DNA of 64,000 bases from Brevinematales bacterium (GTDB taxonomy: Bacteria > Spirochaetota > Brevinematia > Brevinematales > JAOACQ01). A program made the translations under genes and the position numbers. This document shows, in pieces, positions 1 through 64,000 of this stretch. A model generated the notes under the pieces. The model searched no databases. It was not told the origin of the DNA and saw only the letters and a list, made by a program, of their open reading frames with translations. Positions within the stretch are counted from its first letter, which is position 1, and every line of letters starts with the position of its first letter. The stretch spans positions 73,108-137,107 of the forward strand of contig JBBFLL010000002.1 in the NCBI GenBank assembly GCA_037479045.1, read 5' to 3'.

Positions 1-638
1 ACTACTGTAAAACCAACAACTCTTTTTCCCTTGAATTCAAAATCTTTATATTCCGCTGTTTTTATTTCTTCCCCTGATGGTGTGTAGTATATTCTTCTAT
101 AGGTTAAAAATGTGTCTTTTTCTATCCATATATCTATTCTCGCATAAAGATCCTGCTTCAAAGGTTTCAAGAGAAGGTAGTAATAGTTTTTCCCCTTTTC
201 TTCAACCTCCTTAATTTCCTCTGCAAAATAATCCTCAGAAATATCACTACTGAAAACATCACCCCAGGAAAACCCTGTCCCCATAAAAAGAGCCTGATAA
301 CTCATAATATCTGGTTTATGCCATTTATTTGGTTTATAGTATATTACGTCACCACTTCTCATACCGACATCATTCAAATTTATTGCTGGAGATTTCCATA
401 TACCTGTCTGATATTTCCTACCCTTTTTGTAGCATTGAAGTTCATAAGTTTTTAGGGGTGCATTTTTTTCTTTACTTTCTATGTAAAGATTAAAACTTCC
501 CTCATAAGGATACAGGGTTGAATCAGCTTCTTCAAGTATTTTCTTTCCCTTTTCCTTTGTAGTTTCAGAAAAAATATTCTCTGAAATCAATAAAATTAGG
601 CATAATGTAAACAAACAAAATAAAATTGTTTTTCTCAT
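1..638 (-). CDS. LolA-like outer-membrane lipoprotein-sorting/carrier family protein, N-terminal ~212 codons (runs off window start)
   Basis: Not in the ORF track because there is no stop in the window. ATG is the revcomp of 636-638, preceded by GGAGGG (revcomp of 642-650). My translation gives MRKTILFCLFTLCLILLISENIFSETTKEKGKKILEEADSTLYPYEGSFNLYIESKEKNAPLKTYELQCYKKGRKYQTGIWKSPAINLNDVGM..., with a signal peptide, open to position 1. The body resembles the LolA-like 'outer membrane lipoprotein-sorting protein' family, from memory only. Confidence 0.5.
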   Translation of the reverse strand, partial: MRKTILFCLFTLCLILLISENIFSETTKEKGKKILEEADSTLYPYEGSFNLYIESKEKNAPLKTYELQCYKKGRKYQTGIWKSPAINLNDVGMRSGDVIYYKPNKWHKPDIMSYQALFMGTGFSWGDVFSSDISEDYFAEEIKEVEEKGKNYYYLLLKPLKQDLYARIDIWIEKDTFLTYRRIYYTPSGEEIKTAEYKDFEFKGKRVVGFTV

Positions 639-654
639 CTTTCCCTCCAAAAAT

Positions 655-1875
655 TTATGTTCTTCTCAATAACTCACAAACTGAAGAAAAACCAAGTTTA
701 ACAAAAATTGGCAACTGTGCAAATGTTATTGCTATTGTATTCAGTAAAAGTGCAAGAGCAATCTGATAGGGCTTAATATAAAAATCAAGCTGATTTGTTC
801 CAGCCATAAGTACTGTTATGACTTCAAAAACTCCTTTCACGTTCCTTGAGCTTAAAAGTGAAGCAAAAAATATAGAAATTAAAGTGGCTATAAAAAGAGA
901 ACACAAAAGCTGGACAAATGACTCAAGGTATAGTAGTAAATTTATCCTCCCCTTTGGAATTCCCATGGCCATAAGAGCACCTATGTATGGTTGTTTTTGC
1001 CTGTAAATCATTACATAAACATTAAAGTTTACAACTACTACAATTGAAAGTACTACAATAATGATGAGAGAAATAAGTATAATCAGGAAGAAATTAAATT
1101 GTGTAGAAACATTCAAAGGATTTAAAGTAGAAAGACTTGTAATATTTATTGTAAACATTCCATCTCCAAACTCTTTTTTCATAAAGGGCAGGATGTAGTT
1201 CCAAAGTTCATCTATGTCTTTGTAGGGATTTTCCTTAAGAAATATAGCGTATTCAATTTCTTCAGGTTTTGGGAAGAAAAACTTCTCCATTTCCTCGTAA
1301 GTGAATAAAAGTCGTGGTTGTTGAAAGAAAGTAAGTTTTGTAGAGTTATATATTCCTACAACTTTGCAGGTTATAACATTGTAAAGTTTATCAGAAGTCT
1401 TACCACTTATGCGAATTACATCTCCAACCTTTATTTCTGACCTCTGTAAAAGTGAGGAAGGGATAATCACCTCTCTGCTTTTCTCTGGTAATCTTCCTTC
1501 TTTTAAATTTATAAACTTCTTTAAATACTTGTCAGCCTTCCAGTTCACACCTATCAACTCAGCCCAGCCTCCACTTGTTTCCATCCCGGTTGTTATGTAT
1601 TCCCCGTACGTTTTTATCCTCGGAGCCACATACAGGACAAAGGGAAGTTTTGAAATTTTTTCAAGCACCTCACTTTGGTTAAAGTTAGCGTTTTTATCCA
1701 CTCTGAAATTTAATTCACCAGAGAAAAGATTGTTTTGTAGTATCATTTGTCTTATAGAACCGTCTCTATATGCAAGGAGCATAATTATTATTACTAAAGA
1801 AACTACATTAACAAAGTACAACTTCCAGATTCTTTTAAATCCATGAAAAATTTCATTCAATATCATTATCCACAT
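655..1875 (-). CDS. ABC transporter permease, FtsX/MacB/LolCE-type (no fused ATPase)
   Basis: 406 aa. N-terminal TM, ~230-aa extracytoplasmic domain and a C-terminal multi-TM FtsX-like bundle. Lies 9 nt downstream of a paralogous permease gene. Confidence 0.7.
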   Translation of the reverse strand: MWIMILNEIFHGFKRIWKLYFVNVVSLVIIIMLLAYRDGSIRQMILQNNLFSGELNFRVDKNANFNQSEVLEKISKLPFVLYVAPRIKTYGEYITTGMETSGGWAELIGVNWKADKYLKKFINLKEGRLPEKSREVIIPSSLLQRSEIKVGDVIRISGKTSDKLYNVITCKVVGIYNSTKLTFFQQPRLLFTYEEMEKFFFPKPEEIEYAIFLKENPYKDIDELWNYILPFMKKEFGDGMFTINITSLSTLNPLNVSTQFNFFLIILISLIIIVVLSIVVVVNFNVYVMIYRQKQPYIGALMAMGIPKGRINLLLYLESFVQLLCSLFIATLISIFFASLLSSRNVKGVFEVITVLMAGTNQLDFYIKPYQIALALLLNTIAITFAQLPIFVKLGFSSVCELLRRT

Positions 1876-1884
1876 AGGCTTTCC

Positions 1885-3117
1885 TCAAAGTTCTCGTAAT
1901 ATTTCAACTGAACTTATCTGTCTAAGTTTTCTTATTATCATCAATATATTTGAAAAGATCATCATCAAAATAATTAGCAATGTGATCAATAATGTTGACG
2001 AATGCCCCTGGATTGTTAATCTCTGAGCACCAAATATAAATTGAAGTGGTATTATATTGGCTTCTATTCCGGATTTTTCCATAAGAGATGTTAAAAAGTT
2101 TCCAGAAACCACACCCATTATGCTAAATGTGAGTATAACTATCATAAACTCTCCCCCCAGAAGCGTTGCAATTCTATGGACTTTTACTCCCATTGCATGA
2201 TAAATCCCAATTTCCTGCAAACGGCTATCAATAGAAAGATAAATCAAAAACGATCCACATGCATAGATTAAAGTAAGTAAAACTATAAGGACACCTATAA
2301 TTACAATGGAAGTAATACTTGATATTCCACTTAAAAGTGAGGCAGAAGCAAGCGGGAATATGAATTTATATTGTTTCCCAAATTCCTTTTCAACCTCATG
2401 AATCAAAGTTTTTTTATAGGATTTATCTTTTAACTTTACCCATATTTCACTGGCAACAGGTTCGGTTGTTCCAAGAAGCTGATTTAAAAAGTCAAGATGA
2501 ACAAAACAATATAAGGCAAACTCAGAGTATATCTCCATATTGACGTAATCCAGTAGACCCGTAAGTCTGACAGTATCAAAATTAATGTACCCATCAAGAT
2601 TTTGAAGGCCAATTCCTAAAATCTCACCCTGTGTGAGATATAGATAATCTGAATGTCTGTAATACATCATTGCATCTGAAAGATTACATAACCACAGTCC
2701 TGCAAAAAGTTTCCTTCCGGGCAAAAGCAATTTCTCACTCTCAGGATCTACCCCAACAAGTATCATATATGCATCATTGTGTTCTGATTTAATATATGCC
2801 CATTTTCTCAATCTTGGTGAAGCAGAAACAACATAATCTTTACTCTTAAGAAAATTCCATAGCTTTTGCCAGGAAGGTAGTGTCTCAACCTTTTTTTCTC
2901 CATCCATAGTTATAATATCTATATGCTTTTTCTTTTCCGGAATTATTATGACATCAGAAGTAAGGCTTTGAATGGCAGAATTTTCTAAGGAATTTTTCAC
3001 AGAGAGTAAAATATTTATAGCTACTACAAGATAGAGAGTAAAAATAAAAATCATTATCCCCAGCAAACTGAAAAGGAAAATATGCTTTCTTATATTTGAC
3101 AAAATTAGCTTAATCAT
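1885..3117 (-). CDS. ABC transporter permease, FtsX/MacB/LolCE-type
   Basis: 410 aa with the same architecture as 655-1875. 4-nt overlap with the upstream gene (3114-3117). Confidence 0.7.
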   Translation of the reverse strand: MIKLILSNIRKHIFLFSLLGIMIFIFTLYLVVAINILLSVKNSLENSAIQSLTSDVIIIPEKKKHIDIITMDGEKKVETLPSWQKLWNFLKSKDYVVSASPRLRKWAYIKSEHNDAYMILVGVDPESEKLLLPGRKLFAGLWLCNLSDAMMYYRHSDYLYLTQGEILGIGLQNLDGYINFDTVRLTGLLDYVNMEIYSEFALYCFVHLDFLNQLLGTTEPVASEIWVKLKDKSYKKTLIHEVEKEFGKQYKFIFPLASASLLSGISSITSIVIIGVLIVLLTLIYACGSFLIYLSIDSRLQEIGIYHAMGVKVHRIATLLGGEFMIVILTFSIMGVVSGNFLTSLMEKSGIEANIIPLQFIFGAQRLTIQGHSSTLLITLLIILMMIFSNILMIIRKLRQISSVEILREL

Positions 3118-3995
3118 AATCCAATTCTTACTCCTGCATCCACATAAACCGATGATGATAAAACATTCATTCCAAATTCAAGATTTATGTTAAGTAAAGC
3201 AAGCATAATTTCAATTCCACCTGAAAGCACAAGTCCTTGAATTTCTTTACTACTGGAATTAACAGTTTTCTCAATGAGATTTTCAACCTCTAAAAAACTA
3301 TCCATTTTTCCCCACATATAAGTATAGTTTAACCTTGCATAGCTATTTAAGAAGAAAAAGGACTTTTCAAAAATCACTTCTACAGAAGGGCCATGATAAC
3401 TTCCATCAAAACCAAACTTTGCGTTATATTGGTTTCCGTCAATTGAAATTTCCCTGCTTTTACTATAATTTCCAGTCCAGTAATTATAACCCAAGCCAGT
3501 TTTTACTCCTATATAGATAGAGTTTTCTTCAGTAAGTTCATAAAGGATGCTTCCCCCGGCCCCAAGAGTTGTAGGACTAATATTTTCACTTCCCATCCAG
3601 CCCTTCACGTAGGTTGTCAAAAGCCATCTTGAAGGAAACATCAATATGAAATTTCCAGATATTAATGGCCATTTAAGACACGGCATTTCAAAAAGTCTTC
3701 TGTAGTCAAGTAAAGTAAAATTATTATCAAATGTATCAAATAGAGAAGAATTTACTTCACTGTACGAAATATTAAAAGAAAAAGATAAGTTCTCCTCACT
3801 CTGTAAATAAATTGAACCATTCTTTTTTACAGTAAGAATGGATGGGATACTTGCCTGTATAGTAGAATTTAAAGTACTTAAAAAAGAGTCTTTCTCTCCA
3901 CGCAACGTATCTATGTCAGAAGTCCATCCGAAAGGTAGAAAACTTGAAACTAATACTATTGATATAATTATCTTTTTCATAAAATTCCTCCTCAT
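3114..3995 (-). CDS. Secreted protein, putative outer-membrane beta-barrel (family not recognised)
   Basis: 293 aa. Signal peptide MKKIIISIVLVSSFLPFGW. Gly/Tyr/Ser/Asn-rich alternating pattern. 4-nt overlap with the upstream gene. Confidence 0.4.
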   Translation of the reverse strand: MRRNFMKKIIISIVLVSSFLPFGWTSDIDTLRGEKDSFLSTLNSTIQASIPSILTVKKNGSIYLQSEENLSFSFNISYSEVNSSLFDTFDNNFTLLDYRRLFEMPCLKWPLISGNFILMFPSRWLLTTYVKGWMGSENISPTTLGAGGSILYELTEENSIYIGVKTGLGYNYWTGNYSKSREISIDGNQYNAKFGFDGSYHGPSVEVIFEKSFFFLNSYARLNYTYMWGKMDSFLEVENLIEKTVNSSSKEIQGLVLSGGIEIMLALLNINLEFGMNVLSSSVYVDAGVRIGL

Positions 3996-5113
3996 TCCTT
4001 AACTGTCCAGGACATCTGTGGAAATGGTTTGTTATTTACATTTCCAAGATATATTGCCACTGTGATTGCACCACTTTTATTCTGTGCAAGTCCAATATCA
4101 AACCTTAAAATGGTTGCTAAACTTTCCATAATGTATATTCCCAGCAAAGGTGCAACATAAAAGCCATAGGCATAAGAAGGTGTGGTATCATAATTTCCTG
4201 CAAGATTACCATTTATACCGACAAGGAAACCGGGTATCAGTTTGATACTGTATGAGGCCAGATACCAGAATGGCGGTGTATAGAAGTAGAAGCCACCCAT
4301 CGGAGAGTAATATCTGAGTTCGATAGCTGTCCAGCCGACATAATCTCCTACCATAGAAGGTCCACCAATTGAATAAGTGGAAAATTTATAAGGTCTTGGT
4401 ATTGTTCCAATTCCTCCTGTTCCTTTCAAGTAGAAAGAAAGTGTCCACCAACCTCCAAGTGAGAAAAGTAACTGGGATTCAGCTTCCAGACTTGTAAAGT
4501 TTGTTCGTTCCAAAACCCAGTTTTCTGAAATACCGAGAGAGAGATACACACCCTTATGCGGATATGTAGGGACATATCCCTCATACCAGATATCGAAATC
4601 AGAACGCCTCGAGTTAAAAGATAAAGCCGCAGTAGTTTTTACAATTCTGTAGTTGTATTCCTTAAACTCGTTAATATTAGTTAAGAGAAGGTTTTGAATG
4701 TAATTAGCTCCGATGTTTAAGCCACAGTATGAAAGGAAAGTTGAATTTAAAGACATTCCAATGCTGTCATAACTCTGAGGATAGTACAAATAGCTGGCAA
4801 CACCTTCCTTATTTGAAAGGACAGTAGCACTACCAATATAATGCTGTGCATTATAAAACAAATGCAGGTAGGGACCTTCTTTCAGTAGATTGTAAAAACC
4901 CCCATCAATTCCAAATTGAGAATGATACTCCAGAAATTTTTCCACACCGAAAGAAGGTAAATATGAAACTGACAAAAAGCTTTGTGGAACTCTGCTACTT
5001 TCAACTGGTTTTTCTTCTTGATTCGTCAGAGAAAATACTGTGCCATATTCTTGATGTAAAATGAAAATCAAGAATATCAAAAGTATTTTTTTTCTTCTCA
5101 TATTTTTCTCCAC
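3992..5113 (-). CDS. Putative Omp85-like outer-membrane barrel without POTRA domains
   Basis: 373 aa with a signal peptide, aromatic/Gly-rich. The segment YSIGGPSMVGDYVGWTAIELRYYSP resembles the conserved GG...RGY...ELR region of Omp85/'bacterial surface antigen' barrels (memory-based). Confidence 0.4.
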   Translation of the reverse strand: MEKNMRRKKILLIFLIFILHQEYGTVFSLTNQEEKPVESSRVPQSFLSVSYLPSFGVEKFLEYHSQFGIDGGFYNLLKEGPYLHLFYNAQHYIGSATVLSNKEGVASYLYYPQSYDSIGMSLNSTFLSYCGLNIGANYIQNLLLTNINEFKEYNYRIVKTTAALSFNSRRSDFDIWYEGYVPTYPHKGVYLSLGISENWVLERTNFTSLEAESQLLFSLGGWWTLSFYLKGTGGIGTIPRPYKFSTYSIGGPSMVGDYVGWTAIELRYYSPMGGFYFYTPPFWYLASYSIKLIPGFLVGINGNLAGNYDTTPSYAYGFYVAPLLGIYIMESLATILRFDIGLAQNKSGAITVAIYLGNVNNKPFPQMSWTVKE

Positions 5114-5124
5114 TTTTTTATATT

Positions 5125-6078
5125 TTATTCTATCCCAAGTCTTTTAAAACACACTTGCTCGACCCATTCTTTATTAAGCCTTCTTGTCACATCAGACCAG
5201 TTCGTAAATTCTTCATAGGTATCAAGAACCGAAACCTCCGCACTTTCTCTACTTCTTCTTACTACAAGTCTACTTTCTTTATCTATCCAGTATATGCAGA
5301 ATTTGCTAAGCGTTCTACCCATAAGAAGTCTCAAAAGAAAATCTTCTGTATCCATCACTACTTTTATCGTATCATAAGTCTTGTAAGTAGTTTCAATTTT
5401 TTCTTCTTTTTCAATTTTTAGTCTACCAATAACTGGTGTCCTGAGAACATTAGGAGAAACAAATTGAGCCATACCACCCTTTTGAATATCCAGAAAACCA
5501 ATAGGAAAAGACATCGTAGCAGCAACATAGTTGAAAAAAGGTAGATTTTTATCTACTTTTGTCCTCCCTTTTTGGATTTTTGTTTCATATCCGTTCCATA
5601 TACCCCACTCAGATTCATAAATTCCACTTGACTCATCAAAGAATTCATGATGATACATCCATTGGCCAGCACTGTTTTTTGCCCTTCTGTTTGAAAAAAC
5701 AGCGTCGTATTTTATCACTTGAAGTTTCTCAAGATCAATAAGTTCAACGCTATCAAATTTATCAAGACTTTCGGGAAGAAAGGCTTGGGATTTAATGTCT
5801 TTAGCGTAAGAAGTATAATAGAAACTTCTACCATATATTCTAAGATAGCATTTATTATCAGTCTCTTCTTTTATCCATACATAGTGTTGATAACCTATGT
5901 GCATCCCAGCCATATCGTATAAAGAATAACGTATATAGGCTTTAGATGATAATAAGTTTTTATTAATTAGCAATATACCTTCTTTTGAATAAATAAAATT
6001 AGAAAGAAATAGCTGAGTTGAAAAAATAATTGAAAATCCAACAAAATTTTTCAGTTTTTTGATTATCATTATTAACAT
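5125..6078 (-). CDS. Secreted protein, paralog A of a 3-member family (function unknown)
   Basis: 317 aa with an N-terminal signal-like segment. About 90% identical by eye to 12879-13826, including a 173-nt perfect DNA match. C-terminus is NKEWVEQVCFKRLGIE. Confidence 0.75.
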   Translation of the reverse strand: MLIMIIKKLKNFVGFSIIFSTQLFLSNFIYSKEGILLINKNLLSSKAYIRYSLYDMAGMHIGYQHYVWIKEETDNKCYLRIYGRSFYYTSYAKDIKSQAFLPESLDKFDSVELIDLEKLQVIKYDAVFSNRRAKNSAGQWMYHHEFFDESSGIYESEWGIWNGYETKIQKGRTKVDKNLPFFNYVAATMSFPIGFLDIQKGGMAQFVSPNVLRTPVIGRLKIEKEEKIETTYKTYDTIKVVMDTEDFLLRLLMGRTLSKFCIYWIDKESRLVVRRSRESAEVSVLDTYEEFTNWSDVTRRLNKEWVEQVCFKRLGIE

Positions 6079-6133
6079 TCTCCTTTTCTCTAATATGATT
6101 TTTTCAATTACACAAGTTGTTATACAAAAACTT

Positions 6134-7069
6134 TCAATCTACCCCAAGTTTCTTAAAACACACCTGCTCGACCCATTCTTTATTAAGCTTTTCTGCCACA
6201 TCAGACCAGTTAGTAAACTCTTCGTATGCATCAAGAATTAAGTATTCTGAATTATTCTTATTAATTTTAACCACCATTTTTGTGTTTTTATCTATCCAGT
6301 AGATACAAAATTCCCTCGCCCATCTTCCAGCCATCAGACGAAGTAAAAAATCATGTACATCTGTCCCCAGCTTAATCGTATCAAATTCTCCCAGGACTGT
6401 ATTGATTTTTTCCTCTTTTATTATTTTGAAACTTCCAATAACAGACTCTTTAAAGTACTCAGGAAATGCAAATTGAAATTTTCTTTTGCCTGAAAAGTCA
6501 GTAAACCCAACTGGAAATCTCATACTTAATGCCGTGTAGTTTAAAACAGGTAATGATAAATCCACTTTTGTTCTACCTTTAAAAATCTTCATTTCATAAC
6601 CATTCCACATACCATATTCTGTCTCAAAAAAAGAATTTGATATATCTAATCTATCACTTATGTACATATATTGACCTCGACCTATTTTCTCTCTGCTGTT
6701 AGAATAGACTCCTCTCTCTTCTATTACCTGTGATTTTTCCAGATCTATTATGGCAAATGTTTGAAAACCTTCTAATTTCTCAGGCAAAAAGGCGTGTGAT
6801 TTCTTATCTTTTGCATAGGAGGAATAGCAGAAAATATTTTCATATATCTTAAGATAATTTTTCTCGTTTTCTTTTTCTTTTACCCATACATGATGAGCGT
6901 ACCCTGTGAGTTTGCCGCTTAAATCATAGAAGCCATATCTTAAATAAGCTTTCTCGGGAATTGAATCTACATTTAAAAAAGACTGATTTTTGTTGAGTTC
7001 TTGACCGCCAGATCTCTGAAAAAGGAGGATTAAACAGAATGAAAAAAGAAGTAATCTTACTATAAACAT
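6134..7069 (-). CDS. Secreted protein, paralog B of the same family (more divergent)
   Basis: 311 aa. Signal peptide MFIVRLLLFSFCLILLFQRSGG. Alignable end to end with paralogs A and C (YLRYGFYDLSG..., MWNGYEMKI.KGRTKVD, CIYWIDK, NKEWVEQVCFKKLGVD). Confidence 0.75.
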   Translation of the reverse strand: MFIVRLLLFSFCLILLFQRSGGQELNKNQSFLNVDSIPEKAYLRYGFYDLSGKLTGYAHHVWVKEKENEKNYLKIYENIFCYSSYAKDKKSHAFLPEKLEGFQTFAIIDLEKSQVIEERGVYSNSREKIGRGQYMYISDRLDISNSFFETEYGMWNGYEMKIFKGRTKVDLSLPVLNYTALSMRFPVGFTDFSGKRKFQFAFPEYFKESVIGSFKIIKEEKINTVLGEFDTIKLGTDVHDFLLRLMAGRWAREFCIYWIDKNTKMVVKINKNNSEYLILDAYEEFTNWSDVAEKLNKEWVEQVCFKKLGVD

Positions 7070-7119
7070 TTTCCTGATTTCTCCTTAAATATTTTAAATA
7101 ATCGATTATTTTTTTATTT

Positions 7120-7128
7120 ATTATAACA
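7120..7128 (-). promoter_or_regulatory. Possible extended -10 element (TGTTATAAT on minus strand) in the 193-nt gap upstream of paralog B
   Basis: Revcomp of 7120-7128 is TGTTATAAT. No good -35. This is the largest intergenic gap inside the cluster downstream of its 16164-16342 leader. Confidence 0.3.
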
Positions 7129-7262
7129 GAGCAAGAGATATATTCAGCATCATTTTTAACGACCTTAAAAATACCAATCCTAATATATCTTTACAAAACT
7201 CACATAAGTTCTTTGTATAAAGTATTAACACAATAAACCAGAATTTTCAACTAAAAACTATA

Positions 7263-8687
7263 TTACTTTTCTTTGAGTGCTGGTTTAATATTGTAAGTTC
7301 TTTCTGGAAGATAAAATCCAGAACCAGCAGGAAAATAATAAACATTTGTAATTTTGCCATTTTCATCAAAATAAAGTTGCTCCTTTGAAATATCAGATAA
7401 AGGAGCAAAAATCTCTACATCAGGTAGTTCTTTATGTATCATATTAGCAATATTAGCCCCTTTCTCTCCTCCTTTCCCTGCCGAGCAACTGGATATAACT
7501 ATAACACTATTGGTTGAAAATAACCCTTTGATAGATTTTAATTTTTCTCCATCATTTAAATCCAAAATTTCTTCATCTTTGTATTGATATTCTGTATTAC
7601 TTAACCTGAACATATCAATATTAGTTCCAGCTTTCCAGAATACTATTCTTCCCTCTCTACCATGACCATTTATCAACAATACATCAATCGACTGAAATAA
7701 TGCAGCATCTTTAATTGAATTAACAAATTCTATATCAGATTTTACCTGATAATAACTAACCCTGTACCCATTACTTGAAAGCTCCTCTACATTATGGACT
7801 CTAAAATCTATATCTGCTCTATTTCCAACAAATCCCGTATCAATAATTACTGAAAGTGGTTGAAAATTATCTTTCTGAGGAGATATTCTTTGTCTTGTTG
7901 CAATATCAAAGATTCTCTTATTATAAAATTTGAATGGATTAATAAAACCAAGTTTTGAAATAAGTTTCTCAAAATCATTTAGATTTTCCTTATTTACCGA
8001 AGTCAAAAGTTTCTTCTCAAACGAAGGAAAATAGATAACGAAAGGATTTACAGTAAAAGCTTTATTTACAAAGTCTTTATCTTTCAAGAGAGTTGAGGAA
8101 GCATACCGAAGATACCACCAATCTTCTTTCAAAAGGACAAGAAATAGATTCTTATCTTTCTTTAAAGTAGATTTTTCTTTATTGCCAGCAAAGTCAATTA
8201 TAGCTGGATTATACTTTATACATTCATATAAAAACTTCTTGCTATTTTTGAAACTTTCATCTGCATACTTCAAAGCAACAGGATTATTTTTAACCGCCTC
8301 CAGAACTATTTCCTTGTTTCTCCTTAAACTAAAATCTGCATATTCAAGTGAACTCCCTTCATTTTTTACAGCAAGAAATACTATTTCCTTGTCCTTTTTC
8401 AAGTTTGAAGATGCAAATTTCAGTGCCTTGCCGTTTTTGTTTACTGCAGTTTTTACTATCTCCTTATTACTTTGCCAGTTAGAACCTAAAAAACGAAGAC
8501 TCATAGGATCAATATCAATAACATTTAAAATAAAATCCTTGTCTTTTTTAAAATCTTCAGGAATATCCAAAACTGAAATTTCTCCGTTAGACAATGCCTT
8601 TATTAAGCTTTCTTTGTCAGTATTTTGCTCAGTACTCCAGATTAATCTTCCACATATAAGCAGAAGTATAAAAAAGATTACTTTCAT
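7263..8687 (-). CDS. Secreted DUF4116-repeat protein with a C-terminal domain carrying a His...Cys dyad (possible clan-CD/CHAT-like peptidase)
   Basis: 474 aa with a signal peptide. At least 4 repeats of the pattern KDKEIVxxAVKNNGxALKYAxxxLK, typical of DUF4116. The C-terminal ~190 aa contains LLINGHGREG and VIVISSCSAGKGG. Confidence 0.5.
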   Translation of the reverse strand: MKVIFFILLLICGRLIWSTEQNTDKESLIKALSNGEISVLDIPEDFKKDKDFILNVIDIDPMSLRFLGSNWQSNKEIVKTAVNKNGKALKFASSNLKKDKEIVFLAVKNEGSSLEYADFSLRRNKEIVLEAVKNNPVALKYADESFKNSKKFLYECIKYNPAIIDFAGNKEKSTLKKDKNLFLVLLKEDWWYLRYASSTLLKDKDFVNKAFTVNPFVIYFPSFEKKLLTSVNKENLNDFEKLISKLGFINPFKFYNKRIFDIATRQRISPQKDNFQPLSVIIDTGFVGNRADIDFRVHNVEELSSNGYRVSYYQVKSDIEFVNSIKDAALFQSIDVLLINGHGREGRIVFWKAGTNIDMFRLSNTEYQYKDEEILDLNDGEKLKSIKGLFSTNSVIVISSCSAGKGGEKGANIANMIHKELPDVEIFAPLSDISKEQLYFDENGKITNVYYFPAGSGFYLPERTYNIKPALKEK

Positions 8688-9943
8688 ATTGCTTTCTCAA
8701 CCTCTTTGTTTTTTTCACCGAAAACTAATTTAAAAAACTTTAAAAGTAAAAATATTAGATATGAAAATCCCCCAATCCATATTCCTGAATTTCTTAGAAA
8801 TATATTAAAAGTCTTTATATTTTCACCTTTTATTCCCGAAGATACAAGTGTTAATAATGGTTTCCATATGTAACTATCCAGATTCAATGTAATCTTAATC
8901 CAATTAATGTAAAATCCACTGAGAAAAGAAAACATAAAAAAGTAAAAAATGAAAAGATAAATAATTACAAATCTTTGAATCGATGGGGGATAAGAAGAAA
9001 AGGGAGATTTTTTCTCCTTTTTAACTATACTTTTTATCCAGTTTTTAATTTTTGTTTGCAAGCTTACAATTCCAAGAATATCGCTTAAAAACCAGTAGCC
9101 ATCCATTTTTAAAAATGGATTGAAAGTAGAAATGCTGAAAAGTGGAAAGAGTATTAAATAATCCTTTATTGCACCTGATTGGGTCAGAAAAAATGTAAAG
9201 AACAATGGAAGGAGAAAAATGAGTTCGAAATAAAAACCAGCAATTGAAACAATAGCTCTTTCCTTGCGAGGTAAATTCCAGGATTCATGAGTGTCTGTGT
9301 ACATTACAAACATAAAATAGTAAAATCCAAAGCCTATCCCATCTTTTGAAGGAACATTGTATTTTGCCAAAGCCACTGCATGACCCATTTCGTGAAAAAC
9401 TGTTTTGAAATATGGATAGATTACAAAGATTATAAAGTAATCCCATATCCCATAATACTTGATTGTTATATGTTTTGAAAAAAAAGAAAAATAGAATAAA
9501 AAAGCTTCGAGCAGACAAAATAAAGTTGTTACTCCAATTACAACTGGTTTTTTAAGAAAAAATTCAAAAATCTTCAAAAATCCAGCAAGTTTTGAAATAT
9601 CAAAAAGCTTTATTCTTAACCAGAAGTTTTCCATTCTGTTTCTAAAAGTAAAGTTTTCTTCTTTCTCTTTGAAATTGAAAGTTAAAAGTTTTTTTTGTTC
9701 TAAAAGATTTAAAACATTCTGTACAGACTTTTCATCTATTCCTAACTCTTCTCCTATTACCTTTCGAATTTCAGTGACTACCCCTCCCTCTTTTTTTTCT
9801 AAAAGGCTGATAAATTTTCTTACATTGCTATTTATTTCTACGTCACCAAGAGAAAAAGTAACTCTATATCTGATTTCATTTGAACTGGTATCGAGTGGAG
9901 AGATTTTGTAATTCCTTAAATAAACTTTATCATCATCCCTCAT
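8684..9943 (-). CDS. Polytopic membrane zinc metalloprotease (HExxH, M50-like) with an N-terminal PqqD/RRE-like domain
   Basis: 419 aa. FHEMGHAVAL (HExxH), then NPFLKMDGYWFLSD (M50-type N..P...DG motif), and multiple TM helices. N-terminal ~90 aa (NVRKFISLLEKKEGGVVTEIRKVIGEELGIDEKSVQNVLNLLEQKKLL) matches the PqqD-like winged-helix pattern. 4-nt overlap with the downstream gene. Confidence 0.6.
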   Translation of the reverse strand: MRDDDKVYLRNYKISPLDTSSNEIRYRVTFSLGDVEINSNVRKFISLLEKKEGGVVTEIRKVIGEELGIDEKSVQNVLNLLEQKKLLTFNFKEKEENFTFRNRMENFWLRIKLFDISKLAGFLKIFEFFLKKPVVIGVTTLFCLLEAFLFYFSFFSKHITIKYYGIWDYFIIFVIYPYFKTVFHEMGHAVALAKYNVPSKDGIGFGFYYFMFVMYTDTHESWNLPRKERAIVSIAGFYFELIFLLPLFFTFFLTQSGAIKDYLILFPLFSISTFNPFLKMDGYWFLSDILGIVSLQTKIKNWIKSIVKKEKKSPFSSYPPSIQRFVIIYLFIFYFFMFSFLSGFYINWIKITLNLDSYIWKPLLTLVSSGIKGENIKTFNIFLRNSGIWIGGFSYLIFLLLKFFKLVFGEKNKEVEKAI

Positions 9944-11234
9944 TTTTCAATCCTTCAGGTACGATAATCGCATAATTTACAAGATTTTTAAGTATCTCTA
10001 CCAGCTTTTTTTCTGGAATACGCTTTTTCGTTTTAGGACTTACTATTCCTCTCTTTTTTATATCCTCAATAACCATTTTTACACTCTTTTCGGTTTTCAC
10101 AGTAAGAAAAGGATAGAGATTTATTAAGTATAAAGTGTTTTTTTCTTTTCTAAAAAAAACATATGAATGTAGAAAAAATTTATTTTTAATTTCAACTTCA
10201 TAATTCTTCACTTTTTGTTGCCAAATTTCCAATAGTTCCATATCAAAAAATCTGAAAAAGAAAAAAACTTCTTTCAATTGCCTTCCATCCCATCCCAAAC
10301 ACTTTTTTCTAAGATTTTCATATAATAAGTTATATATAGTATTGCATAGTAACTGCCCTGTTTCGTTAAAGCTTAACATAGGTTTAAATTCAAAAATTTC
10401 TCCAATACTAAATAGGATTTTACCATTAAACTTTGGAAGTGTCATTATTGGTACTACAGGAGAACACGTCATTAAATGTAATATTGGAAAAATTGAAGTA
10501 ATAACTAAAGACTTTTTCCCATTCATAGTATAAACAAAAAATTTTGCTCTATCTCTATTATAATCACAGAATGCTTTTTTTATATACTCTTGAATCTTAA
10601 CATCGTTATTATCTAAGTTAATTAAGGGTAAATCTCCAAAAATAACAATAGGAAATCCGTTTCTTAATGATTGCAACATATTAAGAGGAAAATTTTTTTT
10701 ATCTTCCAAAAAACAAAAAGAAATAGTTCCAGAAAAATCAGGAAAATTAAAAAATATTCTATCAGACTCCAACTTCACATACTTTTTGTATTTTTCATAA
10801 TGCTTCTGTCTAAAGAGACTTAAAAAATATTTATACACATCACCAGATCTTAGGGCAAGTACATTTATATAACTTATATTCAACTTTTTAATTAGATAAA
10901 AGACGCTTTCCAACATCACTTCACTATGAAAGATAAAAAAGATAGCTGTTTTAAATTCATTTAGTTTTTTGATTGTATCATTTTGAAATATGCAAGTATC
11001 ACTTTCTATCAAAAACCATCGTATTCTTAAATTTGTTAATTTATTTAAAGTTTTAGAAAAACATTTGATTTTTCTATTTTGACTATTAATTATTTTAACA
11101 TTATTAAAAACTCTAAAAAGAAAACTTGCAAACCATAAGTCTTTCAAGCTTTTCTCCGTGTTTTCACTGATATAGTAATATATATAGGTAAAAATAAAAA
11201 AAATTGTGTAGATAATTCTTTTCAGGAACAACAT
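9933..11234 (-). CDS. Hypothetical protein (433 aa), N-terminal TM; possible acyltransferase-like enzyme, unassigned
   Basis: Long ORF with an 11-nt overlap with the downstream protease gene. No motif recognised with confidence. The FHSEVMLE segment only loosely recalls the HX4(D/E) motif of LpxL-type acyltransferases. The C-terminal ~60 aa is again winged-helix/PqqD-like by eye. Confidence 0.55.
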   Translation of the reverse strand: MLFLKRIIYTIFFIFTYIYYYISENTEKSLKDLWFASFLFRVFNNVKIINSQNRKIKCFSKTLNKLTNLRIRWFLIESDTCIFQNDTIKKLNEFKTAIFFIFHSEVMLESVFYLIKKLNISYINVLALRSGDVYKYFLSLFRQKHYEKYKKYVKLESDRIFFNFPDFSGTISFCFLEDKKNFPLNMLQSLRNGFPIVIFGDLPLINLDNNDVKIQEYIKKAFCDYNRDRAKFFVYTMNGKKSLVITSIFPILHLMTCSPVVPIMTLPKFNGKILFSIGEIFEFKPMLSFNETGQLLCNTIYNLLYENLRKKCLGWDGRQLKEVFFFFRFFDMELLEIWQQKVKNYEVEIKNKFFLHSYVFFRKEKNTLYLINLYPFLTVKTEKSVKMVIEDIKKRGIVSPKTKKRIPEKKLVEILKNLVNYAIIVPEGLKNEG

Positions 11235-11341
11235 ATTTCTTCTCCATACTCTACCATTTCCTTAACAAGTTAAACCACACTCTTTTAAAGTTGAAATAAT
11301 AATTTTGAAAATAAAATAATTTTACATTTATATGATAATTA

Positions 11342-12565
11342 TTAGTTAAGATTTTTAAGCAATATAACTGCGTTACTTCCTCCAAATGCAAAGGCATTTA
11401 CCAATGCACAATTTACTTCATAATCTATAGACTCGTTGGCAACATAATCTAAATCACACTCTGGATCAGGTTCATCTAAGTTTATAGTTGGATGTAATTT
11501 ATTTTCTTTCATCTGAATTATAGCTGCTATAGTTGAAATTACCCCACTTGCCCCCATTGTATGTCCAATCATAGATTTTACCGAATTAACCTTTAATTTA
11601 TATGCTTTGTCTTTAAACATATTTTTGATGGCAATTGTCTCTTCAAAATCGTTCACTGGAGTCCCTGTTCCATGTGCTTGAATATAATTTACTTTTTCAA
11701 ACAATTCAGGATAATCCTGAAAACTTTTCTCTATAGCTTTTTCTATTGATTTGTGATTTGTATGAGTGAGATGGGTTGTATCATTTGAATACCCATAACC
11801 ACAAACTTCTGCCAGCGGAATTAAACCAAATTTTTCACAAATCTCTTCTTTTGTAATTATTACTGCTCCAGCACCTTCTCCCAGAACAGTGCCCTTTCGT
11901 CGTTTACTAAAAGGAGAAGGAACTTTGGTCGGATTTTCATTATCCTTTTCGAGAACATTCAACTTATTCCATCCTATTATACTTACTGGGAAAAGAGGTG
12001 TATCCGTTCCTCCAGCAACGACCAGATCAAGAACCCCCCATTTTATAAATAGATACCCCAAGCCTATAGCATGTAAAGAAGAAGAACAAGCTGTATCTAC
12101 AGTAATTGAAAAATCTGAAAGTTTCCATTTTTCCGAAACAAGAGCCGTAGAAGAACACCTCATACTCCGGACTAAAAATAAGGGATTAATAAAATTCTCT
12201 TGTCCCTTATTATAATATCCATAGGTCTTATCCAACGTTTCATTCCCATTGTAACAGGTTCCAATAAAAATTCCTTTTTTTAGTTCTATTCTTTCAAAAA
12301 TAGGATTTAAATTATAAGCCTTTATTGCTTCATTTACAGAATAATCCAGAAAATAAAATGCTCTATCTTCTCGCATCTTTTCAATACCAATTTTTTTTAA
12401 ATCTTTATTTTTGACTTCTCCACCTATTTTCACAGGAATATTAGAATAATCATCATTTTCTAGTTTCGAAATTTGAGAAATTCCAGAAAGAATAGAACGC
12501 GAAAACTCATTGATTCCAAAAGAAGCCGGGCTTAAAACACCCATACCAACGACAAATATTTTCAT
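11342..12565 (-). CDS. Beta-ketoacyl-ACP synthase, FabF/KAS-II-like (cluster-dedicated)
   Basis: 407 aa. Cys-His-His triad motifs DTACSSSLHAIG, AHGTGTPVND and IGHTMGASG, with the C-terminal NAFAFGGSNA. Confidence 0.85.
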   Translation of the reverse strand: MKIFVVGMGVLSPASFGINEFSRSILSGISQISKLENDDYSNIPVKIGGEVKNKDLKKIGIEKMREDRAFYFLDYSVNEAIKAYNLNPIFERIELKKGIFIGTCYNGNETLDKTYGYYNKGQENFINPLFLVRSMRCSSTALVSEKWKLSDFSITVDTACSSSLHAIGLGYLFIKWGVLDLVVAGGTDTPLFPVSIIGWNKLNVLEKDNENPTKVPSPFSKRRKGTVLGEGAGAVIITKEEICEKFGLIPLAEVCGYGYSNDTTHLTHTNHKSIEKAIEKSFQDYPELFEKVNYIQAHGTGTPVNDFEETIAIKNMFKDKAYKLKVNSVKSMIGHTMGASGVISTIAAIIQMKENKLHPTINLDEPDPECDLDYVANESIDYEVNCALVNAFAFGGSNAVILLKNLN

Positions 12566-12570
12566 AATAA

Positions 12571-12822
12571 TTACCCTTGGAAGTTTTCAAGGTATTCCCG
12601 GATTTTTGATATGGTTAGTAAACCAGATGTCTCTTCAGGAGGAAAGTTTATATTAAATTTTTTCTCAATCTCAAATAGAATTTCAAGAAGAGATAATGAA
12701 TCAGCTTTGAGGTCTTCAACAAAATGAGTATTTTCACTGATATCCGCCGGCGATATCTTTAAAATTTCAGCAATTATATTTTTGATTTCCATAATATCCT
12801 TTTCTGAAATTTGCATTTTCAA
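12571..12822 (-). CDS. Acyl carrier protein (cluster-dedicated)
   Basis: 83 aa. Phosphopantetheine-attachment motif LKADSLSLLEI. Lies 5 nt upstream of the KS gene. Confidence 0.8.
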   Translation of the reverse strand: MKMQISEKDIMEIKNIIAEILKISPADISENTHFVEDLKADSLSLLEILFEIEKKFNINFPPEETSGLLTISKIREYLENFQG

Positions 12823-12878
12823 GTTCCTCCTTTTTTACAAAAGTAAAAATATTTCTCTAATTTATCTAATTTATTTTC

Positions 12879-13826
12879 CTACTCGACTCCAAGTCTTTTA
12901 AAACACACCTGCTCAACCCATTCCTTGTTAAGTTTTTCTGCTACTTCAGACCAGTTTGTAAATTCTTCGTAGGTGTCAAGAATCGAAACCTCCGCACTTT
13001 CTCTACTCCTTTTTACTACAAGTCTACTTTCTTTATCTATCCAGTATATGCAGAATTTGCTAAGCGTTCTACCCATAAGAAGTCTCAAAAGAAAATCTTC
13101 TGTATCCATCACTACTTTTATCGTATCATAAGTCTTGTAAGTAGTTTCAATTTTTTCTTCTTTTTCAATTTTTAGTCTACCAATAACCGGTGCCCTGAGA
13201 ATATTAGGAGAAACAAACTGAGCCATACCACCCTTTTGAATATCCAAAAAGCCCACAGGAAAGGACATTGTACCAGCAACATAGTTAAAGAAAGGAAGAT
13301 TTGTATCAACTTTCGTCCTACCCTTTTGGACTTTTGTTTCATATCCATTCCATGTTCCCCACACAGATTCATAAATTCCATTTGACTCATCAAAGGATTC
13401 ATGATGATACATCCATTGGCCAGCACTATTATTTGCCCTTTTGTTTGAAAAAACAGCATCGTATTTTATCACTTGAAGTTTCTCAAGATCAATAAGTTCA
13501 ACGCTATCAAATTTATCAAGACTTTCTGGAAGGAAAGCTTGTAATTTAACATCTTTCGCGTAAGAAGTATAATAGAAACTCCTCCCATATATTTTAAGAT
13601 AGCATTTATTATCAGTTTCCTCTTTTATCCATACATAGTGTTGATAACCCATGTGCTTTCCAGCCATATCGTATAAAGAATAGCGTATATAGGCTTTCAA
13701 AGGTATTAAGTTTGGATTAAGAAACAATTTCTTTATCGATTGAGAATAAGTTGAATTGATAAGAAAAATGTAATTAATCATTACGCAGCATATCAGAAAA
13801 TTAGCCCCTCTTTTTTTAACCAACAT
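12879..13826 (-). CDS. Secreted protein, paralog C of the 3-member family
   Basis: 315 aa. Near-identical to paralog A except for the N-terminal signal region. First gene after the candidate precursor. Confidence 0.75.
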   Translation of the reverse strand: MLVKKRGANFLICCVMINYIFLINSTYSQSIKKLFLNPNLIPLKAYIRYSLYDMAGKHMGYQHYVWIKEETDNKCYLKIYGRSFYYTSYAKDVKLQAFLPESLDKFDSVELIDLEKLQVIKYDAVFSNKRANNSAGQWMYHHESFDESNGIYESVWGTWNGYETKVQKGRTKVDTNLPFFNYVAGTMSFPVGFLDIQKGGMAQFVSPNILRAPVIGRLKIEKEEKIETTYKTYDTIKVVMDTEDFLLRLLMGRTLSKFCIYWIDKESRLVVKRSRESAEVSILDTYEEFTNWSEVAEKLNKEWVEQVCFKRLGVE

Positions 13827-13953
13827 TAGAAATTACCCTCCTTTATTACTATTGCTATACACATATGTTAACACAAACCAAAGAAGAAAGGGGAGATAAA
13901 AATTTTTTTAAAGCTTAGATATATTTAACTTTTTTTTCTTTTATAGCAATCTA

Positions 13954-14055
13954 CTACTCAGCTGCACAACAGTTACCACAACCAGCGCCACCAAAATCTA
14001 CCTTTTCTTCTACTTCTTCAACCTCAAATACTAAATAATCTTGTCTCTCATTCAT
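13954..14055 (-). CDS. Candidate RiPP precursor peptide, 33 aa: MNERQDYLVFEVEEVEEKVDFGGAGCGNCCAAE
   Basis: Hand-translated; too short for the ORF track. The ATG (14055-14053) overlaps the TGA (14054-14052) of the upstream gene as ATGA. GGAGGG lies 5 nt upstream. Acidic leader, Gly-Gly at residues 22-23, and a 10-residue core with 3 Cys. Sits immediately downstream of the rSAM and pseudo-rSAM genes. Confidence 0.65.
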   Translation of the reverse strand: MNERQDYLVFEVEEVEEKVDFGGAGCGNCCAAE

Positions 14056-15020
14056 GGTATCCCTCCTTTCTTATAGATTTCTCCCCTTTCCTCTTTTTTT
14101 ATTACTTTTAAGTATTTTTTTCTTAATAAGCATTCATTTTTTTTGCTACTATTAAGACTTAAACACTTAAGACCATAACAAAACAGAGAAAACTTACATT
14201 CTTTAAGATTATTACACTTCTTTTTCACTGGTTCATAAGAGAGAAGTCTTTCAGGACAATAGTCCTTTTTCCCTATATCATCATAACATACCTTCCTATA
14301 TATAAAAGGACAGATTAGAAAAACTTTATCTTTCAACACATTTTCAAAATTCTCGAAAAACAAATCGCCTTTTCCCCAGCACCCATCCTTAAAGTCTAAA
14401 AAATCACCAATGTTTTCTGGTTTATCAGAAAGAATAACCAGCCTTATATTTGAAAATAAATCTTCCATGCCAAACGGGTTAAAGTTCTCTATTTCATTTT
14501 CGTTTACAGAAAGCCACAAAGCACCTTTTTGAAAACCATACGAATTCACTTTTTTTGCAATTTCAAGCGTTAATTCAAGGTTTTCAAAATCACTCCAGAA
14601 ATTTACTTTTTCAATATTTTCTTCTTTTTTAATTTTTTCAACCCAATTTTTAAGTTTACTTTCATTCCAGCTTACATTTTTTCTTTCTCTTTTTAAATAC
14701 CCCGGCTTTCCAACAAGAAGAAAAACTTCCTTGTAGCTGGTTTTAAGTTTGTTAACTTTGCTTTCAAGAAAAGTCAGAATTTCCCTTTTTTCCTCTTCTT
14801 CGCTGTAGCAGGTTATATACCATTTTTTAAGCCAGTCTGAAATCTCTTTTTCAGAAAAAGGATATCTATTATCAGGCATAAAACTTTCATTTTTATCCTG
14901 GATTTCTTTAAGTGATTTCCATTTTGATAAATCAATTTCTTCAAGTTCACCTGTTATTAGACTCAGAATGAAATACCTTTCATCTTTATTAATTAAAAAA
15001 CAACCTTCTGCAATTCTCAT
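14052..15020 (-). CDS. Maturase-like accessory protein lacking the radical SAM CxxxCxxC motif, with a Cys-rich (9 Cys) SPASM-like C-terminus ('pseudo-rSAM')
   Basis: 322 aa with no CxxxCxxC anywhere. The last ~110 aa contain 9 Cys, including CNNLKECKFSLFCYGLKC. Lies 3 nt downstream of the rSAM gene. Confidence 0.55.
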   Translation of the reverse strand: MRIAEGCFLINKDERYFILSLITGELEEIDLSKWKSLKEIQDKNESFMPDNRYPFSEKEISDWLKKWYITCYSEEEEKREILTFLESKVNKLKTSYKEVFLLVGKPGYLKRERKNVSWNESKLKNWVEKIKKEENIEKVNFWSDFENLELTLEIAKKVNSYGFQKGALWLSVNENEIENFNPFGMEDLFSNIRLVILSDKPENIGDFLDFKDGCWGKGDLFFENFENVLKDKVFLICPFIYRKVCYDDIGKKDYCPERLLSYEPVKKKCNNLKECKFSLFCYGLKCLSLNSSKKNECLLRKKYLKVIKKEERGEIYKKGGIP

Positions 15021-15023
15021 ATT

Positions 15024-16163
15024 CTACAAAGGAATAAGACGGGAGTAGAAAAATCCAATGCCTTTTTCGGTAAGTCTTCCTATTGCTCTTTCCTTTTCAA
15101 TTGCCACAGTACATTTAGTAACAAACCCGTCTGGGCGGATTAAAAATGAGTTTCTTATCTCTGCATCACAATATTTATATTCTCTTTTTAAACCTAAAGG
15201 ACTACTAAAACCTCTCTTTGACAATTCATTTAGAAGGAATTTTTCTACACTAGAATTAATTTTGTAAGTACAGTTACTTTCATTATCTTTATTCCCATCC
15301 CAGTCTTCAGTACACGAAGAATATATATCTCTAAAGTAAATATCAACTCTATCCTTAAATTTCTTGAAGATGTCAAAGATTGAAAGAATTTCATTTAGTT
15401 CAGTTTCTTCTCCGCTGTGGATGTGAATTCTAACTGCTATCTTATTCAAAGGATTTGCTTCTAAGAAATTAGTCACGTTTTTTATAATTGTATCAAAGGT
15501 AGGCTGTCCCCCAACAAGAGTTCTCATTTTGTTATGTCTTGTCTTACCACCATCAAGTGTAAAGTGAACATCTCTTAATTGAATTTTATCGAAAATATTG
15601 ATTATTTTATCATTGAGGAGAACTGCATTTGTAGTTATTCCAGTATTAAATTTTATCTCCCATTTTTTTGAAATATCTACAGCAAAAGTACCTATCTCTT
15701 CAATTATTTCAGGCATCAAGAGTGGCTCACCACCGAACCAGCTTATTCCAAGAAAATTAAGGGTCTTAGCTCTGTTTTCAATTAACTTACAGATATTTTT
15801 GACAACATCATATGACATTCTCTCCTCAGGATGAATCTCATAACAATACGGACAACGACAGTTACAATTCAGGGTGGGAACTATTGTAAGGATCAGCTTA
15901 TCTATCCTGTAAATATCCTGATTGCGTAACTCCAGAAGAAGATTATATTCATCAATGTTATCTGGAATGAGTAATTTACCATCAACAAGTTTTTTATAAA
16001 TCTTTGCGTCTTTATTGGAAACTACATCTTCCGGATTACTTAAAATTTTTATTACATCTTCTTTCCATTCGAGTGGAAAAGATGTATAGCTATTCCCAAA
16101 CCAGGAATACAGGACATACTCATTCTCTGTTAAGAAATCGACAAAATAATTTGTTGACTTCAT
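15024..16163 (-). CDS. Radical SAM peptide-maturase-type enzyme (anSME/SPASM-twitch family-like)
   Basis: 379 aa. CNCRCPYC contains CX3CX2C. Also WFGGEPLL (GGE motif), ITTNAVLL and HFTLDG. The C-terminal region has 4 Cys, including YCDAEIRNSFLIRPDGFVTKC, typical of an auxiliary-cluster domain. SD GGGGGA precedes the ATG. Confidence 0.8.
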   Translation of the reverse strand: MKSTNYFVDFLTENEYVLYSWFGNSYTSFPLEWKEDVIKILSNPEDVVSNKDAKIYKKLVDGKLLIPDNIDEYNLLLELRNQDIYRIDKLILTIVPTLNCNCRCPYCYEIHPEERMSYDVVKNICKLIENRAKTLNFLGISWFGGEPLLMPEIIEEIGTFAVDISKKWEIKFNTGITTNAVLLNDKIINIFDKIQLRDVHFTLDGGKTRHNKMRTLVGGQPTFDTIIKNVTNFLEANPLNKIAVRIHIHSGEETELNEILSIFDIFKKFKDRVDIYFRDIYSSCTEDWDGNKDNESNCTYKINSSVEKFLLNELSKRGFSSPLGLKREYKYCDAEIRNSFLIRPDGFVTKCTVAIEKERAIGRLTEKGIGFFYSRLIPL

Positions 16164-16311
16164 TCCCCCGACCTTTTTTAATTCTTAAGTTAATATTCTT
16201 TATTTCAAACTTTTTATATTGTTTTAAATTAAATTTTTACACCTTTTACTAAAACTACCAGAAATTTTTCCTCAATTTTGAAATTTTTTATAAAAATTTT
16301 TTTGTTTTATC

Positions 16312-16342
16312 ATTATACATCTGGGGGGGGGTGGATTGTCAA
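16312..16342 (-). promoter_or_regulatory. Sigma70-type promoter for the rSAM operon: TTGACA-N19-TATAAT, with the homopolymer tract inside the spacer
   Basis: Revcomp of 16337-16342 (tgtcaa) is TTGACA. Revcomp of 16312-16317 (attata) is TATAAT. The spacer 16318-16336 is 19 nt and includes nine consecutive C on this strand. The rSAM ATG is ~150 nt downstream. Confidence 0.6.
16323..16331. repeat. Homopolymeric G9/C9 tract
   Basis: Nine consecutive G on the + strand in an otherwise extremely AT-rich intergenic region. Confidence 0.95.
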
Positions 16343-16545
16343 GGTTTTTTGGAAAAATTTAAAAATTTTTTATAATTTTTATATTTGAAAAAGTAATTAA
16401 ATTGTTTTATATTAAAATAATTATAAAAAGGAGAATAAATTTAATTTATTATTTTTAAAAAGATTAAATATCTTATAGAGAGAATAGGATATCTTGACTT
16501 AGTTAGATTTAATTTTACCTTTTTAATTTACAGAATAATTGTTAA

Positions 16546-16710
16546 AAAACCCAATACAGATTTTCTGACTACATAACGGCAAATCTTTACGGAAGATTTG
16601 TGTTTAACCAGTATGCAGATGTTGCCCCACTCGAAAATAGTGTTCGCAAAACCTACTTCGATCCAGGTTATGGACTACAGATTGGGATTGACTTAAGAAT
16701 TACCTTCTAA
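16546..16710 (+). pseudogene. Relic of the C-terminal ~54 codons of an outer-membrane beta-barrel protein gene (no start, no N-terminal part)
   Basis: Frame open only from 16546. Translates to KTQYRFSDYITANLYGRFVFNQYADVAPLENSVRKTYFDPGYGLQIGIDLRITF*, with alternating-hydrophobic terminal strands ending in Phe, an OMP C-terminal signature. Locally higher GC than the flanking spacer. The stop codon overlaps the prfA stop convergently. Confidence 0.45.
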
Positions 16711-17768
16711 CCAAGATTTTTGAGTAATTCCTGCTGTTCATTCATAATGCAGGCGTTGATAAGTTCATCACAATCCCCATCAAGAATCAAATCAAGTTTA
16801 TAAAGAGTTAAGTTTATTCTATGGTCTGTAACCCTGTTCTGGGGAAAGTTATATGTTCTTATTTTGTCGGATCTGTCTCCACTTCTGATTGAGGTTTTCC
16901 TTATCTGACTTTGTTCTTCTATTTTTTTCTGCATTTCCATATCAAATAGCTTTGATCTTAAAATTCTTAATGCTGTAGCTCTATTTTGGAGCTGAGATCT
17001 TTCTTCCTGACAGGCAACTACAATGCCAGTGGGGATATGGGTTATTCTGACAGCCGATTCAGTCTTATTAACATACTGTCCACCTGCACCACCAGCTCTG
17101 AAAGTATCAATTTTTAAGTCTTTTGGGTCTATTGCTATGTCAACTTCGTCAACTTCTGGAAGAACAACTACCGAAGCTGTTGAAGTATGAATTCTGCCAC
17201 CTGCTTCAGTTACTGGAATTCTCTGAACTCTGTGAACACCCGATTCATACTTGAGATGTGCATAAACATCTTTACCTTTTATAGAAAAAACTACTTCTTT
17301 ATAGCCGCCGAGTTCTGTTGGATTAAAGTCAAGCACTTCATATTTCCACTTTTTCCTTTCTGCATATCTTGTATACATTCGGAATAAATCTCCAGCAAAG
17401 ATTGCTGCTTCTTCTCCACCAGTTCCAGCCCTTATTTCTACTATAACATTTTTTGTTGCCATTTCATCTTTTGGAAGAAGGAGTAATAAAATTTCATTTT
17501 CAAGCTCTTCCTTTCTTTTCTTTATGTTTTCAATATCTTCTTTTGCTATTTTTTTCAGTTCTTCATCTTCTTCTGAATTGATTAATTCAAATAAGTCTTT
17601 TTCTTCCTTTTCGAGTTTGCCAAATTCTCTATACTTATCAACCAGTTCCTCAAGTTCGCTTCTTTCTTTTGCAACCTTTATGTATTCACTACTACCAGGC
17701 GGTAATTCTGATAGCCTTTTTTCAAGCTCTTCGTATTTCTTGATTAATTCTAAGGCTTTTGGGTGCAT
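16707..17768 (-). CDS. prfA: Peptide chain release factor 1
   Basis: 353 aa. GGQ motif (AGGAGGQYVNKTESAVRITHIPTG), PVT tripeptide (RF1-type PxT) and a typical RF1 N-terminus. Confidence 0.95.
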   Translation of the reverse strand: MHPKALELIKKYEELEKRLSELPPGSSEYIKVAKERSELEELVDKYREFGKLEKEEKDLFELINSEEDEELKKIAKEDIENIKKRKEELENEILLLLLPKDEMATKNVIVEIRAGTGGEEAAIFAGDLFRMYTRYAERKKWKYEVLDFNPTELGGYKEVVFSIKGKDVYAHLKYESGVHRVQRIPVTEAGGRIHTSTASVVVLPEVDEVDIAIDPKDLKIDTFRAGGAGGQYVNKTESAVRITHIPTGIVVACQEERSQLQNRATALRILRSKLFDMEMQKKIEEQSQIRKTSIRSGDRSDKIRTYNFPQNRVTDHRINLTLYKLDLILDGDCDELINACIMNEQQELLKNLG

Positions 17769-17781
17769 ACTATCTCCTTAA

Positions 17782-19506
17782 CTATATAGAAATCTGTATG
17801 TTAAATAGTCTATTGTATATACCTTTTTGTGAAATTAATTCGCTGTGAGTTCCAATTTCAACAATTTTACCGTTTTCTATAACTATTATCTTATCAGCTT
17901 TCATAATTGTTGAAAGTTTATGTGCAATTATTATTGTTGTTTGTTTACCTAAAATTGTTTCCATAGCTTTTTTTATTGATTCTTCAGACTCAGCATCAAG
18001 AGAACTTGTAGCCTCATCAAGTATCAAGATTTTTGGTTTTCTCAATATTGCTCTTGCAAGGGCTATTCTCTGTCTTTCTCCACCTGAAAGTTTGACACCT
18101 CTATCTCCTATCTCAGTTTGATAGCCTTTTTCAAGTTTTGAAATAAAATTGTGTGCGTTAGCAATTTTTGCTGCTTCTATTATTTCTTCCATTGTAGCAT
18201 GAGGGTTTGAGATTTTTATATTTTCTTCTATAGTTCCAGAAAATAGTATATTTTCTTGAGTTACAAGACTTATTTTTTCTCTCAATAAGTGTGTGTCAAT
18301 TGTAAAAATATCCTTTTCATCTATTAATACTTTTCCAGACGTGGGATAGTATAAGCCAAGTATTAAAGAAACTATTGTAGATTTTCCAGCACCACTATGA
18401 CCAACAATTGCTATCGTTTCGCCAGGCTTAATATTAAAATTTATATCTTTTAAAATATAATTATCCCCTTCATAAGCAAAAAAAACATTTTCAAAATCAA
18501 TTTTGCCTTCCAGTTTATTCAATTTAATAAGATTTTCAATTTCTTTTGTTTCATAATCGATAAGCTCAAATATTCTTTTACCAGCAGGTATAAGTTTTTT
18601 TAATACCATAAAAACATCAGTTGATTTACTTAAAGGTTCTGCAAGAAGTAAACAAAGAGTTATAAAACTTATGATTTCAGATGGTGTAGCAAGACCGTTT
18701 TTTACAATTATTGAACCAAAAAATAAAATAATGATTATCCCCAAAGCCCCAAGAAATTCTGATGTGGGTGTCCCAAGAAATCTCACCCTTATTTCTTTTT
18801 TTGTAGAAGATAAATAATCTCTATTTACATTGAAGAATTTGTCTTTCATATTATTTTCTATAGAAAAGCCTTTTATGATTTCAATTCCATATATAGATTC
18901 CTGTATTACAGAAGTGACGTTTGAAATGTTTTTTTGAACTGTTTGACTTAACTTCTGCACAAGTCCCCCAATTCCACCGAGAACTATTGCGATTATTGGA
19001 GTTATAGAAAAGAAATAAAGTGAAAGTTTGAAATTTATGAAGAATAAAATCACTACAACAGCAATTAAAGTAAGTGGCTGTATTAAAAGCTCTACCATTA
19101 CATTCATAAAAAAAACTTCAATTATCTGAACATCATTAATCAACCTTGAGATAATATCACCGAGTTTATTTTTTTTAAAATAAGACATAGGAAGAGATAA
19201 AACTTTTTCATAAACATTCTTTCTTATGTCATGCATAACATTCATTGCAAGTGAAGTAGATGAAACAAAAATAAGATAATGCGATAATACCCACCCAAAC
19301 GCAAGTCCAATAAGGATAAGAATTGATGTTATATCACTACCTTGCAAATTCTTTTCAATAAAGGCTTGAGAAAAATACTTTGTGGCAAAAAAAGCTGCTC
19401 CAACCTTTGCAAAAACAAAAAATAAAGAAAGTATAATAGAAAAAATAAACAAAAATGGATATTTAAATCCATATCCTAAAATTCGCTTTAAAACTTTATT
19501 GTCCAT
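17782..19506 (-). CDS. ABC exporter, fused TMD-NBD, MsbA/lipid A flippase-like
   Basis: 574 aa with 6 TM in the N-terminal half. Walker A GHSGAGKST, signature LSGGERQR, Walker B ILILDEATS. No N-terminal C39 peptidase domain. Confidence 0.85.
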   Translation of the reverse strand: MDNKVLKRILGYGFKYPFLFIFSIILSLFFVFAKVGAAFFATKYFSQAFIEKNLQGSDITSILILIGLAFGWVLSHYLIFVSSTSLAMNVMHDIRKNVYEKVLSLPMSYFKKNKLGDIISRLINDVQIIEVFFMNVMVELLIQPLTLIAVVVILFFINFKLSLYFFSITPIIAIVLGGIGGLVQKLSQTVQKNISNVTSVIQESIYGIEIIKGFSIENNMKDKFFNVNRDYLSSTKKEIRVRFLGTPTSEFLGALGIIIILFFGSIIVKNGLATPSEIISFITLCLLLAEPLSKSTDVFMVLKKLIPAGKRIFELIDYETKEIENLIKLNKLEGKIDFENVFFAYEGDNYILKDINFNIKPGETIAIVGHSGAGKSTIVSLILGLYYPTSGKVLIDEKDIFTIDTHLLREKISLVTQENILFSGTIEENIKISNPHATMEEIIEAAKIANAHNFISKLEKGYQTEIGDRGVKLSGGERQRIALARAILRKPKILILDEATSSLDAESEESIKKAMETILGKQTTIIIAHKLSTIMKADKIIVIENGKIVEIGTHSELISQKGIYNRLFNIQISI

Positions 19507-19514
19507 ATTATTCC

Positions 19515-20597
19515 TTATTTTAAAACTATTATTCCATTTGCACCAGCTAAAACATAGAGTAAATTTTGTGAGTTATCATAAATGATATTATTAGCAAGGT
19601 AATCGCCTTTATGATACTTCTCCAGTTTCAGTCTATTGTTTTTATAACTTAAACTTAAAACTCCATTAATTCCATCTGCTACAAAGATATCATTTCCTTT
19701 CATAAATACAGAATTAGCATCTCCAGCAGTATCATATCTGAAAACGACTTCATTATTCATTCCATTAATGTTATAAAGGCTTATTCCAAGCATTTTATCG
19801 GCTATAAGCAACTTTTTATCCATAATAAAACAATCAGACACACTATTTATATCATTCTTTATTGTAGAAATTACTTTAAAAGAATTTTTCTCGATTTTTC
19901 CAATTATTAAACCTTTATTAAAGGATGGTAAATAAAAATATCCCTTATAAAATTTCATTTTACTGTTTTCTGAAATATTAAATTGATAATTTTTTTCATT
20001 TGAACTATCAACTATATCAAATTCCTTAAGTTCATTTTTTGTCAGAACGTAAAGTTTGTGATTTCCTATACAAAAACTCTTTGGTGATAAAAAATCAACA
20101 AAGAAATAGTTTGTTAATATGACATTGGTATTCTCGACAAATAATACTACAATACCCTTTTTCTCACCAGAGAAAAAAGAAGAAACAAGGTAAATTTGAT
20201 TATTAGTTTCATAAAGCTCTAATGACTTAAGAGAAAATTTAATTTCATTTGTTTCAACTAAAAAATTAGTGATTAAAGTTAAGTTTTCATTTTTATTGAA
20301 TAAACCAAGTCCCTTTTCACCAAAAACTGCATAGAGAAATTTTTTATCAATCACAAAGTCTTCAACATATTCTCCATTTGTTCCAATCCACTGACTGACA
20401 AGTTGAAAACTTTTGACCTGATTTAAAGCCGAACGATCTTCAAGTGCTCTTCTTCCTGAGTTAACGGAAAAAATAAGTATAAAAATCAATATTAACAGAC
20501 CAAAAAAAGATAGTTTAAGAGCAGAAAACTTGAATAAATTAGGATTAATCTTCTTCACCAAAAACCTCAGCTTCAAACTTAAAAATTTTTGCTCCAT
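19515..20597 (-). CDS. Membrane-anchored repeat protein, probable beta-propeller (LVIVD-like repeats)
   Basis: 360 aa with one N-terminal TM. Recurrent motifs GEKGLGLF, KMLGISLYN, GINGVLSL and GANGIIVL. The annotated start overlaps the upstream gene by 53 nt; an internal GTG/TTG start is possible. Confidence 0.4.
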   Translation of the reverse strand: MEQKFLSLKLRFLVKKINPNLFKFSALKLSFFGLLILIFILIFSVNSGRRALEDRSALNQVKSFQLVSQWIGTNGEYVEDFVIDKKFLYAVFGEKGLGLFNKNENLTLITNFLVETNEIKFSLKSLELYETNNQIYLVSSFFSGEKKGIVVLFVENTNVILTNYFFVDFLSPKSFCIGNHKLYVLTKNELKEFDIVDSSNEKNYQFNISENSKMKFYKGYFYLPSFNKGLIIGKIEKNSFKVISTIKNDINSVSDCFIMDKKLLIADKMLGISLYNINGMNNEVVFRYDTAGDANSVFMKGNDIFVADGINGVLSLSYKNNRLKLEKYHKGDYLANNIIYDNSQNLLYVLAGANGIIVLK

Positions 20598-21099
20598 TTT
20601 CCCAGCAATATGTTTCCATTCCAGCTTTTCTGCAGGTTTGATTCAAAAACTCCTCTCTTGTCCACCCATATTCTGTCGCTACCTGAGGCAATAGTAAGCC
20701 TCTGTTAAATCCTCTTTCCATAACTATTCCATGTTTACCTACTTCGATTTCGTTTATATCTTTTACTTCTTCAAGTGGATAGAGAATTGAAATTTCGATC
20801 TTTATGTGCTTAAATTCTTCTTTAGTTAATGGATAAAATCTTGGATCCTTGAATGCCGACTGAATTGCTAAATCTTTAACAGCCTCTCTTAAAGGTTTAA
20901 CTCCCTCGACATAACCTATGCATCCTCTCAGTCTTCCACGAATCGTAAGAGTAACAAACATTCCATAACTTTCCCCAAAAATATCATCACTTAAGTCTGG
21001 GAAATTTTCATCAATTTTCTCATAGAGAGATTTTTTGATTGTTAACCTTGCTGTCTCAATAAGTTTTTTCTTTTGTTCCTCTGTCAATTTTAATTTCAT
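20545..21099 (-). CDS. AMMECR1 domain protein
   Basis: 184 aa. LRGCIGY core motif and overall AMMECR1 pattern. Confidence 0.8.
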   Translation of the reverse strand: MKLKLTEEQKKKLIETARLTIKKSLYEKIDENFPDLSDDIFGESYGMFVTLTIRGRLRGCIGYVEGVKPLREAVKDLAIQSAFKDPRFYPLTKEEFKHIKIEISILYPLEEVKDINEIEVGKHGIVMERGFNRGLLLPQVATEYGWTREEFLNQTCRKAGMETYCWENGAKIFKFEAEVFGEED

Positions 21100-21125
21100 T
21101 AATATCCCCCATAAATTTTTAAATT

Positions 21126-22226
21126 TTATCTCAATTTTAATGTAGTCAATGAAATAAGGGCACAGAGAGCTGAAATTATCCAGAATCTTATCACTACTTG
21201 TGTTTCTTTCCAGCCTTTTTTCTCAAAATGATGATGAATTGGAGCCATCAAAAATATTCTTTTACCTTCCCCAAATTTCTTTTTTGTATATTTAAAATAA
21301 CTTGTTTGTATAACGACAGAGACAGTTTCAAGAACAAACATAAAGCCAGCTATTAAAAGTAAAACCTCTTGTTTTAAAATTATAGCAATTGTGGCAATCA
21401 TACCTCCTATCGCAAGTGAACCAGTATCTCCCATAAAAATTTCTGCAGGATGAACATTATACCATAGAAAAGCAGCGAGCCCTCCAATAAAACTTGCAAG
21501 AATGACAGAAATTTCACCAGCTCCCGGGATATAAATAAACTTAAGATAATCAGAAGCGACAACATTACCGACTACGTAGGCAATTATTCCAAAAGGAATA
21601 ATAAGGAAAATACTCATTCCAGCAGCAAGCCCGTCAAGTCCATCAGAGAGATTTGTAGCGTTAGAAAATGCTACCATTGTAAAAATATAAAAAAACACTC
21701 CAATCAAAAAAGGCCAGTAAAATAAAGGCTTATTATAAAAAGGAATAAAAAAAGAAAAAGAAAACTTTTCAAAAGGATCAAAGTAAAGCAATAAGAGTAT
21801 AATGGCACTTACAATTATCTGAAACAAGAGTTTTAACTTGGCTTTAACTCCCTTTGAATTCTTTTTCGATACTTTGAGAAAATCATCATAAAAACCTATA
21901 GCAGCAAATCCAATTATTGAAAATAATACTACAAAAACATAATAGTTATAAATAGTCCATAAGAGAGAAGATAAAATTACAGAAATAATTATAAATATTC
22001 CTCCCATTGTAGGAGTTCCAGACTTTACTTGATGAGTAGAGGGACCATCTTCTCTAATAGATTGTCCTGCACCCATTTCTTTGAATTTTTTTATAAAAAT
22101 TGGCCCTAAAATCATGCCAATTATAAAAGCTGTAAGAAAGGCAGCCATAGAACGAAAAGTTATATACCTTAATAAATTAAATAAAATAAATTTATGTCTT
22201 AATTCAAAAAAAAGGATATAAAGCAT
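21126..22226 (-). CDS. mraY: Phospho-N-acetylmuramoyl-pentapeptide transferase
   Basis: 366 aa, polytopic. Motifs NATNLSDGLDGLA, MGDTGSLAIGG and APIHHHFE. Confidence 0.95.
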   Translation of the reverse strand: MLYILFFELRHKFILFNLLRYITFRSMAAFLTAFIIGMILGPIFIKKFKEMGAGQSIREDGPSTHQVKSGTPTMGGIFIIISVILSSLLWTIYNYYVFVVLFSIIGFAAIGFYDDFLKVSKKNSKGVKAKLKLLFQIIVSAIILLLLYFDPFEKFSFSFFIPFYNKPLFYWPFLIGVFFYIFTMVAFSNATNLSDGLDGLAAGMSIFLIIPFGIIAYVVGNVVASDYLKFIYIPGAGEISVILASFIGGLAAFLWYNVHPAEIFMGDTGSLAIGGMIATIAIILKQEVLLLIAGFMFVLETVSVVIQTSYFKYTKKKFGEGKRIFLMAPIHHHFEKKGWKETQVVIRFWIISALCALISLTTLKLR

Positions 22227-22291
22227 AAAAAAACTCCCCTAAATAGTTAACTAATATTATAAATTATATAAAGTAAATTGTCCAGAATAAA

Positions 22292-23512
22292 TTAAGCCTC
22301 TTTTTCTTTCTTTGATAAGGTTTTAATAAGAGCTGAGAGCTCTGCCTTTGTTTCTTCATCATCAATATAAAATTCAAAAGCTACATTAAGCCCTGCATTA
22401 TCACCAGAAACATAATGATAACGAACAACTCTTGATTTAATATTTATAGTTTTTTCTTTATAATTTATTGACAAAACAACAACAGAATTTTCTTTAATAT
22501 AATGTGTTATGTAAACATTTTTAGTATTAGCAAGTATTCCTCCCATTGATAAATCAATTACGTTAAACATTACATCTGCATTTTCGGAAGTAGACTGGGT
22601 TTTAACTATTACTTCCCCAACGATATCTGCAAGACCCTTAATATAAAATATTTCGTATATACTTAACTGCTTATACTTTGGATCATTTGGAACAGAAACT
22701 TCTATAACTCCAAAAACTCTATCGCCAATTATAATTGGAACCATAGCATAAGAAATGATGCCCTTTGATATATAAGTTTGTCTTATTTGTTCAAGAACTT
22801 GAGGATTAACTTTTTTTCCAATAAGATCAAAATATTTTTCATAACCAACGACACCATATTTTTCACCGAGATGAACATAATTTGATAAATTTTCGGTATC
22901 ACCAATCCAGAAAGTCTTTTTATAAATATTTACAACATTTTCAATAGGAGTTAACTTTGATAAATCCTTAAAAAGATTTATCTTGAATCTATTCGAGAAC
23001 CTTGAAAGCTCTTCACCTATCATTTTTATAATCTTTTTTATATCTGGTTTTTCATTTTGAACTTCAAGATATATCCCCCTTAATGTAGCTGGCAATTCTG
23101 CAAGATTCACACTTGTTTGTTTTGAAACCTCGGTTGTCTCAATGTTTTTTATGAATACCTTTATTTCATCAAGACCTTCGATTCTTGGATATTTTCTTAC
23201 GGAATGGAAAAAGAGTTTCTCTGGTAAATTGACTTCTATACTTTTAAGAGGAACATTAACAAGCCTTACCATAACATTCTCAGAATTATAAAAATTATTG
23301 TTAAGATCAAAAGAAATTTTTACATTTTTTATTGGTATAATTTCTGGAACATCATCATAAAATAAACCAAGAAGTGATGGGTCAGCCTTAGTTATAAAAG
23401 CTTCAAGACTGAATTTTTTCTCTTCATTTTCAAGTTTAACTTTAACTCTATTAAGTCTTAATTTGTTAAAAAGAGAAACAATTTCATTTCTCTGAGCTAT
23501 TTCTTTCTCCAC
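22292..23512 (-). CDS. PilZ-like domain protein with a central GAF-like region
   Basis: 406 aa. The C-terminal domain has DLSMGG (the DxSxxG PilZ motif), but I see no RxxxR motif upstream of it. Confidence 0.4.
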   Translation of the reverse strand: MEKEIAQRNEIVSLFNKLRLNRVKVKLENEEKKFSLEAFITKADPSLLGLFYDDVPEIIPIKNVKISFDLNNNFYNSENVMVRLVNVPLKSIEVNLPEKLFFHSVRKYPRIEGLDEIKVFIKNIETTEVSKQTSVNLAELPATLRGIYLEVQNEKPDIKKIIKMIGEELSRFSNRFKINLFKDLSKLTPIENVVNIYKKTFWIGDTENLSNYVHLGEKYGVVGYEKYFDLIGKKVNPQVLEQIRQTYISKGIISYAMVPIIIGDRVFGVIEVSVPNDPKYKQLSIYEIFYIKGLADIVGEVIVKTQSTSENADVMFNVIDLSMGGILANTKNVYITHYIKENSVVVLSINYKEKTINIKSRVVRYHYVSGDNAGLNVAFEFYIDDEETKAELSALIKTLSKKEKEA

Positions 23513-23514
23513 AA

Positions 23515-24501
23515 CTACTCCTTAGATATTATCTTATAAAATAAAACATTCCCCTTTTGTGTTCCTATTATCAGCATCTTATATTTATTACTCTTTTCAA
23601 AGTAAAAAACTGCACTACCAACACTATATTTTTTTAAAACATTTTTACTTTTTAAATCATATATATATATATCGCCATCTCTACCACCAGAAATTAAAAA
23701 ATTCTGGTCTATAAACTTAGCAACCAGAACCTCACTTAAATGTTCTCTGAATTTAACATAAGGAAAATCAAGGTTATCAATTTTATGAACTATAACATAT
23801 CCAAAATTATCAGCAAAAAGAAAATAATTATTATCGGAAGAAAAATTAACAAATTCGACTGGATAATCATTGGTTATTATTTTCTTTATAGATAAATCTG
23901 GAAAAGAAAAAATGATAACTTCTTTAGTTGAAGAACCAGAGATTGCAAGAAAGCCAGAACTACTTATATGAGTGTTCCATACTTCTCCCTTTGTTATCTT
24001 TTGTTCTTTTATTAAATTAAGTCCAGGAATACTCCATACCTTAACAAATCCGTCTGCTCCACCACTGAAAATATATTTATTATCACTTGAAACTGCTATT
24101 GACTGAACGCCTTTAAGATGTGCTAATTTTTTAGAGATAACTTTATAGTTTTCAGAATTTAAAATTATAAGTTCTTCATAGGCTCCAACTACAAGATATT
24201 TCCCATTTTGAGTATATTTGACTGGAATTCCCCATTTGCCTCTGAAACTAAATACAATATTGGTGATCAAGATAGATTTTTCATAGTCCCAGATAGAAAT
24301 TGAATTATCAGCACTTCCTGCGACGATATAATTCTTATAAGCATCAATATAAAAGACATAATCTTTGTGTTTAAAACCATTTTTTTCAAATTCAATATCA
24401 AAATTTTGAGTTTCAAAGAGAACTTCATTTTTTACAACAGTTTTATTTTCTGTACAGGAAAATAGAAAAAAAGTAAGTAATATATTAATAATTAATAACA
24501 T
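23515..24501 (-). CDS. WD40/beta-propeller repeat lipoprotein-like protein
   Basis: 328 aa. N-terminal LLTFFLFSC lipobox-like sequence. Repeats GSADNSISIWD, GGADGFVKVWS and GGRDGDIYIYD. Confidence 0.7.
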   Translation of the reverse strand: MLLIINILLTFFLFSCTENKTVVKNEVLFETQNFDIEFEKNGFKHKDYVFYIDAYKNYIVAGSADNSISIWDYEKSILITNIVFSFRGKWGIPVKYTQNGKYLVVGAYEELIILNSENYKVISKKLAHLKGVQSIAVSSDNKYIFSGGADGFVKVWSIPGLNLIKEQKITKGEVWNTHISSSGFLAISGSSTKEVIIFSFPDLSIKKIITNDYPVEFVNFSSDNNYFLFADNFGYVIVHKIDNLDFPYVKFREHLSEVLVAKFIDQNFLISGGRDGDIYIYDLKSKNVLKKYSVGSAVFYFEKSNKYKMLIIGTQKGNVLFYKIISKE

Positions 24502-24638
24502 ACAAAATTACCTTACTTGAATAAAAACAATAAGGGATAGAGTGATCTCAAATAAAAATTTTTTAAGACAACTCCATCCCTGCAAGAGAGGCACAAATTT
24601 TAAAGTTTTATCTGCCTCATTAAAATTAACGAAAAATA

Positions 24639-25355
24639 TTACCAGTGATCAAGCATATCGTCTGGATTCTGCTTTGTTTCAGAAAACAAATCAACATCAG
24701 CAGTCATATAATCAAAATAGGTATAAAAAGGTCTTCCGAGAATATCTTCAGGTTCAAAATCAAGTCTGAAACCAATAAATGTTATACCTCTATCCTCTGT
24801 AATCTTATAATTTTCCTGTTCAATTGTATCAGGTATATTAATATTAACCTGCTTCCATCCAGTCCAGATAAGACGTTCTGATTGAATAAATCTAAGTCTA
24901 TCAAGATAATCTTTAAGAACAAGACTTAGAGAATGTTTATAGTTTCTTCCAACAACCCATATTGTTACAGTTTTAGTTATACCTTTTATTTTAATAGGTT
25001 TGGCTGGAACAATAGTTGTCCAGCTCCAATCTCTTTTCATAAATTCAACTTTTACACCCAATACATATCTATTTCTATCTGATTCAAGATCTCTCGGAGA
25101 ACCTTCTCTTCTCATTGAAGTAGCAATACCATAATCTCTTGGCATAAATGCTGTCCATTCACCAGCAGTTTCAAAATCTTCTACAAGAACAGTTTGAACA
25201 AGTTCTGTTGCTACTTTTTTATCAGATTTTTCACCTGCATTTGTGTTGATAATCTCAAGCTCACCTACTCTCTTATAATCAGAATTACCAACCTGCTGTG
25301 CAAATATAACTCCTGATATTAACAACGAAAAAATAATAATATAAATCTTTTTCAT
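24639..25355 (-). CDS. FlaA-like protein (flagellar filament outer-layer protein family-like)
   Basis: 238 aa with a signal peptide. VLGVKVEF..., WVVGRNYKHSLSLVLKDY and GWKQVNINIP resemble spirochaetal FlaA sheath proteins (memory-based). Confidence 0.55.
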   Translation of the reverse strand: MKKIYIIIFSLLISGVIFAQQVGNSDYKRVGELEIINTNAGEKSDKKVATELVQTVLVEDFETAGEWTAFMPRDYGIATSMRREGSPRDLESDRNRYVLGVKVEFMKRDWSWTTIVPAKPIKIKGITKTVTIWVVGRNYKHSLSLVLKDYLDRLRFIQSERLIWTGWKQVNINIPDTIEQENYKITEDRGITFIGFRLDFEPEDILGRPFYTYFDYMTADVDLFSETKQNPDDMLDHW

Positions 25356-25367
25356 ATTTCACCCCTT

Positions 25368-26180
25368 TTACCAGGCTTTTGTTGCAAGATCATCACCGTT
25401 AAATCTTTCAAGATATACGTCTGTTTGAACCTGCAAATAATCTAAATAGACATAAAACTGATCAACTCTTTCTGTTGGATATGACCATATCTTTATATAC
25501 TCTAGCTTTAAAGGTTTTAAAAATGGAACCCTGTTTTCAGCCTGTGGTATATATTCCGGAATCTTAGTTCTTAAATTTCGCCATCCAACAAAGTTTATAT
25601 CTCCAACATGAATTTTATGTAAGAAACCTTTATAATCAAGTAAGTAAAATTCCATCCAGTAATTGTAATTTCCTCCCCACACCCACATATCAAGACTTTT
25701 TATTACTCCAATAAGTGGTAAAGCCTCTTTCTTAGCTTCAATTGTATTATCTGGTCTTCCATCAGAACCAACAATACTTTTCCCCTCTGTTTTAGCAGTA
25801 TAGATTTCTATCCAGTTATATCCTTTCTTAATAAACTGGGCTTTGATACCAAGAGACCACTTTTGTCTTACATCTACTTCTTGAGGAAGACCAAGTGGTT
25901 TTGCTTCAAAGTATTTTGCATCACAGGCATTTGTATCCCATGTGCTCATTTCTTTGTTAGGATCAGCTGGCTTTGCATATCTAGAAAATTTAACCTTCCA
26001 TACAATACCATTTGTCTGATCCTTTTCATCTCCAAAGTCAGAAACTGTAAATGTCTGAAGATTAATGGTTTCTCTACCTCTTTCAGAAAAACCAAAAGAA
26101 AAAACCAAATTATTAGACAGCAAAATCAAAGCTAAGGACAACAAAAGACCAAAAAAATTCAACCTTCCTTTGTATTTCAT
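25368..26180 (-). CDS. FlaA-like protein, second tandem paralog
   Basis: 270 aa with a signal peptide. WVWGGNYNYWMEFYLLDYKG and VGWRNLRTKIP parallel the motifs of the neighbouring paralog. Confidence 0.55.
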   Translation of the reverse strand: MKYKGRLNFFGLLLSLALILLSNNLVFSFGFSERGRETINLQTFTVSDFGDEKDQTNGIVWKVKFSRYAKPADPNKEMSTWDTNACDAKYFEAKPLGLPQEVDVRQKWSLGIKAQFIKKGYNWIEIYTAKTEGKSIVGSDGRPDNTIEAKKEALPLIGVIKSLDMWVWGGNYNYWMEFYLLDYKGFLHKIHVGDINFVGWRNLRTKIPEYIPQAENRVPFLKPLKLEYIKIWSYPTERVDQFYVYLDYLQVQTDVYLERFNGDDLATKAW

Positions 26181-26204
26181 ATGCCTCTCCTTAGAACTTT
26201 TTTT

Positions 26205-26564
26205 TTAAAACAAAACTTTATCTATTTTGTTATTTTCTCCAATCAATACAACCTTTGGCTTAAAGTTTTTAGCTTCTTCACTGGTTAACAATGCAAAGGC
26301 TGCTATTATAACCTTATCACCTTTCTGGTTCAAATGTGCTCCTGCTCCATTAAGACAAATTACTCCACTACCCCTTTCTCCCGGTATAGCGTAAGTAATA
26401 AGTCTTGACCCATTAGTTATATTCCACACATGAACCTGTTCATATGGAAGAATATTTGCTTCTTCCATCAAAATTTCATCTATCGTAACACTACCTACAT
26501 AATCTAAATTGGTTTCTGTAACTACAGCTCTGTGAATTTTAGATTTCAAAATATTCAGCAACAT
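26205..26564 (-). CDS. panD: Aspartate 1-decarboxylase
   Basis: 119 aa. [30 protein letters not shown] includes the Gly-Ser self-processing site. Confidence 0.95.
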
Positions 26565-26607
26565 AGTATCCTTATTTTAATATACATCGCAAAATAAGTA
26601 AAGAGTT

Positions 26608-27288
26608 TTAATATAATTTTATATAAAAATCTTTACTTCCCCAGTACCTTTCTATTGTGTCTATCACCTCTCCATTTTTATCTTTCACCACAAATTTTAC
26701 ATATATGCTATAATTTCCCGGATCAAGAAAATCTCCATCAATATTTTTAGCATTCCAGTATTTTGTAAGCTGAGCCTGACCATTTATAACTTCAATATTA
26801 TTTACATTATACACAAGATATTTTTTTGAACTTTCTTTTGAAACAGCATATACATAAAAATTTACATTCTTAGCTCTTGTAGATTTAGGAACAACTACCA
26901 TAGTAAGTTTTAAGAATTTTCTTGGTGAAACACTCTGTCCTGAATTATCATTACCGACTATAATATATGTGCCGGCTTTCTTTGAGACTTTTGTCTGTTT
27001 TTCTTCTTTTACAGCAATTCCTTCATCTTTTATCTTCATCTTTTCAAGTTGCTTAATATCCTCGGCAATCTTTTCGACTTCATCAGTTTTCTTTGTAAGA
27101 TTTGTATTTGTAACTTCTTCAGTAATATTTTCCTCTACTACAAGATTTGTATTTGTTGTTGTAATAGCCTCATTTTGTTTGAGTAATTCTGTAAGAAAAT
27201 CGTTATCTTTTGCTTCTTCCTTTTTCTTATCGCAGCCACCAATAACAAAGAAAGCTATAGCAATTAATAAAATTAAAACTCTTTTCAT
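26608..27288 (-). CDS. Lipoprotein, function unknown (C-terminal Ig-like/FlgD-Ig-like by eye)
   Basis: 226 aa. Lipobox VIGGC, a low-complexity acidic linker, and a C-terminal beta-rich domain (GNYSIYVKFVVKDKNGE). Confidence 0.45.
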   Translation of the reverse strand: MKRVLILLIAIAFFVIGGCDKKKEEAKDNDFLTELLKQNEAITTTNTNLVVEENITEEVTNTNLTKKTDEVEKIAEDIKQLEKMKIKDEGIAVKEEKQTKVSKKAGTYIIVGNDNSGQSVSPRKFLKLTMVVVPKSTRAKNVNFYVYAVSKESSKKYLVYNVNNIEVINGQAQLTKYWNAKNIDGDFLDPGNYSIYVKFVVKDKNGEVIDTIERYWGSKDFYIKLY

Positions 27289-27300
27289 TTTTCCTCCTGC

Positions 27301-28575
27301 TTAATCAACACCAATAGAAGAATATCTATAGGAAAACAACAATAATCCACCCGGTATCTGTGGTGAAAAACAAAAACTTTGAGGTTCAAATATTTTATTT
27401 TGATCAATCATATTAGTTACTTTTTCTTTATTTACTCCATTTATAAAAAATGCACCTTCAATTTCTCCACTTTTTACAACATCAAATGGAGTTTCATAGT
27501 CATGAAAATAACTTACATCAACTTTATTGAATTTTGAAATAATAGTTTGGTTAAAAATATCACTATCAAGTGTATCTGAATTTGCCGGTTTGTTATAAGT
27601 AAGTATAAAATATTTATTTCCAGCTCCTTTATGATAAAAACCAAAACTTATTAGTCCCTTTTTTCTATTTTCTTCTATTAAAAAATTAATTTTTTTTCTT
27701 GCAATTAATTCTTCTTTTGGATTGTTAAATTGTATTAAAGCAAATTTATAATCACTGGATAGAGTTTTTAATATATCTGTTATTGACATACCAAAACTTT
27801 TTATTCCTCTATGAACTGGATTAATAAAAATTGCCTCATCATAAAAATTAAAAAAACATGAAAGAACATAATTAAATGGTTCTTTTCCAGTATATTTTGA
27901 TCCTAATTCTTCTTTCTTTTCTTTCATATATTTTAAGGAGGCTTCATATCTACTATGCCCATCTATAAGATAAAGAGAACTATTTTCAAAAAAGTTCTTA
28001 ATTTCTGAAGATACGTTCTGGTCATCAATTTCATAAACTTTATAGATATTTTTCATAAATTCAACATAAAACTTTTCTTTTTTACCAGAAATGAAATCTT
28101 TAATTTTTGTATTTAATTCTTTATTTTGATCCTTATAGATAAAACATACTGGCTCTGGATTTGTCTGTGTTTCTTTGATTAAAGTGTATCTTTCATTAAG
28201 CTGTTCTTCAGTGATTTTTTGGTTTTTCTTTAATTTATCATTATAATCCTCAAGTTTCATTAGGCTGAAGATTCCATAATGAGTATAGTTTATACCCTCT
28301 ATTTTTCTCTGAACTTCTAAAATGTAGAAAAATGGTTTTTTATCAATAACTAAAACATCTCTCAATAACCAACCAAAAAATTTGTTTACGGCGTTTTTGT
28401 ATTTTTCACCATTTCCGTCTGGAGAAATAAGATATGAAAAATTATTAACTTCTTCCTTAAGTTTTGACTTGATAGAATCAGTCATAATGTCAGAGGAAGG
28501 AGAAATTAAAAGATCAAATCTCGTGAATTTTTCAGGATTATAGTAAACGCCGGAAAAAGGCAACACCTTTGCCAT
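27301..28575 (-). CDS. DUF1015 family protein
   Basis: 424 aa. The N-terminal MAKVLPFSGVYYNPEK and DGHSRYEAS patterns are typical of DUF1015. Confidence 0.6.
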   Translation of the reverse strand: MAKVLPFSGVYYNPEKFTRFDLLISPSSDIMTDSIKSKLKEEVNNFSYLISPDGNGEKYKNAVNKFFGWLLRDVLVIDKKPFFYILEVQRKIEGINYTHYGIFSLMKLEDYNDKLKKNQKITEEQLNERYTLIKETQTNPEPVCFIYKDQNKELNTKIKDFISGKKEKFYVEFMKNIYKVYEIDDQNVSSEIKNFFENSSLYLIDGHSRYEASLKYMKEKKEELGSKYTGKEPFNYVLSCFFNFYDEAIFINPVHRGIKSFGMSITDILKTLSSDYKFALIQFNNPKEELIARKKINFLIEENRKKGLISFGFYHKGAGNKYFILTYNKPANSDTLDSDIFNQTIISKFNKVDVSYFHDYETPFDVVKSGEIEGAFFINGVNKEKVTNMIDQNKIFEPQSFCFSPQIPGGLLLFSYRYSSIGVD

Positions 28576-28664
28576 GGGATCCCCTTTATAAAAAGTGTTA
28601 TTATATTTTATCGGTCAATTATAACATAAAAATAAAGAATTTAACATTTTTTTGTTATAGAATT

Positions 28665-31202
28665 TTAACTTCCTTCTTTATTATCAAACAAAGTTAATTC
28701 CTTTTTTTTCTTCGATTGCGTTTTTGCTTTTTGTTGTTTTAATTCTTTGTTGAGTTCAAATTTTATTTTATCATTTTCAATTAAAACCTTTAATTCTTTT
28801 ATTGAATTATTTGCAAAAAAATCTTCGTTTATACTTATTAAGTAATCTGTCATTGGAATTTCAATAAATTTATTAATTGCTCTTTGAAGAGAACGGGCAC
28901 CATATTTTTTATCATATCCATTTGACACAACATATTCTTTAACATCATCGTTTACCTTAAGTAATATTTTATTGTGTGATAGAGTTTCATTTAATTCTTT
29001 TATCATCTTGTCTACAATATAGATAAGACTTTTATCTTCAAGTTCATTAAAGACGACTACTTCATCAATTCTATTAAGAAGTTCCGGCTTGAAAATTTTC
29101 TTTAACTCTTCCAAAAATACTTCTTTATCCTTTTCTGTTTCCTTAGAACTGAAGAATCCAAGATGTTCTTTTCCCGATATTCTATCTGAACCAATGTTAG
29201 ATGTTAAAATTATAACAGTATTTCTGAAATCAACGACATTCCCGAAACTGTCAGTCAGCCTTCCCTCATCAAGGATTTGAAGTAATATATTAAAAATATC
29301 AGGGTGAGCTTTCTCAATTTCATCAAATAAAACAACAGAATATGGCTTTCTTCTTATTTTTTCTGTAAGAATTCCACCTGTTTCATATCCAACATAACCG
29401 GGAGGTGCTCCTATAATTCTTGAGATTTGAAACTTTTCCATATATTCTGACATATCAAGCTGAACAAGATCATCCTCAGAACCAAACATAAACTTAGCAA
29501 GTGCTTTTGCTAGGGCAGTTTTACCCACTCCAGTTGGACCTAAAAAGACAAAACTTCCCATAGGTTTTTTGGGCTTTCTTATACCAGCAACACTTTTCTT
29601 TATACAATCAGAAATAGCTTTTATAGCTTCATCCTGACCTATTATACTTTTCTTAAGTTCATCTTCTATAAAAAGGTATTTATTCTTATCTACTCCTTTA
29701 TCCAGAACGGAAATTGGTATACCTGTCATAAATGATAAGACTTCTTCTATTTCTTTTCTATCTATAACTGCTTTTTCTTTACCTGTGAAATTCTTTTGCC
29801 ATTTTTTAAATTCTCTCAAGTATTCTTTTTTTACGATTTCTATTTCATCTCTTAAAAATGCGGCTTTCTCAAAATCCTGAAGATTTATAAAGAAATTTTT
29901 ATTTTCTTCAAGTTGCTTTAACCTCATCTCAACTTCTATAAACTTAGCTGGTTTATCAAGAAGTTTACTTCCCCAATAAGCACCAGCTTCATCCATAAGA
30001 TCTATTGCTTTATCAGGCAATCTTCTTTCAGGCAAAAATCTGCTTGATAGATAAACAACTGATGATATTGCATCCTCTGTGTAAACAACATTATGAAATT
30101 CTTCATATTTTGACTTTATTTGATTTAAGATCTTTATTGTATCCTCAATTGATGGTTCATTTATAATAACAGGTTGAAATCTCCTTACTAAAGCCTTATC
30201 TTTTTCTATTTTCTTTCTGTATTCTTCAAATGTAGTAGCTCCTATACAATGTATGTTTCCCCTTGCTAATGCTGGTTTAAGCATATTAGATGCATCAAGG
30301 GCTCCTTCTGAATTTCCAGCTCCAAGTATAGTGTGAATTTCGTCAATAAAAATAACTAAATTTTCTGATTCCTCAACTTCTTTTAGTATATTCTTAATTC
30401 TTTCTTCAAATTCTCCTCTGTATTTTGTTCCAGCAACTATTAATCCTACATCAAGAAGCAAAATCTGCTTCTTTTTGATTCTATCTGGAACACTTCCCAT
30501 AACGATTCTCTGGGCAAGACCTTCGACTACGGCAGTTTTTCCAACTCCAGCATCTCCTATTAAAATTGGGTTGTTTTTTTGCCTTCTTGATAGAATCTGT
30601 ATTAATCTTTGTATTTCTTGCTCTCTTCCTATTACTGGTTCAAGTTTATTCTGAAGTGCAAGATTATTTAAATTTTTAGAGAATTTATCAAGAAAAGGTG
30701 TTTTTGTATTCTTTTTACCAAGACTCTTTTGAACAATATCTATTTCGCCATGTCCTACAAGTTTAATAATTTCCTGTCTTAATATTGCAACATCAATGCC
30801 TCTATTTTTTAAAAAAACAGGTAGAATAGCCGCATTTTCAGGTTCAGAACATAATGCCAGAAGAATATGTTCAGTACCTATGTAGTTATGTCCAATTTCT
30901 AAAGCTTCTTCTTTTGCAAGATTGATTATATTTTTAAATCTTGTGGATTGAGGAAGTTTACCCAGTATGAAGATTTGACTTGACTTAAGTCTTATTGTAG
31001 TTTCGACCTCTCTCTTTAAATCTTCTATGTCTACACCAAGTCTTCTTAAAGCCTTTATACCGAAGCCTTCCCCTTCTCTCACAAGTCCAAGAAAAATATG
31101 TTCAGGCAAAATCTCAGGAGAAGATAACCTTCTTGCTTCTTGAGCCGCAAGTATTGAAATAACTTTTTGGGCTCTTGGAGTAAAACCTGTAAAATCTTCC
31201 AT
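28665..31202 (-). CDS. clpC: ATP-dependent Clp protease ATP-binding subunit ClpC
   Basis: 845 aa. Clp_N repeats and two AAA+ modules (GDAGVGKTA; [15 protein letters not shown]). Encoded downstream of mcsA/mcsB. Confidence 0.9.
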
Positions 31203-31213
31203 AAATAGATCCT

Positions 31214-32248
31214 TTAAATAAAAGCCTTTTTAAACTTAACTAAATTGATCAACTTTTTAAGTAAATAAACCCTGAAACTATCAAAATCAGAATCTTTTAT
31301 TCCCGTCTTATATTTAAGATAATCATCAGTACCAATAAAAACAAGATTTTTCATATAATTTATATCATCGACATAATAAGCCTGTTTGTTGAGAAGGTCA
31401 ACAAGAGCAATATATTCAACAAAATCAGTGTAATTTATTTTATCGAGTTTTTTAAGCCCAAGTATCTTATCAAAGACTTTTCTTAATTTTTCCTGATTAA
31501 AGAAGATAAAGCGTTCTCGACATTCCTTCTCAAGTTTTATTATTTTTATAAGCGTTTCTTCAAACTCTTCTATCATTTCTTCTTCTGAAAGGCCAAGCGA
31601 ATAAGAATTTGAGATAAAAAATAGTGGTATATTTGAAGATATGAATGGCTGAATAGAATATGAAATCTCTTTTAATAAAGCTTTCACTTCTTCTATTTTT
31701 CCAGCAAACATTATACCACTGAGATTAATAAGAACAGAAATTTTTAATGCTGTTCCAACATTAAAAATTGAGCTTGTAAGATAACCAAATTCTTCATCAT
31801 AAGCAAAATCAATATTGTTTTCAATATCTTCTAAAAATTTAATAAGCCTGTGATAGATCGAAGAAACATTATAACCATTTTCAATCGAAAAAATCTTTAT
31901 ATGATCCTCTTCATTCAGTAAAATGACAAGTTCACCATTTTTTTTATAACCAAAAATCCTACCGTTTCTTAAAAAATCTGTTGTTAAAACTTTATTAGAT
32001 AGATATACCAGCACTTCTGCTTTACTAAGTTCACCTATTCTTACAAATTCAATGTCGTTATTATTTCTTTTAAATTCTTCAACTATTTTATCTTCTATTT
32101 CTATAGCAGATTTTTCGTCAAGAAAAAAAGAAAATTTCAAACCATCAATATTTCTGGAAATCCTTACTCTCGAAGAAAATATATAATCATCGAGCGGGTT
32201 TTTCCTTCTGTTTTGTTTCTTCGGAAGTTCAATATAATTCATCTTCAT
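31214..32248 (-). CDS. mcsB: Protein arginine kinase (ATP:guanido phosphotransferase)
   Basis: 344 aa. NEEDHIKIF motif and the conserved mcsA-mcsB-clpC order. Confidence 0.8.
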
Positions 32249-32813
32249 AATTTATCGGGCAGGTTCCTATAAGTTTTTCAAGTCTTTTTTTTACCTTCAT
32301 TGCTTCTTCAAAATTTTCAGAAAGTATCAATCTTTTTATTTTATTGCTTAAGTATTGAATTTCTTTTTTTATTAAGAATAATTTTACATACTTCTTTGGC
32401 ATAATTCCCTTATGCTGAATTCCTCTTTCAAACTCAAATATATAATCCTTTATGCCTTTCCTGAAGGTAGAATAACAATATTGACAACCAAGATACCCAC
32501 TTTCAAGAAAATTCTTAAATGAAATACCACAATTAGGACAGGTAGTGGTTGAACCCTCTTTATCCTGAGCAACTGCCTCTATTCCGTTTATCAGATAACC
32601 TATCAAATTTTTAACTTCATTGAGAGATGCAAGCATTTTATCATCAACGTAGCTAAAATCAACATTTCCATTTGATGTTTCAAGATATTTCAATGCACAT
32701 CGAGCACAAAAGCCCTTTTCTTCAACAGAATTTTCCTTCACAATTTTAAAAAAAACAAGAGCTTCTTCTTTGCCACAGACACTGCATTTTCTGTTATTTT
32801 TATTTTCTGCCAT
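32229..32813 (-). CDS. mcsA: McsA-like activator (zinc-finger + UVR domain protein)
   Basis: 194 aa. CxxC pairs (CSVCG...CARC; CPNCG...CQYC) and a C-terminal UVR-like segment. 20-nt overlap with mcsB. Confidence 0.7.
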   Translation of the reverse strand: MAENKNNRKCSVCGKEEALVFFKIVKENSVEEKGFCARCALKYLETSNGNVDFSYVDDKMLASLNEVKNLIGYLINGIEAVAQDKEGSTTTCPNCGISFKNFLESGYLGCQYCYSTFRKGIKDYIFEFERGIQHKGIMPKKYVKLFLIKKEIQYLSNKIKRLILSENFEEAMKVKKRLEKLIGTCPINYEDELY

Positions 32814-32869
32814 AAAACTACCTTTATTACAGTAATATTATAATACAATTCAAAGATTAAGTAAAGCAG

Positions 32870-33622
32870 TTATTTTAAAAACTTTTCATATTTCCATCTT
32901 GAAGACTGAAATTTTATAAAAAAGATAGAAATAAGAAAGACAATAAGGCCACCATAGAAATGAGAAGCAATTTGATTTTCAAATTTACTCAAATACAAAT
33001 ATAAAAATATAATAGGAAAAATAAGCATTCCAGCAATTTGCTGAGCGGCAATAAAGGTTTTTGTTCCAGAAGAAATCCACACAATAATCGAAATAAATAG
33101 AAAAAGAAAAGAAGGAATAAACCAGAAGATAAATAAAACCCATTTCAAATCTGGAAATGAAATCTCTCCATATATTTTTAAGGAAAAAAAGTTAACTATA
33201 ATACAAAATAATATAAAAAATATCAATATTATAAACATTACCATTGAAAAAATAGTGAAAATCTTTGAAATAAACAAATCACTAATCTTAATAGGAGTAT
33301 AGAAAATACTTTCAATAGTTTGTCCTTCCTTTTCAGCAACAAAAGAAGATGCCGAAAAAATACTACTTAAAGTAAGTGAAACAATCAAAAAATAGAGTGG
33401 AAAAATTCCATTTATTGCATAATTAAAATTAATTTTTGATTCTTCAAGTAGAGTAGCAACAGAGGAATCTTTTGAAATATATAAAGCAAAGAGAGTTGTT
33501 AAAGGGAAAATAATAAGCATAATAAATGGTAAAATAAGAGATGGAATTATAACCTGTGGATTTGAGAAGGTTTCTTTAAATTCTTTCTTAAAAATAACAA
33601 GAAAATATCCAATCAATTTCAT
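32870..33622 (-). CDS. ABC-2 type transporter permease
   Basis: 250 aa with 6 predicted TM. 4-nt overlap with the upstream ATPase gene. Confidence 0.65.
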   Translation of the reverse strand: MKLIGYFLVIFKKEFKETFSNPQVIIPSLILPFIMLIIFPLTTLFALYISKDSSVATLLEESKINFNYAINGIFPLYFLIVSLTLSSIFSASSFVAEKEGQTIESIFYTPIKISDLFISKIFTIFSMVMFIILIFFILFCIIVNFFSLKIYGEISFPDLKWVLFIFWFIPSFLFLFISIIVWISSGTKTFIAAQQIAGMLIFPIIFLYLYLSKFENQIASHFYGGLIVFLISIFFIKFQSSRWKYEKFLK

Positions 33623-34536
33623 AAGTTGTCCTTATTAAAAGAAAAATAGATTTTTTCAAGATTCCAGTGTTCTATCTTTGCCTCATAAATTTTGCCACCA
33701 TTAACTACCCATTTATGAATGCAATCTGCGACAAATTCATCAATATTATTTTTATTTTCTGGATAAAGATAAAACAAATTTTTTTGAATTTCATTTACTT
33801 TAATTTCTAAAGATTTTGGTTTAATTCCCCTTATTTTAAGATATAGAGAATCTGGAAATTTTTTGATTAAATCATCAAGTGTTCCAGAAGCAATAAGCTT
33901 ACCCTCTCTGAGAAGGCCAAAAATATCACATATCTCCTCTGCTTCTTTGAGAAGATGGGTAGATAAAAATACTGTGCTACCTATCTCCTTTACAAGTTCT
34001 TTTATCAATTCTTTCACCATAGAAGTTGTTTCTGGATCAAGACCAGTTGTTGGTTCATCAAGGAATATTAATAGTGGTTTATGAATTAAAGCTATAGCTA
34101 AAGCTATTCTTTTTTTCATTCCCGTGCTCATATCTTTAACTTTTTTGTTCCAGAAGGAAGAAAGTTCAAGCCTATTTTCTATCCAATCAAGATTTGAATT
34201 AAGCAGATTTTTATTTAAACCTCTCAAAGAAGCAAAAAATAATATGTTATCTTTACCAGATAGATTTTTATAAAGAGAAGCTGTTTCAGTTAAAACACCA
34301 GAAATTGTATGCACATAAGTAGCATTTTCGTATACATCTTTTCCTGAAATTTTTACTTTTCCATTTTCTACTGGAAGTATTGCGTTTATTATCCTTATAG
34401 TGGTAGTTTTTCCAGCTCCGTTTGGTCCTAAAAAGCCAAAAATCTTCTCTTCTGGAATACTTAAGGTTATGCCTTTCAAAACCTTTTTGTTTTTATAACT
34501 GAATTCGACATTTTCAAGTTCTATAATATCTTGCAT
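33619..34536 (-). CDS. ABC transporter ATP-binding protein
   Basis: 305 aa. Walker A GPNGAGKTT, signature MSTGMKKR, Walker B LIFLDEPTTGLD. Confidence 0.9.
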   Translation of the reverse strand: MQDIIELENVEFSYKNKKVLKGITLSIPEEKIFGFLGPNGAGKTTTIRIINAILPVENGKVKISGKDVYENATYVHTISGVLTETASLYKNLSGKDNILFFASLRGLNKNLLNSNLDWIENRLELSSFWNKKVKDMSTGMKKRIALAIALIHKPLLIFLDEPTTGLDPETTSMVKELIKELVKEIGSTVFLSTHLLKEAEEICDIFGLLREGKLIASGTLDDLIKKFPDSLYLKIRGIKPKSLEIKVNEIQKNLFYLYPENKNNIDEFVADCIHKWVVNGGKIYEAKIEHWNLEKIYFSFNKDNL

Positions 34537-34620
34537 AATAATATTATAAAATGAACAAGATAAAATGTAAAAAAGTTTAAATAATAATTAAAATATGCTA
34601 TAATCTTAACTAGAGATATT

Positions 34621-35769
34621 ATGAAAATACTATATATATGGCATGCAGCCGTAGAAAAAAACTATCGTAAACTTCTGGCCAGAATGGCAGATGATCACGA
34701 AGTCATACTTGCTACCTCTCATAGATGGTATGAAAGTTCAAAAGATCAATATTTCACTTATGTTCCTGAGATAGATAGCAAGTTGAAAATATTTAAGTTT
34801 TTTGCGGTGTTTCATAACCACATAAGATCATTTTTTTACCCTAATGTTTTTAAAATGATTCTTGTATTATTACAAAAACCCGAAGTTATTTACCTTAAAG
34901 AAGAACCATATTCATTAAATGCCTTTCAATGGGTATTTTTAGCAAAAATTTTCTCAAAAAAATCAAAGATAGTAATAGAAAGCGATGAAAATCTTATGGT
35001 TAAACATCCTTTTATATTTATCTGGGTTGAAAAATTCGTCCTTAAAAAAATTGATGCTCTTGCCTGTGTGCCTACTAAGGGTATTGAATTATACAGGTCA
35101 AAAGGATTCAATAAAAAAATCTTTAAAACCTTTTACTTTTACAATGAAGAAATTTTTAAGCCTATCGATAGAGAATTGGCCTTCAAACAACTGGGAATAG
35201 AAAAAAAAGATAGTTTATACATTGGTTATGCTGGAAGAATAACAGAAGAAAAAGGTATAGAAGATTTGATTGAAGCATTTTTAATTATATCAAAAGAAAA
35301 TAAAAAAATATTTCTCTTGATAGCAGGCAAAGGAACAAAAGAATACGAAGAAAAAATAAAAAAGATTATTGTTGAAAACAGAATAGAGGATAAAGTGAAA
35401 TTCTTAGGCTCTTTACCCATAGAAAAACTTATCTATTTCTATAATGCTATAGATGTTTTTGTATTACCGTCTCATTCTACATCTTGGTGGATTGAACAAT
35501 TTGGCAGAGTAATTGTAGAAGCAATGGCGTGCGGCACTCCAGTGGTTGGTTCTTCATCTGGAGAAATCCCGATTGTAATAAACAATAAAGAATTAATCTA
35601 CGAAGAAAAAAACATTACAGAACTTGCAAATATCATAAGGAAATTTTCAACAAATGAATTTTCAAAAGAAAAATTCCTTAACTTCACTATGTCAGAAGCA
35701 AAAAAGTACTCACTTGAAGAAGTTAAGAAAAACAAGGTTGATATTATGGAGGAGATGTTTAAAGATTAG
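34621..35769 (+). CDS. Glycosyltransferase family 4 (GT-B)
   Basis: 382 aa. EQFGRVIVEAMACGTPVVGSSSGEIP, the E-x7-E region. Confidence 0.85.
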   Translation: MKILYIWHAAVEKNYRKLLARMADDHEVILATSHRWYESSKDQYFTYVPEIDSKLKIFKFFAVFHNHIRSFFYPNVFKMILVLLQKPEVIYLKEEPYSLNAFQWVFLAKIFSKKSKIVIESDENLMVKHPFIFIWVEKFVLKKIDALACVPTKGIELYRSKGFNKKIFKTFYFYNEEIFKPIDRELAFKQLGIEKKDSLYIGYAGRITEEKGIEDLIEAFLIISKENKKIFLLIAGKGTKEYEEKIKKIIVENRIEDKVKFLGSLPIEKLIYFYNAIDVFVLPSHSTSWWIEQFGRVIVEAMACGTPVVGSSSGEIPIVINNKELIYEEKNITELANIIRKFSTNEFSKEKFLNFTMSEAKKYSLEEVKKNKVDIMEEMFKD

Positions 35770-36886
35770 AAAATATCTTTTCCACATCAAAATCCATACA
35801 TCGATAGCTATGTGGACATTTTCCCTCGCAAGGAGAAAGGGGGCATTCATTCTTTAATATTACTATGTTTTGCCCTAAAGCTCGCCATTGATTAACATCA
35901 CCAAGCCCTGAGTAAAATACGAAAGTTTTAACATTTGTCATACCAGCAATGTGTGCAGATAAGCTATCAACAGTTATTATAAGGGTTGCAAGTTTATAAA
36001 ATTCATACAAACTCAAAATATCAAATTTTCCTGTTAAAATTTTCACATTTTCAAATCCACTGGCTATTTCTTTTGCAAGTTTTTCTTCCATTGCACTGCC
36101 AGTTATAATAACTTCATAATTTTTCTCAATAAGAATTTTCAATATTTTTTGCCATCTATCTATTGAAAGAGTTTTAAGCATATTTCCAGATCCGGGATGA
36201 ACGATTGCCATTTTTGATTTTAGATTAAGACTATCAAATTGCTCTTTTGCCGTAAGTTTGTGATTCTCGACTGGGAAAAGCTCTGAAGATAAATCTTCAA
36301 ATTTCTTTTCTATACCGAGAGGTTTTAATATTTCAAGATAATGTTCAATTTCGTGAACTTTATTTTTCCACTCAACTTCCTTTGAAAATAAAAATCCAAA
36401 TCCGGCTGTTCCATGTCCTATTGTGTAATTTATTTTTCCAAGCAGTGCTAGAGATACAAGATTACCTCTTCTTGACCTCATAAACAAACCAAGATCGTAC
36501 TTTTCATTTCTTATAACTTTTAATGAAGAAAAAAAAGTTTTGTAAAATTCAAGTTTCTTTTTGAATTTTGAGATATTTTTCCTATTTGCAAATGGAACAT
36601 TAATTATAATTTTGTGTCTTATATAGGGATTGTTTTCTAATACTGGCAAAGCCCATTCCCCGCAAACGATGTCTATAATAGATTCGGGAAACTTTTCTTT
36701 CAGAGGTTTTAAAATAGAAGTGGTAAGAAGAATATCTCCAAGATGGTCTGGTTTAACAATAAGAATCTTTTTAACTTTCTCTGGAAATTTTCTGTTAATA
36801 AAAAAGTAAAAAATCGGCTTTAAAAAAGAATCAATTAAAAACAAAAACAATTTTATATAAAATTTCTTACTCAAGTATTTTTGCAT
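35759..36886 (-). CDS. Glycosyltransferase family 9 (heptosyltransferase-like)
   Basis: 375 aa. ILIVKPDHLGDILLTTSILKPLKEKFP and VDSLSAHIAG are typical of GT9. Confidence 0.8.
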   Translation of the reverse strand: MQKYLSKKFYIKLFLFLIDSFLKPIFYFFINRKFPEKVKKILIVKPDHLGDILLTTSILKPLKEKFPESIIDIVCGEWALPVLENNPYIRHKIIINVPFANRKNISKFKKKLEFYKTFFSSLKVIRNEKYDLGLFMRSRRGNLVSLALLGKINYTIGHGTAGFGFLFSKEVEWKNKVHEIEHYLEILKPLGIEKKFEDLSSELFPVENHKLTAKEQFDSLNLKSKMAIVHPGSGNMLKTLSIDRWQKILKILIEKNYEVIITGSAMEEKLAKEIASGFENVKILTGKFDILSLYEFYKLATLIITVDSLSAHIAGMTNVKTFVFYSGLGDVNQWRALGQNIVILKNECPLSPCEGKCPHSYRCMDFDVEKIFSNL

Positions 36887-36924
36887 ATCTTTTATTATAA
36901 AATAAAATTCAGAGGTTGTAAAAT

Positions 36925-36953
36925 TTGAGAACTTTTGTAAAATGAATTATAAT
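36925..36953 (+). promoter_or_regulatory. Putative promoter of lysA (TTGAGA-N17-TATAAT)
   Basis: ttgaga at 36925-36930, 17-nt spacer, tataat at 36948-36953. The ATG is at 36985. Confidence 0.35.
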
Positions 36954-36984
36954 CTTACATTCTAAAATTATATCCGGAGAGTTT

Positions 36985-38247
36985 ATGGAAGTCTTATCTG
37001 TAAAGAACAATGAGCTTTATATTGATGGTGTTTCTGCAAGGGATTTAATTTCAAATTTTGGTAGCCCACTTTATGTCTATTCAGAAAAAATAATAAAAAA
37101 TAGATTTATTGATTTGAAAAATTCAATAAAATATGAGAATAAAAATATACTCTATGCAATGAAAGCAAATTCAAATTTTCAAATACTTAAAATGCTTGCG
37201 AAAGAAGGGGCTGGAATTGACGCAGTTTCATTAGAAGAGGTTGAAATAGCTTTAAAAGCCGGGTTTAAACCAGAAAAAATTCTATTCACTGGTGTCAATC
37301 TTTCAGTAGAACAAATGAAAAAAGCTATAAAAAAAGGTGTTATGTTAAATCTTGGCTCGTTAATGCAACTCAAATTCTATGGAGAATATTTTCCAGAGAC
37401 AAAAGTTTCTATAAGAATTAATCCAGATTTTGGAGCCGGACATCATGACCATGTAGTAACAGGAGGTAGAGCAAGCAAGTTTGGAATTTTTATTTCAAAG
37501 GAAGATAAAAAATCGTTGGAAGAAATAAATAAGATTTGTAATAAATATAAAATTACTATAGCTGGAATTCATGCTCACATAGGTTCTGGTATAACAGAAG
37601 AATCAAAATACATTGAACTCTCAGAGATTATTTTAAACATTGCAAAAGAATTCAAAAATCTTGAATTCATAGATATAGGAGGTGGAATTGGAGTTCCATA
37701 CAGAGAAAATCAGCCACCTTTTGATATAAAAAAGTTTGGTGACGATATTACAAAAGCAATAAATGATTTTTCAAAGGAATACGGTAGAAATGTTAAATTA
37801 ATGATCGAACCGGGAAGATATATTGTCGCTGAATCTGGAATTTTACTTGTTACAGTTTATGATATTAAGGAAACTCCTCTATATAAATTTGTTGGTGTAG
37901 ATAGTGGTTTTAATCATCTTATAAGACCTATGGCTTATGGTAGTTATCATAGAATTATAAATGCTTCAAATGTTGAAGATGAGAAAGAAGAAGTCGTTGT
38001 AGCTGGATATATATGTGAAAGTGGAGATGTATTTACCAGAAATGAAGATGGGATTGAAAAAAGACCTATTTCTAAGATAGACATAGGAAATATTCTTGCA
38101 ATAATGAATGCTGGTGCTTATGGTTATGCAATGGCTTCAAATTACAATTCAAGACCAAGACCAGCTGAAGTTATGGTTTATAATGGCAAAGCAAGACTTG
38201 TAAGAAGGAGAGAGACTGTTAAAGATTTGCTTATTACACAGAAATAA
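36985..38247 (+). CDS. lysA: Diaminopimelate decarboxylase
   Basis: 420 aa. YAMKANSN (PLP lysine), EPGRYIVA and CESGD motifs. Confidence 0.9.
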   Translation: MEVLSVKNNELYIDGVSARDLISNFGSPLYVYSEKIIKNRFIDLKNSIKYENKNILYAMKANSNFQILKMLAKEGAGIDAVSLEEVEIALKAGFKPEKILFTGVNLSVEQMKKAIKKGVMLNLGSLMQLKFYGEYFPETKVSIRINPDFGAGHHDHVVTGGRASKFGIFISKEDKKSLEEINKICNKYKITIAGIHAHIGSGITEESKYIELSEIILNIAKEFKNLEFIDIGGGIGVPYRENQPPFDIKKFGDDITKAINDFSKEYGRNVKLMIEPGRYIVAESGILLVTVYDIKETPLYKFVGVDSGFNHLIRPMAYGSYHRIINASNVEDEKEEVVVAGYICESGDVFTRNEDGIEKRPISKIDIGNILAIMNAGAYGYAMASNYNSRPRPAEVMVYNGKARLVRRRETVKDLLITQK

Positions 38248-38261
38248 ATCAAAGGAAAATT

Positions 38262-38711
38262 ATGAGTTATAAAAAATACTATTATTCTATTATCAAGGAG
38301 ATAAAGAAAAGAATTATTTATTTTTATCAGGATAATTTGATATCTCTTGTTATCTTTGGTTCAGTTGCTAAAGATACATTTTCTCCTGAATCAGATATAG
38401 ATATTCTTATAATACTGAATAAAAGAAAAGGAAGCTATATAGATTTTTCTGAATATTATGATAACATAGAAACCAATTTGAATACTTTGAAAAAAGCTAA
38501 GAAAAAAAAACTCAATATTATAATAAACCCAATTTTCAAAGAAAAGGATAAATTGACTATAAACACTCCTTATTTATGGAAAAATAAATTTATAGTTTTG
38601 TATGATAGAGGAAATTTTTTCAAAAATTTTACTGAAAATTTGAGAAATTACGAAAAGAGATTAGTTACTCAAGATAACAAAATACCATATATTGAGGTAA
38701 GAAATGGTTAA
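38262..38711 (+). CDS. Nucleotidyltransferase (MNT-type, minimal NTase) protein
   Basis: 149 aa. GSVAKDTFSPESDIDILI, i.e. GS...DxD. Confidence 0.75.
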   Translation: MSYKKYYYSIIKEIKKRIIYFYQDNLISLVIFGSVAKDTFSPESDIDILIILNKRKGSYIDFSEYYDNIETNLNTLKKAKKKKLNIIINPIFKEKDKLTINTPYLWKNKFIVLYDRGNFFKNFTENLRNYEKRLVTQDNKIPYIEVRNG

Positions 38712-39111
38712 CAAAGCTCTTGCTAAGGATTATTTTAAAAGAGCGAAAATTAGATTTAATGTATTGCAGACATATATGAAAGAAAGAGATTATGCTGATG
38801 TGATACGTGAATCACAAGAAATAGTTGAATTGATACAGAAAGCTCTTTTGATAAATATGGAAATAGATCCTCCAAAATGGCACGATGTAATAGATATAAT
38901 AATTGAAAATATCGAAAAAATTCCTGTAAAATTTCATTCTGAAATAAAAAATTTGGTTACATCTTCAAAATGGTTAAGAAGAGAGAGAGAAATATCTTTT
39001 TATGGGGATATGGACTATTTACCATTAAGTGATTATTCAGAGGATGACGCAATTAAAGCAATTGAAACTGCAGAAAGATTTATTAAAATAGCTGAAGGTG
39101 TTTTTAATTAA
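38704..39111 (+). CDS. HEPN domain protein (partner of the MNT gene)
   Basis: 135 aa. 8-nt overlap with the NTase gene. All-helical, with LRREREISFYGD resembling the HEPN (PF05168-type) signature. Confidence 0.65.
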   Translation: MVNKALAKDYFKRAKIRFNVLQTYMKERDYADVIRESQEIVELIQKALLINMEIDPPKWHDVIDIIIENIEKIPVKFHSEIKNLVTSSKWLRREREISFYGDMDYLPLSDYSEDDAIKAIETAERFIKIAEGVFN

Positions 39112-39122
39112 CTCAAAAAATA

Positions 39123-39165
39123 ATTAAAATTAGATATAATTTCTATAAAGTTAAATCTAATTTTA
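39123..39165 (+). terminator. AT-rich hairpin (12-bp perfect inverted repeat, 19-nt loop) after the HEPN gene
   Basis: ttaaaattagat (39123-39134) pairs with atctaattttaa (39154-39165), followed by a T-run. Confidence 0.3.
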
Positions 39166-39194
39166 AAATTTTTAAATAAAATGGGAATAGAAAA

Positions 39195-40502
39195 TTGTTG
39201 AAAAGAAAACTATTTTTTGCAATTGAAAAAATAAAACTATGGTTAAACAAAAAAGGAACACAAAAAGTTTTAACTAATTTTACATGGCTTAGCATATTTC
39301 AATTAGTCGAAAAAGTTGTTCCACTAATAACAATTCCATATCTTTTGAGAATAATTGGAATTGAAAAATGGGGGCTTATTACTTTTGCTTTAAGCTTTAT
39401 TCAATATTTTAATACTTTTGTTGACTATGGCTTCAATGTAACTGGAGTCAGAGAAGTTTCATTAAATCAGGAAAATCAAGATAAGCTTAATGAAATTTTT
39501 TCAAATATTATTTTAATAAAATTAGTCTTTCTTATTATTGGATTCCTAATTTATCTTGCTATTATTATCTCTTTTAAAAAATTCTACTATGAAATAATTG
39601 TTTTTCTACTTACTTTTGGCTGGGTTATTGGGCAAGCTATATTTCCCCTGTGGTTCTTTCAGGGAATGGAAAAAATGAAGTTTTCTACTATACTTTCCTC
39701 TGTTGCTAAAATAATATTTTTAATTTTAATTTTTTTATTCGTCAAAAAGGAAAGTGATTATTTGCTTGTTCCTCTATTTAATTCATCAGGTATGATAATT
39801 GCTGGTACTATAGGAACTTTGATTGCAATTTTTAATTTCAAAATTAAAATTAAAATACCAAAATTATCAAATATGATTAAAATATTAAAAGATGGAGGAA
39901 AAGTTTTTATATCAAATTTGTTTATAAGTTTTTATACAAATACAAGAGTTTTTGCTTTAGGTTTATTCACAAATAACACCGTCGTTGGTTATTATGGGAT
40001 TGCTGAGAAAATAGCCTTTTATATTGGGATGCCATTTGGACTTTTTGCACAGGCAATGTATCCAAGAATTTCAAATTTGTATGGAAATAATAAAGAAAAA
40101 TTTATGAAATTGATTAAATATCTTAATATTGGGGCCTTCTTATGGGGAATTTTTATCTTTATAATTGGAATATTATTTTCTGATTTTTTAGTATATATAT
40201 TAACCGGTAAACCAATAACATATGAAACAAAATTTTCTTTAATTTTATTGTTAGTGGGATCTTCTTTTGTCCAAGCAAATACATTTAGAATTCAATATTT
40301 TCTTGCAACAGGAAAATTTGGAATTTATACAATAATACATATAGTTTCTGGAATTATAGGTATGATTTTAATATTTTTTCTTTCTTACTTATACAGTTAT
40401 AAAGGAACAGCTATTTCTGTAGCTTTAATAGAAGGAATGATAGTGATTTTGTCATTTGTTTTGTTTAATATTAACAAAAAAGAGGAGAGATATGAAAAAT
40501 AA
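39195..40502 (+). CDS. Polysaccharide flippase (Wzx/MOP superfamily)
   Basis: 435 aa with ~12 TM. N-terminus typical of O-unit flippases. The start codon is non-ATG in the ORF track, so the exact start is uncertain. Confidence 0.75.
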   Translation: MLKRKLFFAIEKIKLWLNKKGTQKVLTNFTWLSIFQLVEKVVPLITIPYLLRIIGIEKWGLITFALSFIQYFNTFVDYGFNVTGVREVSLNQENQDKLNEIFSNIILIKLVFLIIGFLIYLAIIISFKKFYYEIIVFLLTFGWVIGQAIFPLWFFQGMEKMKFSTILSSVAKIIFLILIFLFVKKESDYLLVPLFNSSGMIIAGTIGTLIAIFNFKIKIKIPKLSNMIKILKDGGKVFISNLFISFYTNTRVFALGLFTNNTVVGYYGIAEKIAFYIGMPFGLFAQAMYPRISNLYGNNKEKFMKLIKYLNIGAFLWGIFIFIIGILFSDFLVYILTGKPITYETKFSLILLLVGSSFVQANTFRIQYFLATGKFGIYTIIHIVSGIIGMILIFFLSYLYSYKGTAISVALIEGMIVILSFVLFNINKKEERYEK

Positions 40503-41724
40503 AACTTTTGTAACAATAATGAAGTGGACAGTTAATGCGGATTTAATCAAAATGACTGGACAAATTCCATACAATATGTATAAAAAATACGGTTATGAAT
40601 CTATACTTGTTACATATAACAATGAGACAGAAGATGAGTTTACCCCTGAAGAAAAAAGTTTTAATCTTCCAGTTGAAAAATATACATATCATGAAAATAT
40701 TGTTAAAGGATTGAAACTTGAGTTCATTAAAAGAGAAGGTAAAATAGCAGGATTAGATAAAGCTATATTAAAATACATAATAAAAAATGCAAAAAAGATA
40801 GATATTTTAAATCTTTATCATTACTCACTTCAAACTATGATATATACAATTCTATATAAGTTTTTAAACAAAAAGGGTATTACTTATATTACTCTTGATA
40901 ATGATCTTGGTGCTCTTGAATATCAACACTTTTCACTATTATTAAAGCATCCTCATAATAAAATAAGAAATTTTATTGCCTATAAATTCATTGAACCGCT
41001 TTTTTTAAAAAAAGTTGATTTTCTTTCCAATGAAACCAAAAAAGGAACAGAAAGATTAAAGAATCTATACAAGAAATATGAAAAAAAGTTTTTTTATCAA
41101 CCTTATGGTATAGACGAAAGATTTATCTTAAATAGCAATATAAAAATTAAAACCTATGAAGAAAAAGAAAATATTATACTTACAGTTGCAAGAATTGGTC
41201 ATCCCCAAAAGAATAATGAACTTTTGCTTAAGGCAATTGCAAATATTGACCTCAAAGATTGGAAAGTTATTCTTGCTGGAAAAGTAGAAAAAAATTTTAC
41301 TAATTTTATAGAAAACTATTTTAATAAAAATCCACATTTAAAAAATAAAATTGTTTTTACAGGACATATTTCTGATAGAAATAAGTTATATGAATTATAC
41401 AACAGCTCTAAAATTTTTTGTATGACTTCAAACTTTGAAAGTTTTGGTATAGTTATGATAGAAGCGGGATACTTTGGAAATTATATACTTACAAGTAATG
41501 TTGTAAGTGCAGAGGATATTACAAACAACAGAAATTGTGGAGATATATTCGAAATAGGTAATCAGAAAGAATTAGAACAAAAATTACAAAATTTGATTAA
41601 TAATCCTGAAATTATAAGAAATAATATGGAAAAAATAATGAAACATATAAGAAATAATTTTTTATGGGAAAATATAATAAGTAAACTTGCAGAATTAATT
41701 GAGGAGAAAAATAATGAAATATAA
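40492..41724 (+). CDS. Glycosyltransferase family 4
   Basis: I prefer the ATG at 40492 (MKNKTFV..., preceded by AGAGGAGAG) over the track start at 40456. C-terminal SNFESFGIVMIEAGYFGNYILTSNV. Confidence 0.75.
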   Translation: MKNKTFVTIMKWTVNADLIKMTGQIPYNMYKKYGYESILVTYNNETEDEFTPEEKSFNLPVEKYTYHENIVKGLKLEFIKREGKIAGLDKAILKYIIKNAKKIDILNLYHYSLQTMIYTILYKFLNKKGITYITLDNDLGALEYQHFSLLLKHPHNKIRNFIAYKFIEPLFLKKVDFLSNETKKGTERLKNLYKKYEKKFFYQPYGIDERFILNSNIKIKTYEEKENIILTVARIGHPQKNNELLLKAIANIDLKDWKVILAGKVEKNFTNFIENYFNKNPHLKNKIVFTGHISDRNKLYELYNSSKIFCMTSNFESFGIVMIEAGYFGNYILTSNVVSAEDITNNRNCGDIFEIGNQKELEQKLQNLINNPEIIRNNMEKIMKHIRNNFLWENIISKLAELIEEKNNEI

Positions 41725-42757
41725 CCAACCTTTTGTAGCGATTTTACTTGTAAATTACAACAGTTCCGACTTTCTTATAGAATGCCTTGAAAGTATTTTT
41801 AGATTAAATTATAGGAATTATCAGGTAATTATAACAGAAAACAGTGAACGAAATCAAGAGAAAGAAATTGAAATTTTAACAAAGTGGGTCAATAATGAAA
41901 TAAATTTTATTTCTAACAAAAATTTTAGTTATATTTTTAGTACCCCAATTAAAAAAACATCTCTCAGTATAAATATAATTGAGGAAGATGAAATATTTAA
42001 AAAAAGTAATTCCAAAGATTCTATTATTTTAATAAAATCAAAAGAAAATTCTGGTTTTGCTGGTGGTTGCAATAAAGCTCTTAATTTCATAATTAATCAA
42101 GATAAATTTGAATATATTTGGATGTTAAATACAGATACAATTGTCGAAAAAAATTCTTTAAAATTTCTTGTTGAAAAATTTAATGAAAATAATAATATAA
42201 TTGCCGTTAGTTCAAAATTGAAGTATTATGACTATCCTACTAAAATTAACTTGATAGGCGGCAAATTTATAAATAAAATTTTTAAAATGGGTTATATACC
42301 ACTAGGGTATTTAGAGGATGATAATGGGCAATATGATACTGAAATTTCAATAGATTCTCCAGCGATGGCAAGTTGTCTAATCAATTTAAAATTCATAGAA
42401 AAAGTAGGTCTTATGCGTGAAGATTATTTTCTTTATAGTGAAGATATAGAATGGTTTGAAAGAATGAAAAAAGCAGGTTATAAATTCGCATATCAATATA
42501 AAAGTGTAGTTTACCATAAGGAAAGTGCAATTACAAAAAAGATAAAAAAGATATCTTTATATTATTGTATTAGAAATAAAATTCATTTTTACTTAATGTA
42601 TTATAAATCATTGAGATATAAAATGGGGCTCTTTTTTTCTATTTTAAGAGATATTGGTGGAAATATAAAAAGAGGTCAAGTAGGCAATATAAAAATTATA
42701 TTTAAAGGAATCTTTGACGGTATCAGAGGAAAGTTGGGAAAAATTAATCATTTATAG
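41714..42757 (+). CDS. Glycosyltransferase family 2
   Basis: I prefer the ATG at 41714 (MKYNQPFVAILLVNYN, preceded by GAGGAG). Contains the GT-A N-terminal pattern and a DxD-like region. Confidence 0.75.
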   Translation: MKYNQPFVAILLVNYNSSDFLIECLESIFRLNYRNYQVIITENSERNQEKEIEILTKWVNNEINFISNKNFSYIFSTPIKKTSLSINIIEEDEIFKKSNSKDSIILIKSKENSGFAGGCNKALNFIINQDKFEYIWMLNTDTIVEKNSLKFLVEKFNENNNIIAVSSKLKYYDYPTKINLIGGKFINKIFKMGYIPLGYLEDDNGQYDTEISIDSPAMASCLINLKFIEKVGLMREDYFLYSEDIEWFERMKKAGYKFAYQYKSVVYHKESAITKKIKKISLYYCIRNKIHFYLMYYKSLRYKMGLFFSILRDIGGNIKRGQVGNIKIIFKGIFDGIRGKLGKINHL

Positions 42758-43791
42758 ATTGAAAAAAAACCATAAAAATTATTCCTAAACTTTTCAATAC
42801 TGAAAAACTTAGCTTTATTAATTGCATTTTTTGAAATTTTTTCTTTATAAATTTTATCATTTTTGATTATCTTAATTATCTCATTAGTTTTTTTCACATC
42901 AAAAGGTTTTATTAAAAAACCATCTACTCCATCTTCTATCAATTCACTGAAAGCTCCACTATCAAAGGCTATAACGATTTTGCCATAGGACATCATTTCA
43001 ATAAGAGATAAGCCAAAACCTTCTCCTATAGAGGGAAAAATAAATACATCTCCATAAGTTGCAGCTTCTTCTGGTGTCATCCAGCCTAAATCTTTTTCTT
43101 TCGGAATATCAACAGGTTTTGCACAACCTTTTTGACTACCTATATACCCTACATTAGCTTCAAGTTTTTCAAGAAAGAGTGGATTTTTATAACTTTCATA
43201 TCTACCAAAAAATAGAACAAAATCTTTTTGAGGGTTAATGTATTCAAAACTTGATTCAATACCATTATACACAACATCTATTGGTATTTTTTTACTAAAA
43301 AATCTATATAGAAAATCACTTTCAAATCTTTTTTTTACGTATTTACTTACTGTAATAATATTATTTATATTTTGAATACTCAAAAAATCTCTGAAAGTAA
43401 TTATTGGATTTTTCCTGAGTAAATGCTCCTTAGACTGCATATGCCATAACATTTTAACATTTTTTTTGCTCTTCGATATTGGAATAGCTAATTGTTGGAC
43501 TCCTTCTCTCGAATCAAAAATTATAATATCACCATCATTTATCAAATTTAAGTTAAAGTCTTTAAAACTGTCATCATAAGCCCTATAATTACGATTTTCA
43601 AATGTCTTCCAGTTTTTATGAATATAATGGATAAGATTATTATAGTTAAAATCTTTCCAGATTTCTATAGCATATGAAGAATAATGCAAAAAAACTTCAA
43701 AAGGAGGATTCTTTAGCAAAGCTTTCCATACCTTTGTGCCACCACCAATGGAATTTTGAGTTCCAGAAAATATGAAGTGTATCTTTCTCAC
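42748..43791 (-). CDS. Glycosyltransferase family 4
   Basis: 347 aa. PSIGEGFGLSLIEMMSYGKIVIAFDSGAFSELIEDGVDGFL. Confidence 0.8.
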   Translation of the reverse strand: MRKIHFIFSGTQNSIGGGTKVWKALLKNPPFEVFLHYSSYAIEIWKDFNYNNLIHYIHKNWKTFENRNYRAYDDSFKDFNLNLINDGDIIIFDSREGVQQLAIPISKSKKNVKMLWHMQSKEHLLRKNPIITFRDFLSIQNINNIITVSKYVKKRFESDFLYRFFSKKIPIDVVYNGIESSFEYINPQKDFVLFFGRYESYKNPLFLEKLEANVGYIGSQKGCAKPVDIPKEKDLGWMTPEEAATYGDVFIFPSIGEGFGLSLIEMMSYGKIVIAFDSGAFSELIEDGVDGFLIKPFDVKKTNEIIKIIKNDKIYKEKISKNAINKAKFFSIEKFRNNFYGFFSIYK

Positions 43792-44219
43792 CCTTCAACC
43801 TCTATAATTCTTTCAACTTCTGATTCACTGTAATAAAAATTTAAAACACAGGCATTTTTTAATTTATTCTCAATTTTTTCTGGCCATTCAATAAAAACAA
43901 AATCAAAATTATCAATAAGTTCGTAAAACCCAATTTCTTCAATTTCTTCTGGTGATTTAATCCTATAAAAATCCAGATGAGCAATTTTTGCATTCTTATT
44001 CACATATTCATTAATAACTGTGAAGGAAGGGCTTGAAACCAAATCCTCAAGTCCAAAGAAAGAAGAAAAACCTCTAACAAAAGAAGTTTTACCACTTCCA
44101 AGCTCACCCTTAAGCATAAAAACTTTTATTTCAGAAATATCTATTATTTCACCAGAGGCAAATTTTTTACCTAAGTCAAATGTTTCTTCAACACTTCTCG
44201 AAACAAATTTAATACTCAA
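43788..44219 (-). CDS. tsaE: tRNA t6A37 biosynthesis ATPase TsaE
   Basis: 143 aa. GELGSGKTSFVRG P-loop, SPSFTV and HLDFYR motifs. Confidence 0.85.
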   Translation of the reverse strand: MSIKFVSRSVEETFDLGKKFASGEIIDISEIKVFMLKGELGSGKTSFVRGFSSFFGLEDLVSSPSFTVINEYVNKNAKIAHLDFYRIKSPEEIEEIGFYELIDNFDFVFIEWPEKIENKLKNACVLNFYYSESEVERIIEVEG

Positions 44220-45651
44220 CTCTATAAACCTCTATTGGTTTAGACTTACCTTTCACGGAAATTGGTTCGAGTTTAATAAATTTGAATTCTTTGTTATTTT
44301 TTACTTTATCATAAACACTTTTTGCGATAATTATTTCATCCTTTGAAGCAGCACTGCATAATCTGGATGCAAGATTTACATTATCTCCTATCACGGTATA
44401 ATCCATTCTATCGTGAGAACCTATACTACCTCTTACAACCTCTCCAACATTTATTCCAATTCCAATATGAATAGTTGATAGCCCTTTATTTTTCCTTTCT
44501 TCATTCATTTGTGAGATTTTCTTTTGAATCTCACTTGCTGCTTTCAATGCATTAACACACATTTCTTCTCCATCAAATATTGCAACAATCTCATCGCCGA
44601 CAAATTTATCAATATCTCCATTAAAATCATGAATAATATTTGTTTGAACATCAAGATATTCATTGAGAATATTTACAACTTCCTGTGGATCTATCTTTTC
44701 ACTCATAGCAGTAAAACCTCTGATGTCAGAAAAAAACATTGTCAATTCTTTTCTTTCTGTTGGTTTTGTTGTTCCTCCCATATCAATATGACTTGAAGCA
44801 ACTGTTTTTTGAATCATTTTCACAGTTGAACCTGATACAAACTTTTGCATTTCAAGTTTTTCTTTGACTGAAACAACCATTTCTTCAAAACTTCGAGCAA
44901 GCAGACCGATTTCATCTCTTGTAGGAATATGAAGTTTGATGTTATAATCTCCAAGTCCAAATTTCTTTACTCCATCAGTTAATTGGATAATTGGTTTTAC
45001 TATGCCATCAGAACCTTTGATTGATAGAAAAATTGCAAATAATGCTACAACAGTAGTAACAAAGATTATAAGGAGCTTTATGTTGTTGATTTCATCAATT
45101 ATTACTTTTTTAGAATACCATAATGTTATGTTTCCGATTCTCTTCTTATTTACAAAAACTGGCATTATATATTCAATTACTCTTACAGAAATATCCGAAC
45201 TTAAATTTACTTTGAGAAGATCTGGATTTTTATAAAAAGCCTCAACAGTTTTTGCTCTTTTTTCAATTTCTTTCAAATTTTCTTCAGGTTGATTATACCC
45301 AACAAAAAGATGGACTTTTTTTATATCATCACCTGTTATTATTATCCCATTATAACCAAGATAAATCAATCCGATAGTATTTTGAAATGCTTTAACAGCC
45401 TCATCAGTAGCAGGAATTGAGATATAGTTATACTCTATTGACTTAGAAAGGTCTTTCAAAATTCTTTCACAGAATATATCTGCTTTATTAAGAAGTGTTT
45501 TTTCAAGATAAAGAGTGAACATAAAACCAAGAGAAACAGAAACTATTAAAATAATAGCAACTTCAAAAACAACAACTTTCGCTTTTATTTTTTTTGTTAA
45601 TGCCTCAAATAAAGAAAGAAAAAAAAGTTTGCGGGCTTCTTTTTTATCCAT
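44209..45651 (-). CDS. Membrane class III adenylate/guanylate cyclase with HAMP domain
   Basis: 480 aa. Two TM flank an extracytoplasmic domain, followed by HAMP. The cyclase core has FFSDIRGFTAMSE, GDEIVAIF and IGDNVNLASRL. Confidence 0.85.
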   Translation of the reverse strand: MDKKEARKLFFLSLFEALTKKIKAKVVVFEVAIILIVSVSLGFMFTLYLEKTLLNKADIFCERILKDLSKSIEYNYISIPATDEAVKAFQNTIGLIYLGYNGIIITGDDIKKVHLFVGYNQPEENLKEIEKRAKTVEAFYKNPDLLKVNLSSDISVRVIEYIMPVFVNKKRIGNITLWYSKKVIIDEINNIKLLIIFVTTVVALFAIFLSIKGSDGIVKPIIQLTDGVKKFGLGDYNIKLHIPTRDEIGLLARSFEEMVVSVKEKLEMQKFVSGSTVKMIQKTVASSHIDMGGTTKPTERKELTMFFSDIRGFTAMSEKIDPQEVVNILNEYLDVQTNIIHDFNGDIDKFVGDEIVAIFDGEEMCVNALKAASEIQKKISQMNEERKNKGLSTIHIGIGINVGEVVRGSIGSHDRMDYTVIGDNVNLASRLCSAASKDEIIIAKSVYDKVKNNKEFKFIKLEPISVKGKSKPIEVYRVEY

Positions 45652-45753
45652 TAACCCCCTCCAAAATTTTAACCTTAGACTGAAAAAATTTTTTAAATAA
45701 AAAAGAAATTTTTAACTTAATCAAACACATTATAAAATTCTTATTAAATAATG

Positions 45754-46305
45754 TCAAAAATCAACTGGCTTACACAAAATCTCAATGATCTTTGTTTCAA
45801 GCATCATTGAAGCATGAGATGGAACTATTATTATGGCAGTATCAACACCCTCTTCTGTTCCACCAAGAGATATTATCTTTTCACCATAAGGTATAATTCC
45901 AGCATCAAGAGCCATTATGGCTATTTCAGTTGCAACTTTTAAACCCTGTCCAAACATTCTTAAAGTATTAGCTACAATTTCTACTGGATATATACCACCA
46001 AATTTTTTTGATAGTCCTCTTTCTGCACCACTTAAAACGTGAGTTGTCGTTAATATTTTGATTCCATTATTTTCCAGTTTAAGCCTTGTAGCTTTATCCA
46101 TTTCATTTTTGCCTTTTTCAGCAAATCCATAAGCATGTGTAACACATACAAGGTTTTTATTCTTAACGTTTTCAAAAAATGTGGCAGTCCATCCAGAGGC
46201 AGATGGAAAAACTATATTTTTTATTTTTCTCTCTTCTGAAACTTTTAAAGCAATTTCAATAGTCTTTTGAGTATTTGTTTTTCCGGCTTTTTCAAAACAA
46301 ACCAT
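45754..46305 (-). CDS. Stand-alone pyruvate kinase C-terminal (alpha/beta) domain-like protein
   Basis: I prefer the ATG at 46305 (MVCFEKAG...), just after the asd stop and a GGAAGG. The track start at 46326 is a TTG overlapping asd. Family assignment is from memory. Confidence 0.5.
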   Translation of the reverse strand: MVCFEKAGKTNTQKTIEIALKVSEERKIKNIVFPSASGWTATFFENVKNKNLVCVTHAYGFAEKGKNEMDKATRLKLENNGIKILTTTHVLSGAERGLSKKFGGIYPVEIVANTLRMFGQGLKVATEIAIMALDAGIIPYGEKIISLGGTEEGVDTAIIIVPSHASMMLETKIIEILCKPVDF

Positions 46306-46306
46306 A

Positions 46307-47425
46307 CTACCTTCCAAGATAGTCAAGGACTATATTTAATATTCTTCTTATGGGTTCAGCAGCTCCCCAGAGTAATTGATCACCTACAGTAAAACAAGTT
46401 AAATATTCTTCGCCAATATTCATTTTTCTTATCCTTCCCACTGGAACAGAGAGAGTTCCTGAAACAGCCGCAGGAGTAAGTTCTTTTATAGTAATATCTC
46501 TCTCGTTTGGAACAACTTTAACCCATTCATTTGCATTTGAAATAATATCAACTATATCATTCAAAGGTAAATTTTTCTTTAACTTTATAGTAAGTCCCTG
46601 AGAATGACATCTCATTGCCCCAATTCTTACACATATTCCATCAACAGGAATTGGTGGATTATTCATAAGAATTTTATTGGTCTCAGCATAACCTTTCCAC
46701 TCTTCTCTACTCTGTCCATTATCAAGTTGTTTATCTATCCAGGGAATAAGGCTACCAGCAAGAGGAACACCAAAGTTATCTACGGGAATATTTTTACTTC
46801 TTAAAGCCTCGCTTACCTTTCTATCTATATCAAGTATAGCACTTGCTGGATCTTTTAATTCATCTTCTACTGTGTTATATAGATAGCCCATCTGTAACAA
46901 AAGCTCTCTCATATTCTTTGCACCTGCTCCAGAAGCAGCTTGATAGGTCATTGAAGAAACCCATTCAACAAGCCCGGCATGAAAAAGCCCACCGACTCCC
47001 ATAAGCATAAGGCTTACAGTGCAATTACCACCTATATAATCTTTTATCCCTTTTTGCAATGCTTCATCTATAACCTTTCTATTTACTGGATCAAGCACTA
47101 TTATGCTATCCTTTTCCATTCTTAAAGTTGAAGCAGCATCAATCCAATAACCCTTCCAGCCTTCCTTTCTCAATTTAGGATAAATCTCAGTGGTATAGTC
47201 TCCACCCTGACAGCTCACAATTATATCAAGTTTCTTTAAACTATTTATATCAAAAGCATCCTGCAAAGGAGGTGTTTCAATACCTATTTCTGGAGCTTTT
47301 CCTCCAACCTGAGAGGTAGAATAAAAAATTGGCTCAAAGCCCTTGAAATCCTTTTCAGCAAGCATTCTTTCCATGAGCACAGAACCTACCATTCCTCGCC
47401 AGCCAATGAATCCAACTTTAAGCAT
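46307..47425 (-). CDS. asd: Aspartate-semialdehyde dehydrogenase
   Basis: 372 aa. [17 protein letters not shown] and the [11 protein letters not shown] active-site Cys. Confidence 0.95.
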
Positions 47426-47560
47426 ACTATCACCTCAAATATAAAATTTAAGCATAAATTATAATACAAAAATAAATTAAATTCAAATTTTATCGTTTTA
47501 AATATACTACTCGAAGAATTCATTGATTCTGTAAAAATTTCTTAATTTTTTTATAAAAAG

Positions 47561-49285
47561 TTATGATTTTTTAAATACACCAACAAGATAAAAAATACTA
47601 TAATATATCTGAAGAATTGCAATTAAAAAGCCATCAAAAAATGCTTTAAATCCATAAATCAACCTGCTTATAAAAATTATTCCATAATAGATAGCTAAAA
47701 ATAAGAGAGTAAATTTATTGATAAAAATTAATGAAAATAAAATCCATATCAAAAAGAAAAATGGTAAAATATAACCAATTGATAAGAACTTAATTTCTTT
47801 TCTTTTAATAATATTTCTCAATTCTTCTCCTCTTGAAATAGCATTATTTTTGACATATAAAAATAATTCTTTCAAATTTTCTGAAAATTTGCTATAAATC
47901 ATAATATCTGGTGAATAATACAGTTTTTTAGTTGCTTTTTGAATTAATTCTGAAATGAGATATTCAAGTCTACCAGAGTTTTTTATTTCATAATTTGCAA
48001 GTAAAATATCTCTTTTTACAAATAGCCCATTTATATTTAACTCTCTCACTTCTTTAAAATTAACAGGTTTATATCTGTATGTAAGGTTGAAGTTTAAAAA
48101 AAAGCTACCAATTATTCTGTGAGATAAAATCTGAAAACCCGAATTCTCTGAAGGAAGTATATATCCACCTACTCCACCAACATCTGGAAGGGATAAAATT
48201 CTTCCCACATTGTATAAAAATCTTTCATCAACAAATGAATTTAACCTTGAAAAAACAATAACATCTCCATTAAGAATAGAAGAATTTATTAAAGATTGTA
48301 ATTTTTCTATTTCATTCAAAGAATTTGACAATTTTAAAAACTTATATTCTTTTTGACTTTCAAATTTTTCTTCTCCAATCAATATTATTTCATAATAGGG
48401 GTAAAGAATTGAGGTAAAGGTTTTGAAAGCCATCTTTTCAAATTCATCATTTTTGGAAGAAAACAAAACAATAGAATAAAAAAACTTCTTGTTTTCACCG
48501 AGTGGTCTATCATAAAATTTTAATATTTTATCTCTATACCAGACAGCGAAAGTATCAATAAATGTTTTTAAGATTACATTGAAATTAAAATTCCAGCCAA
48601 ATTTCCTTGAAAAATCAAGTTTTATAGGTGCTGAAACAACTTTTAACTGATGTTTGAATAGAATTAATAACAATTCAATATCAAAAGCAAATCTTTTTAC
48701 TATAACTTTTGGTAAAGCAAGCTCTAAAGCCTCTCTTTTGAAAAGTTTTATTCCCGTTTGAGTATCCATTATAGGCAAGCCAAACAAAAATTTCACAATA
48801 GAATAATACCCAAAGCTCAATATTTTTCTATAAAATGGATAATTGACAATTGAATCTGGATGTAGTTTACTTCCTATAACAGCATAGGCTTTTTCTGTTG
48901 ACATTTTTTTTAAGAAATTCGGTAAATGCTCGATAGAAAGTTCAAGATCGGAATCAATAAATAGTATAAGTTCTCCACTTGAAAACTCGTATCCAGTCTT
49001 TAATGCCCAACCTTTACCGAAGTTTTTGTAATTTTTTATAATTTTTACAGTCTCATCTTTTGAAAAATTTTCTTTCAGTAATTCATAAGAATTATCTGTT
49101 GAACCATCGTCAATCAGGACAATTTCGTAATTAAGATTTAAAGAAGATAAATATTCTTTAACTCTATAAACATTTTGAACAATTCTTTTTTCTTCATTTA
49201 AGAAAGGCATCAATATAGAAATCTTCTTGGTTTTTAACTCATCAGGAATTTTTACATATTCAAGTGGATCAAATTTTATCGACAT
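47561..49285 (-). CDS. Two-domain glycosyltransferase family 2 protein with C-terminal TM helices
   Basis: 574 aa. N-terminal GT-A (ISILMPFLNEE...IDDGSTDNS...DSDL), a second GT2-like half, and a hydrophobic C-terminus. Confidence 0.7.
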   Translation of the reverse strand: MSIKFDPLEYVKIPDELKTKKISILMPFLNEEKRIVQNVYRVKEYLSSLNLNYEIVLIDDGSTDNSYELLKENFSKDETVKIIKNYKNFGKGWALKTGYEFSSGELILFIDSDLELSIEHLPNFLKKMSTEKAYAVIGSKLHPDSIVNYPFYRKILSFGYYSIVKFLFGLPIMDTQTGIKLFKREALELALPKVIVKRFAFDIELLLILFKHQLKVVSAPIKLDFSRKFGWNFNFNVILKTFIDTFAVWYRDKILKFYDRPLGENKKFFYSIVLFSSKNDEFEKMAFKTFTSILYPYYEIILIGEEKFESQKEYKFLKLSNSLNEIEKLQSLINSSILNGDVIVFSRLNSFVDERFLYNVGRILSLPDVGGVGGYILPSENSGFQILSHRIIGSFFLNFNLTYRYKPVNFKEVRELNINGLFVKRDILLANYEIKNSGRLEYLISELIQKATKKLYYSPDIMIYSKFSENLKELFLYVKNNAISRGEELRNIIKRKEIKFLSIGYILPFFFLIWILFSLIFINKFTLLFLAIYYGIIFISRLIYGFKAFFDGFLIAILQIYYSIFYLVGVFKKS

Positions 49286-49332
49286 TATAAACTCTTATTA
49301 TAGTTGAAAGGGTATTAACCCTTTCAACATAT

Positions 49333-50403
49333 TTAAATTGCGTTTGCTACAAGATCGCCAACTTCTTCTGTATTATATCCCATTTTGCCAGCTGATAAGC
49401 TCTTAAGTTTTGTGCAGGTTAAAGCTACAGCATTTTCTATGGCTTTTGCAGCTTTTTCTTCTCCCAAGAATTCAAGCATCATTCTTCCTGCTTCAATTGC
49501 AGCAAGTGGATTGATCATCTTTTTACCAGTATATTTTGGTGCAGAACCACCAATAGGTTCAAACATTGATACACCTTCGGGATTAATATTTCCACCAGCA
49601 GCTATACCCATACCACCCTGTATCATAGCACCAAGGTCTGTAATGATATCACCAAAAAGATTTTCAGTTACAATAACATCAAACCATTCTGGATTTTTTA
49701 CAAACCACATTGTAGTAGCATCAACATGCATATAATCTCTTGGAATATCAGAATACTCCTTTTGTCCCATTTCTTCAAAAGCTCTGAACCACAAATCTCC
49801 ACAGTATGTTAAAACATTTCTTTTATGAACAAGATGAATTGGCTTTGCTTTTGATTTTTCGCTTTCTTTATTTCTCTTTTTCTTTAATTCAAAAGCAAAT
49901 TTCAAACATCTATCAACTGTTCTTCTATCATATACCATAAGTTGTGTGGCAATCTCATCTTGCGTTCCTTCTCTTGTTACACCACCATGCCCGGTATAAA
50001 TACCACCAGTATTTTCTCTTATAACTACAAAATCTATATCTTCTGGCTTTTTGTCTTTTAATGGAGTGTCTACGTTAGGATAAAGTTTAACTGGTCTTAA
50101 ATTTATATATTGATCGAGATCAAATCTTATTTTTAATAGCAGCCCTTTTTCAAGGATTCCGGGTTTAACGTCTGGATGACCTATAGCTCCAAGATAGATT
50201 GCATCATAGTTTTTAAGTTCCTGAACTTCTTCGTTTGAAATTATCTTTCCAGTTTTTAGATATCTTTCACCACCATAATCAAGATAATGAAAATCAATCT
50301 TAAAACCAAATTTTGTAGAAGCTGCATTTAAAACTTTAACACCTTCTGCAATAACTTCAGGACCTGTTCCATCTCCACCAATTACCGCAATATTATATGC
50401 CAT
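49333..50403 (-). CDS. Isopropylmalate/isocitrate/tartrate dehydrogenase family oxidative decarboxylase
   Basis: I prefer the ATG at 50403 (MAYNIAVIGGDGTGPEV, GGAGG upstream). Contains NLFGDIITDLGA and GSAPKYTGK motifs. Subfamily not resolvable by eye. Confidence 0.8.
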   Translation of the reverse strand: MAYNIAVIGGDGTGPEVIAEGVKVLNAASTKFGFKIDFHYLDYGGERYLKTGKIISNEEVQELKNYDAIYLGAIGHPDVKPGILEKGLLLKIRFDLDQYINLRPVKLYPNVDTPLKDKKPEDIDFVVIRENTGGIYTGHGGVTREGTQDEIATQLMVYDRRTVDRCLKFAFELKKKRNKESEKSKAKPIHLVHKRNVLTYCGDLWFRAFEEMGQKEYSDIPRDYMHVDATTMWFVKNPEWFDVIVTENLFGDIITDLGAMIQGGMGIAAGGNINPEGVSMFEPIGGSAPKYTGKKMINPLAAIEAGRMMLEFLGEEKAAKAIENAVALTCTKLKSLSAGKMGYNTEEVGDLVANAI

Positions 50404-50525
50404 TATTTTCCTCCACAAATGTTAGAATTAAATAGTTTAAAATAAACCAGCCAAAAAGTCAAAAATAAGTTTCATAAAAATAGTGAAAACTTAAATTTTG
50501 TGTTAAAATCTTATATGGAGAAATT

Positions 50526-51098
50526 ATGATAAAGGACAGAATAAAAGAATCTATAGACGTTAAAGAAAAAATTTTAAACGATGAAAAGTTATTGAATAAC
50601 ATTTCTGTTGTGGCTCAAAAAATAATTGAATGTTATAAGAATAATGGCAAAGTTTTATTTGCTGGAAATGGTGGTAGTGCTGCTGATGCACAGCATTTAG
50701 TTGCTGAACTTGTAGCAAGATTTTATCTTGAAAGAAAAGCCTTGAAGGCTGAAGCATTGAGTGTCAACACATCTACAATAACAGCTATTGGCAATGATTA
50801 CGACTATTCAAAAATTTTCTCAAGGCAAGTAGAAGCTAATGGTGAAAAAGGAGATATCTTTATAGGTCTATCAACAAGTGGAAACTCAAAAAATATAATA
50901 GAAGCTATAAATGTATGTAGAGAAAAGGGATTATTTGTAGTAGGTTTTACTGGAGAAAGTGGTGGTAAAATGAAAGAAATGTGTGATATACTCATAAATG
51001 TTCCTTCGAGTGATACTCCAAGAATTCAGGAAGCACATATAACTATTGGTCATATTATATGTGAGATTGTTGAAAAAGAATTGTTTGCTAACAAATAG
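50526..51098 (+). CDS. gmhA: Phosphoheptose isomerase (SIS domain)
   Basis: 190 aa. GNGGSAADAQH and LSTSGNS motifs. Confidence 0.85.
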   Translation: MIKDRIKESIDVKEKILNDEKLLNNISVVAQKIIECYKNNGKVLFAGNGGSAADAQHLVAELVARFYLERKALKAEALSVNTSTITAIGNDYDYSKIFSRQVEANGEKGDIFIGLSTSGNSKNIIEAINVCREKGLFVVGFTGESGGKMKEMCDILINVPSSDTPRIQEAHITIGHIICEIVEKELFANK

Positions 51099-51106
51099 AA
51101 AAGAAT

Positions 51107-51134
51107 GGTTTTATTTTTAATAAAACCTATTTTT
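51107..51134 (+). terminator. Possible rho-independent terminator after gmhA
   Basis: ggttttat (51107-51114), tttta loop, ataaaacc (51120-51127), then tattttt. Only 2 GC pairs, so the stem is weak. Confidence 0.4.
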
Positions 51135-51142
51135 GAAAAATT

Positions 51143-52138
51143 ATGAAAAGATTTTTGTTAATATTTATTCTAAGTACTTCTTCACTTTTTGGTTTGAGAA
51201 ATTTTCAAAGATTTTACATTGGAGCTGAAAATATAGGAATTGGAAATGCGGCAGTAGCAGACTCTTCAGCCGAAAGCACAATAGTTTACAATCCTTCTAT
51301 AATTCCAGCTCTGTATTCTACAAACAGTAGTTTTATAATTTCCTATGAAGTTTTTTCGACTTTTAAAATTATTGATATACTTGCCTTAAACATAAAATAT
51401 GACTTTGACATTTTTCCATTTTTTTCTTTTATTCTTCCAAAAGAAAATTATGGTCTATCTTTATCCCTTGAAGATCTGTTTTATTCTCCTGAAGCAAGTT
51501 TTGATTTAAGATTTGTAAAGCTGAGTCTTTCTTACAAACCTCTCGAAAATTTTGTTATAGGTTTTTCTCCCGGTTTCTTGATAGCGACAGAAAACAATGG
51601 CTATGGTTTTGGCTATGGCGGTCAATTTTCTTTTCTACTTAAGATACTTGAGAATTTAGAGATGGGGGGTAGCTTTTTATATTTTTCTCAAGTTGAGTGG
51701 GATATTACTCCATACGGTGATAAACTAATAGAAAAATTTCCAAATGAAATCAACTTTGGTGGAACTTTAAAAATGAATAAAGACTTATTCTTTTATTTTT
51801 CAATTGCCAATAGTTTTCTTAATGAGGTAAGTTTTACAATTGATGGGACAAAAACTACTCCCGAATGGGCTACAAATTTTATATACCTTAAACCTTCTAT
51901 TGGTGTCAGATTTCTTGAAAAAAATACAGGAGGACACATAGCTATTGGTTGCTTTATTGATCATTACTTTACGGAAACAAGCATCTTAAATCAATACTAC
52001 CTTACTTTTGGTTTCAGAGGTTATGGTAAAAGATTAAAATACAACATTTCTTTCACTGATGGCTACTTAATTAACTTATTTTACAGAGAAAATATTCCCA
52101 GAGAAAGTATAAACATCAGCTTCAGTTTTTATTTCTGA
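51143..52138 (+). CDS. Putative outer-membrane beta-barrel protein
   Basis: 331 aa with a signal peptide. Alternating aromatic/Gly pattern, C-terminus ...INISFSFYF. Confidence 0.5.
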   Translation: MKRFLLIFILSTSSLFGLRNFQRFYIGAENIGIGNAAVADSSAESTIVYNPSIIPALYSTNSSFIISYEVFSTFKIIDILALNIKYDFDIFPFFSFILPKENYGLSLSLEDLFYSPEASFDLRFVKLSLSYKPLENFVIGFSPGFLIATENNGYGFGYGGQFSFLLKILENLEMGGSFLYFSQVEWDITPYGDKLIEKFPNEINFGGTLKMNKDLFFYFSIANSFLNEVSFTIDGTKTTPEWATNFIYLKPSIGVRFLEKNTGGHIAIGCFIDHYFTETSILNQYYLTFGFRGYGKRLKYNISFTDGYLINLFYRENIPRESINISFSFYF

Positions 52139-52856
52139 AACATACGAGATATTCAACATTATTACTTTTGTATCCTGTAATGGGAGACTCTATAATTTCA
52201 CTTGAGTTAAGACCAATTGAATCAGCATAACTTAAGACTTTTTCTATGGCTTCACTTCTGAATTCTTCTTTTACAATACCACCTTTCGATATTTTATCTT
52301 TTTCAAGCTCAAATTGTGGTTTAATTAATGCTACAATCCAGAATCCTTCCATAAGAATATTTTTCAAAGGTAGAAGTATCTTTGTAAGAGATATAAAAGA
52401 AACATCAACTACACCTATTTCAATTTCCTCAGAGAATAGTTCCTTTGTGAGAAACCTTGCATTTGTATTTTCCATAGAAACTACCTTGGGGTTGGTTCTT
52501 AACTTCCAGTCAAGCTGGTTTGTTCCACAATCTACTGCATAGACAAGCCTTGCCCCTTTTTCAAGCAAAACTTCAGTGAAACCACCAGTGGAGGCTCCAA
52601 CATCAATGGCTACTTTCTCTTTAACATCAAGTCCAAAATATTCTATCGCATGTTTGAGTTTCAATGCTCCACGACTTACGTATGGAAACTTTTCTTTTAT
52701 TCTTATAGAAACATTTTCGTCAAATAAGATACCTGCTTTTGTTATAGGATTTTCATTTACTAACACATTACCAGCTAATATTTCCCTTTGTGCCTTTTCC
52801 CTTGAATCAAACAATCCTTTTTTAACGAGTATTATATCAAGCCTTTCTTTTGACAT
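52122..52856 (-). CDS. tlyA: TlyA family rRNA 2'-O-methyltransferase (S4 + FtsJ domains)
   Basis: 244 aa. RLDIILV...SREKAQREI (S4) and DVGASTGGFTEVLL (SAM-binding). Confidence 0.85.
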   Translation of the reverse strand: MSKERLDIILVKKGLFDSREKAQREILAGNVLVNENPITKAGILFDENVSIRIKEKFPYVSRGALKLKHAIEYFGLDVKEKVAIDVGASTGGFTEVLLEKGARLVYAVDCGTNQLDWKLRTNPKVVSMENTNARFLTKELFSEEIEIGVVDVSFISLTKILLPLKNILMEGFWIVALIKPQFELEKDKISKGGIVKEEFRSEAIEKVLSYADSIGLNSSEIIESPITGYKSNNVEYLVCFRNKN

Positions 52857-52858
52857 AA

Positions 52859-55315
52859 TTAAATAAACAAATTGTTATCCGCATATTCACTTGCTTCAAG
52901 GTAAGATGCAACTCCACCTATCTCAACACCATCAATAAGTTCTTCTTTCTTAATGCCCATAAGATCCATAGACATCTGACAGGCTACAAGTTTCGCACCA
53001 TTCTTTATAGCATTTTCTATCATCATTTCAAGCTGTTCTACTTTTTTCTTTTTCATAAGCCATCTTATCATTAAAGGACCTGCACCCAACATATTCATTT
53101 GAGATAATTTCAGATGTTTACTTCCCTTTGGCAGCATTATTCCAAACATCTTTTCTATGAAATTCTTTTTGACTTTAGCTTTTGGTTTTCTTAATACAGA
53201 AAGTCCCCAGAATGTAAAAAACATAGTTACTTTTCTACCCATAGATAAGGCACCGTTAGCAATAATGAAAGAAGCTATAACCTTATCAAGGTTATTATCA
53301 AAAACTATGATAGTTTTATCATTGCCACTAGCCTTTGAAATATCTCTTTTAATCTCTGCTTTTTCTATTACGGCATTTACAATTCCCCTTTCCATATTGA
53401 GTGATATAAGTTTATTACCGGTAGCTTTAGCCCATGCAACAACATCATTGTAAAATCCGGGATCTGTAGCTTTAACTTCAAGGACATCTCCAACATTAAC
53501 TCTATCTATTTCTGTTTTTAACTTCATTATTGGGCCGGGACATTGTAAACCACAGGCATCAACGCTTATCTTTTTCTTTGGCATCTCAACTGAAAGAGCT
53601 ACACTTTTTGAAGTAGCAAGTCCAGTGTCAAAATCCTCTCCAAATTTATCTGGATTATCCTGAACAGAAACGCTCGAAGAATAAGTAAGATAGCCACCAA
53701 CAAGGTTTCTTACATTTTTATATCCATTTGCAAGTAATATTCTTGCAGCAATATAACCTCTCAAACCTACTCTACAGAAAACTACAATATCTTTATCTTT
53801 TGGAATTTCTTTCAATCTATTTCTTAAATCATCAACAGGAATATTTATTGCTCCTTTTATTGTGCCATGCTTTACTTCTTCCTCAGTTCTTACATCAAGA
53901 AGAATTGTTTTTGATAGATCAAGAGACTCTATTTCATTCCAGTAAATTGGCTTAACAAGACCTTTCAATATATTTTCAGCAGTAAAACCAGCCATATTTA
54001 CAGGATCCTTTGCAGAAGAATAAGGAGGAGCATAAGCCTGTTCATAATTAAGTAAATCAAAAATAGTTCCATTCTTCTGGATAAAAGAAGTTATTACATC
54101 AATTCTTTTGTCAACACCATCAAAACCAACACACTGGGCACCAAGTATTCTACCATCTTCAGGCGAAAAGATTACCTTTAAAGAAAGGGACAAAGCATCA
54201 GGATAATATGTAGCATGTGAAGATGGATGAACTATTGTATATTGATATGGTATTTTTTCTGCTTTCAATAACTTTTCATTTGCTCCAGTTACAGCAACTG
54301 TGAGGTCAAAAACTTTTGCTATTCCACTACCAACTGTTCCAAAATATTTTAATTTATTACCATTTATTATATTGTCAGCAACAATCCTTCCCTGTTTATT
54401 CGCTGGACCAGCAAGTGGAATAAGACTATTTTTTCCTGTAATAAAATTTTTTACCTCTATTGCATCTCCTATTGCATAAATATCTGGATCGCTTGTCTGT
54501 AAATATTCATCAACTAAGATTCCTCCTTTTTCACCAATAGCAAGACCAGCCGATTTTGCAAGTTTTACATCAGGTTTAACACCTATAGACATTATAACCA
54601 TATCACAAAGTAAAACTTTTCCATTTTTGAGTTCTACTTTAACCTTCTGGTTTTCTTCAGAAAAACCAACCACAGAATTGTTGAGATAGAACTCTACACC
54701 TTTTGTTTTAAGATGTTGATGAATGATTGAGGCCATTTCATAATCAAGAGGCGGCATAAGTTGGTTTGCAAGCTCAACAATTGTGACATATATTCCTTTA
54801 TGGTGTAGATTTTCGGCAATTTCAAGTCCGATATATCCACCACCTACAACTATAACTCTCTTAGGATTATTTTTGTCTATATAGTTTTTTATCCTATCGG
54901 TATCATCGACATTTCTCAATTTAAAAACTTTGTCAGAATTGACGCCTTTAATATCTGGAACAAAAGGTTCTGCTCCCGGAGAAAGAACAAGTTTATCATA
55001 GTCTTCTGTATATTCTTCACCTGTCAATAGGTTTTTTGCTTTAACTGTCTTTTTATCTGGATTTATTGATATAACTTCTGTATTTATTCTCACATCAACA
55101 TTGAATCTATTTTTAAATGAAGACGGTGTCTGAACAAAAAGTTTATTTCTTTCACTTATTACTCCACCAATGTAGTATGGAAGTCCACAATTGGCATAAG
55201 AAACGTATCCACCCTTTTCAAAAACAATTATCTCATCTTTCTCAGAAAGCCTTCTCAATCTTGCAGCAGCACTCATTCCACCAGCTACACCACCAACTAT
55301 CAGATATTTAGCCAT
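52859..55315 (-). CDS. Four-domain fusion: CoA-disulfide reductase/NADH oxidase-like flavoprotein + rhodanese + TusA/SirA-like + DsrE-like
   Basis: 818 aa. GGVAGGMSAA...YANCGLPYY (redox Cys), rhodanese FCRVGLRG, TusA-type DACGLQCPGP, and a C-terminal DsrE/DrsE-like region (MFFTFWGL...VACQMSMDLMG). Confidence 0.8.
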   Translation of the reverse strand: MAKYLIVGGVAGGMSAAARLRRLSEKDEIIVFEKGGYVSYANCGLPYYIGGVISERNKLFVQTPSSFKNRFNVDVRINTEVISINPDKKTVKAKNLLTGEEYTEDYDKLVLSPGAEPFVPDIKGVNSDKVFKLRNVDDTDRIKNYIDKNNPKRVIVVGGGYIGLEIAENLHHKGIYVTIVELANQLMPPLDYEMASIIHQHLKTKGVEFYLNNSVVGFSEENQKVKVELKNGKVLLCDMVIMSIGVKPDVKLAKSAGLAIGEKGGILVDEYLQTSDPDIYAIGDAIEVKNFITGKNSLIPLAGPANKQGRIVADNIINGNKLKYFGTVGSGIAKVFDLTVAVTGANEKLLKAEKIPYQYTIVHPSSHATYYPDALSLSLKVIFSPEDGRILGAQCVGFDGVDKRIDVITSFIQKNGTIFDLLNYEQAYAPPYSSAKDPVNMAGFTAENILKGLVKPIYWNEIESLDLSKTILLDVRTEEEVKHGTIKGAINIPVDDLRNRLKEIPKDKDIVVFCRVGLRGYIAARILLANGYKNVRNLVGGYLTYSSSVSVQDNPDKFGEDFDTGLATSKSVALSVEMPKKKISVDACGLQCPGPIMKLKTEIDRVNVGDVLEVKATDPGFYNDVVAWAKATGNKLISLNMERGIVNAVIEKAEIKRDISKASGNDKTIIVFDNNLDKVIASFIIANGALSMGRKVTMFFTFWGLSVLRKPKAKVKKNFIEKMFGIMLPKGSKHLKLSQMNMLGAGPLMIRWLMKKKKVEQLEMMIENAIKNGAKLVACQMSMDLMGIKKEELIDGVEIGGVASYLEASEYADNNLFI

Positions 55316-55325
55316 ACAAAACCTC

Positions 55326-55682
55326 CTACCATAATTTAAACAAATGTGGCAAAAAAATCAATAATCCTATAATTATTGAATATAAGGCGGAAAGCAAAAC
55401 AAATCCGGCAGAAATATCTTTAATTATTTCTATTTTTTTATTATATTTATTATCTATCAAATCGAGAGATTTTTCAATAGCAGAATTGATTAATTCTGAG
55501 ATTAAAACAAGAAAAATTGCTGAAATTATAAAAAGCCATTCAATTTTTTTTATTCTTAAAATAAAAGAAAATAAAATAACAACAATTGCCACAAAAAAGT
55601 GGATTTGAAAGTTTTTCTCATTAAACAAAGCAAATGATAAGCCTTTGATGGCAAATTTTAAAGATTTAATAAACCTTTTCAT
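55326..55682 (-). CDS. dgkA: Diacylglycerol kinase (prokaryotic DgkA family)
   Basis: 118 aa with 3 TM. SELINSAIEKSLD motif. Confidence 0.8.
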   Translation of the reverse strand: MKRFIKSLKFAIKGLSFALFNEKNFQIHFFVAIVVILFSFILRIKKIEWLFIISAIFLVLISELINSAIEKSLDLIDNKYNKKIEIIKDISAGFVLLSALYSIIIGLLIFLPHLFKLW

Positions 55683-56748
55683 CTAATATTGCTTTTAAAA
55701 TTTCTTCAAAACTTCCATAAACATTAAGATTATTCTTAATCTCATAATTTCCTTTAAGAATATATGACTTAAGATAAGGAAGTTTTATTCTATCACTCTC
55801 TTTATCACCAATCATAACACTCTTCGTTAAGTCAATATTAAACCTTTCTGCAGCCTTTAAAAACATACCAGGTTCTGGTTTTCTATCAAGGCTTTTTTTT
55901 CTGTAAATTTCAACAACCCCATCTTTATGGTATGGACAATAAAAACTACCAAGTATTTTAAACCCTTTATTTATCAATTCTCTCTCAAGATGATCCTGAA
56001 ATTTGAAGTAATCTTCTTCTGTAAATTTCCCTTTAGCAATTCCAGCCTGATTAGTGGTAATAACAAACCCATCAAAGTATTTTTCAATAGAATTCATAAA
56101 TTCAAAAAGCCCATTTTTGAACTTTAAATCCTCGATTTTATAAACATAACCAAGATCTTCGTTGATTATACCATCTCTATCCAGAAAAACAACTTTAAGT
56201 TTATTTCTCTTTCTTATCTCAGAAATTTTATAAACTATGTGCTCCAGTTCAATCTGTGAATGAATTTTACCTAAGTCAATTATTTCTCCATAAATAGGTA
56301 AACCTATTGCTTTATCATTAAAAATAACATCTTCTTTACCAATTAAATCTTTTTTAAGAACAAAACAACCAAAATGGTTAAATCCTTCACCTGAAGAATT
56401 AGCTAGTAAATTAAAGTCATCATCAAGTAAAAAACTACCACTTTCATAGTCAATTTTCACTGGAATTGTTGCTCTTAAATTTTTATGAAGGTGAAATGAA
56501 AATAAGAAATTCAAATCAAAATCAAAAAATTTATTTATTACAATAACATTATCACTTATATCTTCTGGAAGAAAAGAGAGATTTTCAATATTGATAAAGT
56601 CTGAAGTTTTTTCTGAAGTTAATAGAAATATTCTATTAATTCCAGAACTTTTAAGCCAGTCATTTAACTCAGAAAACAACTTTGAATAATCAAGCTCTTT
56701 AGATAATTGAAAATTTAAAATGCAATCCAACTTTAACCCACTATCCAT
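55666..56748 (-). CDS. gmhB: D,D-heptose 1,7-bisphosphate phosphatase (GmhB, HAD) fused to an N-terminal ~185-aa unassigned domain
   Basis: The C-terminal half has FLDRDGIIN, TNQAGIAKG, CPYH, RKPEPGM and GDKESD. The N-terminal half is only vaguely nucleotidyltransferase-like. Confidence 0.7.
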   Translation of the reverse strand: MDSGLKLDCILNFQLSKELDYSKLFSELNDWLKSSGINRIFLLTSEKTSDFINIENLSFLPEDISDNVIVINKFFDFDLNFLFSFHLHKNLRATIPVKIDYESGSFLLDDDFNLLANSSGEGFNHFGCFVLKKDLIGKEDVIFNDKAIGLPIYGEIIDLGKIHSQIELEHIVYKISEIRKRNKLKVVFLDRDGIINEDLGYVYKIEDLKFKNGLFEFMNSIEKYFDGFVITTNQAGIAKGKFTEEDYFKFQDHLERELINKGFKILGSFYCPYHKDGVVEIYRKKSLDRKPEPGMFLKAAERFNIDLTKSVMIGDKESDRIKLPYLKSYILKGNYEIKNNLNVYGSFEEILKAILDEKVY

Positions 56749-57923
56749 TTTGTTTCAAGTGCTATCATTAATTCTTCATTAGTAGGAACAAGCAAGATTT
56801 TGGTTTTAGATTCTTTTTTACTCAGATCTGCAAGTTTTCCTCTTGTAGTCTGATTTTTTTCACTATCAAGGATTATTCCATACTCTTCAAGCCCCATAAC
56901 ACTCTGTTCCCTGATATGCCATTCGTTTTCACCAATACCTGCAGTAAATATTATAGCGTCAACTCTACCGAGTTCAACCATATAAGCCCCAATATACTTC
57001 CTAATGCTTTTCACAAGGACTTCTATAGCAATTTTTGCTCTTTTGTCTTCATCTTTTTTTGCAAAAATATCCCTTAAATCATTTGAAATTCCAGACAAAC
57101 CTAAAAGCCCAGACTTTTTGTTTAAAACATCATTTATCTCTTTTGGAGAGAGATTTTCTTTTTCCATAAGGAAGAATATTATTGCTGGATCAATACTACC
57201 AGATCTTGTTCCCATCACCACACCCTCAAGTGGAGTAAATCCCATAGATGTATCAACTGACTTTCCACCTTTAATAGCTGTAATACTTGAACCATTACCA
57301 AGATGACAAGAAATAGCATTAAAATTCTCAATTTTTATTCCAAGAAACTCTGCTGCTTTCATACTAACATATCTATGAGAAGTACCATGAAAGCCATATC
57401 TTCTTATTCCATACTTTTCGTAAAACTCATACGGAAGTGCATACATATAAGAACTCTCTGGCATAGTCTGATGAAAAGCAGTATCAAAAACAGCAACCTG
57501 CTTTGTTTTTGGTAAAATTTCCTTACAGGCAAGAATACCCTGTAAGTTTGGAGGATTATGAAGTGGAGCAAGCTCAGAATATTTTTCAATTGATTTTATA
57601 ACTTTATCATCTATTAAAACTGATTTAAAAAATTCTTCTCCACCATGAACAACTCTATGACCAATAGCATCTATTTCATCAAGAGAGGAGATAAAATTAT
57701 TGTTTTTATCAATTAAAGAATCAATAACCACTTTCAGTGCTTCTGTGTGGTTTTTGGCAGAAACCTTTGATTTAATCTTTTCACCATTTTTGTTATTAAA
57801 ACTGAATTCGGCATCACTACCTATCTTTTCAACAATTCCCTTTGTGATAACAAGTTCACTATCTGTTTCTATGAGCTGATACTTCAGTGAAGAACTACCT
57901 GCATTGATAACAAGGACTTTCAT
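56733..57923 (-). CDS. ackA: Acetate kinase
   Basis: I prefer the ATG at 57923 (MKVLVINAGSSSLKYQ, GGGGGA upstream). Contains the HRVVHGG and GFHGTSH motifs. Confidence 0.95.
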   Translation of the reverse strand: MKVLVINAGSSSLKYQLIETDSELVITKGIVEKIGSDAEFSFNNKNGEKIKSKVSAKNHTEALKVVIDSLIDKNNNFISSLDEIDAIGHRVVHGGEEFFKSVLIDDKVIKSIEKYSELAPLHNPPNLQGILACKEILPKTKQVAVFDTAFHQTMPESSYMYALPYEFYEKYGIRRYGFHGTSHRYVSMKAAEFLGIKIENFNAISCHLGNGSSITAIKGGKSVDTSMGFTPLEGVVMGTRSGSIDPAIIFFLMEKENLSPKEINDVLNKKSGLLGLSGISNDLRDIFAKKDEDKRAKIAIEVLVKSIRKYIGAYMVELGRVDAIIFTAGIGENEWHIREQSVMGLEEYGIILDSEKNQTTRGKLADLSKKESKTKILLVPTNEELMIALETKWIVG

Positions 57924-58100
57924 AATATCCCCCAAGAATTAATTATTATAAAACAAAAAACCAAAAATTTCAAATTTTCAGTTTAAAAAATAATTTTAAA
58001 AATTAATTTTAAAATGAAATTCTGTAATATATCAATAATAAAATTTAGTTTTTATTCAAAATTTTCAGACTGCCAATAAAAAAACAATCTTTAATAATTT

Positions 58101-58129
58101 TTGAAAAAAAAAAGGACTTATGTTATAAT
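58101..58129 (+). promoter_or_regulatory. Putative mgtE promoter: TTGAAA-N17-(TGt)TATAAT
   Basis: ttgaaa at 58101-58106, 17-nt spacer ending in TGt, tataat at 58124-58129. The start codon is 38 nt downstream. Confidence 0.5.
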
Positions 58130-58166
58130 TCTTGACCTTTCCGACACCTTTCCAGAGGAGGTCAGT

Positions 58167-59525
58167 ATGCTTAAAGAAATTTTTAAGCCAGAGATCATTG
58201 AGTTGATAGAAAAGAAAGAATGGAAAGCATTAAAAGAAGTTTTATCTGACTGGCCACCTCAGGATATAGCGAGCCTTATAACCAGTCTTGAAGAAAAAGA
58301 AGCATTTATAGTTTTTCGTCTTCTTCCGAAGTCAGTTGCAAGTGAAGTCTTCAGTGAACTTGATGCTGAAACTCATGAAATAATTCTTTCGCAATTAACA
58401 AATGATCAGGTTAAAGAAATATTCCTTGAACTTTCTCCAGACGACAGAACAGAACTTTTTGAAGAGTTACCTCCTGAAGCTACACAAAAGATTATAAATC
58501 TATTACCTCCTCAGGAAAGAAAAGAAGCATTACAATTACTTGGCTATCCAGAGGATAGTGTCGGTAGGTTGATGACTCCTGACTATATAGCAATTAAAGC
58601 AGAATGGACGGTTGAACAGGCTATCGAATACATAAGAGAAAAAGGAATAGATGCAGAAACCATAAATATGGTGTATGTAATAGACGATAACAATAAACTT
58701 ATTGATGATATTCCAATAAGAAGGCTTATAATTTCAAATCCAAAAAATAAGATTTCTTCAATAATGGATGAAAATTTTATTTCTATATTTGTAAACGAAG
58801 ATCAGGAAGAAGCTGTTAGAACAATGAAGCGTTATAGACTTAATGTTTTACCAGTTGTTGATCAAAATGGAATTCTTCTTGGTATTGTTACAATTGATGA
58901 TATTATGGACATTATGGAAGAAGAAGATTCTGAAGATTTCACAAAAGTATCTGGTATAAGTTCGCATGATGTTGGTGTAGATATTATAACAGACCTTCTT
59001 AAATCTCCAATTACAACACTTTACAAAAGTAGAATTTTCTGGCTTTTTGCTTTGCTTATAATGGATCTTTTCACTGGTGGAATTATAAATAGTTTTGAGA
59101 CTCTTATTGGTAAATATATTGTTTTAGTAACATTTTTACCTGTCCTTGTTGATACTGCTGGAAATGCTGGTGCACAATCTGCAACACTTACCATTAGAGC
59201 ATTAGCACTTGGAACTGTAAAGCCAGCTGACTGGGTAAAACTCTTTTTTAAGGAAATTTCGGTATCAACTTTACTAGGGATTAGTATGGGAATTGGAATT
59301 TCTTTTATGGGTTTTGTAAGAGGAGGCTTTAATATAGCAAGAGTTATAGTTTTGAGTATGTTTATAAATGTAGTTATTGGTTCCCTAATAGGTATAATAT
59401 TGCCATTCATTTTTGCTGGTCTTAAAAAAGACCCAGCTACAGCAAGCACCCCATTAATTACAACTCTTGCTGATATTATTGGGACAGGAATATATCTAAC
59501 AATTGCGACTCTTATGCTTGGGTAG
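58167..59525 (+). CDS. mgtE: Magnesium transporter MgtE
   Basis: I prefer the ATG at 58167 (MLKEIFKPE, AGAGGAGG upstream). Has an MgtE_N domain, a CBS pair and a C-terminal 5-TM domain (PVLVDTAGNAGAQS). Confidence 0.9.
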   Translation: MLKEIFKPEIIELIEKKEWKALKEVLSDWPPQDIASLITSLEEKEAFIVFRLLPKSVASEVFSELDAETHEIILSQLTNDQVKEIFLELSPDDRTELFEELPPEATQKIINLLPPQERKEALQLLGYPEDSVGRLMTPDYIAIKAEWTVEQAIEYIREKGIDAETINMVYVIDDNNKLIDDIPIRRLIISNPKNKISSIMDENFISIFVNEDQEEAVRTMKRYRLNVLPVVDQNGILLGIVTIDDIMDIMEEEDSEDFTKVSGISSHDVGVDIITDLLKSPITTLYKSRIFWLFALLIMDLFTGGIINSFETLIGKYIVLVTFLPVLVDTAGNAGAQSATLTIRALALGTVKPADWVKLFFKEISVSTLLGISMGIGISFMGFVRGGFNIARVIVLSMFINVVIGSLIGIILPFIFAGLKKDPATASTPLITTLADIIGTGIYLTIATLMLG

Positions 59526-59534
59526 GTTTTCACA

Positions 59535-60854
59535 ATGGAATTATATATTTCAACTAAAGAAAAAAAGTTTGTAAAAAAGCCTTTAACTTTAAGTAAAATA
59601 GATAAAAAACTCGAATTCAACCTCATTAAAATTTATGAAAAAGAGTATCAGGAAATTCTTGGTTTTGGAGGTGCTATTACTGAAGCCTCAGGCTATGTTT
59701 TTTCAAAATTAAGTCAAACAAATAAAGAAATAATAATTAATAACTATTTCAAAGAAAATAAATATAATTTTGTACGTATTCATATTGGAAGTTGTGATTT
59801 CTCTCTTGGCCATTATTCCCATATTGAGGAAAATGATGAAACTTTATCTACTTTCTCAATCGAAAGAGATAAAAAATATATCATTCCCTTGTTAAAAGAA
59901 GCATTAAGAATAAAACCAGATTTAAAAATCATTGCTTCTCCATGGAGTCCACCTGCGTTTATGAAAGAAAATAAAGATAGAAATAAAGGTGGGAAATTGC
60001 TTAAAAAATACTATCCTCTCTGGGCAAAATATATAGCAAGATTTATAAAGGAATACAAAAAAGAAGATATACATATATGGGGAATAACAATTCAAAATGA
60101 ACCTATGGCAAAACAAGCGTGGGATTCCTGTGAATTCACTCCAAAGGAAGAAGAGGAATTCCTTGTAAACCATCTCTATCCAACTCTCGAAAAAGAAAAA
60201 CTCAAGCATATAAAAATATTCATCTGGGATCACAATAAGGAATTAATATATGAAAGAGGCTCTTCTATTTTATCAAATTCACTTGCTTACGAATATGTTT
60301 ATGGGGTAGCTTACCACTGGTATAGTGGAGATCATTTTGAAAATTTAAGATTATTTCATGAAAAATATCCAGAAAAGTTTCTCTTAAATACAGAAGCATG
60401 TCAGGAGGGCGGTATAGCTTCTGATGACTGGAAAGTTGCAGAACGTTATGCACATCATATTATTGGTGACTTAAATAATTTTTCTAATGGCTGGATAGAC
60501 TGGAATATTTTACTTGATGAAAATGGTGGCCCAAATCATGTAAAAAATTACTGTGATGCTCCAATTATTGCCAATACTCAAACAAATCAACTTTCTATAA
60601 GAGGTCATTTTTATGCTATAGGGCATTTCAGTAATTTTATAAAAGAAGGTGCAAAAAGACTTGCTACGAGTTCTTTTAATTCAAAAATTGAAACTGTAGC
60701 TTTTTTAAATAAAGATTGTTCTATTGTATGTATAATATTTAATCAAACAGATGAAAAACATAGCTTTAATTTGATAATAAACGAAAAGTACTCAACAATT
60801 GAAAGTGAACCACACTCGATTATTTCAATACTAATCAACCAAGAAGATAGATAA
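59535..60854 (+). CDS. Glycoside hydrolase family 30 (glucosylceramidase-like)
   Basis: 439 aa. GFGGAITEAS, ASPWSPPAFMK, ITIQNEP (acid/base Glu) and a NTEAC region. Confidence 0.8.
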   Translation: MELYISTKEKKFVKKPLTLSKIDKKLEFNLIKIYEKEYQEILGFGGAITEASGYVFSKLSQTNKEIIINNYFKENKYNFVRIHIGSCDFSLGHYSHIEENDETLSTFSIERDKKYIIPLLKEALRIKPDLKIIASPWSPPAFMKENKDRNKGGKLLKKYYPLWAKYIARFIKEYKKEDIHIWGITIQNEPMAKQAWDSCEFTPKEEEEFLVNHLYPTLEKEKLKHIKIFIWDHNKELIYERGSSILSNSLAYEYVYGVAYHWYSGDHFENLRLFHEKYPEKFLLNTEACQEGGIASDDWKVAERYAHHIIGDLNNFSNGWIDWNILLDENGGPNHVKNYCDAPIIANTQTNQLSIRGHFYAIGHFSNFIKEGAKRLATSSFNSKIETVAFLNKDCSIVCIIFNQTDEKHSFNLIINEKYSTIESEPHSIISILINQEDR

Positions 60855-61737
60855 TACCAGTAAGGCTTAACATACTCATAATCAAAGATACAAGCACTAT
60901 CTCGCTTGCAAGTTTTTCATTCGCTCCAAAGTGAGTCGCCAATATTGAAGAATAAACAGCAGAAGGCATTGCAATTTGAAGAATGCTTACTTTAAACATT
61001 ATGTCGCTAACACCAAAGATTTTCAGTATAACAAATCCAATTGTGGGAATAACTACAAGCTTAACAATACTTATTCCAAAAACAAATAGAATATTTTTAT
61101 CAAGTTTAACCCTCGCAAGATTAATACCTACAAGCAAAAGATTGACAGGAATAGCAGAATAACCTATAGCTTTTACTGGCATAATAATTGGTTGTGGAAG
61201 AGTGATTTTAAATAAACTCAATAAAATAGCAAGTATCATTGCATAAAATACAGGAACTTTTAAAATATTTTTAAAAGCTATCTTATAATCATATTTGTCT
61301 CTTGAAGCTATATAAACTCCAAAGGTATTAGTGTAAAATATATAAATTATGAGAAGTATTGAAGCAAAAGACAATGCCCCTTTTCCATAAGCATATTCAA
61401 TAACAGACATTCCGTAATTTCCAGTGTTAGGAAGAACAAGGGTAAGTATCAAAATTGTCTTTATATTTTTACTTAATTTGAATATTCTTGATAAAATTTC
61501 GACTGATAGCCATGTTATTACAAGAAGGATAAGTGTGGATATAAAAACTTTAAAAGTAGTAAATTCAAACAAACCATTTGCTTCAATAAGTGAAATAAAA
61601 ACAAGGCAAGGAGTAAAGATATAAATAGAAACTGTAGAAAAACTTTTTTGATCAAGTTTAAAAAACTTGCCAAGCAAAAATCCCATCAGAAAAATAATAA
61701 TTACAGGTATTATAACATTTATAAAAATACCAATCAT
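60835..61737 (-). CDS. AEC (auxin efflux carrier) family transporter
   Basis: 300 aa with ~10 TM. The 3' end overlaps the GH30 gene convergently by 20 nt. Confidence 0.7.
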   Translation of the reverse strand: MIGIFINVIIPVIIIFLMGFLLGKFFKLDQKSFSTVSIYIFTPCLVFISLIEANGLFEFTTFKVFISTLILLVITWLSVEILSRIFKLSKNIKTILILTLVLPNTGNYGMSVIEYAYGKGALSFASILLIIYIFYTNTFGVYIASRDKYDYKIAFKNILKVPVFYAMILAILLSLFKITLPQPIIMPVKAIGYSAIPVNLLLVGINLARVKLDKNILFVFGISIVKLVVIPTIGFVILKIFGVSDIMFKVSILQIAMPSAVYSSILATHFGANEKLASEIVLVSLIMSMLSLTGIIYLLG

Positions 61738-63101
61738 CTTATTTTTTCCATATTTTTATTTTTTGAATAAAGGAGAACATTGTAGGTTTTTGAAACTTCA
61801 TCACCTATTCTGATTTTTGGACTTATTTCTCCTTTGTTTCTTGCTTCGTAAAGGGCTTCACATATTTCTTCTTTGAGATTTAAAGGACTTATTGGATTGA
61901 TGTATATTCTTGTATTTCCTTCAAAACCAGCAGGATTAACTATTCTTAATTTAATTGATACTCTCCATGGAGAAGGAGAACAGGAATCAAAAGGAGAATA
62001 ATACCATTCTTCATTACAGGTGGTTCTGTTTGTTAAGACCTTATGAATAGAATAGACAAGATCACTAATTCCTTTTATTTCTTCAAAACTGTGTTCAAAA
62101 GGCCTGCAATTTTTACTTTTTGAATAAATAGAGATGGTGGGATAATTACTACCTATTTCTGGAACGGCAATTGCAAAGTCATTTTCAGCAATAAGTAGTC
62201 CTTCATCTATTGAAAAATTTATTGCAAAGTCATTGTATAAATTGATGTTTTGATGAAGTTTTTCTATTTCTTTTTCAAGCTGAACTCCCCACTCATCAAG
62301 GGCTACAAGTTGTCTATGTAGGTGATCAAAACTTGCTCCTGCTGGTTTAAGCCAGTTTTGAAATACACTTATATACTTAATAAAGGGATTTTGTTTCAAA
62401 AGTCTTGTTATGCTTTCTATAGTTATTAACATAAAATTAAAGTGATTTTCTTCTCCAAGTTCCCCAGAAGAAGCAAGCTCATAAGTATATTTTGCATTTT
62501 TCACATAATGTCTTCTTGCAATTATCAAATCATGACACCCATAGAAAAAAGGTTCCATTCTTTTTGTTTTTTCTTTTTCTGAAAGTTCATCAATATTTAT
62601 GCCAAGTTTTCCAAGTTTAATTCTTAACATATTTTCGCAATGAAAATATCCTTCTTTTGTAGACAAGTAATTTTCCTTCCATTCTACTATTTCTTTTGGA
62701 GGCAAATAGTTGTAATTTTTTCTCCAGTAGTCATAAGTAACAATCTCAAAAAGGTTTCCTACAGTTTTAAATTCTGGAGAATTTTTACTTATAATTTCGT
62801 ATGAGGGGTAGTAAATTTTATCCCACTTATCTTCATTCATAAAATAACGAAGTTTTTCTGGGGTGCAATATAGGAAGTTCTTTTCACAAAAATCACAGTA
62901 ATCTTCTGGCTCTCTTTTCTCAAGATTTATTTTTTCTTTAATAGAAAGATTTATTACTGGTCCTTTTCTTCTTTCTTCTACACACCAGACTTCGGTATCT
63001 GAAAATGGATTGACCTGTTTTATTGTTCCGTCTGGCATCTTATGGTAAAATCTGTCATAATCCTTCATAAAGCCCCTAAGGAGCCTTGTCTTTAAAGACA
63101 A
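61734..63101 (-). CDS. GalT-like (HIT-superfamily) nucleotidyltransferase/phosphorylase, DUF4921-like
   Basis: 455 aa. CDFC zinc-knuckle-like motif and SFDHLHRQL (the HxHxQ signature of the galactose-1-P uridylyltransferase branch). Confidence 0.55.
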   Translation of the reverse strand: MSLKTRLLRGFMKDYDRFYHKMPDGTIKQVNPFSDTEVWCVEERRKGPVINLSIKEKINLEKREPEDYCDFCEKNFLYCTPEKLRYFMNEDKWDKIYYPSYEIISKNSPEFKTVGNLFEIVTYDYWRKNYNYLPPKEIVEWKENYLSTKEGYFHCENMLRIKLGKLGINIDELSEKEKTKRMEPFFYGCHDLIIARRHYVKNAKYTYELASSGELGEENHFNFMLITIESITRLLKQNPFIKYISVFQNWLKPAGASFDHLHRQLVALDEWGVQLEKEIEKLHQNINLYNDFAINFSIDEGLLIAENDFAIAVPEIGSNYPTISIYSKSKNCRPFEHSFEEIKGISDLVYSIHKVLTNRTTCNEEWYYSPFDSCSPSPWRVSIKLRIVNPAGFEGNTRIYINPISPLNLKEEICEALYEARNKGEISPKIRIGDEVSKTYNVLLYSKNKNMEKIR

Positions 63102-63192
63102 AGCGTGAATTATTAATTATAAAATCAAGAAGGCTATTTTTCAAATTTATGCCAATTTGATTTAATATTGATATTATGATAAAATCTTTGCT

Positions 63193-64000
63193 ATGGAAAT
63201 TTTTATTAAATCTCTTGAAGCTATTCTTGTATTGATAGGACTCGGTTTTTTTGGATTTTATCTTTTATTCAAAAAATTCTTAAAACAAGAAGTGCTTAAG
63301 ATTCTTTCTCCAATAGCCATAGAATTTGCTGTCCCAGCAATGATATTTTCAGATATAATCTTAAATTTCAAACCTGAAAGAATACCAGATTGGTGGTTAT
63401 ACCCTTTATTCTGGTTAATCTCCTTTATTTTTGGAATATTTCTGTCTTATCTTTTTTCTATTTTTGTAAAAAAAGAGTTTAAAAAAGAGTTTCTTTTAAG
63501 CCTTATTTTCCCAAATGCTGTATTTATTCCAATAGTTCTTATATCAAGTCTTTATGGTGAAAATAGTGATATGCTCGTTAAATTATATCTATTTACTTTA
63601 TTTTTCCCCGTTTTTTTATTTAATCTTTATAACTTATTCATTGACTACAAAAAAATAAAACTTAATATTAAAATCATCTTTAATCCTATCATCCTTACAA
63701 CGATTATCGCTATTTTATTGAAAATAAACAATCTTGAGGTATTTATTCCTGATTTCCTTATTGACATTTCTCGTAGAATTGGGGCTCTTTCTATACCTAT
63801 AATTTTACTCATTATCGGGGGAAATATTTATTTCCAGTTTGAAAAAAAATCTGAAATAAAATGGGGTGAAGTAATCTATTTCGTTATTATAAAAAATATC
63901 ATTTTTCCATTAATTCATATAATGATATTAAATTCTTTAAACATTCCCACAGATGTAAAAATTCTCATATTTTTACAGAGTGCTGTACCACCTGTTACAG
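63193..64000 (+). CDS. AEC family transporter, N-terminal ~269 codons (runs off window end)
   Basis: Not in the ORF track because there is no stop in the window. Hand translation from ATG 63193 gives MEIFIKSLEAILVLIGLGFFGFYLLFKKFLKQEVLKILSPIAIEFAVPAMIFSDII...LQSAVPPVT, polytopic, with no in-frame stop to 64000. Confidence 0.65.
   Translation, partial: MEIFIKSLEAILVLIGLGFFGFYLLFKKFLKQEVLKILSPIAIEFAVPAMIFSDIILNFKPERIPDWWLYPLFWLISFIFGIFLSYLFSIFVKKEFKKEFLLSLIFPNAVFIPIVLISSLYGENSDMLVKLYLFTLFFPVFLFNLYNLFIDYKKIKLNIKIIFNPIILTTIIAILLKINNLEVFIPDFLIDISRRIGALSIPIILLIIGGNIYFQFEKKSEIKWGEVIYFVIIKNIIFPLIHIMILNSLNIPTDVKILIFLQSAVPPVT

Follow-up and report, generated by a model that had tools for sequence, protein, structure and literature searches.

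Evidence for a recent gene conversion tract between predicted exported DUF3108-like proteins linked to a Lol/MacB-like exporter in Brevinematia

Introduction

The locus described here raises two questions, namely how two genes separated by 7 kb came to share a long run of identical DNA, and what the products of these genes and of a third, more divergent relative might do in the cell envelope. The locus lies within a 64,000-nucleotide stretch of a Brevinematia genome, referred to below as the window, and its three ORFs are located where the original prediction placed them, all on the minus strand. Copy A (5125..6078) encodes 317 aa from its first ATG, or 314 aa from the start at 6069 used in public records. 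Copy B (6134..7069) is a divergent paralogue of 311 aa in tandem with A and upstream of it, and copy C (12879..13826; 315 aa) sits between a 33-aa precursor ORF and genes for an ACP and a beta-ketoacyl synthase (KS). The explanation that we favor, and consider moderately probable when taken as a whole, is that the three proteins are exported DUF3108-like barrels that act as accessories of a Lol/MacB-like exporter in a carrier role, and that part of A has been overwritten by C through gene conversion.

Results

Pairwise alignment of A and C gives 86% nucleotide and 83% amino acid identity over the whole gene and ~93% nucleotide identity past codon ~44. Their earlier description as nearly identical is therefore apt for this latter part and overstated gene-wide. 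Copy B is only ~60% identical to A and C in nucleotides and 49-53% in amino acids overall, and the predicted exception at its 3′ end is borne out, with 83-88% nucleotide identity to both over the last ~30 codons. The C-terminal tail NKEWVEQVCFK[RK]LG[IV][ED] is nearly invariant in protein sequence among the three copies and the N-termini are distinct, also as predicted; the first ~43 codons do not align between copies (37-56% nucleotide identity). Homology ends at the stop codons, and the flanking DNA is unrelated.

The substitution rates divide the genes into three segments. The region of A that would encode the signal peptide and linker (5944..6078) is unalignable with its counterparts in C (13698-13826) and B (6953-7069) and is saturated in all pairs (dS >1, dN 0.7-1.1). 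The homogenised core of A (5218..5943, beginning at codon ~43 and ending ~30 codons short of the stop) corresponds to 12972-13697 in C; here the A-C comparison gives dN 0.035 and dS 0.26, and the dN/dS of 0.13, an estimate that the original prediction had proposed making, indicates purifying and not diversifying selection. The tail of A (5125..5217; B, 6134-6226; C, 12879-12971) comprises the last 30 codons and the stop and encodes a C-terminal helix, and its dS, calculated over 29 codons only, is 1.3 for A-C, 0.30 for A-B and 1.4 for B-C. The segments thus disagree on kinship, the core joining A most closely to C and the tail joining A most closely to B, and the heterogeneity between core and tail is significant (Fisher p=4e-4). 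In a neighbor-joining tree, 100% bootstrap values were obtained for (A,C), for (A,B,C) and for the clade that adds P0005, and all three copies are products of duplication inside their own lineage.

The original prediction considered the family not assignable. This holds for the copies themselves, since A, B and C match nothing in Pfam at E<=0.1 and nothing in NCBIfam, the LolA, LolB and LolA_like models of both collections included. A distant kinship to DUF3108 can now be assigned through remote relatives, of which a full HMMER search found 73. Among 58 aligned family members, 26 match DUF3108 (PF11306; E<=0.01) and 7 match DUF3108_like (PF21347), aligning over profile positions ~80-200, with DUF3108 scores of 14-26 bits that all fall under the gathering threshold (26 or 27 bits). 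The sequence profile likewise retrieves 4fvs (BDI_3050) with E=0.017. Structure prediction, which had likewise been suggested, yielded a confident AlphaFold model (pLDDT 90.6, pTM 0.87) with weak matches to YmcC/DUF3108-like barrels: Foldseek assigned a probability of 0.97 to 4fvs, 2in5 (E. coli YmcC), 2zf4 (VioE) and 3fzx (BF2203), at TM-scores that are low (0.24-0.46) and that for 3fzx, 4fvs and 2in5 are just 0.24-0.39. DUF3108 itself is described in PMC4364669 as adopting a YmcC fold. From these sequence and model comparisons A, B and C can be assigned, as a distant relationship, to a divergent branch, so far uncurated, within the DUF3108/YmcC-like beta-barrel superfamily; this branch is set apart by an additional amphipathic helix at the C-terminus (residues 292-312 of the model). 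The N-termini are basic and then hydrophobic, resembling signal peptides by eye and coinciding with a model helix at residues 3-27. The relatives carry signal peptides or a lipobox-like Cys on inspection, and a canonical lipobox is absent from A, B and C as judged by eye. By inspection, then, the three proteins are predicted to be exported via an N-terminal signal peptide.

The copies are embedded in an island of minus-strand genes. Copy A leads the exporter genes, and 11 nt separate it from the first of two downstream genes for barrel-like proteins (3992-5113 and 3114-3995); further downstream are two FtsX/MacB-type permeases (1885-3117 and 655-1875) and a TP_0789-like (LolA-like, PF17131) protein (1-638), whose gene is cut off by the edge of the window. 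The predicted order, in which A and B precede the two barrel-like genes, is confirmed. Copy C, again as predicted, directly follows the 33-aa Cys-rich candidate precursor MNERQDYLVFEVEEVEEKVDFGGAGCGNCCAAE (13954..14055), an ORF called as a gene in two other assemblies (L002 and L003). Directly downstream of C are the ACP (12571-12822; Pfam PP-binding) and the KS (11342-12565; Pfam ketoacyl-synt). Three genes fill the stretch between these and B/A: one for an unknown protein of 433 aa (9933-11234), one for an intramembrane metalloprotease with an HExxH motif and a likeness to the M50 and daptide types (8684-9943), and one for a protein with DUF4116 repeats (7263-8687). The island's products include two putative proteases. 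Ahead of the precursor are the gene for a candidate radical SAM (rSAM)/SPASM-type maturase (15024-16163) and, after it, that for an unassigned Cys-rich protein of 322 aa (14052-15020). An rSAM domain is detected in the maturase, and all of its NCBIfam matches are below cut-offs. In the window this gene has a 201-nt in-frame deletion that removes the last 67 aa, including CKDCKFLPYCWGQC, which are present in the assembly L001.

Relatives in four other spirochaete lineages adjoin the same export genes. The recurrent set consists of two FtsX permeases, a LolA-like protein, an ABC ATPase, a ~410-aa protein and usually two outer-membrane barrels, and synteny of the exporter with the window is found in L004, L005, L008, L011 and L013. 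In L004/L005, which hold the closest homologue outside the species, the sole homologue heads the exporter genes in the place occupied by copy A, with 32-60% identity across genes. In L008 the homologue comes after the ABC ATPase, and M50-like and DUF4116 genes are likewise linked to the exporter genes. L011 has two tandem homologues after the ATPase and a third 9 kb away. Linkage to ACP/KS is seen in two lineages, the window's own species and L009, where two barrel genes come first and the homologue, ACP and KS follow in that order. The homologues of L004/L005 and L011 have neither rSAM nor precursor nor KS/ACP genes in their vicinity, and the occurrence of the L004 exporter without rSAM or KS/ACP indicates that a peptide-specific role is not required.

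From sequence and model we infer that A, B and C most likely serve a Lol/MacB-like exporter, as periplasmic carriers of its cargo or as accessories. The proteins would be accessory parts of an envelope exporter conserved in several spirochaete lineages, and as periplasmic binders or carriers they would receive a hydrophobic and probably acylated product at the ABC transporter and pass it on in the direction of the outer-membrane barrels; their common C-terminal helix may dock all three copies on one partner. The barrel-type carrier proposed in the original prediction is consistent with the DUF3108 matches of the relatives, with the weak resemblance of the confident model to YmcC, DUF3108 and VioE barrels and with the exporter linkage, and is not proven by them.

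The genes of YmcC/GfcB/YjbF-type lipoproteins adjoin outer-membrane barrels in E. coli polysaccharide-secretion operons, and A, B and C could by the same token serve the two outer-membrane barrels as partners, plugs or assembly factors and not be carriers. The Foldseek matches to YmcC (2in5) and the YmcC-like 3fzx favor this idea, as do the immediate proximity of A to the first barrel gene and the gene orders homologue-barrel-barrel in L004/L005 and barrel-barrel-homologue in L009. It appears unlikely, however, in view of L011, where two homologues follow the ATPase and counterparts of the two barrels were not detected within 10 kb, of L008, where five genes separate the homologue from the barrels, and of the missing canonical lipobox. 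That the proteins confer immunity (self-protection) by sequestering the peptide product of the island in the periplasm is distinctly improbable. The precursor ORF is immediately followed by C, and immunity genes often occur in several copies and turn over rapidly. Yet the L004/L005 and L011 homologues reside with the exporter in the absence of the biosynthetic genes, and the core is under purifying and not diversifying selection. A carrier or accessory function for the exporter remains the reading that we prefer.

The longest exact run shared by A and C is 175 nt (5259-5433 and 13013-13187) and contains the predicted 173-nt identity between 5261-5433 and 13015-13187. A test for gene conversion had been proposed, and in two such tests the run proved to be longer than in every permutation: with 68 differences distributed over 816 core sites, 0/20,000 permutations gave a 175-nt identical run (p<5e-5), and in a Sawyer-type test on 337 polymorphic sites, 0/20,000 matched the 68 concordant sites in a row (p<5e-5). 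In L001 the longest identical A-C run is only 68 nt (p~0.05).

Comparison of strains resolves how the block arose. Copy C is nucleotide-identical in four assemblies of one Brevinematia species (the window, L001, L002 and L003). Copy A of L001/L002 differs from that of the window at 12 sites, and at 12/12 the window has the base found in C. Of these sites, 11/12 fall at 5299-5423, inside the 175-nt block, and the differences there among the other strains include synonymous ones. A third strain, L013, likewise has the unconverted state of A, which gives the event its direction, from C to A. The sequence comparison thus directly supports a recent conversion tract of this direction in the window's strain; the tract spans at most 175 nt of the recipient A (5259..5433) and at least 125 nt (informative sites 5299-5423), with an exactly matching donor segment in C (13013..13187). 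The conversion is on this evidence non-reciprocal, in that the donor C is unchanged while the recipient A is changed and polymorphic among strains.

The recent tract is nested in an older homogenised A/C core of about codons 44-285. The saturated signal region, the core dS of 0.26 and the tail dS of 1.3 together imply that the gene is a mosaic, and this older mosaic, of core versus signal region and tail, is seen in all assemblies. In the mechanism that we propose, the part of A that codes for the mature protein has been repeatedly overwritten by C without reciprocal exchange, the older tract covering roughly these codons and the newer one being confined to the window's strain, and the signal-peptide regions and flanks remain distinct. 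Of the two explanations that the original prediction put forward, very recent duplication and ongoing gene conversion, the strain comparison upholds the second; a simple recent duplication of A/C is not supported, being contradicted by that comparison and by the mosaic dS, which differs ~five-fold between segments.

The converted allele of A is known from one assembly only (the window's, MAG WHS77), and the identity would also be explained if assembly or polishing of this metagenome-assembled genome had threaded C into A, the outcome that the original prediction named as its refutation. The same assembly has the odd in-frame deletion in its rSAM gene, and a metagenome contig with 2x coverage, L012, is a perfect A/C mosaic that ends in 78 nt of unrelated sequence and shows that the paralogues can be mis-assembled. 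Nevertheless, we regard an artefact as very unlikely. At the left switch from the A to the C state, the flanking informative sites (alignment columns 651 and 662) enclose just 10 nt of common sequence, whereas a path switch in a de Bruijn graph would need a shared k-mer of >=21 nt; reads from C would show 11 mismatches to A over 125 nt and would map better to C, so polishing by mis-mapped reads is unlikely; and the older mosaic is present in every assembly. That A and C are plain recent duplicates, with a perfect block left by chance or strong purifying selection, is exceedingly improbable, for although the two are mutually closest relatives and the block codes for a well-conserved part of the barrel, selection on the protein spares synonymous differences and other strains have 11 differences in the block, the run length exceeds all 20,000 permutations, and a single duplication date cannot account for dS values that differ ~five-fold between core, signal region and tail.

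The repeats had also been predicted to mediate deletion of the intervening 7 kb. No such loss is seen in the window, L001 or L002, all of which retain the interval intact. L012 joins the 5′ part of A to the 3′ part of C, followed by ACP and KS, a hybrid whose polarity fits a duplication or circle junction and not a deletion; this contig may be a chimera.

Discussion

The gene content of the island invites a more specific proposal, in which a Lol-like relay would export a fatty-acylated, rSAM-cross-linked peptide (a lipo-RiPP) to the outer membrane or surface, and conversion would keep the cargo-binding cores of A and C alike. The relay would consist of the three barrels, the LolA-like protein, the FtsX/ABC transporter and the two outer-membrane barrels, and its cargo would not be lipoproteins. 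Conversion would then match the core of C, which lies with the biosynthesis genes, to that of A, which lies with the exporter genes, while each copy retains its own signal peptide and expression context. We consider this proposal fairly unlikely; if true, it would represent a previously undescribed export route for natural products and provide a functional reason for concerted evolution.

Donor, recipient, direction and tract limits of a conversion event are resolved by strain comparison in the uncultured and little-studied Brevinematia. The recurring linkage to an exporter, and in two lineages to ACP/KS, offers a first functional context for one branch of DUF3108, which to our knowledge is a family without known function, in the form of a testable hypothesis of periplasmic handling of lipidic cargo. 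As a caution, the A/C paralogues give mosaic contigs at low coverage, as in L012, and annotation and variant calling within the island need read-level checks. The mechanism and the parts are all of known kinds and do not overturn current understanding; the case is a clear-cut instance of a process that is well known.

Lipolanthines and goadvionins are products of hybrid fatty-acyl/polyketide RiPP clusters, which the island resembles in having a small precursor ORF near a peptide-modifying enzyme, ACP/KS, proteases and an exporter. It differs in that its candidate maturase is of the rSAM/SPASM type and below every NCBIfam cut-off, and neither lanthipeptide enzymes nor an acyltransferase were identified in it. 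We know of no cluster of the lipolanthine/goadvionin type in which DUF3108-like proteins are parts.

The DUF3108 family offers the best specific Foldseek matches. Its members are exported, all-beta barrel proteins 200-300 aa in length, and A, B and C are predicted to be of this kind. However, the three copies are ~100 aa longer than the solved DUF3108-type structures, score below the Pfam thresholds and have a C-terminal helix that is specific to their clade and absent from typical members.

LolA and LolB are lipoprotein carriers that work with the LolCDE ABC transporter. The linkage of A, B and C to two FtsX permeases, a LolA-like protein and an ABC ATPase recalls the LolCDE system, and the copies, like LolA/LolB, would be barrel-type periplasmic proteins, with a weak fold match to VioE, a protein of LolA-like fold. 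In contrast, A, B and C have no sequence match to the LolA or LolB models, and the gene set extends to two barrel-like proteins and, in the window, to rSAM, precursor, ACP and KS, none of which occur in Lol operons.

Gene conversion between bacterial paralogues is exemplified by tufA/tufB in enterobacteria and by the tpr and vls families in spirochaetes. Concerted evolution in these systems shares with A and C the non-reciprocal transfer between dispersed paralogues, the mosaic identity with unrelated flanks, and tracts that vary by strain. The locus gives no sign of programmed antigenic variation, and it has three copies only, no silent cassettes and a core under purifying selection. These features set it apart from the examples named, as does the short A/C tract (125-175 nt) with its invariant donor.

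Three paralogues with an uneven identity profile

The three paralogous exported proteins are encoded, like every gene of the region, on the minus strand: A at 5125-6078 (317 aa from the first ATG; public records start at 6069, giving 314 aa), B at 6134-7069 (311 aa) and C at 12879-13826 (315 aa). In the codon alignment A and C are 86% identical in nucleotides and 83% in amino acids, and both pairs involving B reach ~60% and 49-53%, but identity along the gene is very uneven. Over the first ~43 codons, which comprise the signal peptide and linker, all pairs share 37-56% of nucleotides; from codon ~44 on A-C identity is 82-100%; and over the last ~30 codons A-C falls to 80% while A-B and B-C climb to 83-88%. 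The tail is strongly conserved. Homology stops at the stop codons, and the flanks up- and downstream are unrelated. Scanning the window for Rfam families and tRNAs gave no matches, indicating that an RNA element is not the cause of the 3′-end conservation, and a promoter and terminator scan gave counts at chance level. No fourth paralogue was found in the window.

A recent C-to-A conversion tract

The original prediction pointed to 173 nt of perfect A/C identity and to gene conversion as a possible origin. The identity is real and grows to 175 nt (5259-5433 in A, 13013-13187 in C), and it exceeds chance: within the 816-nt core, which holds 68 A-C differences, an identical run of this length was reached in 0 of 20,000 permutations, and a Sawyer-type test over those 337 sites at which A, B and C are polymorphic counted 68 A-C concordant sites in a row, a run that none of 20,000 permutations equalled.

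Comparison between strains establishes the direction of transfer. The window comes from an uncultured Brevinematia/Brevinematales bacterium, and its proteins equal WHS77_01440 and WHS77_01445 of a single MAG; the island is also present in three further assemblies, as L001 (GCA_049968535.1), L002 (GCA_964632035.1), and L003 and L013 (both GCA_017880035.1). Window and L001 are 99.95% identical across most of the island, and the C gene does not differ by a single nucleotide among the four assemblies. The window's A differs from A of L001 and L002 at 12 sites, 11 of them in the perfect block (window 5299-5423), and it carries the C base at every one of the 12. The A-specific bases also occur in L013, from a strain further removed (96.5% identity in its housekeeping flank), and this state is thus ancestral and the window's allele derived. 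The longest A-C identical run in L001 is just 68 nt (p~0.05). The block is a non-reciprocal C-to-A conversion tract of at least 125 and at most 175 nt, confined to the window's lineage. B was considered as a donor and shares 4 of the 11 A-specific bases of L001, and hence is not the source of that allele. An exact look-up of the window's A allele found it not on record and thus gave the converted allele no second source.

That the perfect block is an assembly artefact is very improbable. The left A-to-C switch lies between informative sites 10 nt apart, whereas a de Bruijn-graph chimera needs a shared k-mer of at least 21 nt, and polishing by mis-mapped reads is unlikely since C reads suit C better than A. 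The converted allele is nevertheless known from a single assembly.

One further contig, L012 (ENA ERZ511474 NODE_71576, 1756 nt, 2x coverage), is a perfect A/C mosaic composed of A (1-493), C (494-524), A (525-885) and C (886-1677) followed by 78 unrelated nt; it runs from the upstream flank of A through the 5′ part of A and the 3′ part of C into the ACP and beta-ketoacyl synthase (KS) genes downstream of C. Its switch points fall in identical runs of 68, 31 and 34 nt, which makes a low-k chimera possible, and the contig represents one of two things: the junction of a duplication or circle produced when A and C recombined, or a chimera assembled from low coverage. If real, its polarity would fit a duplication or excised-circle junction and not a deletion. 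The proposed repeat-mediated deletion between A and C was not seen: the 7.7-kb interval is kept in the window, L001 and L002.

An older mosaic layer

Nei-Gojobori estimates reveal a second layer of mosaicism. In the core dN is 0.035 and dS 0.26 for A-C, and dN is ~0.43 with saturated dS for A-B and B-C; the dN/dS ratio for which the original prediction had called is 0.13, indicating purifying selection on the core. In the last 29 codons dS is 1.3 for A-C and 1.4 for B-C but 0.30 for A-B, and in the signal region it exceeds 1 for all pairs. A-C divergence is 7% in the core versus 19% in the tail (Fisher p=4e-4). These patterns are incompatible with a single duplication date. Most simply read, A and B would be a tandem pair whose signal is still kept in the tail, and an earlier conversion by C probably replaced the mature-protein region of A, roughly codons 44-285. 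With 29 codons behind the tail estimates, this older layer stands less firmly than the recent tract. An ancient orthology between C and P0007, a relative linked to ACP and KS genes, is not supported by the protein tree, which joins A, B and C as monophyletic against all outside relatives with 100% bootstrap support.

Protein family and predicted fold

Pfam and NCBIfam searches with A, B and C gave no match, and word-indexed protein searches recovered the same species' proteins, two distant members and nothing else. A full HMMER search across 1.84 billion cluster representatives brought up 73 relatives, 270-300 aa in length; among the 58 aligned, 26 match DUF3108 and 7 DUF3108_like, all under gathering thresholds. 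A first structure prediction from a 5-sequence alignment was discarded (mean pLDDT 43.9), and AlphaFold with the HMMER-derived alignment yielded a confident model (pLDDT 90.6, pTM 0.87) with an N-terminal helix at 3-27 (the signal peptide), ~15 beta-strands and a C-terminal helix at 292-312. Foldseek against the PDB gives probability 0.97 to 4fvs, 2in5 (YmcC), 2zf4 (VioE) and 3fzx, with TM-scores of just 0.24-0.39; 3fzx is a DUF3108 structure described as a 'YmcC-like fold', and 4fvs is also chosen independently by the sequence profile (E=0.017). The barrel suggested by the original prediction thus agrees with a confident model and YmcC/DUF3108-type matches at low TM-scores. We place A, B and C as a divergent sister branch of DUF3108, non-members by the Pfam criterion. 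The C-terminal helix is common to the closest relatives, P0005-P0007, and typical members are without it. The literature on the function of DUF3108, TP0789 or PF17131 holds almost nothing.

All three copies share two invariant cysteines, Cys259 in the motif FCIYWID and Cys308 in the C-terminal helix (EQVCFK; C numbering), which lack counterparts in P0005, P0006 and P0007; a disulfide between them may fasten the helix to the barrel.

Linkage to exporter genes

Downstream of A the window holds two barrel-like genes, two FtsX permeases and a LolA-like gene running off the window start, beyond which a 409-aa protein and the ATPase come next, as seen in L013. The same genes recur in other assemblies. 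L004/L005 encode P0005, the closest outside relative (33% identity), as a single homologue followed by two barrels, two FtsX permeases, a TP_0789-like/LolA-like protein, a 404-aa protein and an ABC ATPase, without rSAM, KS or ACP; identity to the window genes is 47% and 32% for the barrels, 40% and 39% for FtsX and 60% for the TP_0789-like/LolA-like protein. L008 has M50-like, DUF4116 and DUF2807 genes, two barrels, two FtsX, a LolA-like gene, a 415-aa protein, an ABC ATPase and then the homologue; L011 has two FtsX, a LolA-like gene, a 416-aa protein, an ABC ATPase and two tandem homologues with a third 9 kb off; and L009 has two barrel-like genes, the homologue, ACP and KS. The linkage withstands gene-order shuffling in five lineages. 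To find related loci, P0005 was compared with genome contigs and copy A with JGI metagenome contigs, both without a match, and no segment of the DUF3108-like alignments was conserved enough to use as a locus query.

In L011, from another uncultured Spirochaetota, the tandem homologues (12964-14726) are 37% identical and the gene at 3294-4133 is also DUF3108-like. Multiplication of DUF3108-like genes at the exporter locus recurs, in L011 without homogenisation.

Island boundaries and strain differences

A 183-nt sequence that takes in the end of prfA (3′) and the bases immediately beyond it (window 16547-16729, L003 4243-4425, L001 6897-7079) is repeated directly, at 98.9% identity, immediately behind the ABC ATPase at the far island end (L013 15108-15290), overlapping there with the 3′ end of a convergent gene of 1858 aa. 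With these repeats at both ends, the rSAM-to-ATPase cluster resembles an island inserted between the two copies of a duplicated target. Compared with L003, the island (window 11582-16347) is 99.7-100% identical and the housekeeping side (window 16343-20972; prfA, an ABC transporter and others) 96.5%, with the shift at about window 16345; this step suggests recent island exchange between strains.

The window's radical SAM (rSAM) gene (15024-16163, minus) is missing 67 in-frame codons (201 nt) from its 3′ end, with the junction at 15027/15028; the segment is present in L001 (8599-8799), L002 and L003. With it goes the SPASM-type cysteine motif CKDCKFLPYCWGQC at the C-terminus (379 aa vs 446 aa); either this strain's maturase may have lost its activity or the assembly may be in error here. 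The DUF4116-repeat protein (7263-8687, minus) has a ~200-aa C-terminal domain without Pfam match, whose motifs 'LINGHGREG' and 'ISSCSAGKG' resemble by eye the His/Cys dyad of caspase/CHAT-type peptidases, and it could be a leader peptidase. The spacer between this gene and B (window 7073-7228, upstream of B) is unalignable with that of L001 (16599-16913), L002 and L013 and ~160 nt shorter; the longer version, in which a 58-aa ORF is called and a GC-rich palindrome (CTCGCAATGACA...TGTCATTGCGAG) occurs, may represent a small mobile repeat.

In GCA_017880035.1, rve-type and IS1595/InsA-like transposases (L003 4687-5975, 8988-9635) lie between prfA and the rSAM gene and within a 322-aa gene, and the KS gene sits where a contig breaks off; decay of the island may be under way in this strain. 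The assembly is indel-rich and its frameshifts are not reliable: with 35 gap openings in 5.7 kb, we distrust a pseudogenised A there (P0081, 171 aa, truncated).

Discussion

A, B and C carry predicted export signals, their modeled fold is a barrel, and their genes are linked to a Lol/MacB-type exporter, which is the strongest functional evidence; C-to-A conversion is recurrent. We propose that they bind hydrophobic cargo in the periplasm, which would be handed between the outer-membrane barrels on one side and the ABC transporter or LolA-like protein on the other. For the window's island, this cargo might be an acylated product of the 33-aa precursor, and the common C-terminal helix would dock every copy on one partner. 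A rival reading, in keeping with the Foldseek match to YmcC, makes them YmcC/GfcB-like barrel partners. A role as immunity proteins is disfavoured because homologues accompany exporter genes at loci where peptide genes are absent. Gene conversion between bacterial paralogues and Lol/MacB-type exporters are both well known, and DUF3108 is a catalogued family whose function is not established; new here are their combination, an uncurated clade and a well-resolved conversion event.

Follow-up and report, generated by a model that had tools for sequence, protein, structure and literature searches.

A 33-codon ORF in the DNA of a Brevinematales bacterium lies immediately downstream of genes for a 322-amino acid protein and for a radical-SAM protein. 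This arrangement raised the question of whether the ORF is a real gene and whether its product is the precursor of a RiPP modified by the neighboring enzymes, as an earlier note made from the DNA alone had proposed. The locus was therefore analyzed in the window, i.e. the whole stretch of 64,000 nucleotides from which the features listed in Table 1 are taken, and compared with related loci (L numbers) in other genomes and in metagenomes.

Sequence and Position of the Peptide Gene

The sequence of the ORF, its ATGA overlap with the upstream gene, and a GGAGGG located 5 nt before its start codon were all present as the earlier note had described them. The ATG of the peptide gene (14055-14053) overlaps the TGA (14054-14052) of the gene encoding the 322-amino acid protein, hereafter referred to as the partner, and the GGAGGG (14066-14061) forms part of a longer AAGGAGG (14068-14062). 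Equivalents of this AAGGAGG were also observed upstream of the peptide genes in three related loci (L007, L010, and L013). The ATGA coupling between peptide and partner genes is found in this species only, and at the other loci the two are separated by a gap of 44-266 nt or by an intervening gene. The 33-amino acid peptide has a single tblastn match in the window, and gene callers had already predicted the same product in 16 contigs of the species. No terminator or structured RNA was found 3' of the peptide gene (fold z-score of 0.15), and a search for Rfam and tRNA features in the window gave none. As to existing annotation, that of GCA_049968535.1 omits the 33-codon ORF, and the only name that the peptides of this family carry in public sources is "hypothetical protein."

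Table 1. Features of the window, and small ORFs of related loci
Feature	Position	Strand	Remarks
Two MacB/FtsX-type permease genes	655..3117	-	Candidate export or immunity system
Two proteins without Pfam match	3992-5113 and 3114-3995	-	
Two paralogues of the 315-aa protein	6134-7069 and 5125-6078	-	
474-aa DUF4116-repeat protein	7263..8687	-	Hydrophobic N-terminus; cluster membership uncertain
M50/site-2-protease-like membrane metalloprotease, 419 aa	8684..9943	-	HEMGH, NPFLKMDG
433-aa orphan protein	9933..11234	-	N-terminal hydrophobic helix, FH...D motif; family-conserved
FabF-like ketosynthase	11342..12565	-	Cys and His signatures DTACSSS, HGTGT, GHTMGASG; 316 bits against FabF equivalog cut-off of 494
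Acyl carrier protein	12571..12822	-	DSL motif; PP-binding assigned to the L001 copy
315-aa protein	12879..13826	-	Hydrophobic signal-like N-terminus (read by eye)
Putative precursor peptide gene, 33 aa	13954..14055	-	MNERQDYLVFEVEEVEEKVDFGGAGCGNCCAAE, stop TAG
Conserved leader motif codons	13993..14028	-	FEVEEVEEKVDF, residues 10-21; no variation at F10, E16, E17, K18, or F21 among 12 precursors
322-aa partner protein of an orphan family	14052..15020	-	CX12GX4C and CX5CX5CX4C...C kept; CX3CX2C absent
Shine-Dalgarno sequence	14061..14068	-	AAGGAGGG, within final codons of 322-aa gene, ATG 5 nt downstream
Putative radical-SAM peptide maturase (379-aa product of a truncated allele)	15024..16163	-	CX3CX2C present; SPASM cut after CX13GX4C
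Junction of 201-nt in-frame deletion	15027..15028	-	Compared with eight further assemblies of this species
L007 small ORF	Metagenome contig		MEEIRRDDAVLFDVEPVEEKVDFGGGNCGWGCVAD
L008 = L013 small ORF	Bacillota MAG		...DMFEIVDIEEKLDFAVSNNHKCSVF
L010 small ORF	Metagenome contig		MSQEDNEVEEHFEVVDMEEKLDFLSGGGCGFKCS
L012 small ORF	Metagenome contig		...FEIIDLEEKLEF and core of 48 residues, 12 Cys
L014 small ORF	Bacteroidales MAG		...FEIIDLEEKLEF and core of 39 residues, 7 Cys

Conservation of the Small ORF and of Its Leader Motif

Homologues of the radical-SAM protein sharing 37-48% identity were traced to their contigs, and small ORFs were then sought downstream. The order radical-SAM gene, partner homologue (320-360 amino acids), and small ORF was found in L007, L008/L013, L010, L012, and L014. 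Among these order-conserving loci, L014 is a close relative. With the loci described below, homologues of the peptide gene were found in L007, L010, L012, L013, L014, L015, L020, L024, L043, L057, and L065, and 12 precursors were aligned. The sources are Spirochaetota, Bacillota, Bacteroidota, and unassigned metagenome contigs, i.e. at least three phyla, with host DNA of 25-49% GC. All family precursors have in common the leader motif F-[ED]-[IV]-x-x-[IVLM]-E-E-K-[LV]-[DE]-F, which occurs once per related locus, within the small ORF. In loci of 30%, 44%, and 49% GC, the codons of the motif differ mostly at third positions and E-E-K-[V/L]-D-F is kept, which indicates selection on the protein. 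The window version of the motif, FEVEEVEEKVDF, probably constitutes the conserved recognition element of the precursor.

The linkage of radical-SAM gene, partner gene, and small ORF extends to more than 10 loci in at least three phyla, and the small ORFs combine a conserved leader with a hypervariable core; both are properties generally looked for in RiPP precursors. In its full extent, the conserved linkage is to four protein families, i.e. the radical-SAM/SPASM maturase, the 320-360-amino acid partner, an orphan family of 415-437 amino acids, and an M50-like metalloprotease. The earlier note had suggested searching for a similar small ORF beside homologues of the maturase and would have counted a lack of conservation against its own proposal. 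Such conservation was found, with Cys-containing small ORFs kept beside homologous maturases in distant genomes, and the view that the 33-codon ORF encodes a RiPP precursor acted on by the radical-SAM system next to it therefore stands.

The leader motif was also back-translated to a degenerate 36-nt DNA pattern, which has one match in the window against zero expected from 100 shuffles, and this pattern was used alone to scan a metagenome collection. The scan returned 52 loci, in most of which the motif lay inside large unrelated proteins, chiefly a recurrent marine protein and a recurrent 370-amino acid protein. A short ORF with a Cys tail, ending 12-41 residues past the motif, was present at eight of the loci, two of them re-finds (L019, which is L007, and L051, which is this species), and eight further ORFs at six loci were new (L015 with two copies, L020, L024, L043, L057, and L065). 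According to tblastn, all short-ORF loci carry genes for the partner, the radical-SAM protein, the 433-like protein, the M50-like protein, or ACP/ketosynthase, and no family genes were found by the same method at three control loci of the scan (L030, L031, and L042).

These comparisons bear on the simplest objection, namely that a sequence of only 33 codons, left unannotated in GCA_049968535.1, is a chance ORF of AT-rich DNA without any product. Against this objection stand the strong Shine-Dalgarno sequence and the ATGA coupling, the conservation of amino acids over three phyla and from 25 to 49% GC, and the fact that a scan with the motif only returns the same gene neighborhood. The comparative data effectively refute the objection, which was rejected and to which we ascribe a negligible probability. 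The 33-codon ORF is a real gene and not a product of chance.

Predicted Leader, Core, and Cleavage Site

The predicted leader of the window peptide comprises residues 1-21, and the predicted core, GGAGCGNCCAAE, residues 22-33. Across the 12 precursors, the predicted cores measure 11-48 residues and are hypervariable in both sequence and length, Cys being their sole common feature, with at least one in each; of the 33 residues of the window peptide, 3 are Cys. In 11 of the 12 cores, an Asn is located at most 4 residues upstream of a Cys (P of about 0.008 by shuffling, for sequences that are partly related to each other). An Asn near a Cys brings to mind the family of NxxC β-thioether peptides.

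The peptide had been proposed to consist of a strongly acidic 21-residue leader, a Gly-Gly pair, and a 10-residue core. The role of GG as a separator was not borne out by the comparison, since no more than 2 of the 12 precursors have GG behind the motif. Across the family, the invariant Phe is followed by GG, AV, LS, CG, CN, SY, GY, KP, GL, or ED. Because GG is not conserved and the conserved element ends at Phe21, GG most likely opens the core, at residue 22, and is not a double-glycine cleavage signal. This assignment agrees with the earlier remark that no C39 peptidase-ABC exporter is encoded nearby. Peptidase_C39 was not found in the one classical ABC transporter of the window that was scanned (17782-19506), in the scanned cluster proteins, or among the genes listed for related loci.

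The position of GG at residues 22-23, behind an acidic leader, would by itself be compatible with a double-glycine-leader bacteriocin that is cleaved behind this pair and leaves the cell through a C39-peptidase ABC transporter whose gene lies elsewhere. The rarity of GG in the family and the lack of a C39 domain led us to reject this reading, and the protease that is conserved at these loci is a different one, of the M50-like type. We therefore consider a double-glycine bacteriocin to be extremely improbable.

The Putative Radical-SAM Maturase

The radical-SAM gene of the window is a truncated allele. Its product retains the CX3CX2C motif as CNCRCPYC (residues 100-107) and matches Pfam Radical_SAM with 51 bits (cut-off of 29.5), and the 201-nt in-frame deletion, which is shared by the window and L006, removes residues 380-446 (67 codons) and with them the second half of the SPASM domain, which contains CX2CX5CX3C...C. 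A complete SPASM pattern (CX9-15GX4C ... CX2CX5CX3C ... C) is thus absent from the window allele and present in the 446-amino acid allele, whose product (P0002) scores 48 bits with the SPASM model TIGR04085 (cut-off of 27).

The full-length maturase was compared with models of known peptide maturases. It scored 175 bits with Clo7bot (TIGR04334, cut-off of 600), 173 bits with TIGR04463 (cut-off of 525), 164 bits with CefB (NF038107, cut-off of 600), 99 bits with PapB (NF047865, cut-off of 340), and 92 bits with the SCIFF maturase ScfB (TIGR03974, cut-off of 425). The scores with the Clo7bot, TIGR04463, and CefB models were similar for P0004, P0008, and the maturase of L014. The closest solved structure is that of the thioether synthase CteB (5wgg, E value of 1.4e-12). 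Judged by these scores, the maturase is near the thioether-forming peptide maturases and outside every curated family.

Because half of the SPASM domain is missing from the window maturase, the pathway is probably impaired, and may be inactive, in this particular strain. The full-length gene is intact in 8 of the 10 assemblies of the species, and an intact full-length copy directly upstream of the partner gene is also found in L007, L010, L012, L013, L014, and L020. Damage is not confined to the maturase gene, the partner gene being interrupted elsewhere in the species by an IS insertion (L069) and altered by a 1-nt indel (L073). These lesions fit a cluster on which selection has been relaxed, and inactivation is common for costly secondary-metabolite loci.

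The same alleles nevertheless raise a question about how central the radical-SAM enzyme is, since either the cluster is often inactivated or this enzyme matters less than assumed. The second possibility is the main rival to the reading favored here. It holds that the precursor is real and that the essential chemistry, e.g. acylation or another modification of Cys, is carried out by the partner, the 433-amino acid protein, and the ACP/ketosynthase pair, the radical-SAM enzyme being dispensable. In addition to the truncation in the window and in L006, a stretch encoding 101 amino acids is all that is left of the radical-SAM gene in L024, and in L065 this gene is in fragments, with partner and peptide genes intact at both loci, and decay of this kind beside an intact partner and peptide could mean that the radical-SAM protein is not the essential enzyme. 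The translational coupling of the peptide gene to the partner gene, and not to the radical-SAM gene, points in the same direction. On the other hand, the intact copies listed above lie upstream of the partner in most assemblies of the species and in six further loci, the partner itself is broken in L007 as well as in L069 and L073, and fragmentation of genes on low-coverage metagenome contigs may be an assembly error. Taking both sides into account, we regard a dispensable radical-SAM enzyme as improbable and retain the radical-SAM-dependent precursor as the preferred reading.

The Partner Protein

The 322-amino acid partner has an identical counterpart, annotated as a hypothetical protein, in the MAG of a Brevinematia bacterium (phylum Spirochaetota), and its family is rare. 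A word-based homologue search with this protein returned only itself, a profile search added two proteins (3 matches among 5.8 billion clustered proteins), and a scan of a genome collection gave a single locus, identical to L008. No match to the partner was found in Pfam or NCBIfam, and a sequence search against PDB chains gave nothing meaningful. The family conserves the Cys patterns CX12GX4C and CX5-6CX5CX3-4C...C. When aligned with the radical-SAM family by hhalign, the partner family was collinear over its full length (E value of 2.8e-4, probability of 41%), with the SPASM cysteines in register and a lone "NWC" of the partner placed opposite the CX3CX2C of the maturase. The SPASM model TIGR04085 matched 3 of 8 partner members weakly (best E value of 0.043), and an AlphaFold2 model of the partner, built from a 3-sequence alignment, had a mean pLDDT of 39.4. 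The view that the partner is a degenerate radical-SAM/SPASM paralogue devoid of a SAM cluster is moderately supported by these sequence comparisons.

Two adjacent related proteins serving one short peptide, as predicted here, are found in the paired maturases of other systems, such as TrnC/TrnD of thuricin CD, HxsB/HxsC, and PqqE/PqqD. The second protein described here differs from those in that it has lost CX3CX2C as well as some of the barrel (about 100 residues), keeping only a SPASM-like Cys pattern. For thuricin CD, synergy of two radical-SAM enzymes has been reported (PMC12093266).

Candidate Protease, Orphan Protein, and Other Genes of the Cluster

The genes of the cluster are all on the minus strand and follow in order after prfA (16707-17768). 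Among them, the M50-like protein falls just below the cut-off of Pfam Peptidase_M50 (26.9 bits against 27.2) and scores 81 bits with the daptide intramembrane metalloprotease model NF041824 (cut-off of 300, E value of 1e-22). It shares with the daptide and M50 proteases the organization of a polytopic membrane protein, here of 419 amino acids, with HExxH and NPxxxxDG motifs, whereas no other daptide family model was matched by the scanned cluster proteins. Homologues of this protein are encoded in L010, L012, L013, L014, L015, and L024, and it is a candidate leader peptidase.

The 433-amino acid protein belongs to a family of 415-437 amino acids, for which a search of 1.84 billion representative proteins gave five relatives. 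No Pfam match was obtained for nine members of this family, the window protein matched no NCBIfam model either, and a comparison with PDB chains revealed no meaningful match. With E. coli LpxL, hhalign gave an E value of 0.015 and a probability of 3%, the likeness being at the level of a motif (FHxxGxxE...D), and the AlphaFold2 model made from the single sequence had a mean pLDDT of 39.8. That the protein might be an LpxL-like acyltransferase is a guess from this motif.

Genes for ACP and ketosynthase lie inside or adjoining the cluster in three distinct loci: within it in the window, 3' of the protease gene in L015, and in L013 as a full type II set, also 3' of the protease gene, consisting of AT, KR, ACP, DH, and two ketosynthases. 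No ACP or ketosynthase genes were found in L010, L012, and L014. The presence of such genes in or beside the cluster at some loci suggests that the peptide may be acylated in a subfamily. With respect to the remaining genes, no similarity was detected between the 315-amino acid protein and the 289-amino acid proteins that are similarly placed in other loci, and FtsX, MacB, or ABC genes accompany the cluster also at L010, L014, L024, and L065.

This gene content has to be weighed against a further explanation, in which the peptide serves as the scaffold of a redox cofactor or metabolite that is cut from its C-terminus and is not a secreted bioactive peptide. Such scaffolds are known, PqqA being that of PQQ and MftA that of mycofactocin. 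The present cluster likewise combines a peptide of very small size with a radical-SAM/SPASM enzyme and its own protease, and a chaperone role like that of PqqD is conceivable for the partner. However, cofactor scaffolds have invariant core residues, whereas the cores of this family have Cys alone in common, and the MacB/FtsX exporters and the proteins with a signal-like N-terminus that go with the cluster are also at odds with this explanation. We consider a cofactor scaffold to be very unlikely and continue with the secreted, radical-SAM-modified peptide.

Predicted Maturation Pathway

Taken together, these results lead us to assign a probability of about 0.8 to the view that the ORF encodes the precursor of an uncharacterised family of RiPPs whose modification requires a radical-SAM/SPASM enzyme, with a predicted chemistry based on family resemblance. 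In the predicted pathway, the maturase and the partner would bind the FExxxxEEK[LV][DE]F leader of the peptide through N-terminal recognition domains, after which the radical-SAM enzyme would link the sulfur of a core Cys to a carbon of a nearby residue, for which Asn is a candidate, forming a thioether of the sacti- or ranthipeptide type. Removal of the leader, at or near the invariant Phe21, would fall to the M50-like membrane protease, and export of the product to the MacB/FtsX-type ABC proteins. At loci with ACP and ketosynthase genes, that of the window included, the peptide may in addition gain an acyl chain.

A more elaborate version of this scheme would be a hybrid product, in which a Cys peptide cross-linked by the radical-SAM enzyme is acylated through the ACP/ketosynthase of the cluster by the non-GNAT family of 415-437 amino acids, and in which the "dead" radical-SAM/SPASM paralogue is indispensable for maturation, binding the leader or contributing auxiliary Fe-S clusters. 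We consider this version speculative and rather unlikely in its entirety.

Comparison with Known RiPP Systems

A layout like that of SCIFF peptides and ranthipeptides had been noticed in the 33-amino acid peptide, and this likeness was corroborated at the level of layout. The ranthipeptide/SCIFF systems (CteB, Tte1186, PapB, and NxxcB) share with the cluster a short precursor with an acidic leader, a C-terminal Cys core, and an adjoining radical-SAM/SPASM maturase. Membership in the SCIFF, Clo7bot, or CefA families was not supported, no peptide model being matched and the maturase remaining far below the cut-offs. Five family peptides gave no match in NCBIfam or Pfam at E values up to 10, in a library that may not include the SCIFF peptide model. 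That model (TIGR03973) has six Cys in about 45 amino acids. The leader motif, FExxxxEEK[LV][DE]F, is also different from that of the ranthipeptide/SCIFF systems, and we know of no described ranthipeptide cluster that has a SPASM-like partner, the 433-amino acid orphan protein, an M50-like protease, or ACP/ketosynthase genes.

The best models for the maturase, with 140-180 bits over nearly its full length, are those of other systems for Cys-rich peptides, i.e. Clo7bot, TIGR04463, CefB, and CcpM (TIGR04068). The scores amount to about one-third of the curated cut-offs (525-600), and no peptide model of these systems is matched. To our knowledge, these families have been defined by bioinformatics alone. 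The long cores of Bacteroidota (L012, L014, and L043), with a Cys every 3-6 residues, are reminiscent of the "Cys-every-fifth" type.

Fatty-acid or polyketide genes in or beside a RiPP cluster are a further point of likeness, shared with the lipidated RiPPs (lipolanthines, goadvionins, lipoavitides, and selidamides). In the present cluster, the scaffold would be made by a radical-SAM enzyme and not by a lanthipeptide or avionin synthetase, and lipidation is a prediction from the gene content. According to a review, the acylating enzymes of the lipidated RiPP classes are acyltransferases of the GNAT superfamily (PMC13647313). No GNAT domain was detected among the eleven cluster proteins scanned here. 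A search of the literature for this type of cluster retrieved no description of it, in a coverage that was incomplete and therefore does not prove its absence.

Significance of the Cluster

As a general kind, Cys peptides modified by radical-SAM/SPASM enzymes are well known. The novelty of the present system resides in a precursor family with its own leader signature, a conserved set of orphan partner proteins, a possible pseudo-enzyme, and a possible lipidation of the non-GNAT type. The peptides would represent a previously unannotated RiPP family, without a Pfam or NCBIfam model, that can be mined with a simple leader signature. Three orphan protein families, those of the SPASM-like partner, the 415-437-amino acid protein, and the M50-like protease, gain a biosynthetic context from their association with the peptide gene. 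If the link to ACP and ketosynthase is functional, the cluster would provide a GNAT-free route to lipidated ribosomal peptides. Finally, the natural loss-of-function alleles that occur within the species, i.e. the deletion within the radical-SAM gene, the IS insertion, and the frameshift, would serve as ready-made controls for connecting these genes to their product.

Lesions in the Radical-SAM and Partner Genes

The 379-aa window allele of the gene encoding the candidate radical-SAM maturase differs from the 446-aa full-length allele by a clean in-frame deletion of 201 nt, through which the protein lost the half of its SPASM domain that carries the CX2CX5CX3C...C motif. No direct repeat was evident at the junction. 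The deletion allele was found only in the window and in L006, a second locus of the same species, and eight other assemblies of the species carry the 446-aa gene.

The partner gene, which lies directly upstream of the peptide gene, was also interrupted within the species. Close to its 3' end, the partner gene of L069 contains an inserted IS element, whose 215-aa transposase carries an InsA/IS1595-type zinc ribbon; about 14 nt are duplicated. In L073 (1513-2578), a 1-nt indel cuts the partner to 298 aa. Neither of the two loci shows any change in the peptide gene. The IS insertion and the indel are further loss-of-function variants of the same cluster within the species.

Decay of the radical-SAM gene was observed as well in two related loci found by the leader-motif scan. 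A 101-aa remnant is all that remains of it in L024 (996-1301), and it is in fragments in L065 (3610-4994). In contrast, the partner, the peptide, and the adjoining 285-296-aa proteins with hydrophobic N-termini are intact in both.

Features of the clusters
Feature	Location	Strand	Remarks
Junction of the 201-nt deletion, radical-SAM gene	window 15027-15028	minus	matching segment L001 11137-11337
IS element inside the partner gene	L069 1330-3602 (GCA_017880035.1)
Three paralogous 311-317-aa proteins	window 5125-6078, 6134-7069, 12879-13826		hydrophobic N-termini
Approximately 988-aa protein inside the cluster	L024 4717-7683; L065 1-1398		occupies the place of the 433-aa orphan family

Precursor Cores and Other Genes of the Cluster

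Among the 12 precursor cores, which come from the window (13954-13992) and from related loci, 11 have an Asn that precedes a Cys by at most 4 residues. The cores contain 18 N..C pairs, and shuffling gave P values of about 0.008 and 0.0007, which are optimistic because some of the sequences are related.

The three 311-317-aa paralogues, which have no Pfam or NCBIfam match, all lie within one cluster, one of them immediately after the precursor gene, and are candidates for an immunity, receptor or carrier role. The 474-aa DUF4116-repeat protein (window 7263-8687) ends in a GHG ... SCSAG pattern that, judged by eye only, is similar to the His/Cys dyad seen in caspase-like (clan CD) peptidases. 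The stretch of 540 nt that separates the radical-SAM gene from prfA (window 16164-16706) contains no coding-strand ORF of at least 25 aa and no Rfam match, and presumably harbors the promoter or regulatory region of the cluster.

The approximately 988-aa protein of L024 and L065 carries an Asp-rich NDDLEDW motif and repeated GGW/QxxDGGWG motifs, and by these motifs it resembles a terpene synthase/cyclase or a prenyltransferase. Its presence could mean a different lipid (isoprenoid) decoration in the L024/L065 subfamily.

Follow-up and report, generated by a model that had tools for sequence, protein, structure and literature searches.

A putative RiPP cluster from a Brevinematales bacterium pairs a radical SAM peptide maturase with an apparent degenerate radical SAM/SPASM paralog and carries a strain-specific deletion in the maturase gene

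The 64,000-nt stretch of Brevinematales DNA analyzed here (the window) carries a locus that we interpret as a ribosomal peptide natural product (RiPP) cluster of a rare, uncatalogued family. In this cluster a radical SAM (rSAM) maturase is encoded next to a protein that is, judging from its sequence, a degenerate rSAM/SPASM paralog without the SAM-cluster motif, most likely a subunit that has no catalytic role and instead binds Fe-S clusters and the leader. The rSAM of the window strain, 379 aa long, is the product of a strain-specific deletion allele. We assign this explanation as a whole, comprising the RiPP cluster, the non-catalytic partner and the strain deletion, a probability of roughly 0.55.

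The sequence features listed in the first-pass annotation of this DNA (the rSAM motifs, a 3-nt gap, a 322-aa partner, its nine clustered cysteines and a short peptide) were all present, on the minus strand, where all features given below are also located. The rSAM gene (15024..16163), defined by its open reading frame and a Pfam PF04055 match, is followed by the partner gene (14052..15020; open reading frame and hhalign), whose ATG is found 3 nt past the rSAM stop codon (TAG AAT ATG), and the two are translationally coupled. The start codon of the 33-aa precursor peptide MNERQDYLVFEVEEVEEKVDFGGAGCGNCCAAE (13954..14055) overlaps the partner stop codon (ATGA) and is preceded by a strong Shine-Dalgarno sequence; its assignment is based on the open reading frame, this ribosome-binding site and syntenic homologs. 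As had been suspected, rSAM, partner and peptide form a trio, which was conserved in every relative that we found.

The CNCRCPYC motif of the 379-aa rSAM (C100-x3-C104-x2-C107; read from the sequence at 15843..15866) is the site of the SAM-cleaving [4Fe-4S] cluster, and its three cysteines are invariant across the rSAM clade. GGEPLL and TTNAVLL occur at residues 144 and 177, respectively, and the protein scores 51.0 bits against PF04055 (Radical_SAM; cut-off 29.5). A leader-binding-type domain comprises approximately residues 1-90 and the core approximately residues 94-253. The top NCBIfam matches were Clo7bot (TIGR04334; 160.5 bits, cut-off 600), TIGR04463 (153 bits, cut-off 525) and CefB (NF038107; 146.7 bits, cut-off 600), each under its cut-off, as were PapB (NF047865; 94 bits, cut-off 340) and SCIFF (TIGR03974; 86 bits, cut-off 425). 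These are the best named relatives of the enzyme, although the NCBIfam alignments reach only profile positions ~20-365 of ~440. The closest solved relative is CteB (PDB 5wgg, E 4e-12). Sequence relationships of this kind indicate that the active rSAM belongs to the Cys-rich-peptide/thioether clade of rSAM/SPASM maturases. The proposal that it acts on a peptide rather than on a sulfatase was borne out, since the score against the sulfatase maturase model TIGR03942 was 52.1 bits (cut-off 349), a conserved precursor is adjacent, and no sulfatase domain was detected in the neighboring genes scanned with Pfam and NCBIfam.

In four further assemblies of this species the rSAM is 446 aa long and its SPASM motif is complete. 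When the window and L006 were aligned with L001, L003, L004 and L005, the window DNA proved to be short of exactly 201 nt, with the junction at 15027..15028. The missing 67 codons comprise the CX2CX5CX3C...C segment and the C-terminal helix, while the TAG stop codon and the 3-nt gap to the partner ATG are unchanged. The DNA flanking the deletion is 99.95% identical to that of a full-length strain, the remaining cluster genes are intact, and the deleted tail is not encoded elsewhere in the window. Within the species, the full-length allele was found in at least 7 contigs and the deletion allele in 1-2; the NCBI entry for the 379-aa protein is MEJ5283697.1, which derives from a Brevinematales MAG. 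In the same-species 446-aa protein P0002, the tail reads ...FEKKKLLETGDCKDCKFLPYCWGQC...RC... and the SPASM region CKDCKFLPYCWGQC...RC, and residues 332-413, including all seven cysteines, match the SPASM model TIGR04085 at 48.3 bits (cut-off 27). The 379-aa allele does not have the seven-Cys pattern C-x9-15-G-x4-C...C-x2-C-x5-C-x3-C...C. Five of the seven cysteines are gone, and what is left is the start of the domain, C332 ... PDG-x4-C351 (15111..15170), delimited by the clade-invariant residues C332, P344, D345, G346 and C351. The C-terminal "4-Cys auxiliary-cluster region" of the first-pass annotation is therefore only partly correct: the four cysteines C284, C298, C332 and C351 exist, but they do not make up a complete cluster site, as just two of them, C332 and C351, belong to the invariant SPASM set. 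C284 is retained in six of seven rSAMs and replaced by His in the seventh.

The deletion costs the rSAM one ligand of auxiliary cluster 1 (AC1) and leaves auxiliary cluster 2 (AC2) with none of its four. In PapB, AC1 is bound by C352, C370 and C421 and AC2 by C408, C411, C417 and C440; a variant without AC1 retained SAM cleavage and formed no cross-link, and a variant without AC2 was limited to a single turnover (PMC10470005). Given the loss of these ligands, cross-linking by the maturase of the window strain is probably severely impaired, unless the partner substitutes in trans. One may go further and consider the whole cluster to be decaying and non-functional in this strain, with the rSAM deletion as a loss-of-function lesion, a reading to which we give somewhat less than an even chance. 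The removal of five of seven SPASM cysteines, the minority status of the allele and the behavior of PapB auxiliary-cluster variants, which are unstable and inactive or single-turnover (PMC10470005), are in line with it. However, the deletion is in frame, without frameshift or premature stop, and the remaining genes show no damage and share 99.95% identity with the full-length strain; moreover, decay would be confined to the strain and is compatible with the function proposed for the family. Alternatively, two chains may share the work, one as the rSAM core and the other supplying the SPASM/Fe-S function, with the 379-aa rSAM fully functional. The partner retains seven cysteines in a SPASM pattern, its gene is tightly coupled to that of the rSAM, and the in-frame deletion spares the stop codon, the downstream coupling and the rest of the cluster. 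Two AC2 cysteines are naturally missing from the rSAM homologs P0005-P0007, suggesting that some members of the family can do without AC2 on the rSAM, and C284, C332 and C351 could still supply three ligands for one cluster. Nevertheless, we consider such a division unlikely. A full SPASM domain is present beside the partner in every rSAM homolog and in the majority allele, which argues that the partner did not evolve as a replacement; AC1 adjoins the active site and binds a substrate cysteine in SPASM enzymes and would not readily be supplied by a separate polypeptide, and PapB lacking AC1 was inactive (PMC10470005). The 99.95% identity indicates a recent deletion, which may simply await purging. 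The idea of an rSAM core with a separate Fe-S subunit as the native architecture, put forward in the first-pass annotation, is thus contradicted by the complete SPASM domain of the same-species rSAM elsewhere and of all homologous rSAMs. We also find it improbable that the partner is an auxiliary-cluster subunit without a SAM cluster that, in a heterodimer, rescues the SPASM-less rSAM in trans, making the 379-aa allele a functional "minimal" maturase. Under this proposal the partner would carry out the intermolecular return of electrons that multiple turnovers require in PapB (PMC10470005), and P0005-P0007, in which AC2 is degenerate, would be intermediates on the same path. The loss of AC2 cysteines in P0005-P0007 is not paired with fuller Cys sets in their partners, so complementation is not clearly indicated.

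The partner has no CxxxCxxC pattern, and its relationship to rSAM/SPASM maturases, which had been suggested from its SPASM-like cysteines, was confirmed by profile comparisons. In hhalign, the full-length partner aligned with these maturases over ~325 columns at E 1.9e-9 (probability 96%) and 1.1e-7 (94%), with E 0.019 and 0.03 for reversed controls, and in hmmsearch the partner HMM matched the rSAM/SPASM maturases of L154 (2.5e-7) and L164 (1.8e-4). In the latter alignments the partner N-terminus runs up to the CxxxCxxC strand and the Cys tail falls on the SPASM domain. When segments were compared alone, the N-terminal domain (residues 1-96; 14733..15020), which is homologous by hhalign to the RRE-type domain of rSAM/SPASM maturases, gave E 1.2e-9 and 1.5e-8 (controls 0.4-0.6), and the C-terminal SPASM-like domain (14055..14342; Cys pattern and hhalign) gave E 3e-4 on the SPASM region (controls 0.3-0.45). 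The middle region (residues 97-226; 14343..14732) gave E 0.15, which is not significant and no better than reversed controls, despite its collinear alignment on the rSAM core. The AF2 model, with a pLDDT of 58 overall, 83-92 in the N-terminal domain and less than 50 in the Cys domain, predicts four beta/alpha repeats in this middle region, where its confidence is low; the region may be what is left of an rSAM barrel that has shrunk. Foldseek returned no significant fold match for the model, its weak top matches being SuiB, CteB and the TbiB1 RRE. Likewise, the partner had no Pfam, NCBIfam (searched to E<=10) or PDB sequence match; the HMMER comparison with NCBIfam and Pfam that had been recommended therefore yielded a family, PF04055, for the rSAM but none for the partner.

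Nine of the 11 partner cysteines are concentrated within residues 214-297, and the C-terminal pattern is C237-x17-C255 (G-x4-C) ... C269-x5-C275-x5-C281-x4-C286 ... C297. Among six partner homologs sharing only 20-26% identity, C237, C255, C275, C281 and C286 are invariant and C269 and C297 are each present in five. They align in register with the SPASM cysteines of the rSAM clade, including the G-x4-C hairpin. At the position aligned with CX3CX2C, homologs retain at most the third cysteine (..IG..WC), and the partners of the window and L007 retain none. Thus, the partner appears to have lost CX3CX2C and ~100 core residues while keeping the leader-binding-type domain and a seven-Cys SPASM-like domain. 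The features of partner and peptide exceed what would be expected by chance, given five invariant and two nearly invariant cysteines at such low identity, and given that the leader motif described below is confined to the syntenic position among the small ORFs of 176 loci.

Because the cysteines are not spaced as in canonical SPASM, with Cx5-6C in place of Cx2C, binding of an Fe-S cluster by the partner is not assured. The partner could instead serve only as a scaffold or chaperone that binds the leader, in the manner of an outsized PqqD-like RRE, with cysteines that bind zinc or form disulfides without any redox role. Its strongest homology indeed lies in the N-terminal leader-binding-type domain, which is modular, being a separate 133-aa ORF in L007, and two of the seven Cys positions are each missing in one homolog. 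We regard this as a minor possibility, since the rSAM has an N-terminal domain of equal type and the five invariant cysteines coincide with SPASM Fe-S ligands, hairpin included, at 20-26% identity. Less probable still is that the partner is itself an enzyme performing new SAM-independent chemistry on SPASM-type clusters, such as oxidation or desulfurization of core cysteines. Its strict conservation beside the rSAM across phyla at very low identity, as well as middle-region motifs that are conserved among homologs (e.g. I-D-I-W and W-T-V-V) and unlike known domains, could be explained in this way. However, neither a catalytic motif nor a known fold was detected, and the protein is collinear with an rSAM/SPASM maturase minus its catalytic motifs.

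The precursor has a conserved acidic leader and a Cys/Gly-rich core. In the window peptide, leader residues 1-21 end in FEVEEVEEKVDF and are followed by GG and the core AGCGNCCAAE. Homologous peptides were found at the equivalent position in L007, L008, L171, L174 and L176, and they share the leader F-[ED]-[VI]-x-[DE]-x-E-E-K-[VL]-[DE]-F (in short, F-E-V-x-x-x-E-E-K-V-D-F). The "GG leader" mentioned in the first-pass annotation does not define the family: GG follows the leader in two of six precursors, and LS, AV, CG or CN in the others, and no C39 peptidase domain was present in the neighboring ABC transporter or the nearby genes scanned. None of the six precursors matched an NCBIfam precursor model.

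The rSAM, the partner and the peptide recur with a ~415-aa protein and an M50-like protease in about seven loci worldwide, from Brevinematia, Bacteroidales (L176 is from a Bacteroidales MAG) and metagenomic bacteria. In each of the seven independent loci the partner gene immediately follows that of the rSAM, the two being 1-3 nt apart or overlapping slightly, and this pairing spans phyla despite very low sequence identity. Downstream of the window precursor, a 315-aa protein with a hydrophobic N-terminus (12879..13826; ORF) had no Pfam or NCBIfam family match; a paralog of its gene is located at 5125..6078 (91% nucleotide identity). It is followed by an acyl carrier protein (12571..12822; PF00550, 48.7 bits; TIGR00517, 62 bits, under the cut-off of 70) and a FabF-like beta-ketoacyl-ACP synthase (11342..12565; PF00109 and PF02801 matches; TIGR03150, 316 bits, under the cut-off of 494). 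The L008 cluster holds a homolog of this synthase, and such ACP/ketosynthase genes occur in only two of the seven loci. A conserved 433-aa protein (9933..11234) has syntenic homologs in L008, L171, L174 and L176 with invariant FH and D, an RRE-like appearance at its C-terminus, and no Pfam or PDB match. The candidate leader peptidase is an M50-like intramembrane metalloprotease of 419 aa (8684..9943) with an HEMGH sequence (HExxH motif), several membrane segments and homologs of 32-36% identity in the same four loci; it scored under the cut-off of 300 against NF041824 (daptide_HExxH; 80.9 bits, E 1e-22) and just under that of 27.2 against PF02163 (26.9 bits).

Taken together, these observations are consistent with a scheme in which the active rSAM would abstract a hydrogen atom, leading to Cys-derived, thioether-type cross-links in the peptide core. 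The partner would perform no radical chemistry; co-translated with the rSAM and probably in complex with it, it may hold the leader and/or carry one or two [4Fe-4S] clusters that would relay electrons back to the SAM cluster of the rSAM. An N-terminal leader-binding-type domain is present in both proteins, and either could be the leader binder. The M50-like protease would afterwards cleave off the leader, and in the window cluster and L008 the ACP/ketosynthase genes might, as a guess, add a lipid.

What auxiliary clusters do in rSAM/SPASM enzymes is a matter of continuing debate. In PapB, re-reduction of the SAM cluster requires intermolecular electron transfer, probably via AC2, and the data indicate that another protein or a mediator must carry electrons back to the SAM cluster (PMC10470005). 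The partner paralog might provide built-in help with redox chemistry or substrate handling, and the family would offer a clean system for testing this PapB-derived idea. In addition, this species naturally supplies two alleles, one with and one without the SPASM domain, whose background is otherwise the same. Neither Pfam nor NCBIfam contains a model of the cluster family, which may give rise, in little-studied lineages, to a small Cys-rich peptide with cross-links and possibly a lipid.

Among known systems, the catalogued GG-Bacteroidales trio, to which the first-pass annotation had likened this locus, similarly comprises an active rSAM maturase, an adjacent rSAM-like protein without CxxxCxxC and a short precursor. 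We take TIGR04150 to be its pseudo-rSAM partner and TIGR04149 its GG precursor. The likeness did not extend to family membership. Against its maturase model, TIGR04148 (GG_samocin_CFB; cut-off 300), the window rSAM scored 48 bits and P0002 46.4, the window-family rSAM being nearer to Clo7bot, TIGR04463 and CefB; neither partner nor peptide had an NCBIfam match; and GG is not conserved here and the leader motif is different. None of the six partners matched TIGR04150, their stray NCBIfam matches having E 0.12-0.38, although HMMER filters may hide very weak ones. TIGR04347 (pseudo-SAM/SPASM), another catalogued rSAM/SPASM-like pseudo-enzyme, is among the matches of the L154 maturase and did not match the partner at E<=10. 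The 419-aa protease resembles the daptide protease NF041824 in its HExxH motif, membrane segments and E-value of 1e-22, and no other daptide family was matched by the neighboring genes in Pfam and NCBIfam scans. In PqqD/PqqE-type pairs, as here, a leader-recognition domain on its own polypeptide works with an rSAM/SPASM enzyme, and stand-alone RREs are among the top, weak fold matches of the partner; unlike PqqD, however, the partner is far larger and has a SPASM-like Cys domain, and the rSAM retains its own N-terminal domain. Like PapB (ranthipeptides), CteB, SCIFF, Clo7bot, TIGR04463 and CefB maturases, P0002 has a leader-binding-type domain, a CX3CX2C core and a full SPASM domain, and the substrates of the window-family rSAM, like those of thioether-forming maturases, are Cys-rich peptides. 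P0002 nevertheless falls below every curated maturase-family cut-off (e.g. 175 vs 600), scoring 174.9, 172.7 and 163.7 bits against Clo7bot, TIGR04463 and CefB, respectively. In contrast to PapB/CteB/SCIFF-type maturases, the window allele lacks the CX2CX5CX3C...C part, and the rSAM of this family is always paired with a protein that appears to be its degenerate paralog.

The maturase gene (rSAM; 15024..16163, minus strand) encodes a 379-aa protein in which CNCRCPYC (C100-x3-C104-x2-C107), GGEPLL at residue 144 and TTNAVLL at residue 177 can be read from the sequence, and which passes the Pfam model Radical_SAM (51 bits vs a cut-off of 29.5). The first-pass annotation described the sequence features of the maturase, its partner and the small peptide correctly, all on the minus strand. 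It had also proposed that the maturase and partner represent a split enzyme by design, and here comparison with other assemblies led us to a different view. Among database proteins the nearest is P0002, from a Brevinematia MAG, which matches the full 379 residues at 99% identity, yet is 446 aa long; past ...SRLIP it continues with FEKKKLLETGDCKDCKFLPYCWGQC...ERC..., a complete SPASM CX2CX5CX3C...C motif. When the window was aligned at the DNA level with five other assemblies, 201 extra bases were found in L001, L003, L004 and L005 that are absent exactly from the window and from L006, a Logan contig that is 100% identical to it. The deletion, with its junction at 15027/15028, is in frame (TT/T GAG ... 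AA/G TAG becomes TTG TAG) and leaves the stop codon and the distance to the partner gene unchanged; the flanking DNA of the window and the MAG is 99.95% identical over ~19 kb. No other part of the window encodes the deleted tail. Full-length rSAM passes the SPASM model TIGR04085 (48.3 bits vs a cut-off of 27), and alignments of family profiles to the window protein end at about position 365 of 440. The window rSAM is thus a recent SPASM-deletion allele of a gene that encodes 446 aa with a complete SPASM domain in assemblies of the same species, and not a designed split enzyme. The 446-aa form was recorded on seven or more contigs of several origins, and the 379-aa form in one NCBI protein from a Brevinematales MAG, MEJ5283697.1, and one Logan contig. 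An origin of the truncation in assembly alone is less likely, as the identical junction occurs in L006 and in the NCBI MAG protein, two records that possibly come from one shared sample. Intergenic DNA that follows the DUF4116 gene shows a second length difference (window 7119..7216 vs L001 19149..19406), the MAG being ~160 bases longer there.

The deletion can be interpreted in light of the cysteines that remain. Of the four cysteines that had been proposed as an auxiliary-cluster region, C332 and C351 stood as invariant SPASM positions in the alignment of the rSAM clade; C284 is kept in six of seven members (the other has His), and C298 is not conserved. C284 lies in a clade-specific S-C-T-[ED]-x-W motif (residues 282-288; 15300..15320, minus strand) upstream of the SPASM domain, the Trp of which (W288) is invariant in the seven-member clade. 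The motif could contact the substrate or supply a further ligand to a cluster. The named families nearest to rSAM are Clo7bot, TIGR04463, CefB, PapB and SCIFF, all scoring below curated cut-offs, and CteB is the closest solved structure. A sulfatase-maturase reading was rejected on the basis of NCBIfam and Pfam scans that included the neighboring genes. Given that its relatives act on Cys-rich peptides or form thioethers, rSAM would form Cys-derived cross-links in the peptide core. In PapB, a thioether-forming maturase, auxiliary cluster 1 (AC1) is bound by the first two SPASM cysteines and the fourth Cys of CX2CX5CX3C, and auxiliary cluster 2 (AC2) by the remaining three cysteines of that motif and the final Cys; PapB lacking AC1 cleaves SAM without forming the cross-link, PapB lacking AC2 is limited to a single turnover, and re-reduction of the SAM cluster is obligatorily intermolecular, probably through AC2 (PMC10470005). 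With ligands assigned as in PapB (PMC10470005), the window deletion costs the protein one ligand of AC1 and the whole of AC2, and the roles of these cysteines in PapB lead us to expect that it should cripple cross-linking. Three rSAM homologs (P0005-P0007, from loci L170, L175 and L171, respectively) no longer have the first and third Cys in their own CX2CX5CX3C (EMKNCSVFPFSWGGC, residues ~400-415), which probably leaves part of the rSAM family with an altered AC2 or none. This loss is a weak hint that the function of AC2 may be dispensable or delegated, weak because the partners of these three proteins are not correspondingly more complete in Cys.

The partner gene (14052..15020, minus strand) starts 3 nt past the rSAM stop codon (TAG AAT ATG) and encodes 322 aa. 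The protein lacks the SAM-cluster motif CxxxCxxC, and nine of its 11 Cys fall within residues 214-297. By itself it had no match in Pfam, NCBIfam or PDB sequences (the latter searched with phmmer). An exhaustive HMMER search against 1.84 billion representative proteins returned only two relatives, and a word-indexed profile search added one further relative, P0039. The family was assembled through synteny. Members of the rSAM clade (37-48% identity) are each directly followed by a protein of 339-358 aa without annotation, the two genes overlapping slightly or lying 1-3 nt apart; the lengths are 350 aa in L008 and L009, 351 aa in L170, 358 aa in L171, 340 aa in L174 and 339 aa in L176, a Bacteroidales MAG. 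Scans of genome and metagenome collections with an rSAM profile returned only relatives of at most 33% identity, none with a partner. In the high-GC locus L007 the partner is split into ORFs of 133 aa (9350-9751, corresponding to the N-terminal leader-binding-type domain) and 227 aa (9748-10431) that overlap by 4 nt, which reflects either a frameshift or a natural separation of domains, as with stand-alone RREs. The syntenic homologs are only 20-26% identical to the window partner and can be aligned along its full length. C237, C255, C275, C281 and C286 are invariant, and C269 and C297 are each kept in five of six proteins. The resulting arrangement, C-x17-C (with G-x4-C before the second Cys), C-x5/6-C-x5-C-x3/4-C and a final C, corresponds to that of SPASM, except that the first spacing is wider.

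A relationship of the partner to rSAM/SPASM maturases, as the first-pass annotation had suggested, was borne out by profile comparisons. BLASTP of rSAM against the partner gave nothing significant, and hhalign against the seven-member close rSAM clade gave a weak match confined to the SPASM region (E 0.0077, probability 5%), so broader rSAM alignments were needed. When a partner-family HMM was run against all ORFs of the 176 comparison loci, it matched maturases of L154 (2.5e-7 and 1.7e-8) and L164 (1.8e-4), whose N-terminal domain is aligned by the first ~117 residues of the partner up to the CxxxCxxC strand; at this strand position the partners have ..LLLD..IG..WC. A second match placed the Cys tail of the partner on the SPASM domain of the same maturases. 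We then used hhalign with 12 L154-like maturases or with all 134 rSAM/SPASM proteins as targets, together with reversed controls. The whole partner (~325 columns) was aligned at 1.9e-9 (probability 96.3%) and 1.1e-7 (94.2%), respectively, with reversed controls at 0.019 and 0.03. The N-terminal and C-terminal segments were each supported alone: residues 1-96 gave E 1.2e-9 and 1.5e-8 (controls 0.36-0.6), and residues 227-322, aligned on SPASM, gave 3.2e-4 and 2.7e-4 (controls 0.32-0.45). The middle (residues 97-226), with E 0.15 for both, did no better than its controls (0.005-0.008). On these alignments we regard the partner as a diverged relative of rSAM/SPASM maturases from which the SAM-cluster motif has been lost, with strong indications that it keeps the leader-binding-type domain and moderate indications that it keeps the SPASM-like Cys domain. 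From collinearity, we infer that the middle may be a shrunken rSAM barrel. The AF2 model, weakened by an MSA of only four sequences, had an overall pLDDT of 58 and was confident only in the N-terminal domain (83-92); it predicted beta3-alpha, four beta/alpha units, then hairpins and helices. Foldseek with this model found no match in the PDB at E <= 0.001, and its top-ranked, non-significant matches were SuiB, CteB and stand-alone RREs such as TbiB1, a ranking that is a hint only. The closest detectable relatives of the partner N-terminus are the N-terminal domains of the L154 maturases; this locus, the metagenome contig Ga0315308_1003017, carries at least three paralogous rSAM/SPASM maturases within its 9.5 kb (1-501, 999-2345 and 6881-8299). 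Co-translation with rSAM, the AC-type cysteines and the leader-binding-type domain, combined with the lack of a SAM cluster, make it plausible that the partner is a dedicated subunit for substrate holding and/or electron relay.

The putative precursor is a 33-aa ORF (13954..14055, minus strand; MNERQDYLVFEVEEVEEKVDFGGAGCGNCCAAE) preceded by a strong Shine-Dalgarno sequence, and its start overlaps the partner stop codon (ATGA). A small ORF occurs downstream of the partner in each locus with available downstream sequence. In L170 and L171 a ~290-aa gene directly follows the partner; the L171 peptide lies beyond that gene, and no peptide gene was found on the short L170 contig. The window leader ends in ...LVFEVEEVEEKVDF, followed by GG and the core AGCGNCCAAE. 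The L007 precursor (...VLFDVEPVEEKVDF) has GG and the core GNCGWGCVAD, that of L171 (...HFEVVDMEEKLDF) LS and GGGCGFKCS, and that of L008 (...MFEIVDIEEKLDF) AV and SNNHKCSVF; in L174 and L176 the leader (...FEIIDLEEKLEF in both) is followed by CG and CN, respectively, and a long Cys/Gly-rich core. The leader motif is absent elsewhere among the small ORFs of the 176 loci. Because the residues after the leader vary, GG is not the conserved feature, and a GG leader does not define these precursors: GG is present in the window and L007 only. Comparison of the precursors with NCBIfam precursor models gave no match, and the ABC transporter close by lacks a C39 peptidase domain.

Other genes also recur among the loci. 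An M50-like HExxH intramembrane protease is common to them (daptide_HExxH, E 1e-22, 81 bits vs a cut-off of 300), as is a protein of ~415-433 aa with an invariant FH...D and an RRE-like C-terminus. In the window this protein has 433 aa (9933..11234, minus strand), with the invariant F-H (e.g., TFHFIGNIE) ~100 residues before the invariant Asp. The arrangement is reminiscent of the HX4(D/E) motif in acyl-ACP acyltransferases and would suit the adjacent ACP and FabF-like ketosynthase genes, to which the L008 cluster adds KR, DH and a second KS. A reading as an LpxL/PatA-like acyl-ACP acyltransferase that carries a fused RRE had no support from PDB or Pfam, and the AF2 model from a single sequence was unusable (pLDDT 40). 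Exporter genes of the MacB/FtsX type are shared by the window, L171 and L176, and their position flanking the clusters suggests a dedicated exporter. In the window, the genes for two permeases of this type and for a DUF4116 repeat protein lie downstream in the same orientation (655..3117 and 7263..8687, minus strand). Adjoining the peptide is a 315-aa gene (12879..13826, minus strand), a second copy of which (317 aa; 5125..6078, minus strand) lies ~7 kb off within the cluster. The two are ~91% identical at the nucleotide level across 832 nt, and neither has a family match. The 543-nt gap between prfA and rSAM (16164..16706) contains no minus-strand ORF of at least 25 aa and no convincing promoter, and presumably holds the regulatory region of the cluster. 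A promoter/terminator scan was uninformative (43 sites vs 41.7 expected), and Rfam had no match within the window.

The cluster had been likened to a trio catalogued in Bacteroidetes; its counterpart is the GG-Bacteroidales system, comprised of a TIGR04148 maturase, a pseudo-rSAM protein (TIGR04150) and a GG precursor. Searches of the literature for pseudo-rSAM, TIGR04150 and GG-Bacteroidales found no mention in the papers searched, and Bacteroidales loci screened for TIGR04148 and TIGR04150 members contained none. The logic is alike, an rSAM maturase with an inactive rSAM-like partner and a precursor, yet membership fails on every testable feature, both in the NCBIfam models and in the GG. 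The partner may have very distant kinship with the pseudo-rSAM of the trio, from which family-model searches set it apart. The family and the natural allelic pair, with SPASM present or deleted, could help to test ideas on auxiliary-cluster function. With the functions that we infer for it, the cluster would keep within known RiPP logic, and it represents a genuine variant, both rare and uncatalogued, of the theme of an rSAM maturase plus an inactive rSAM-like partner.
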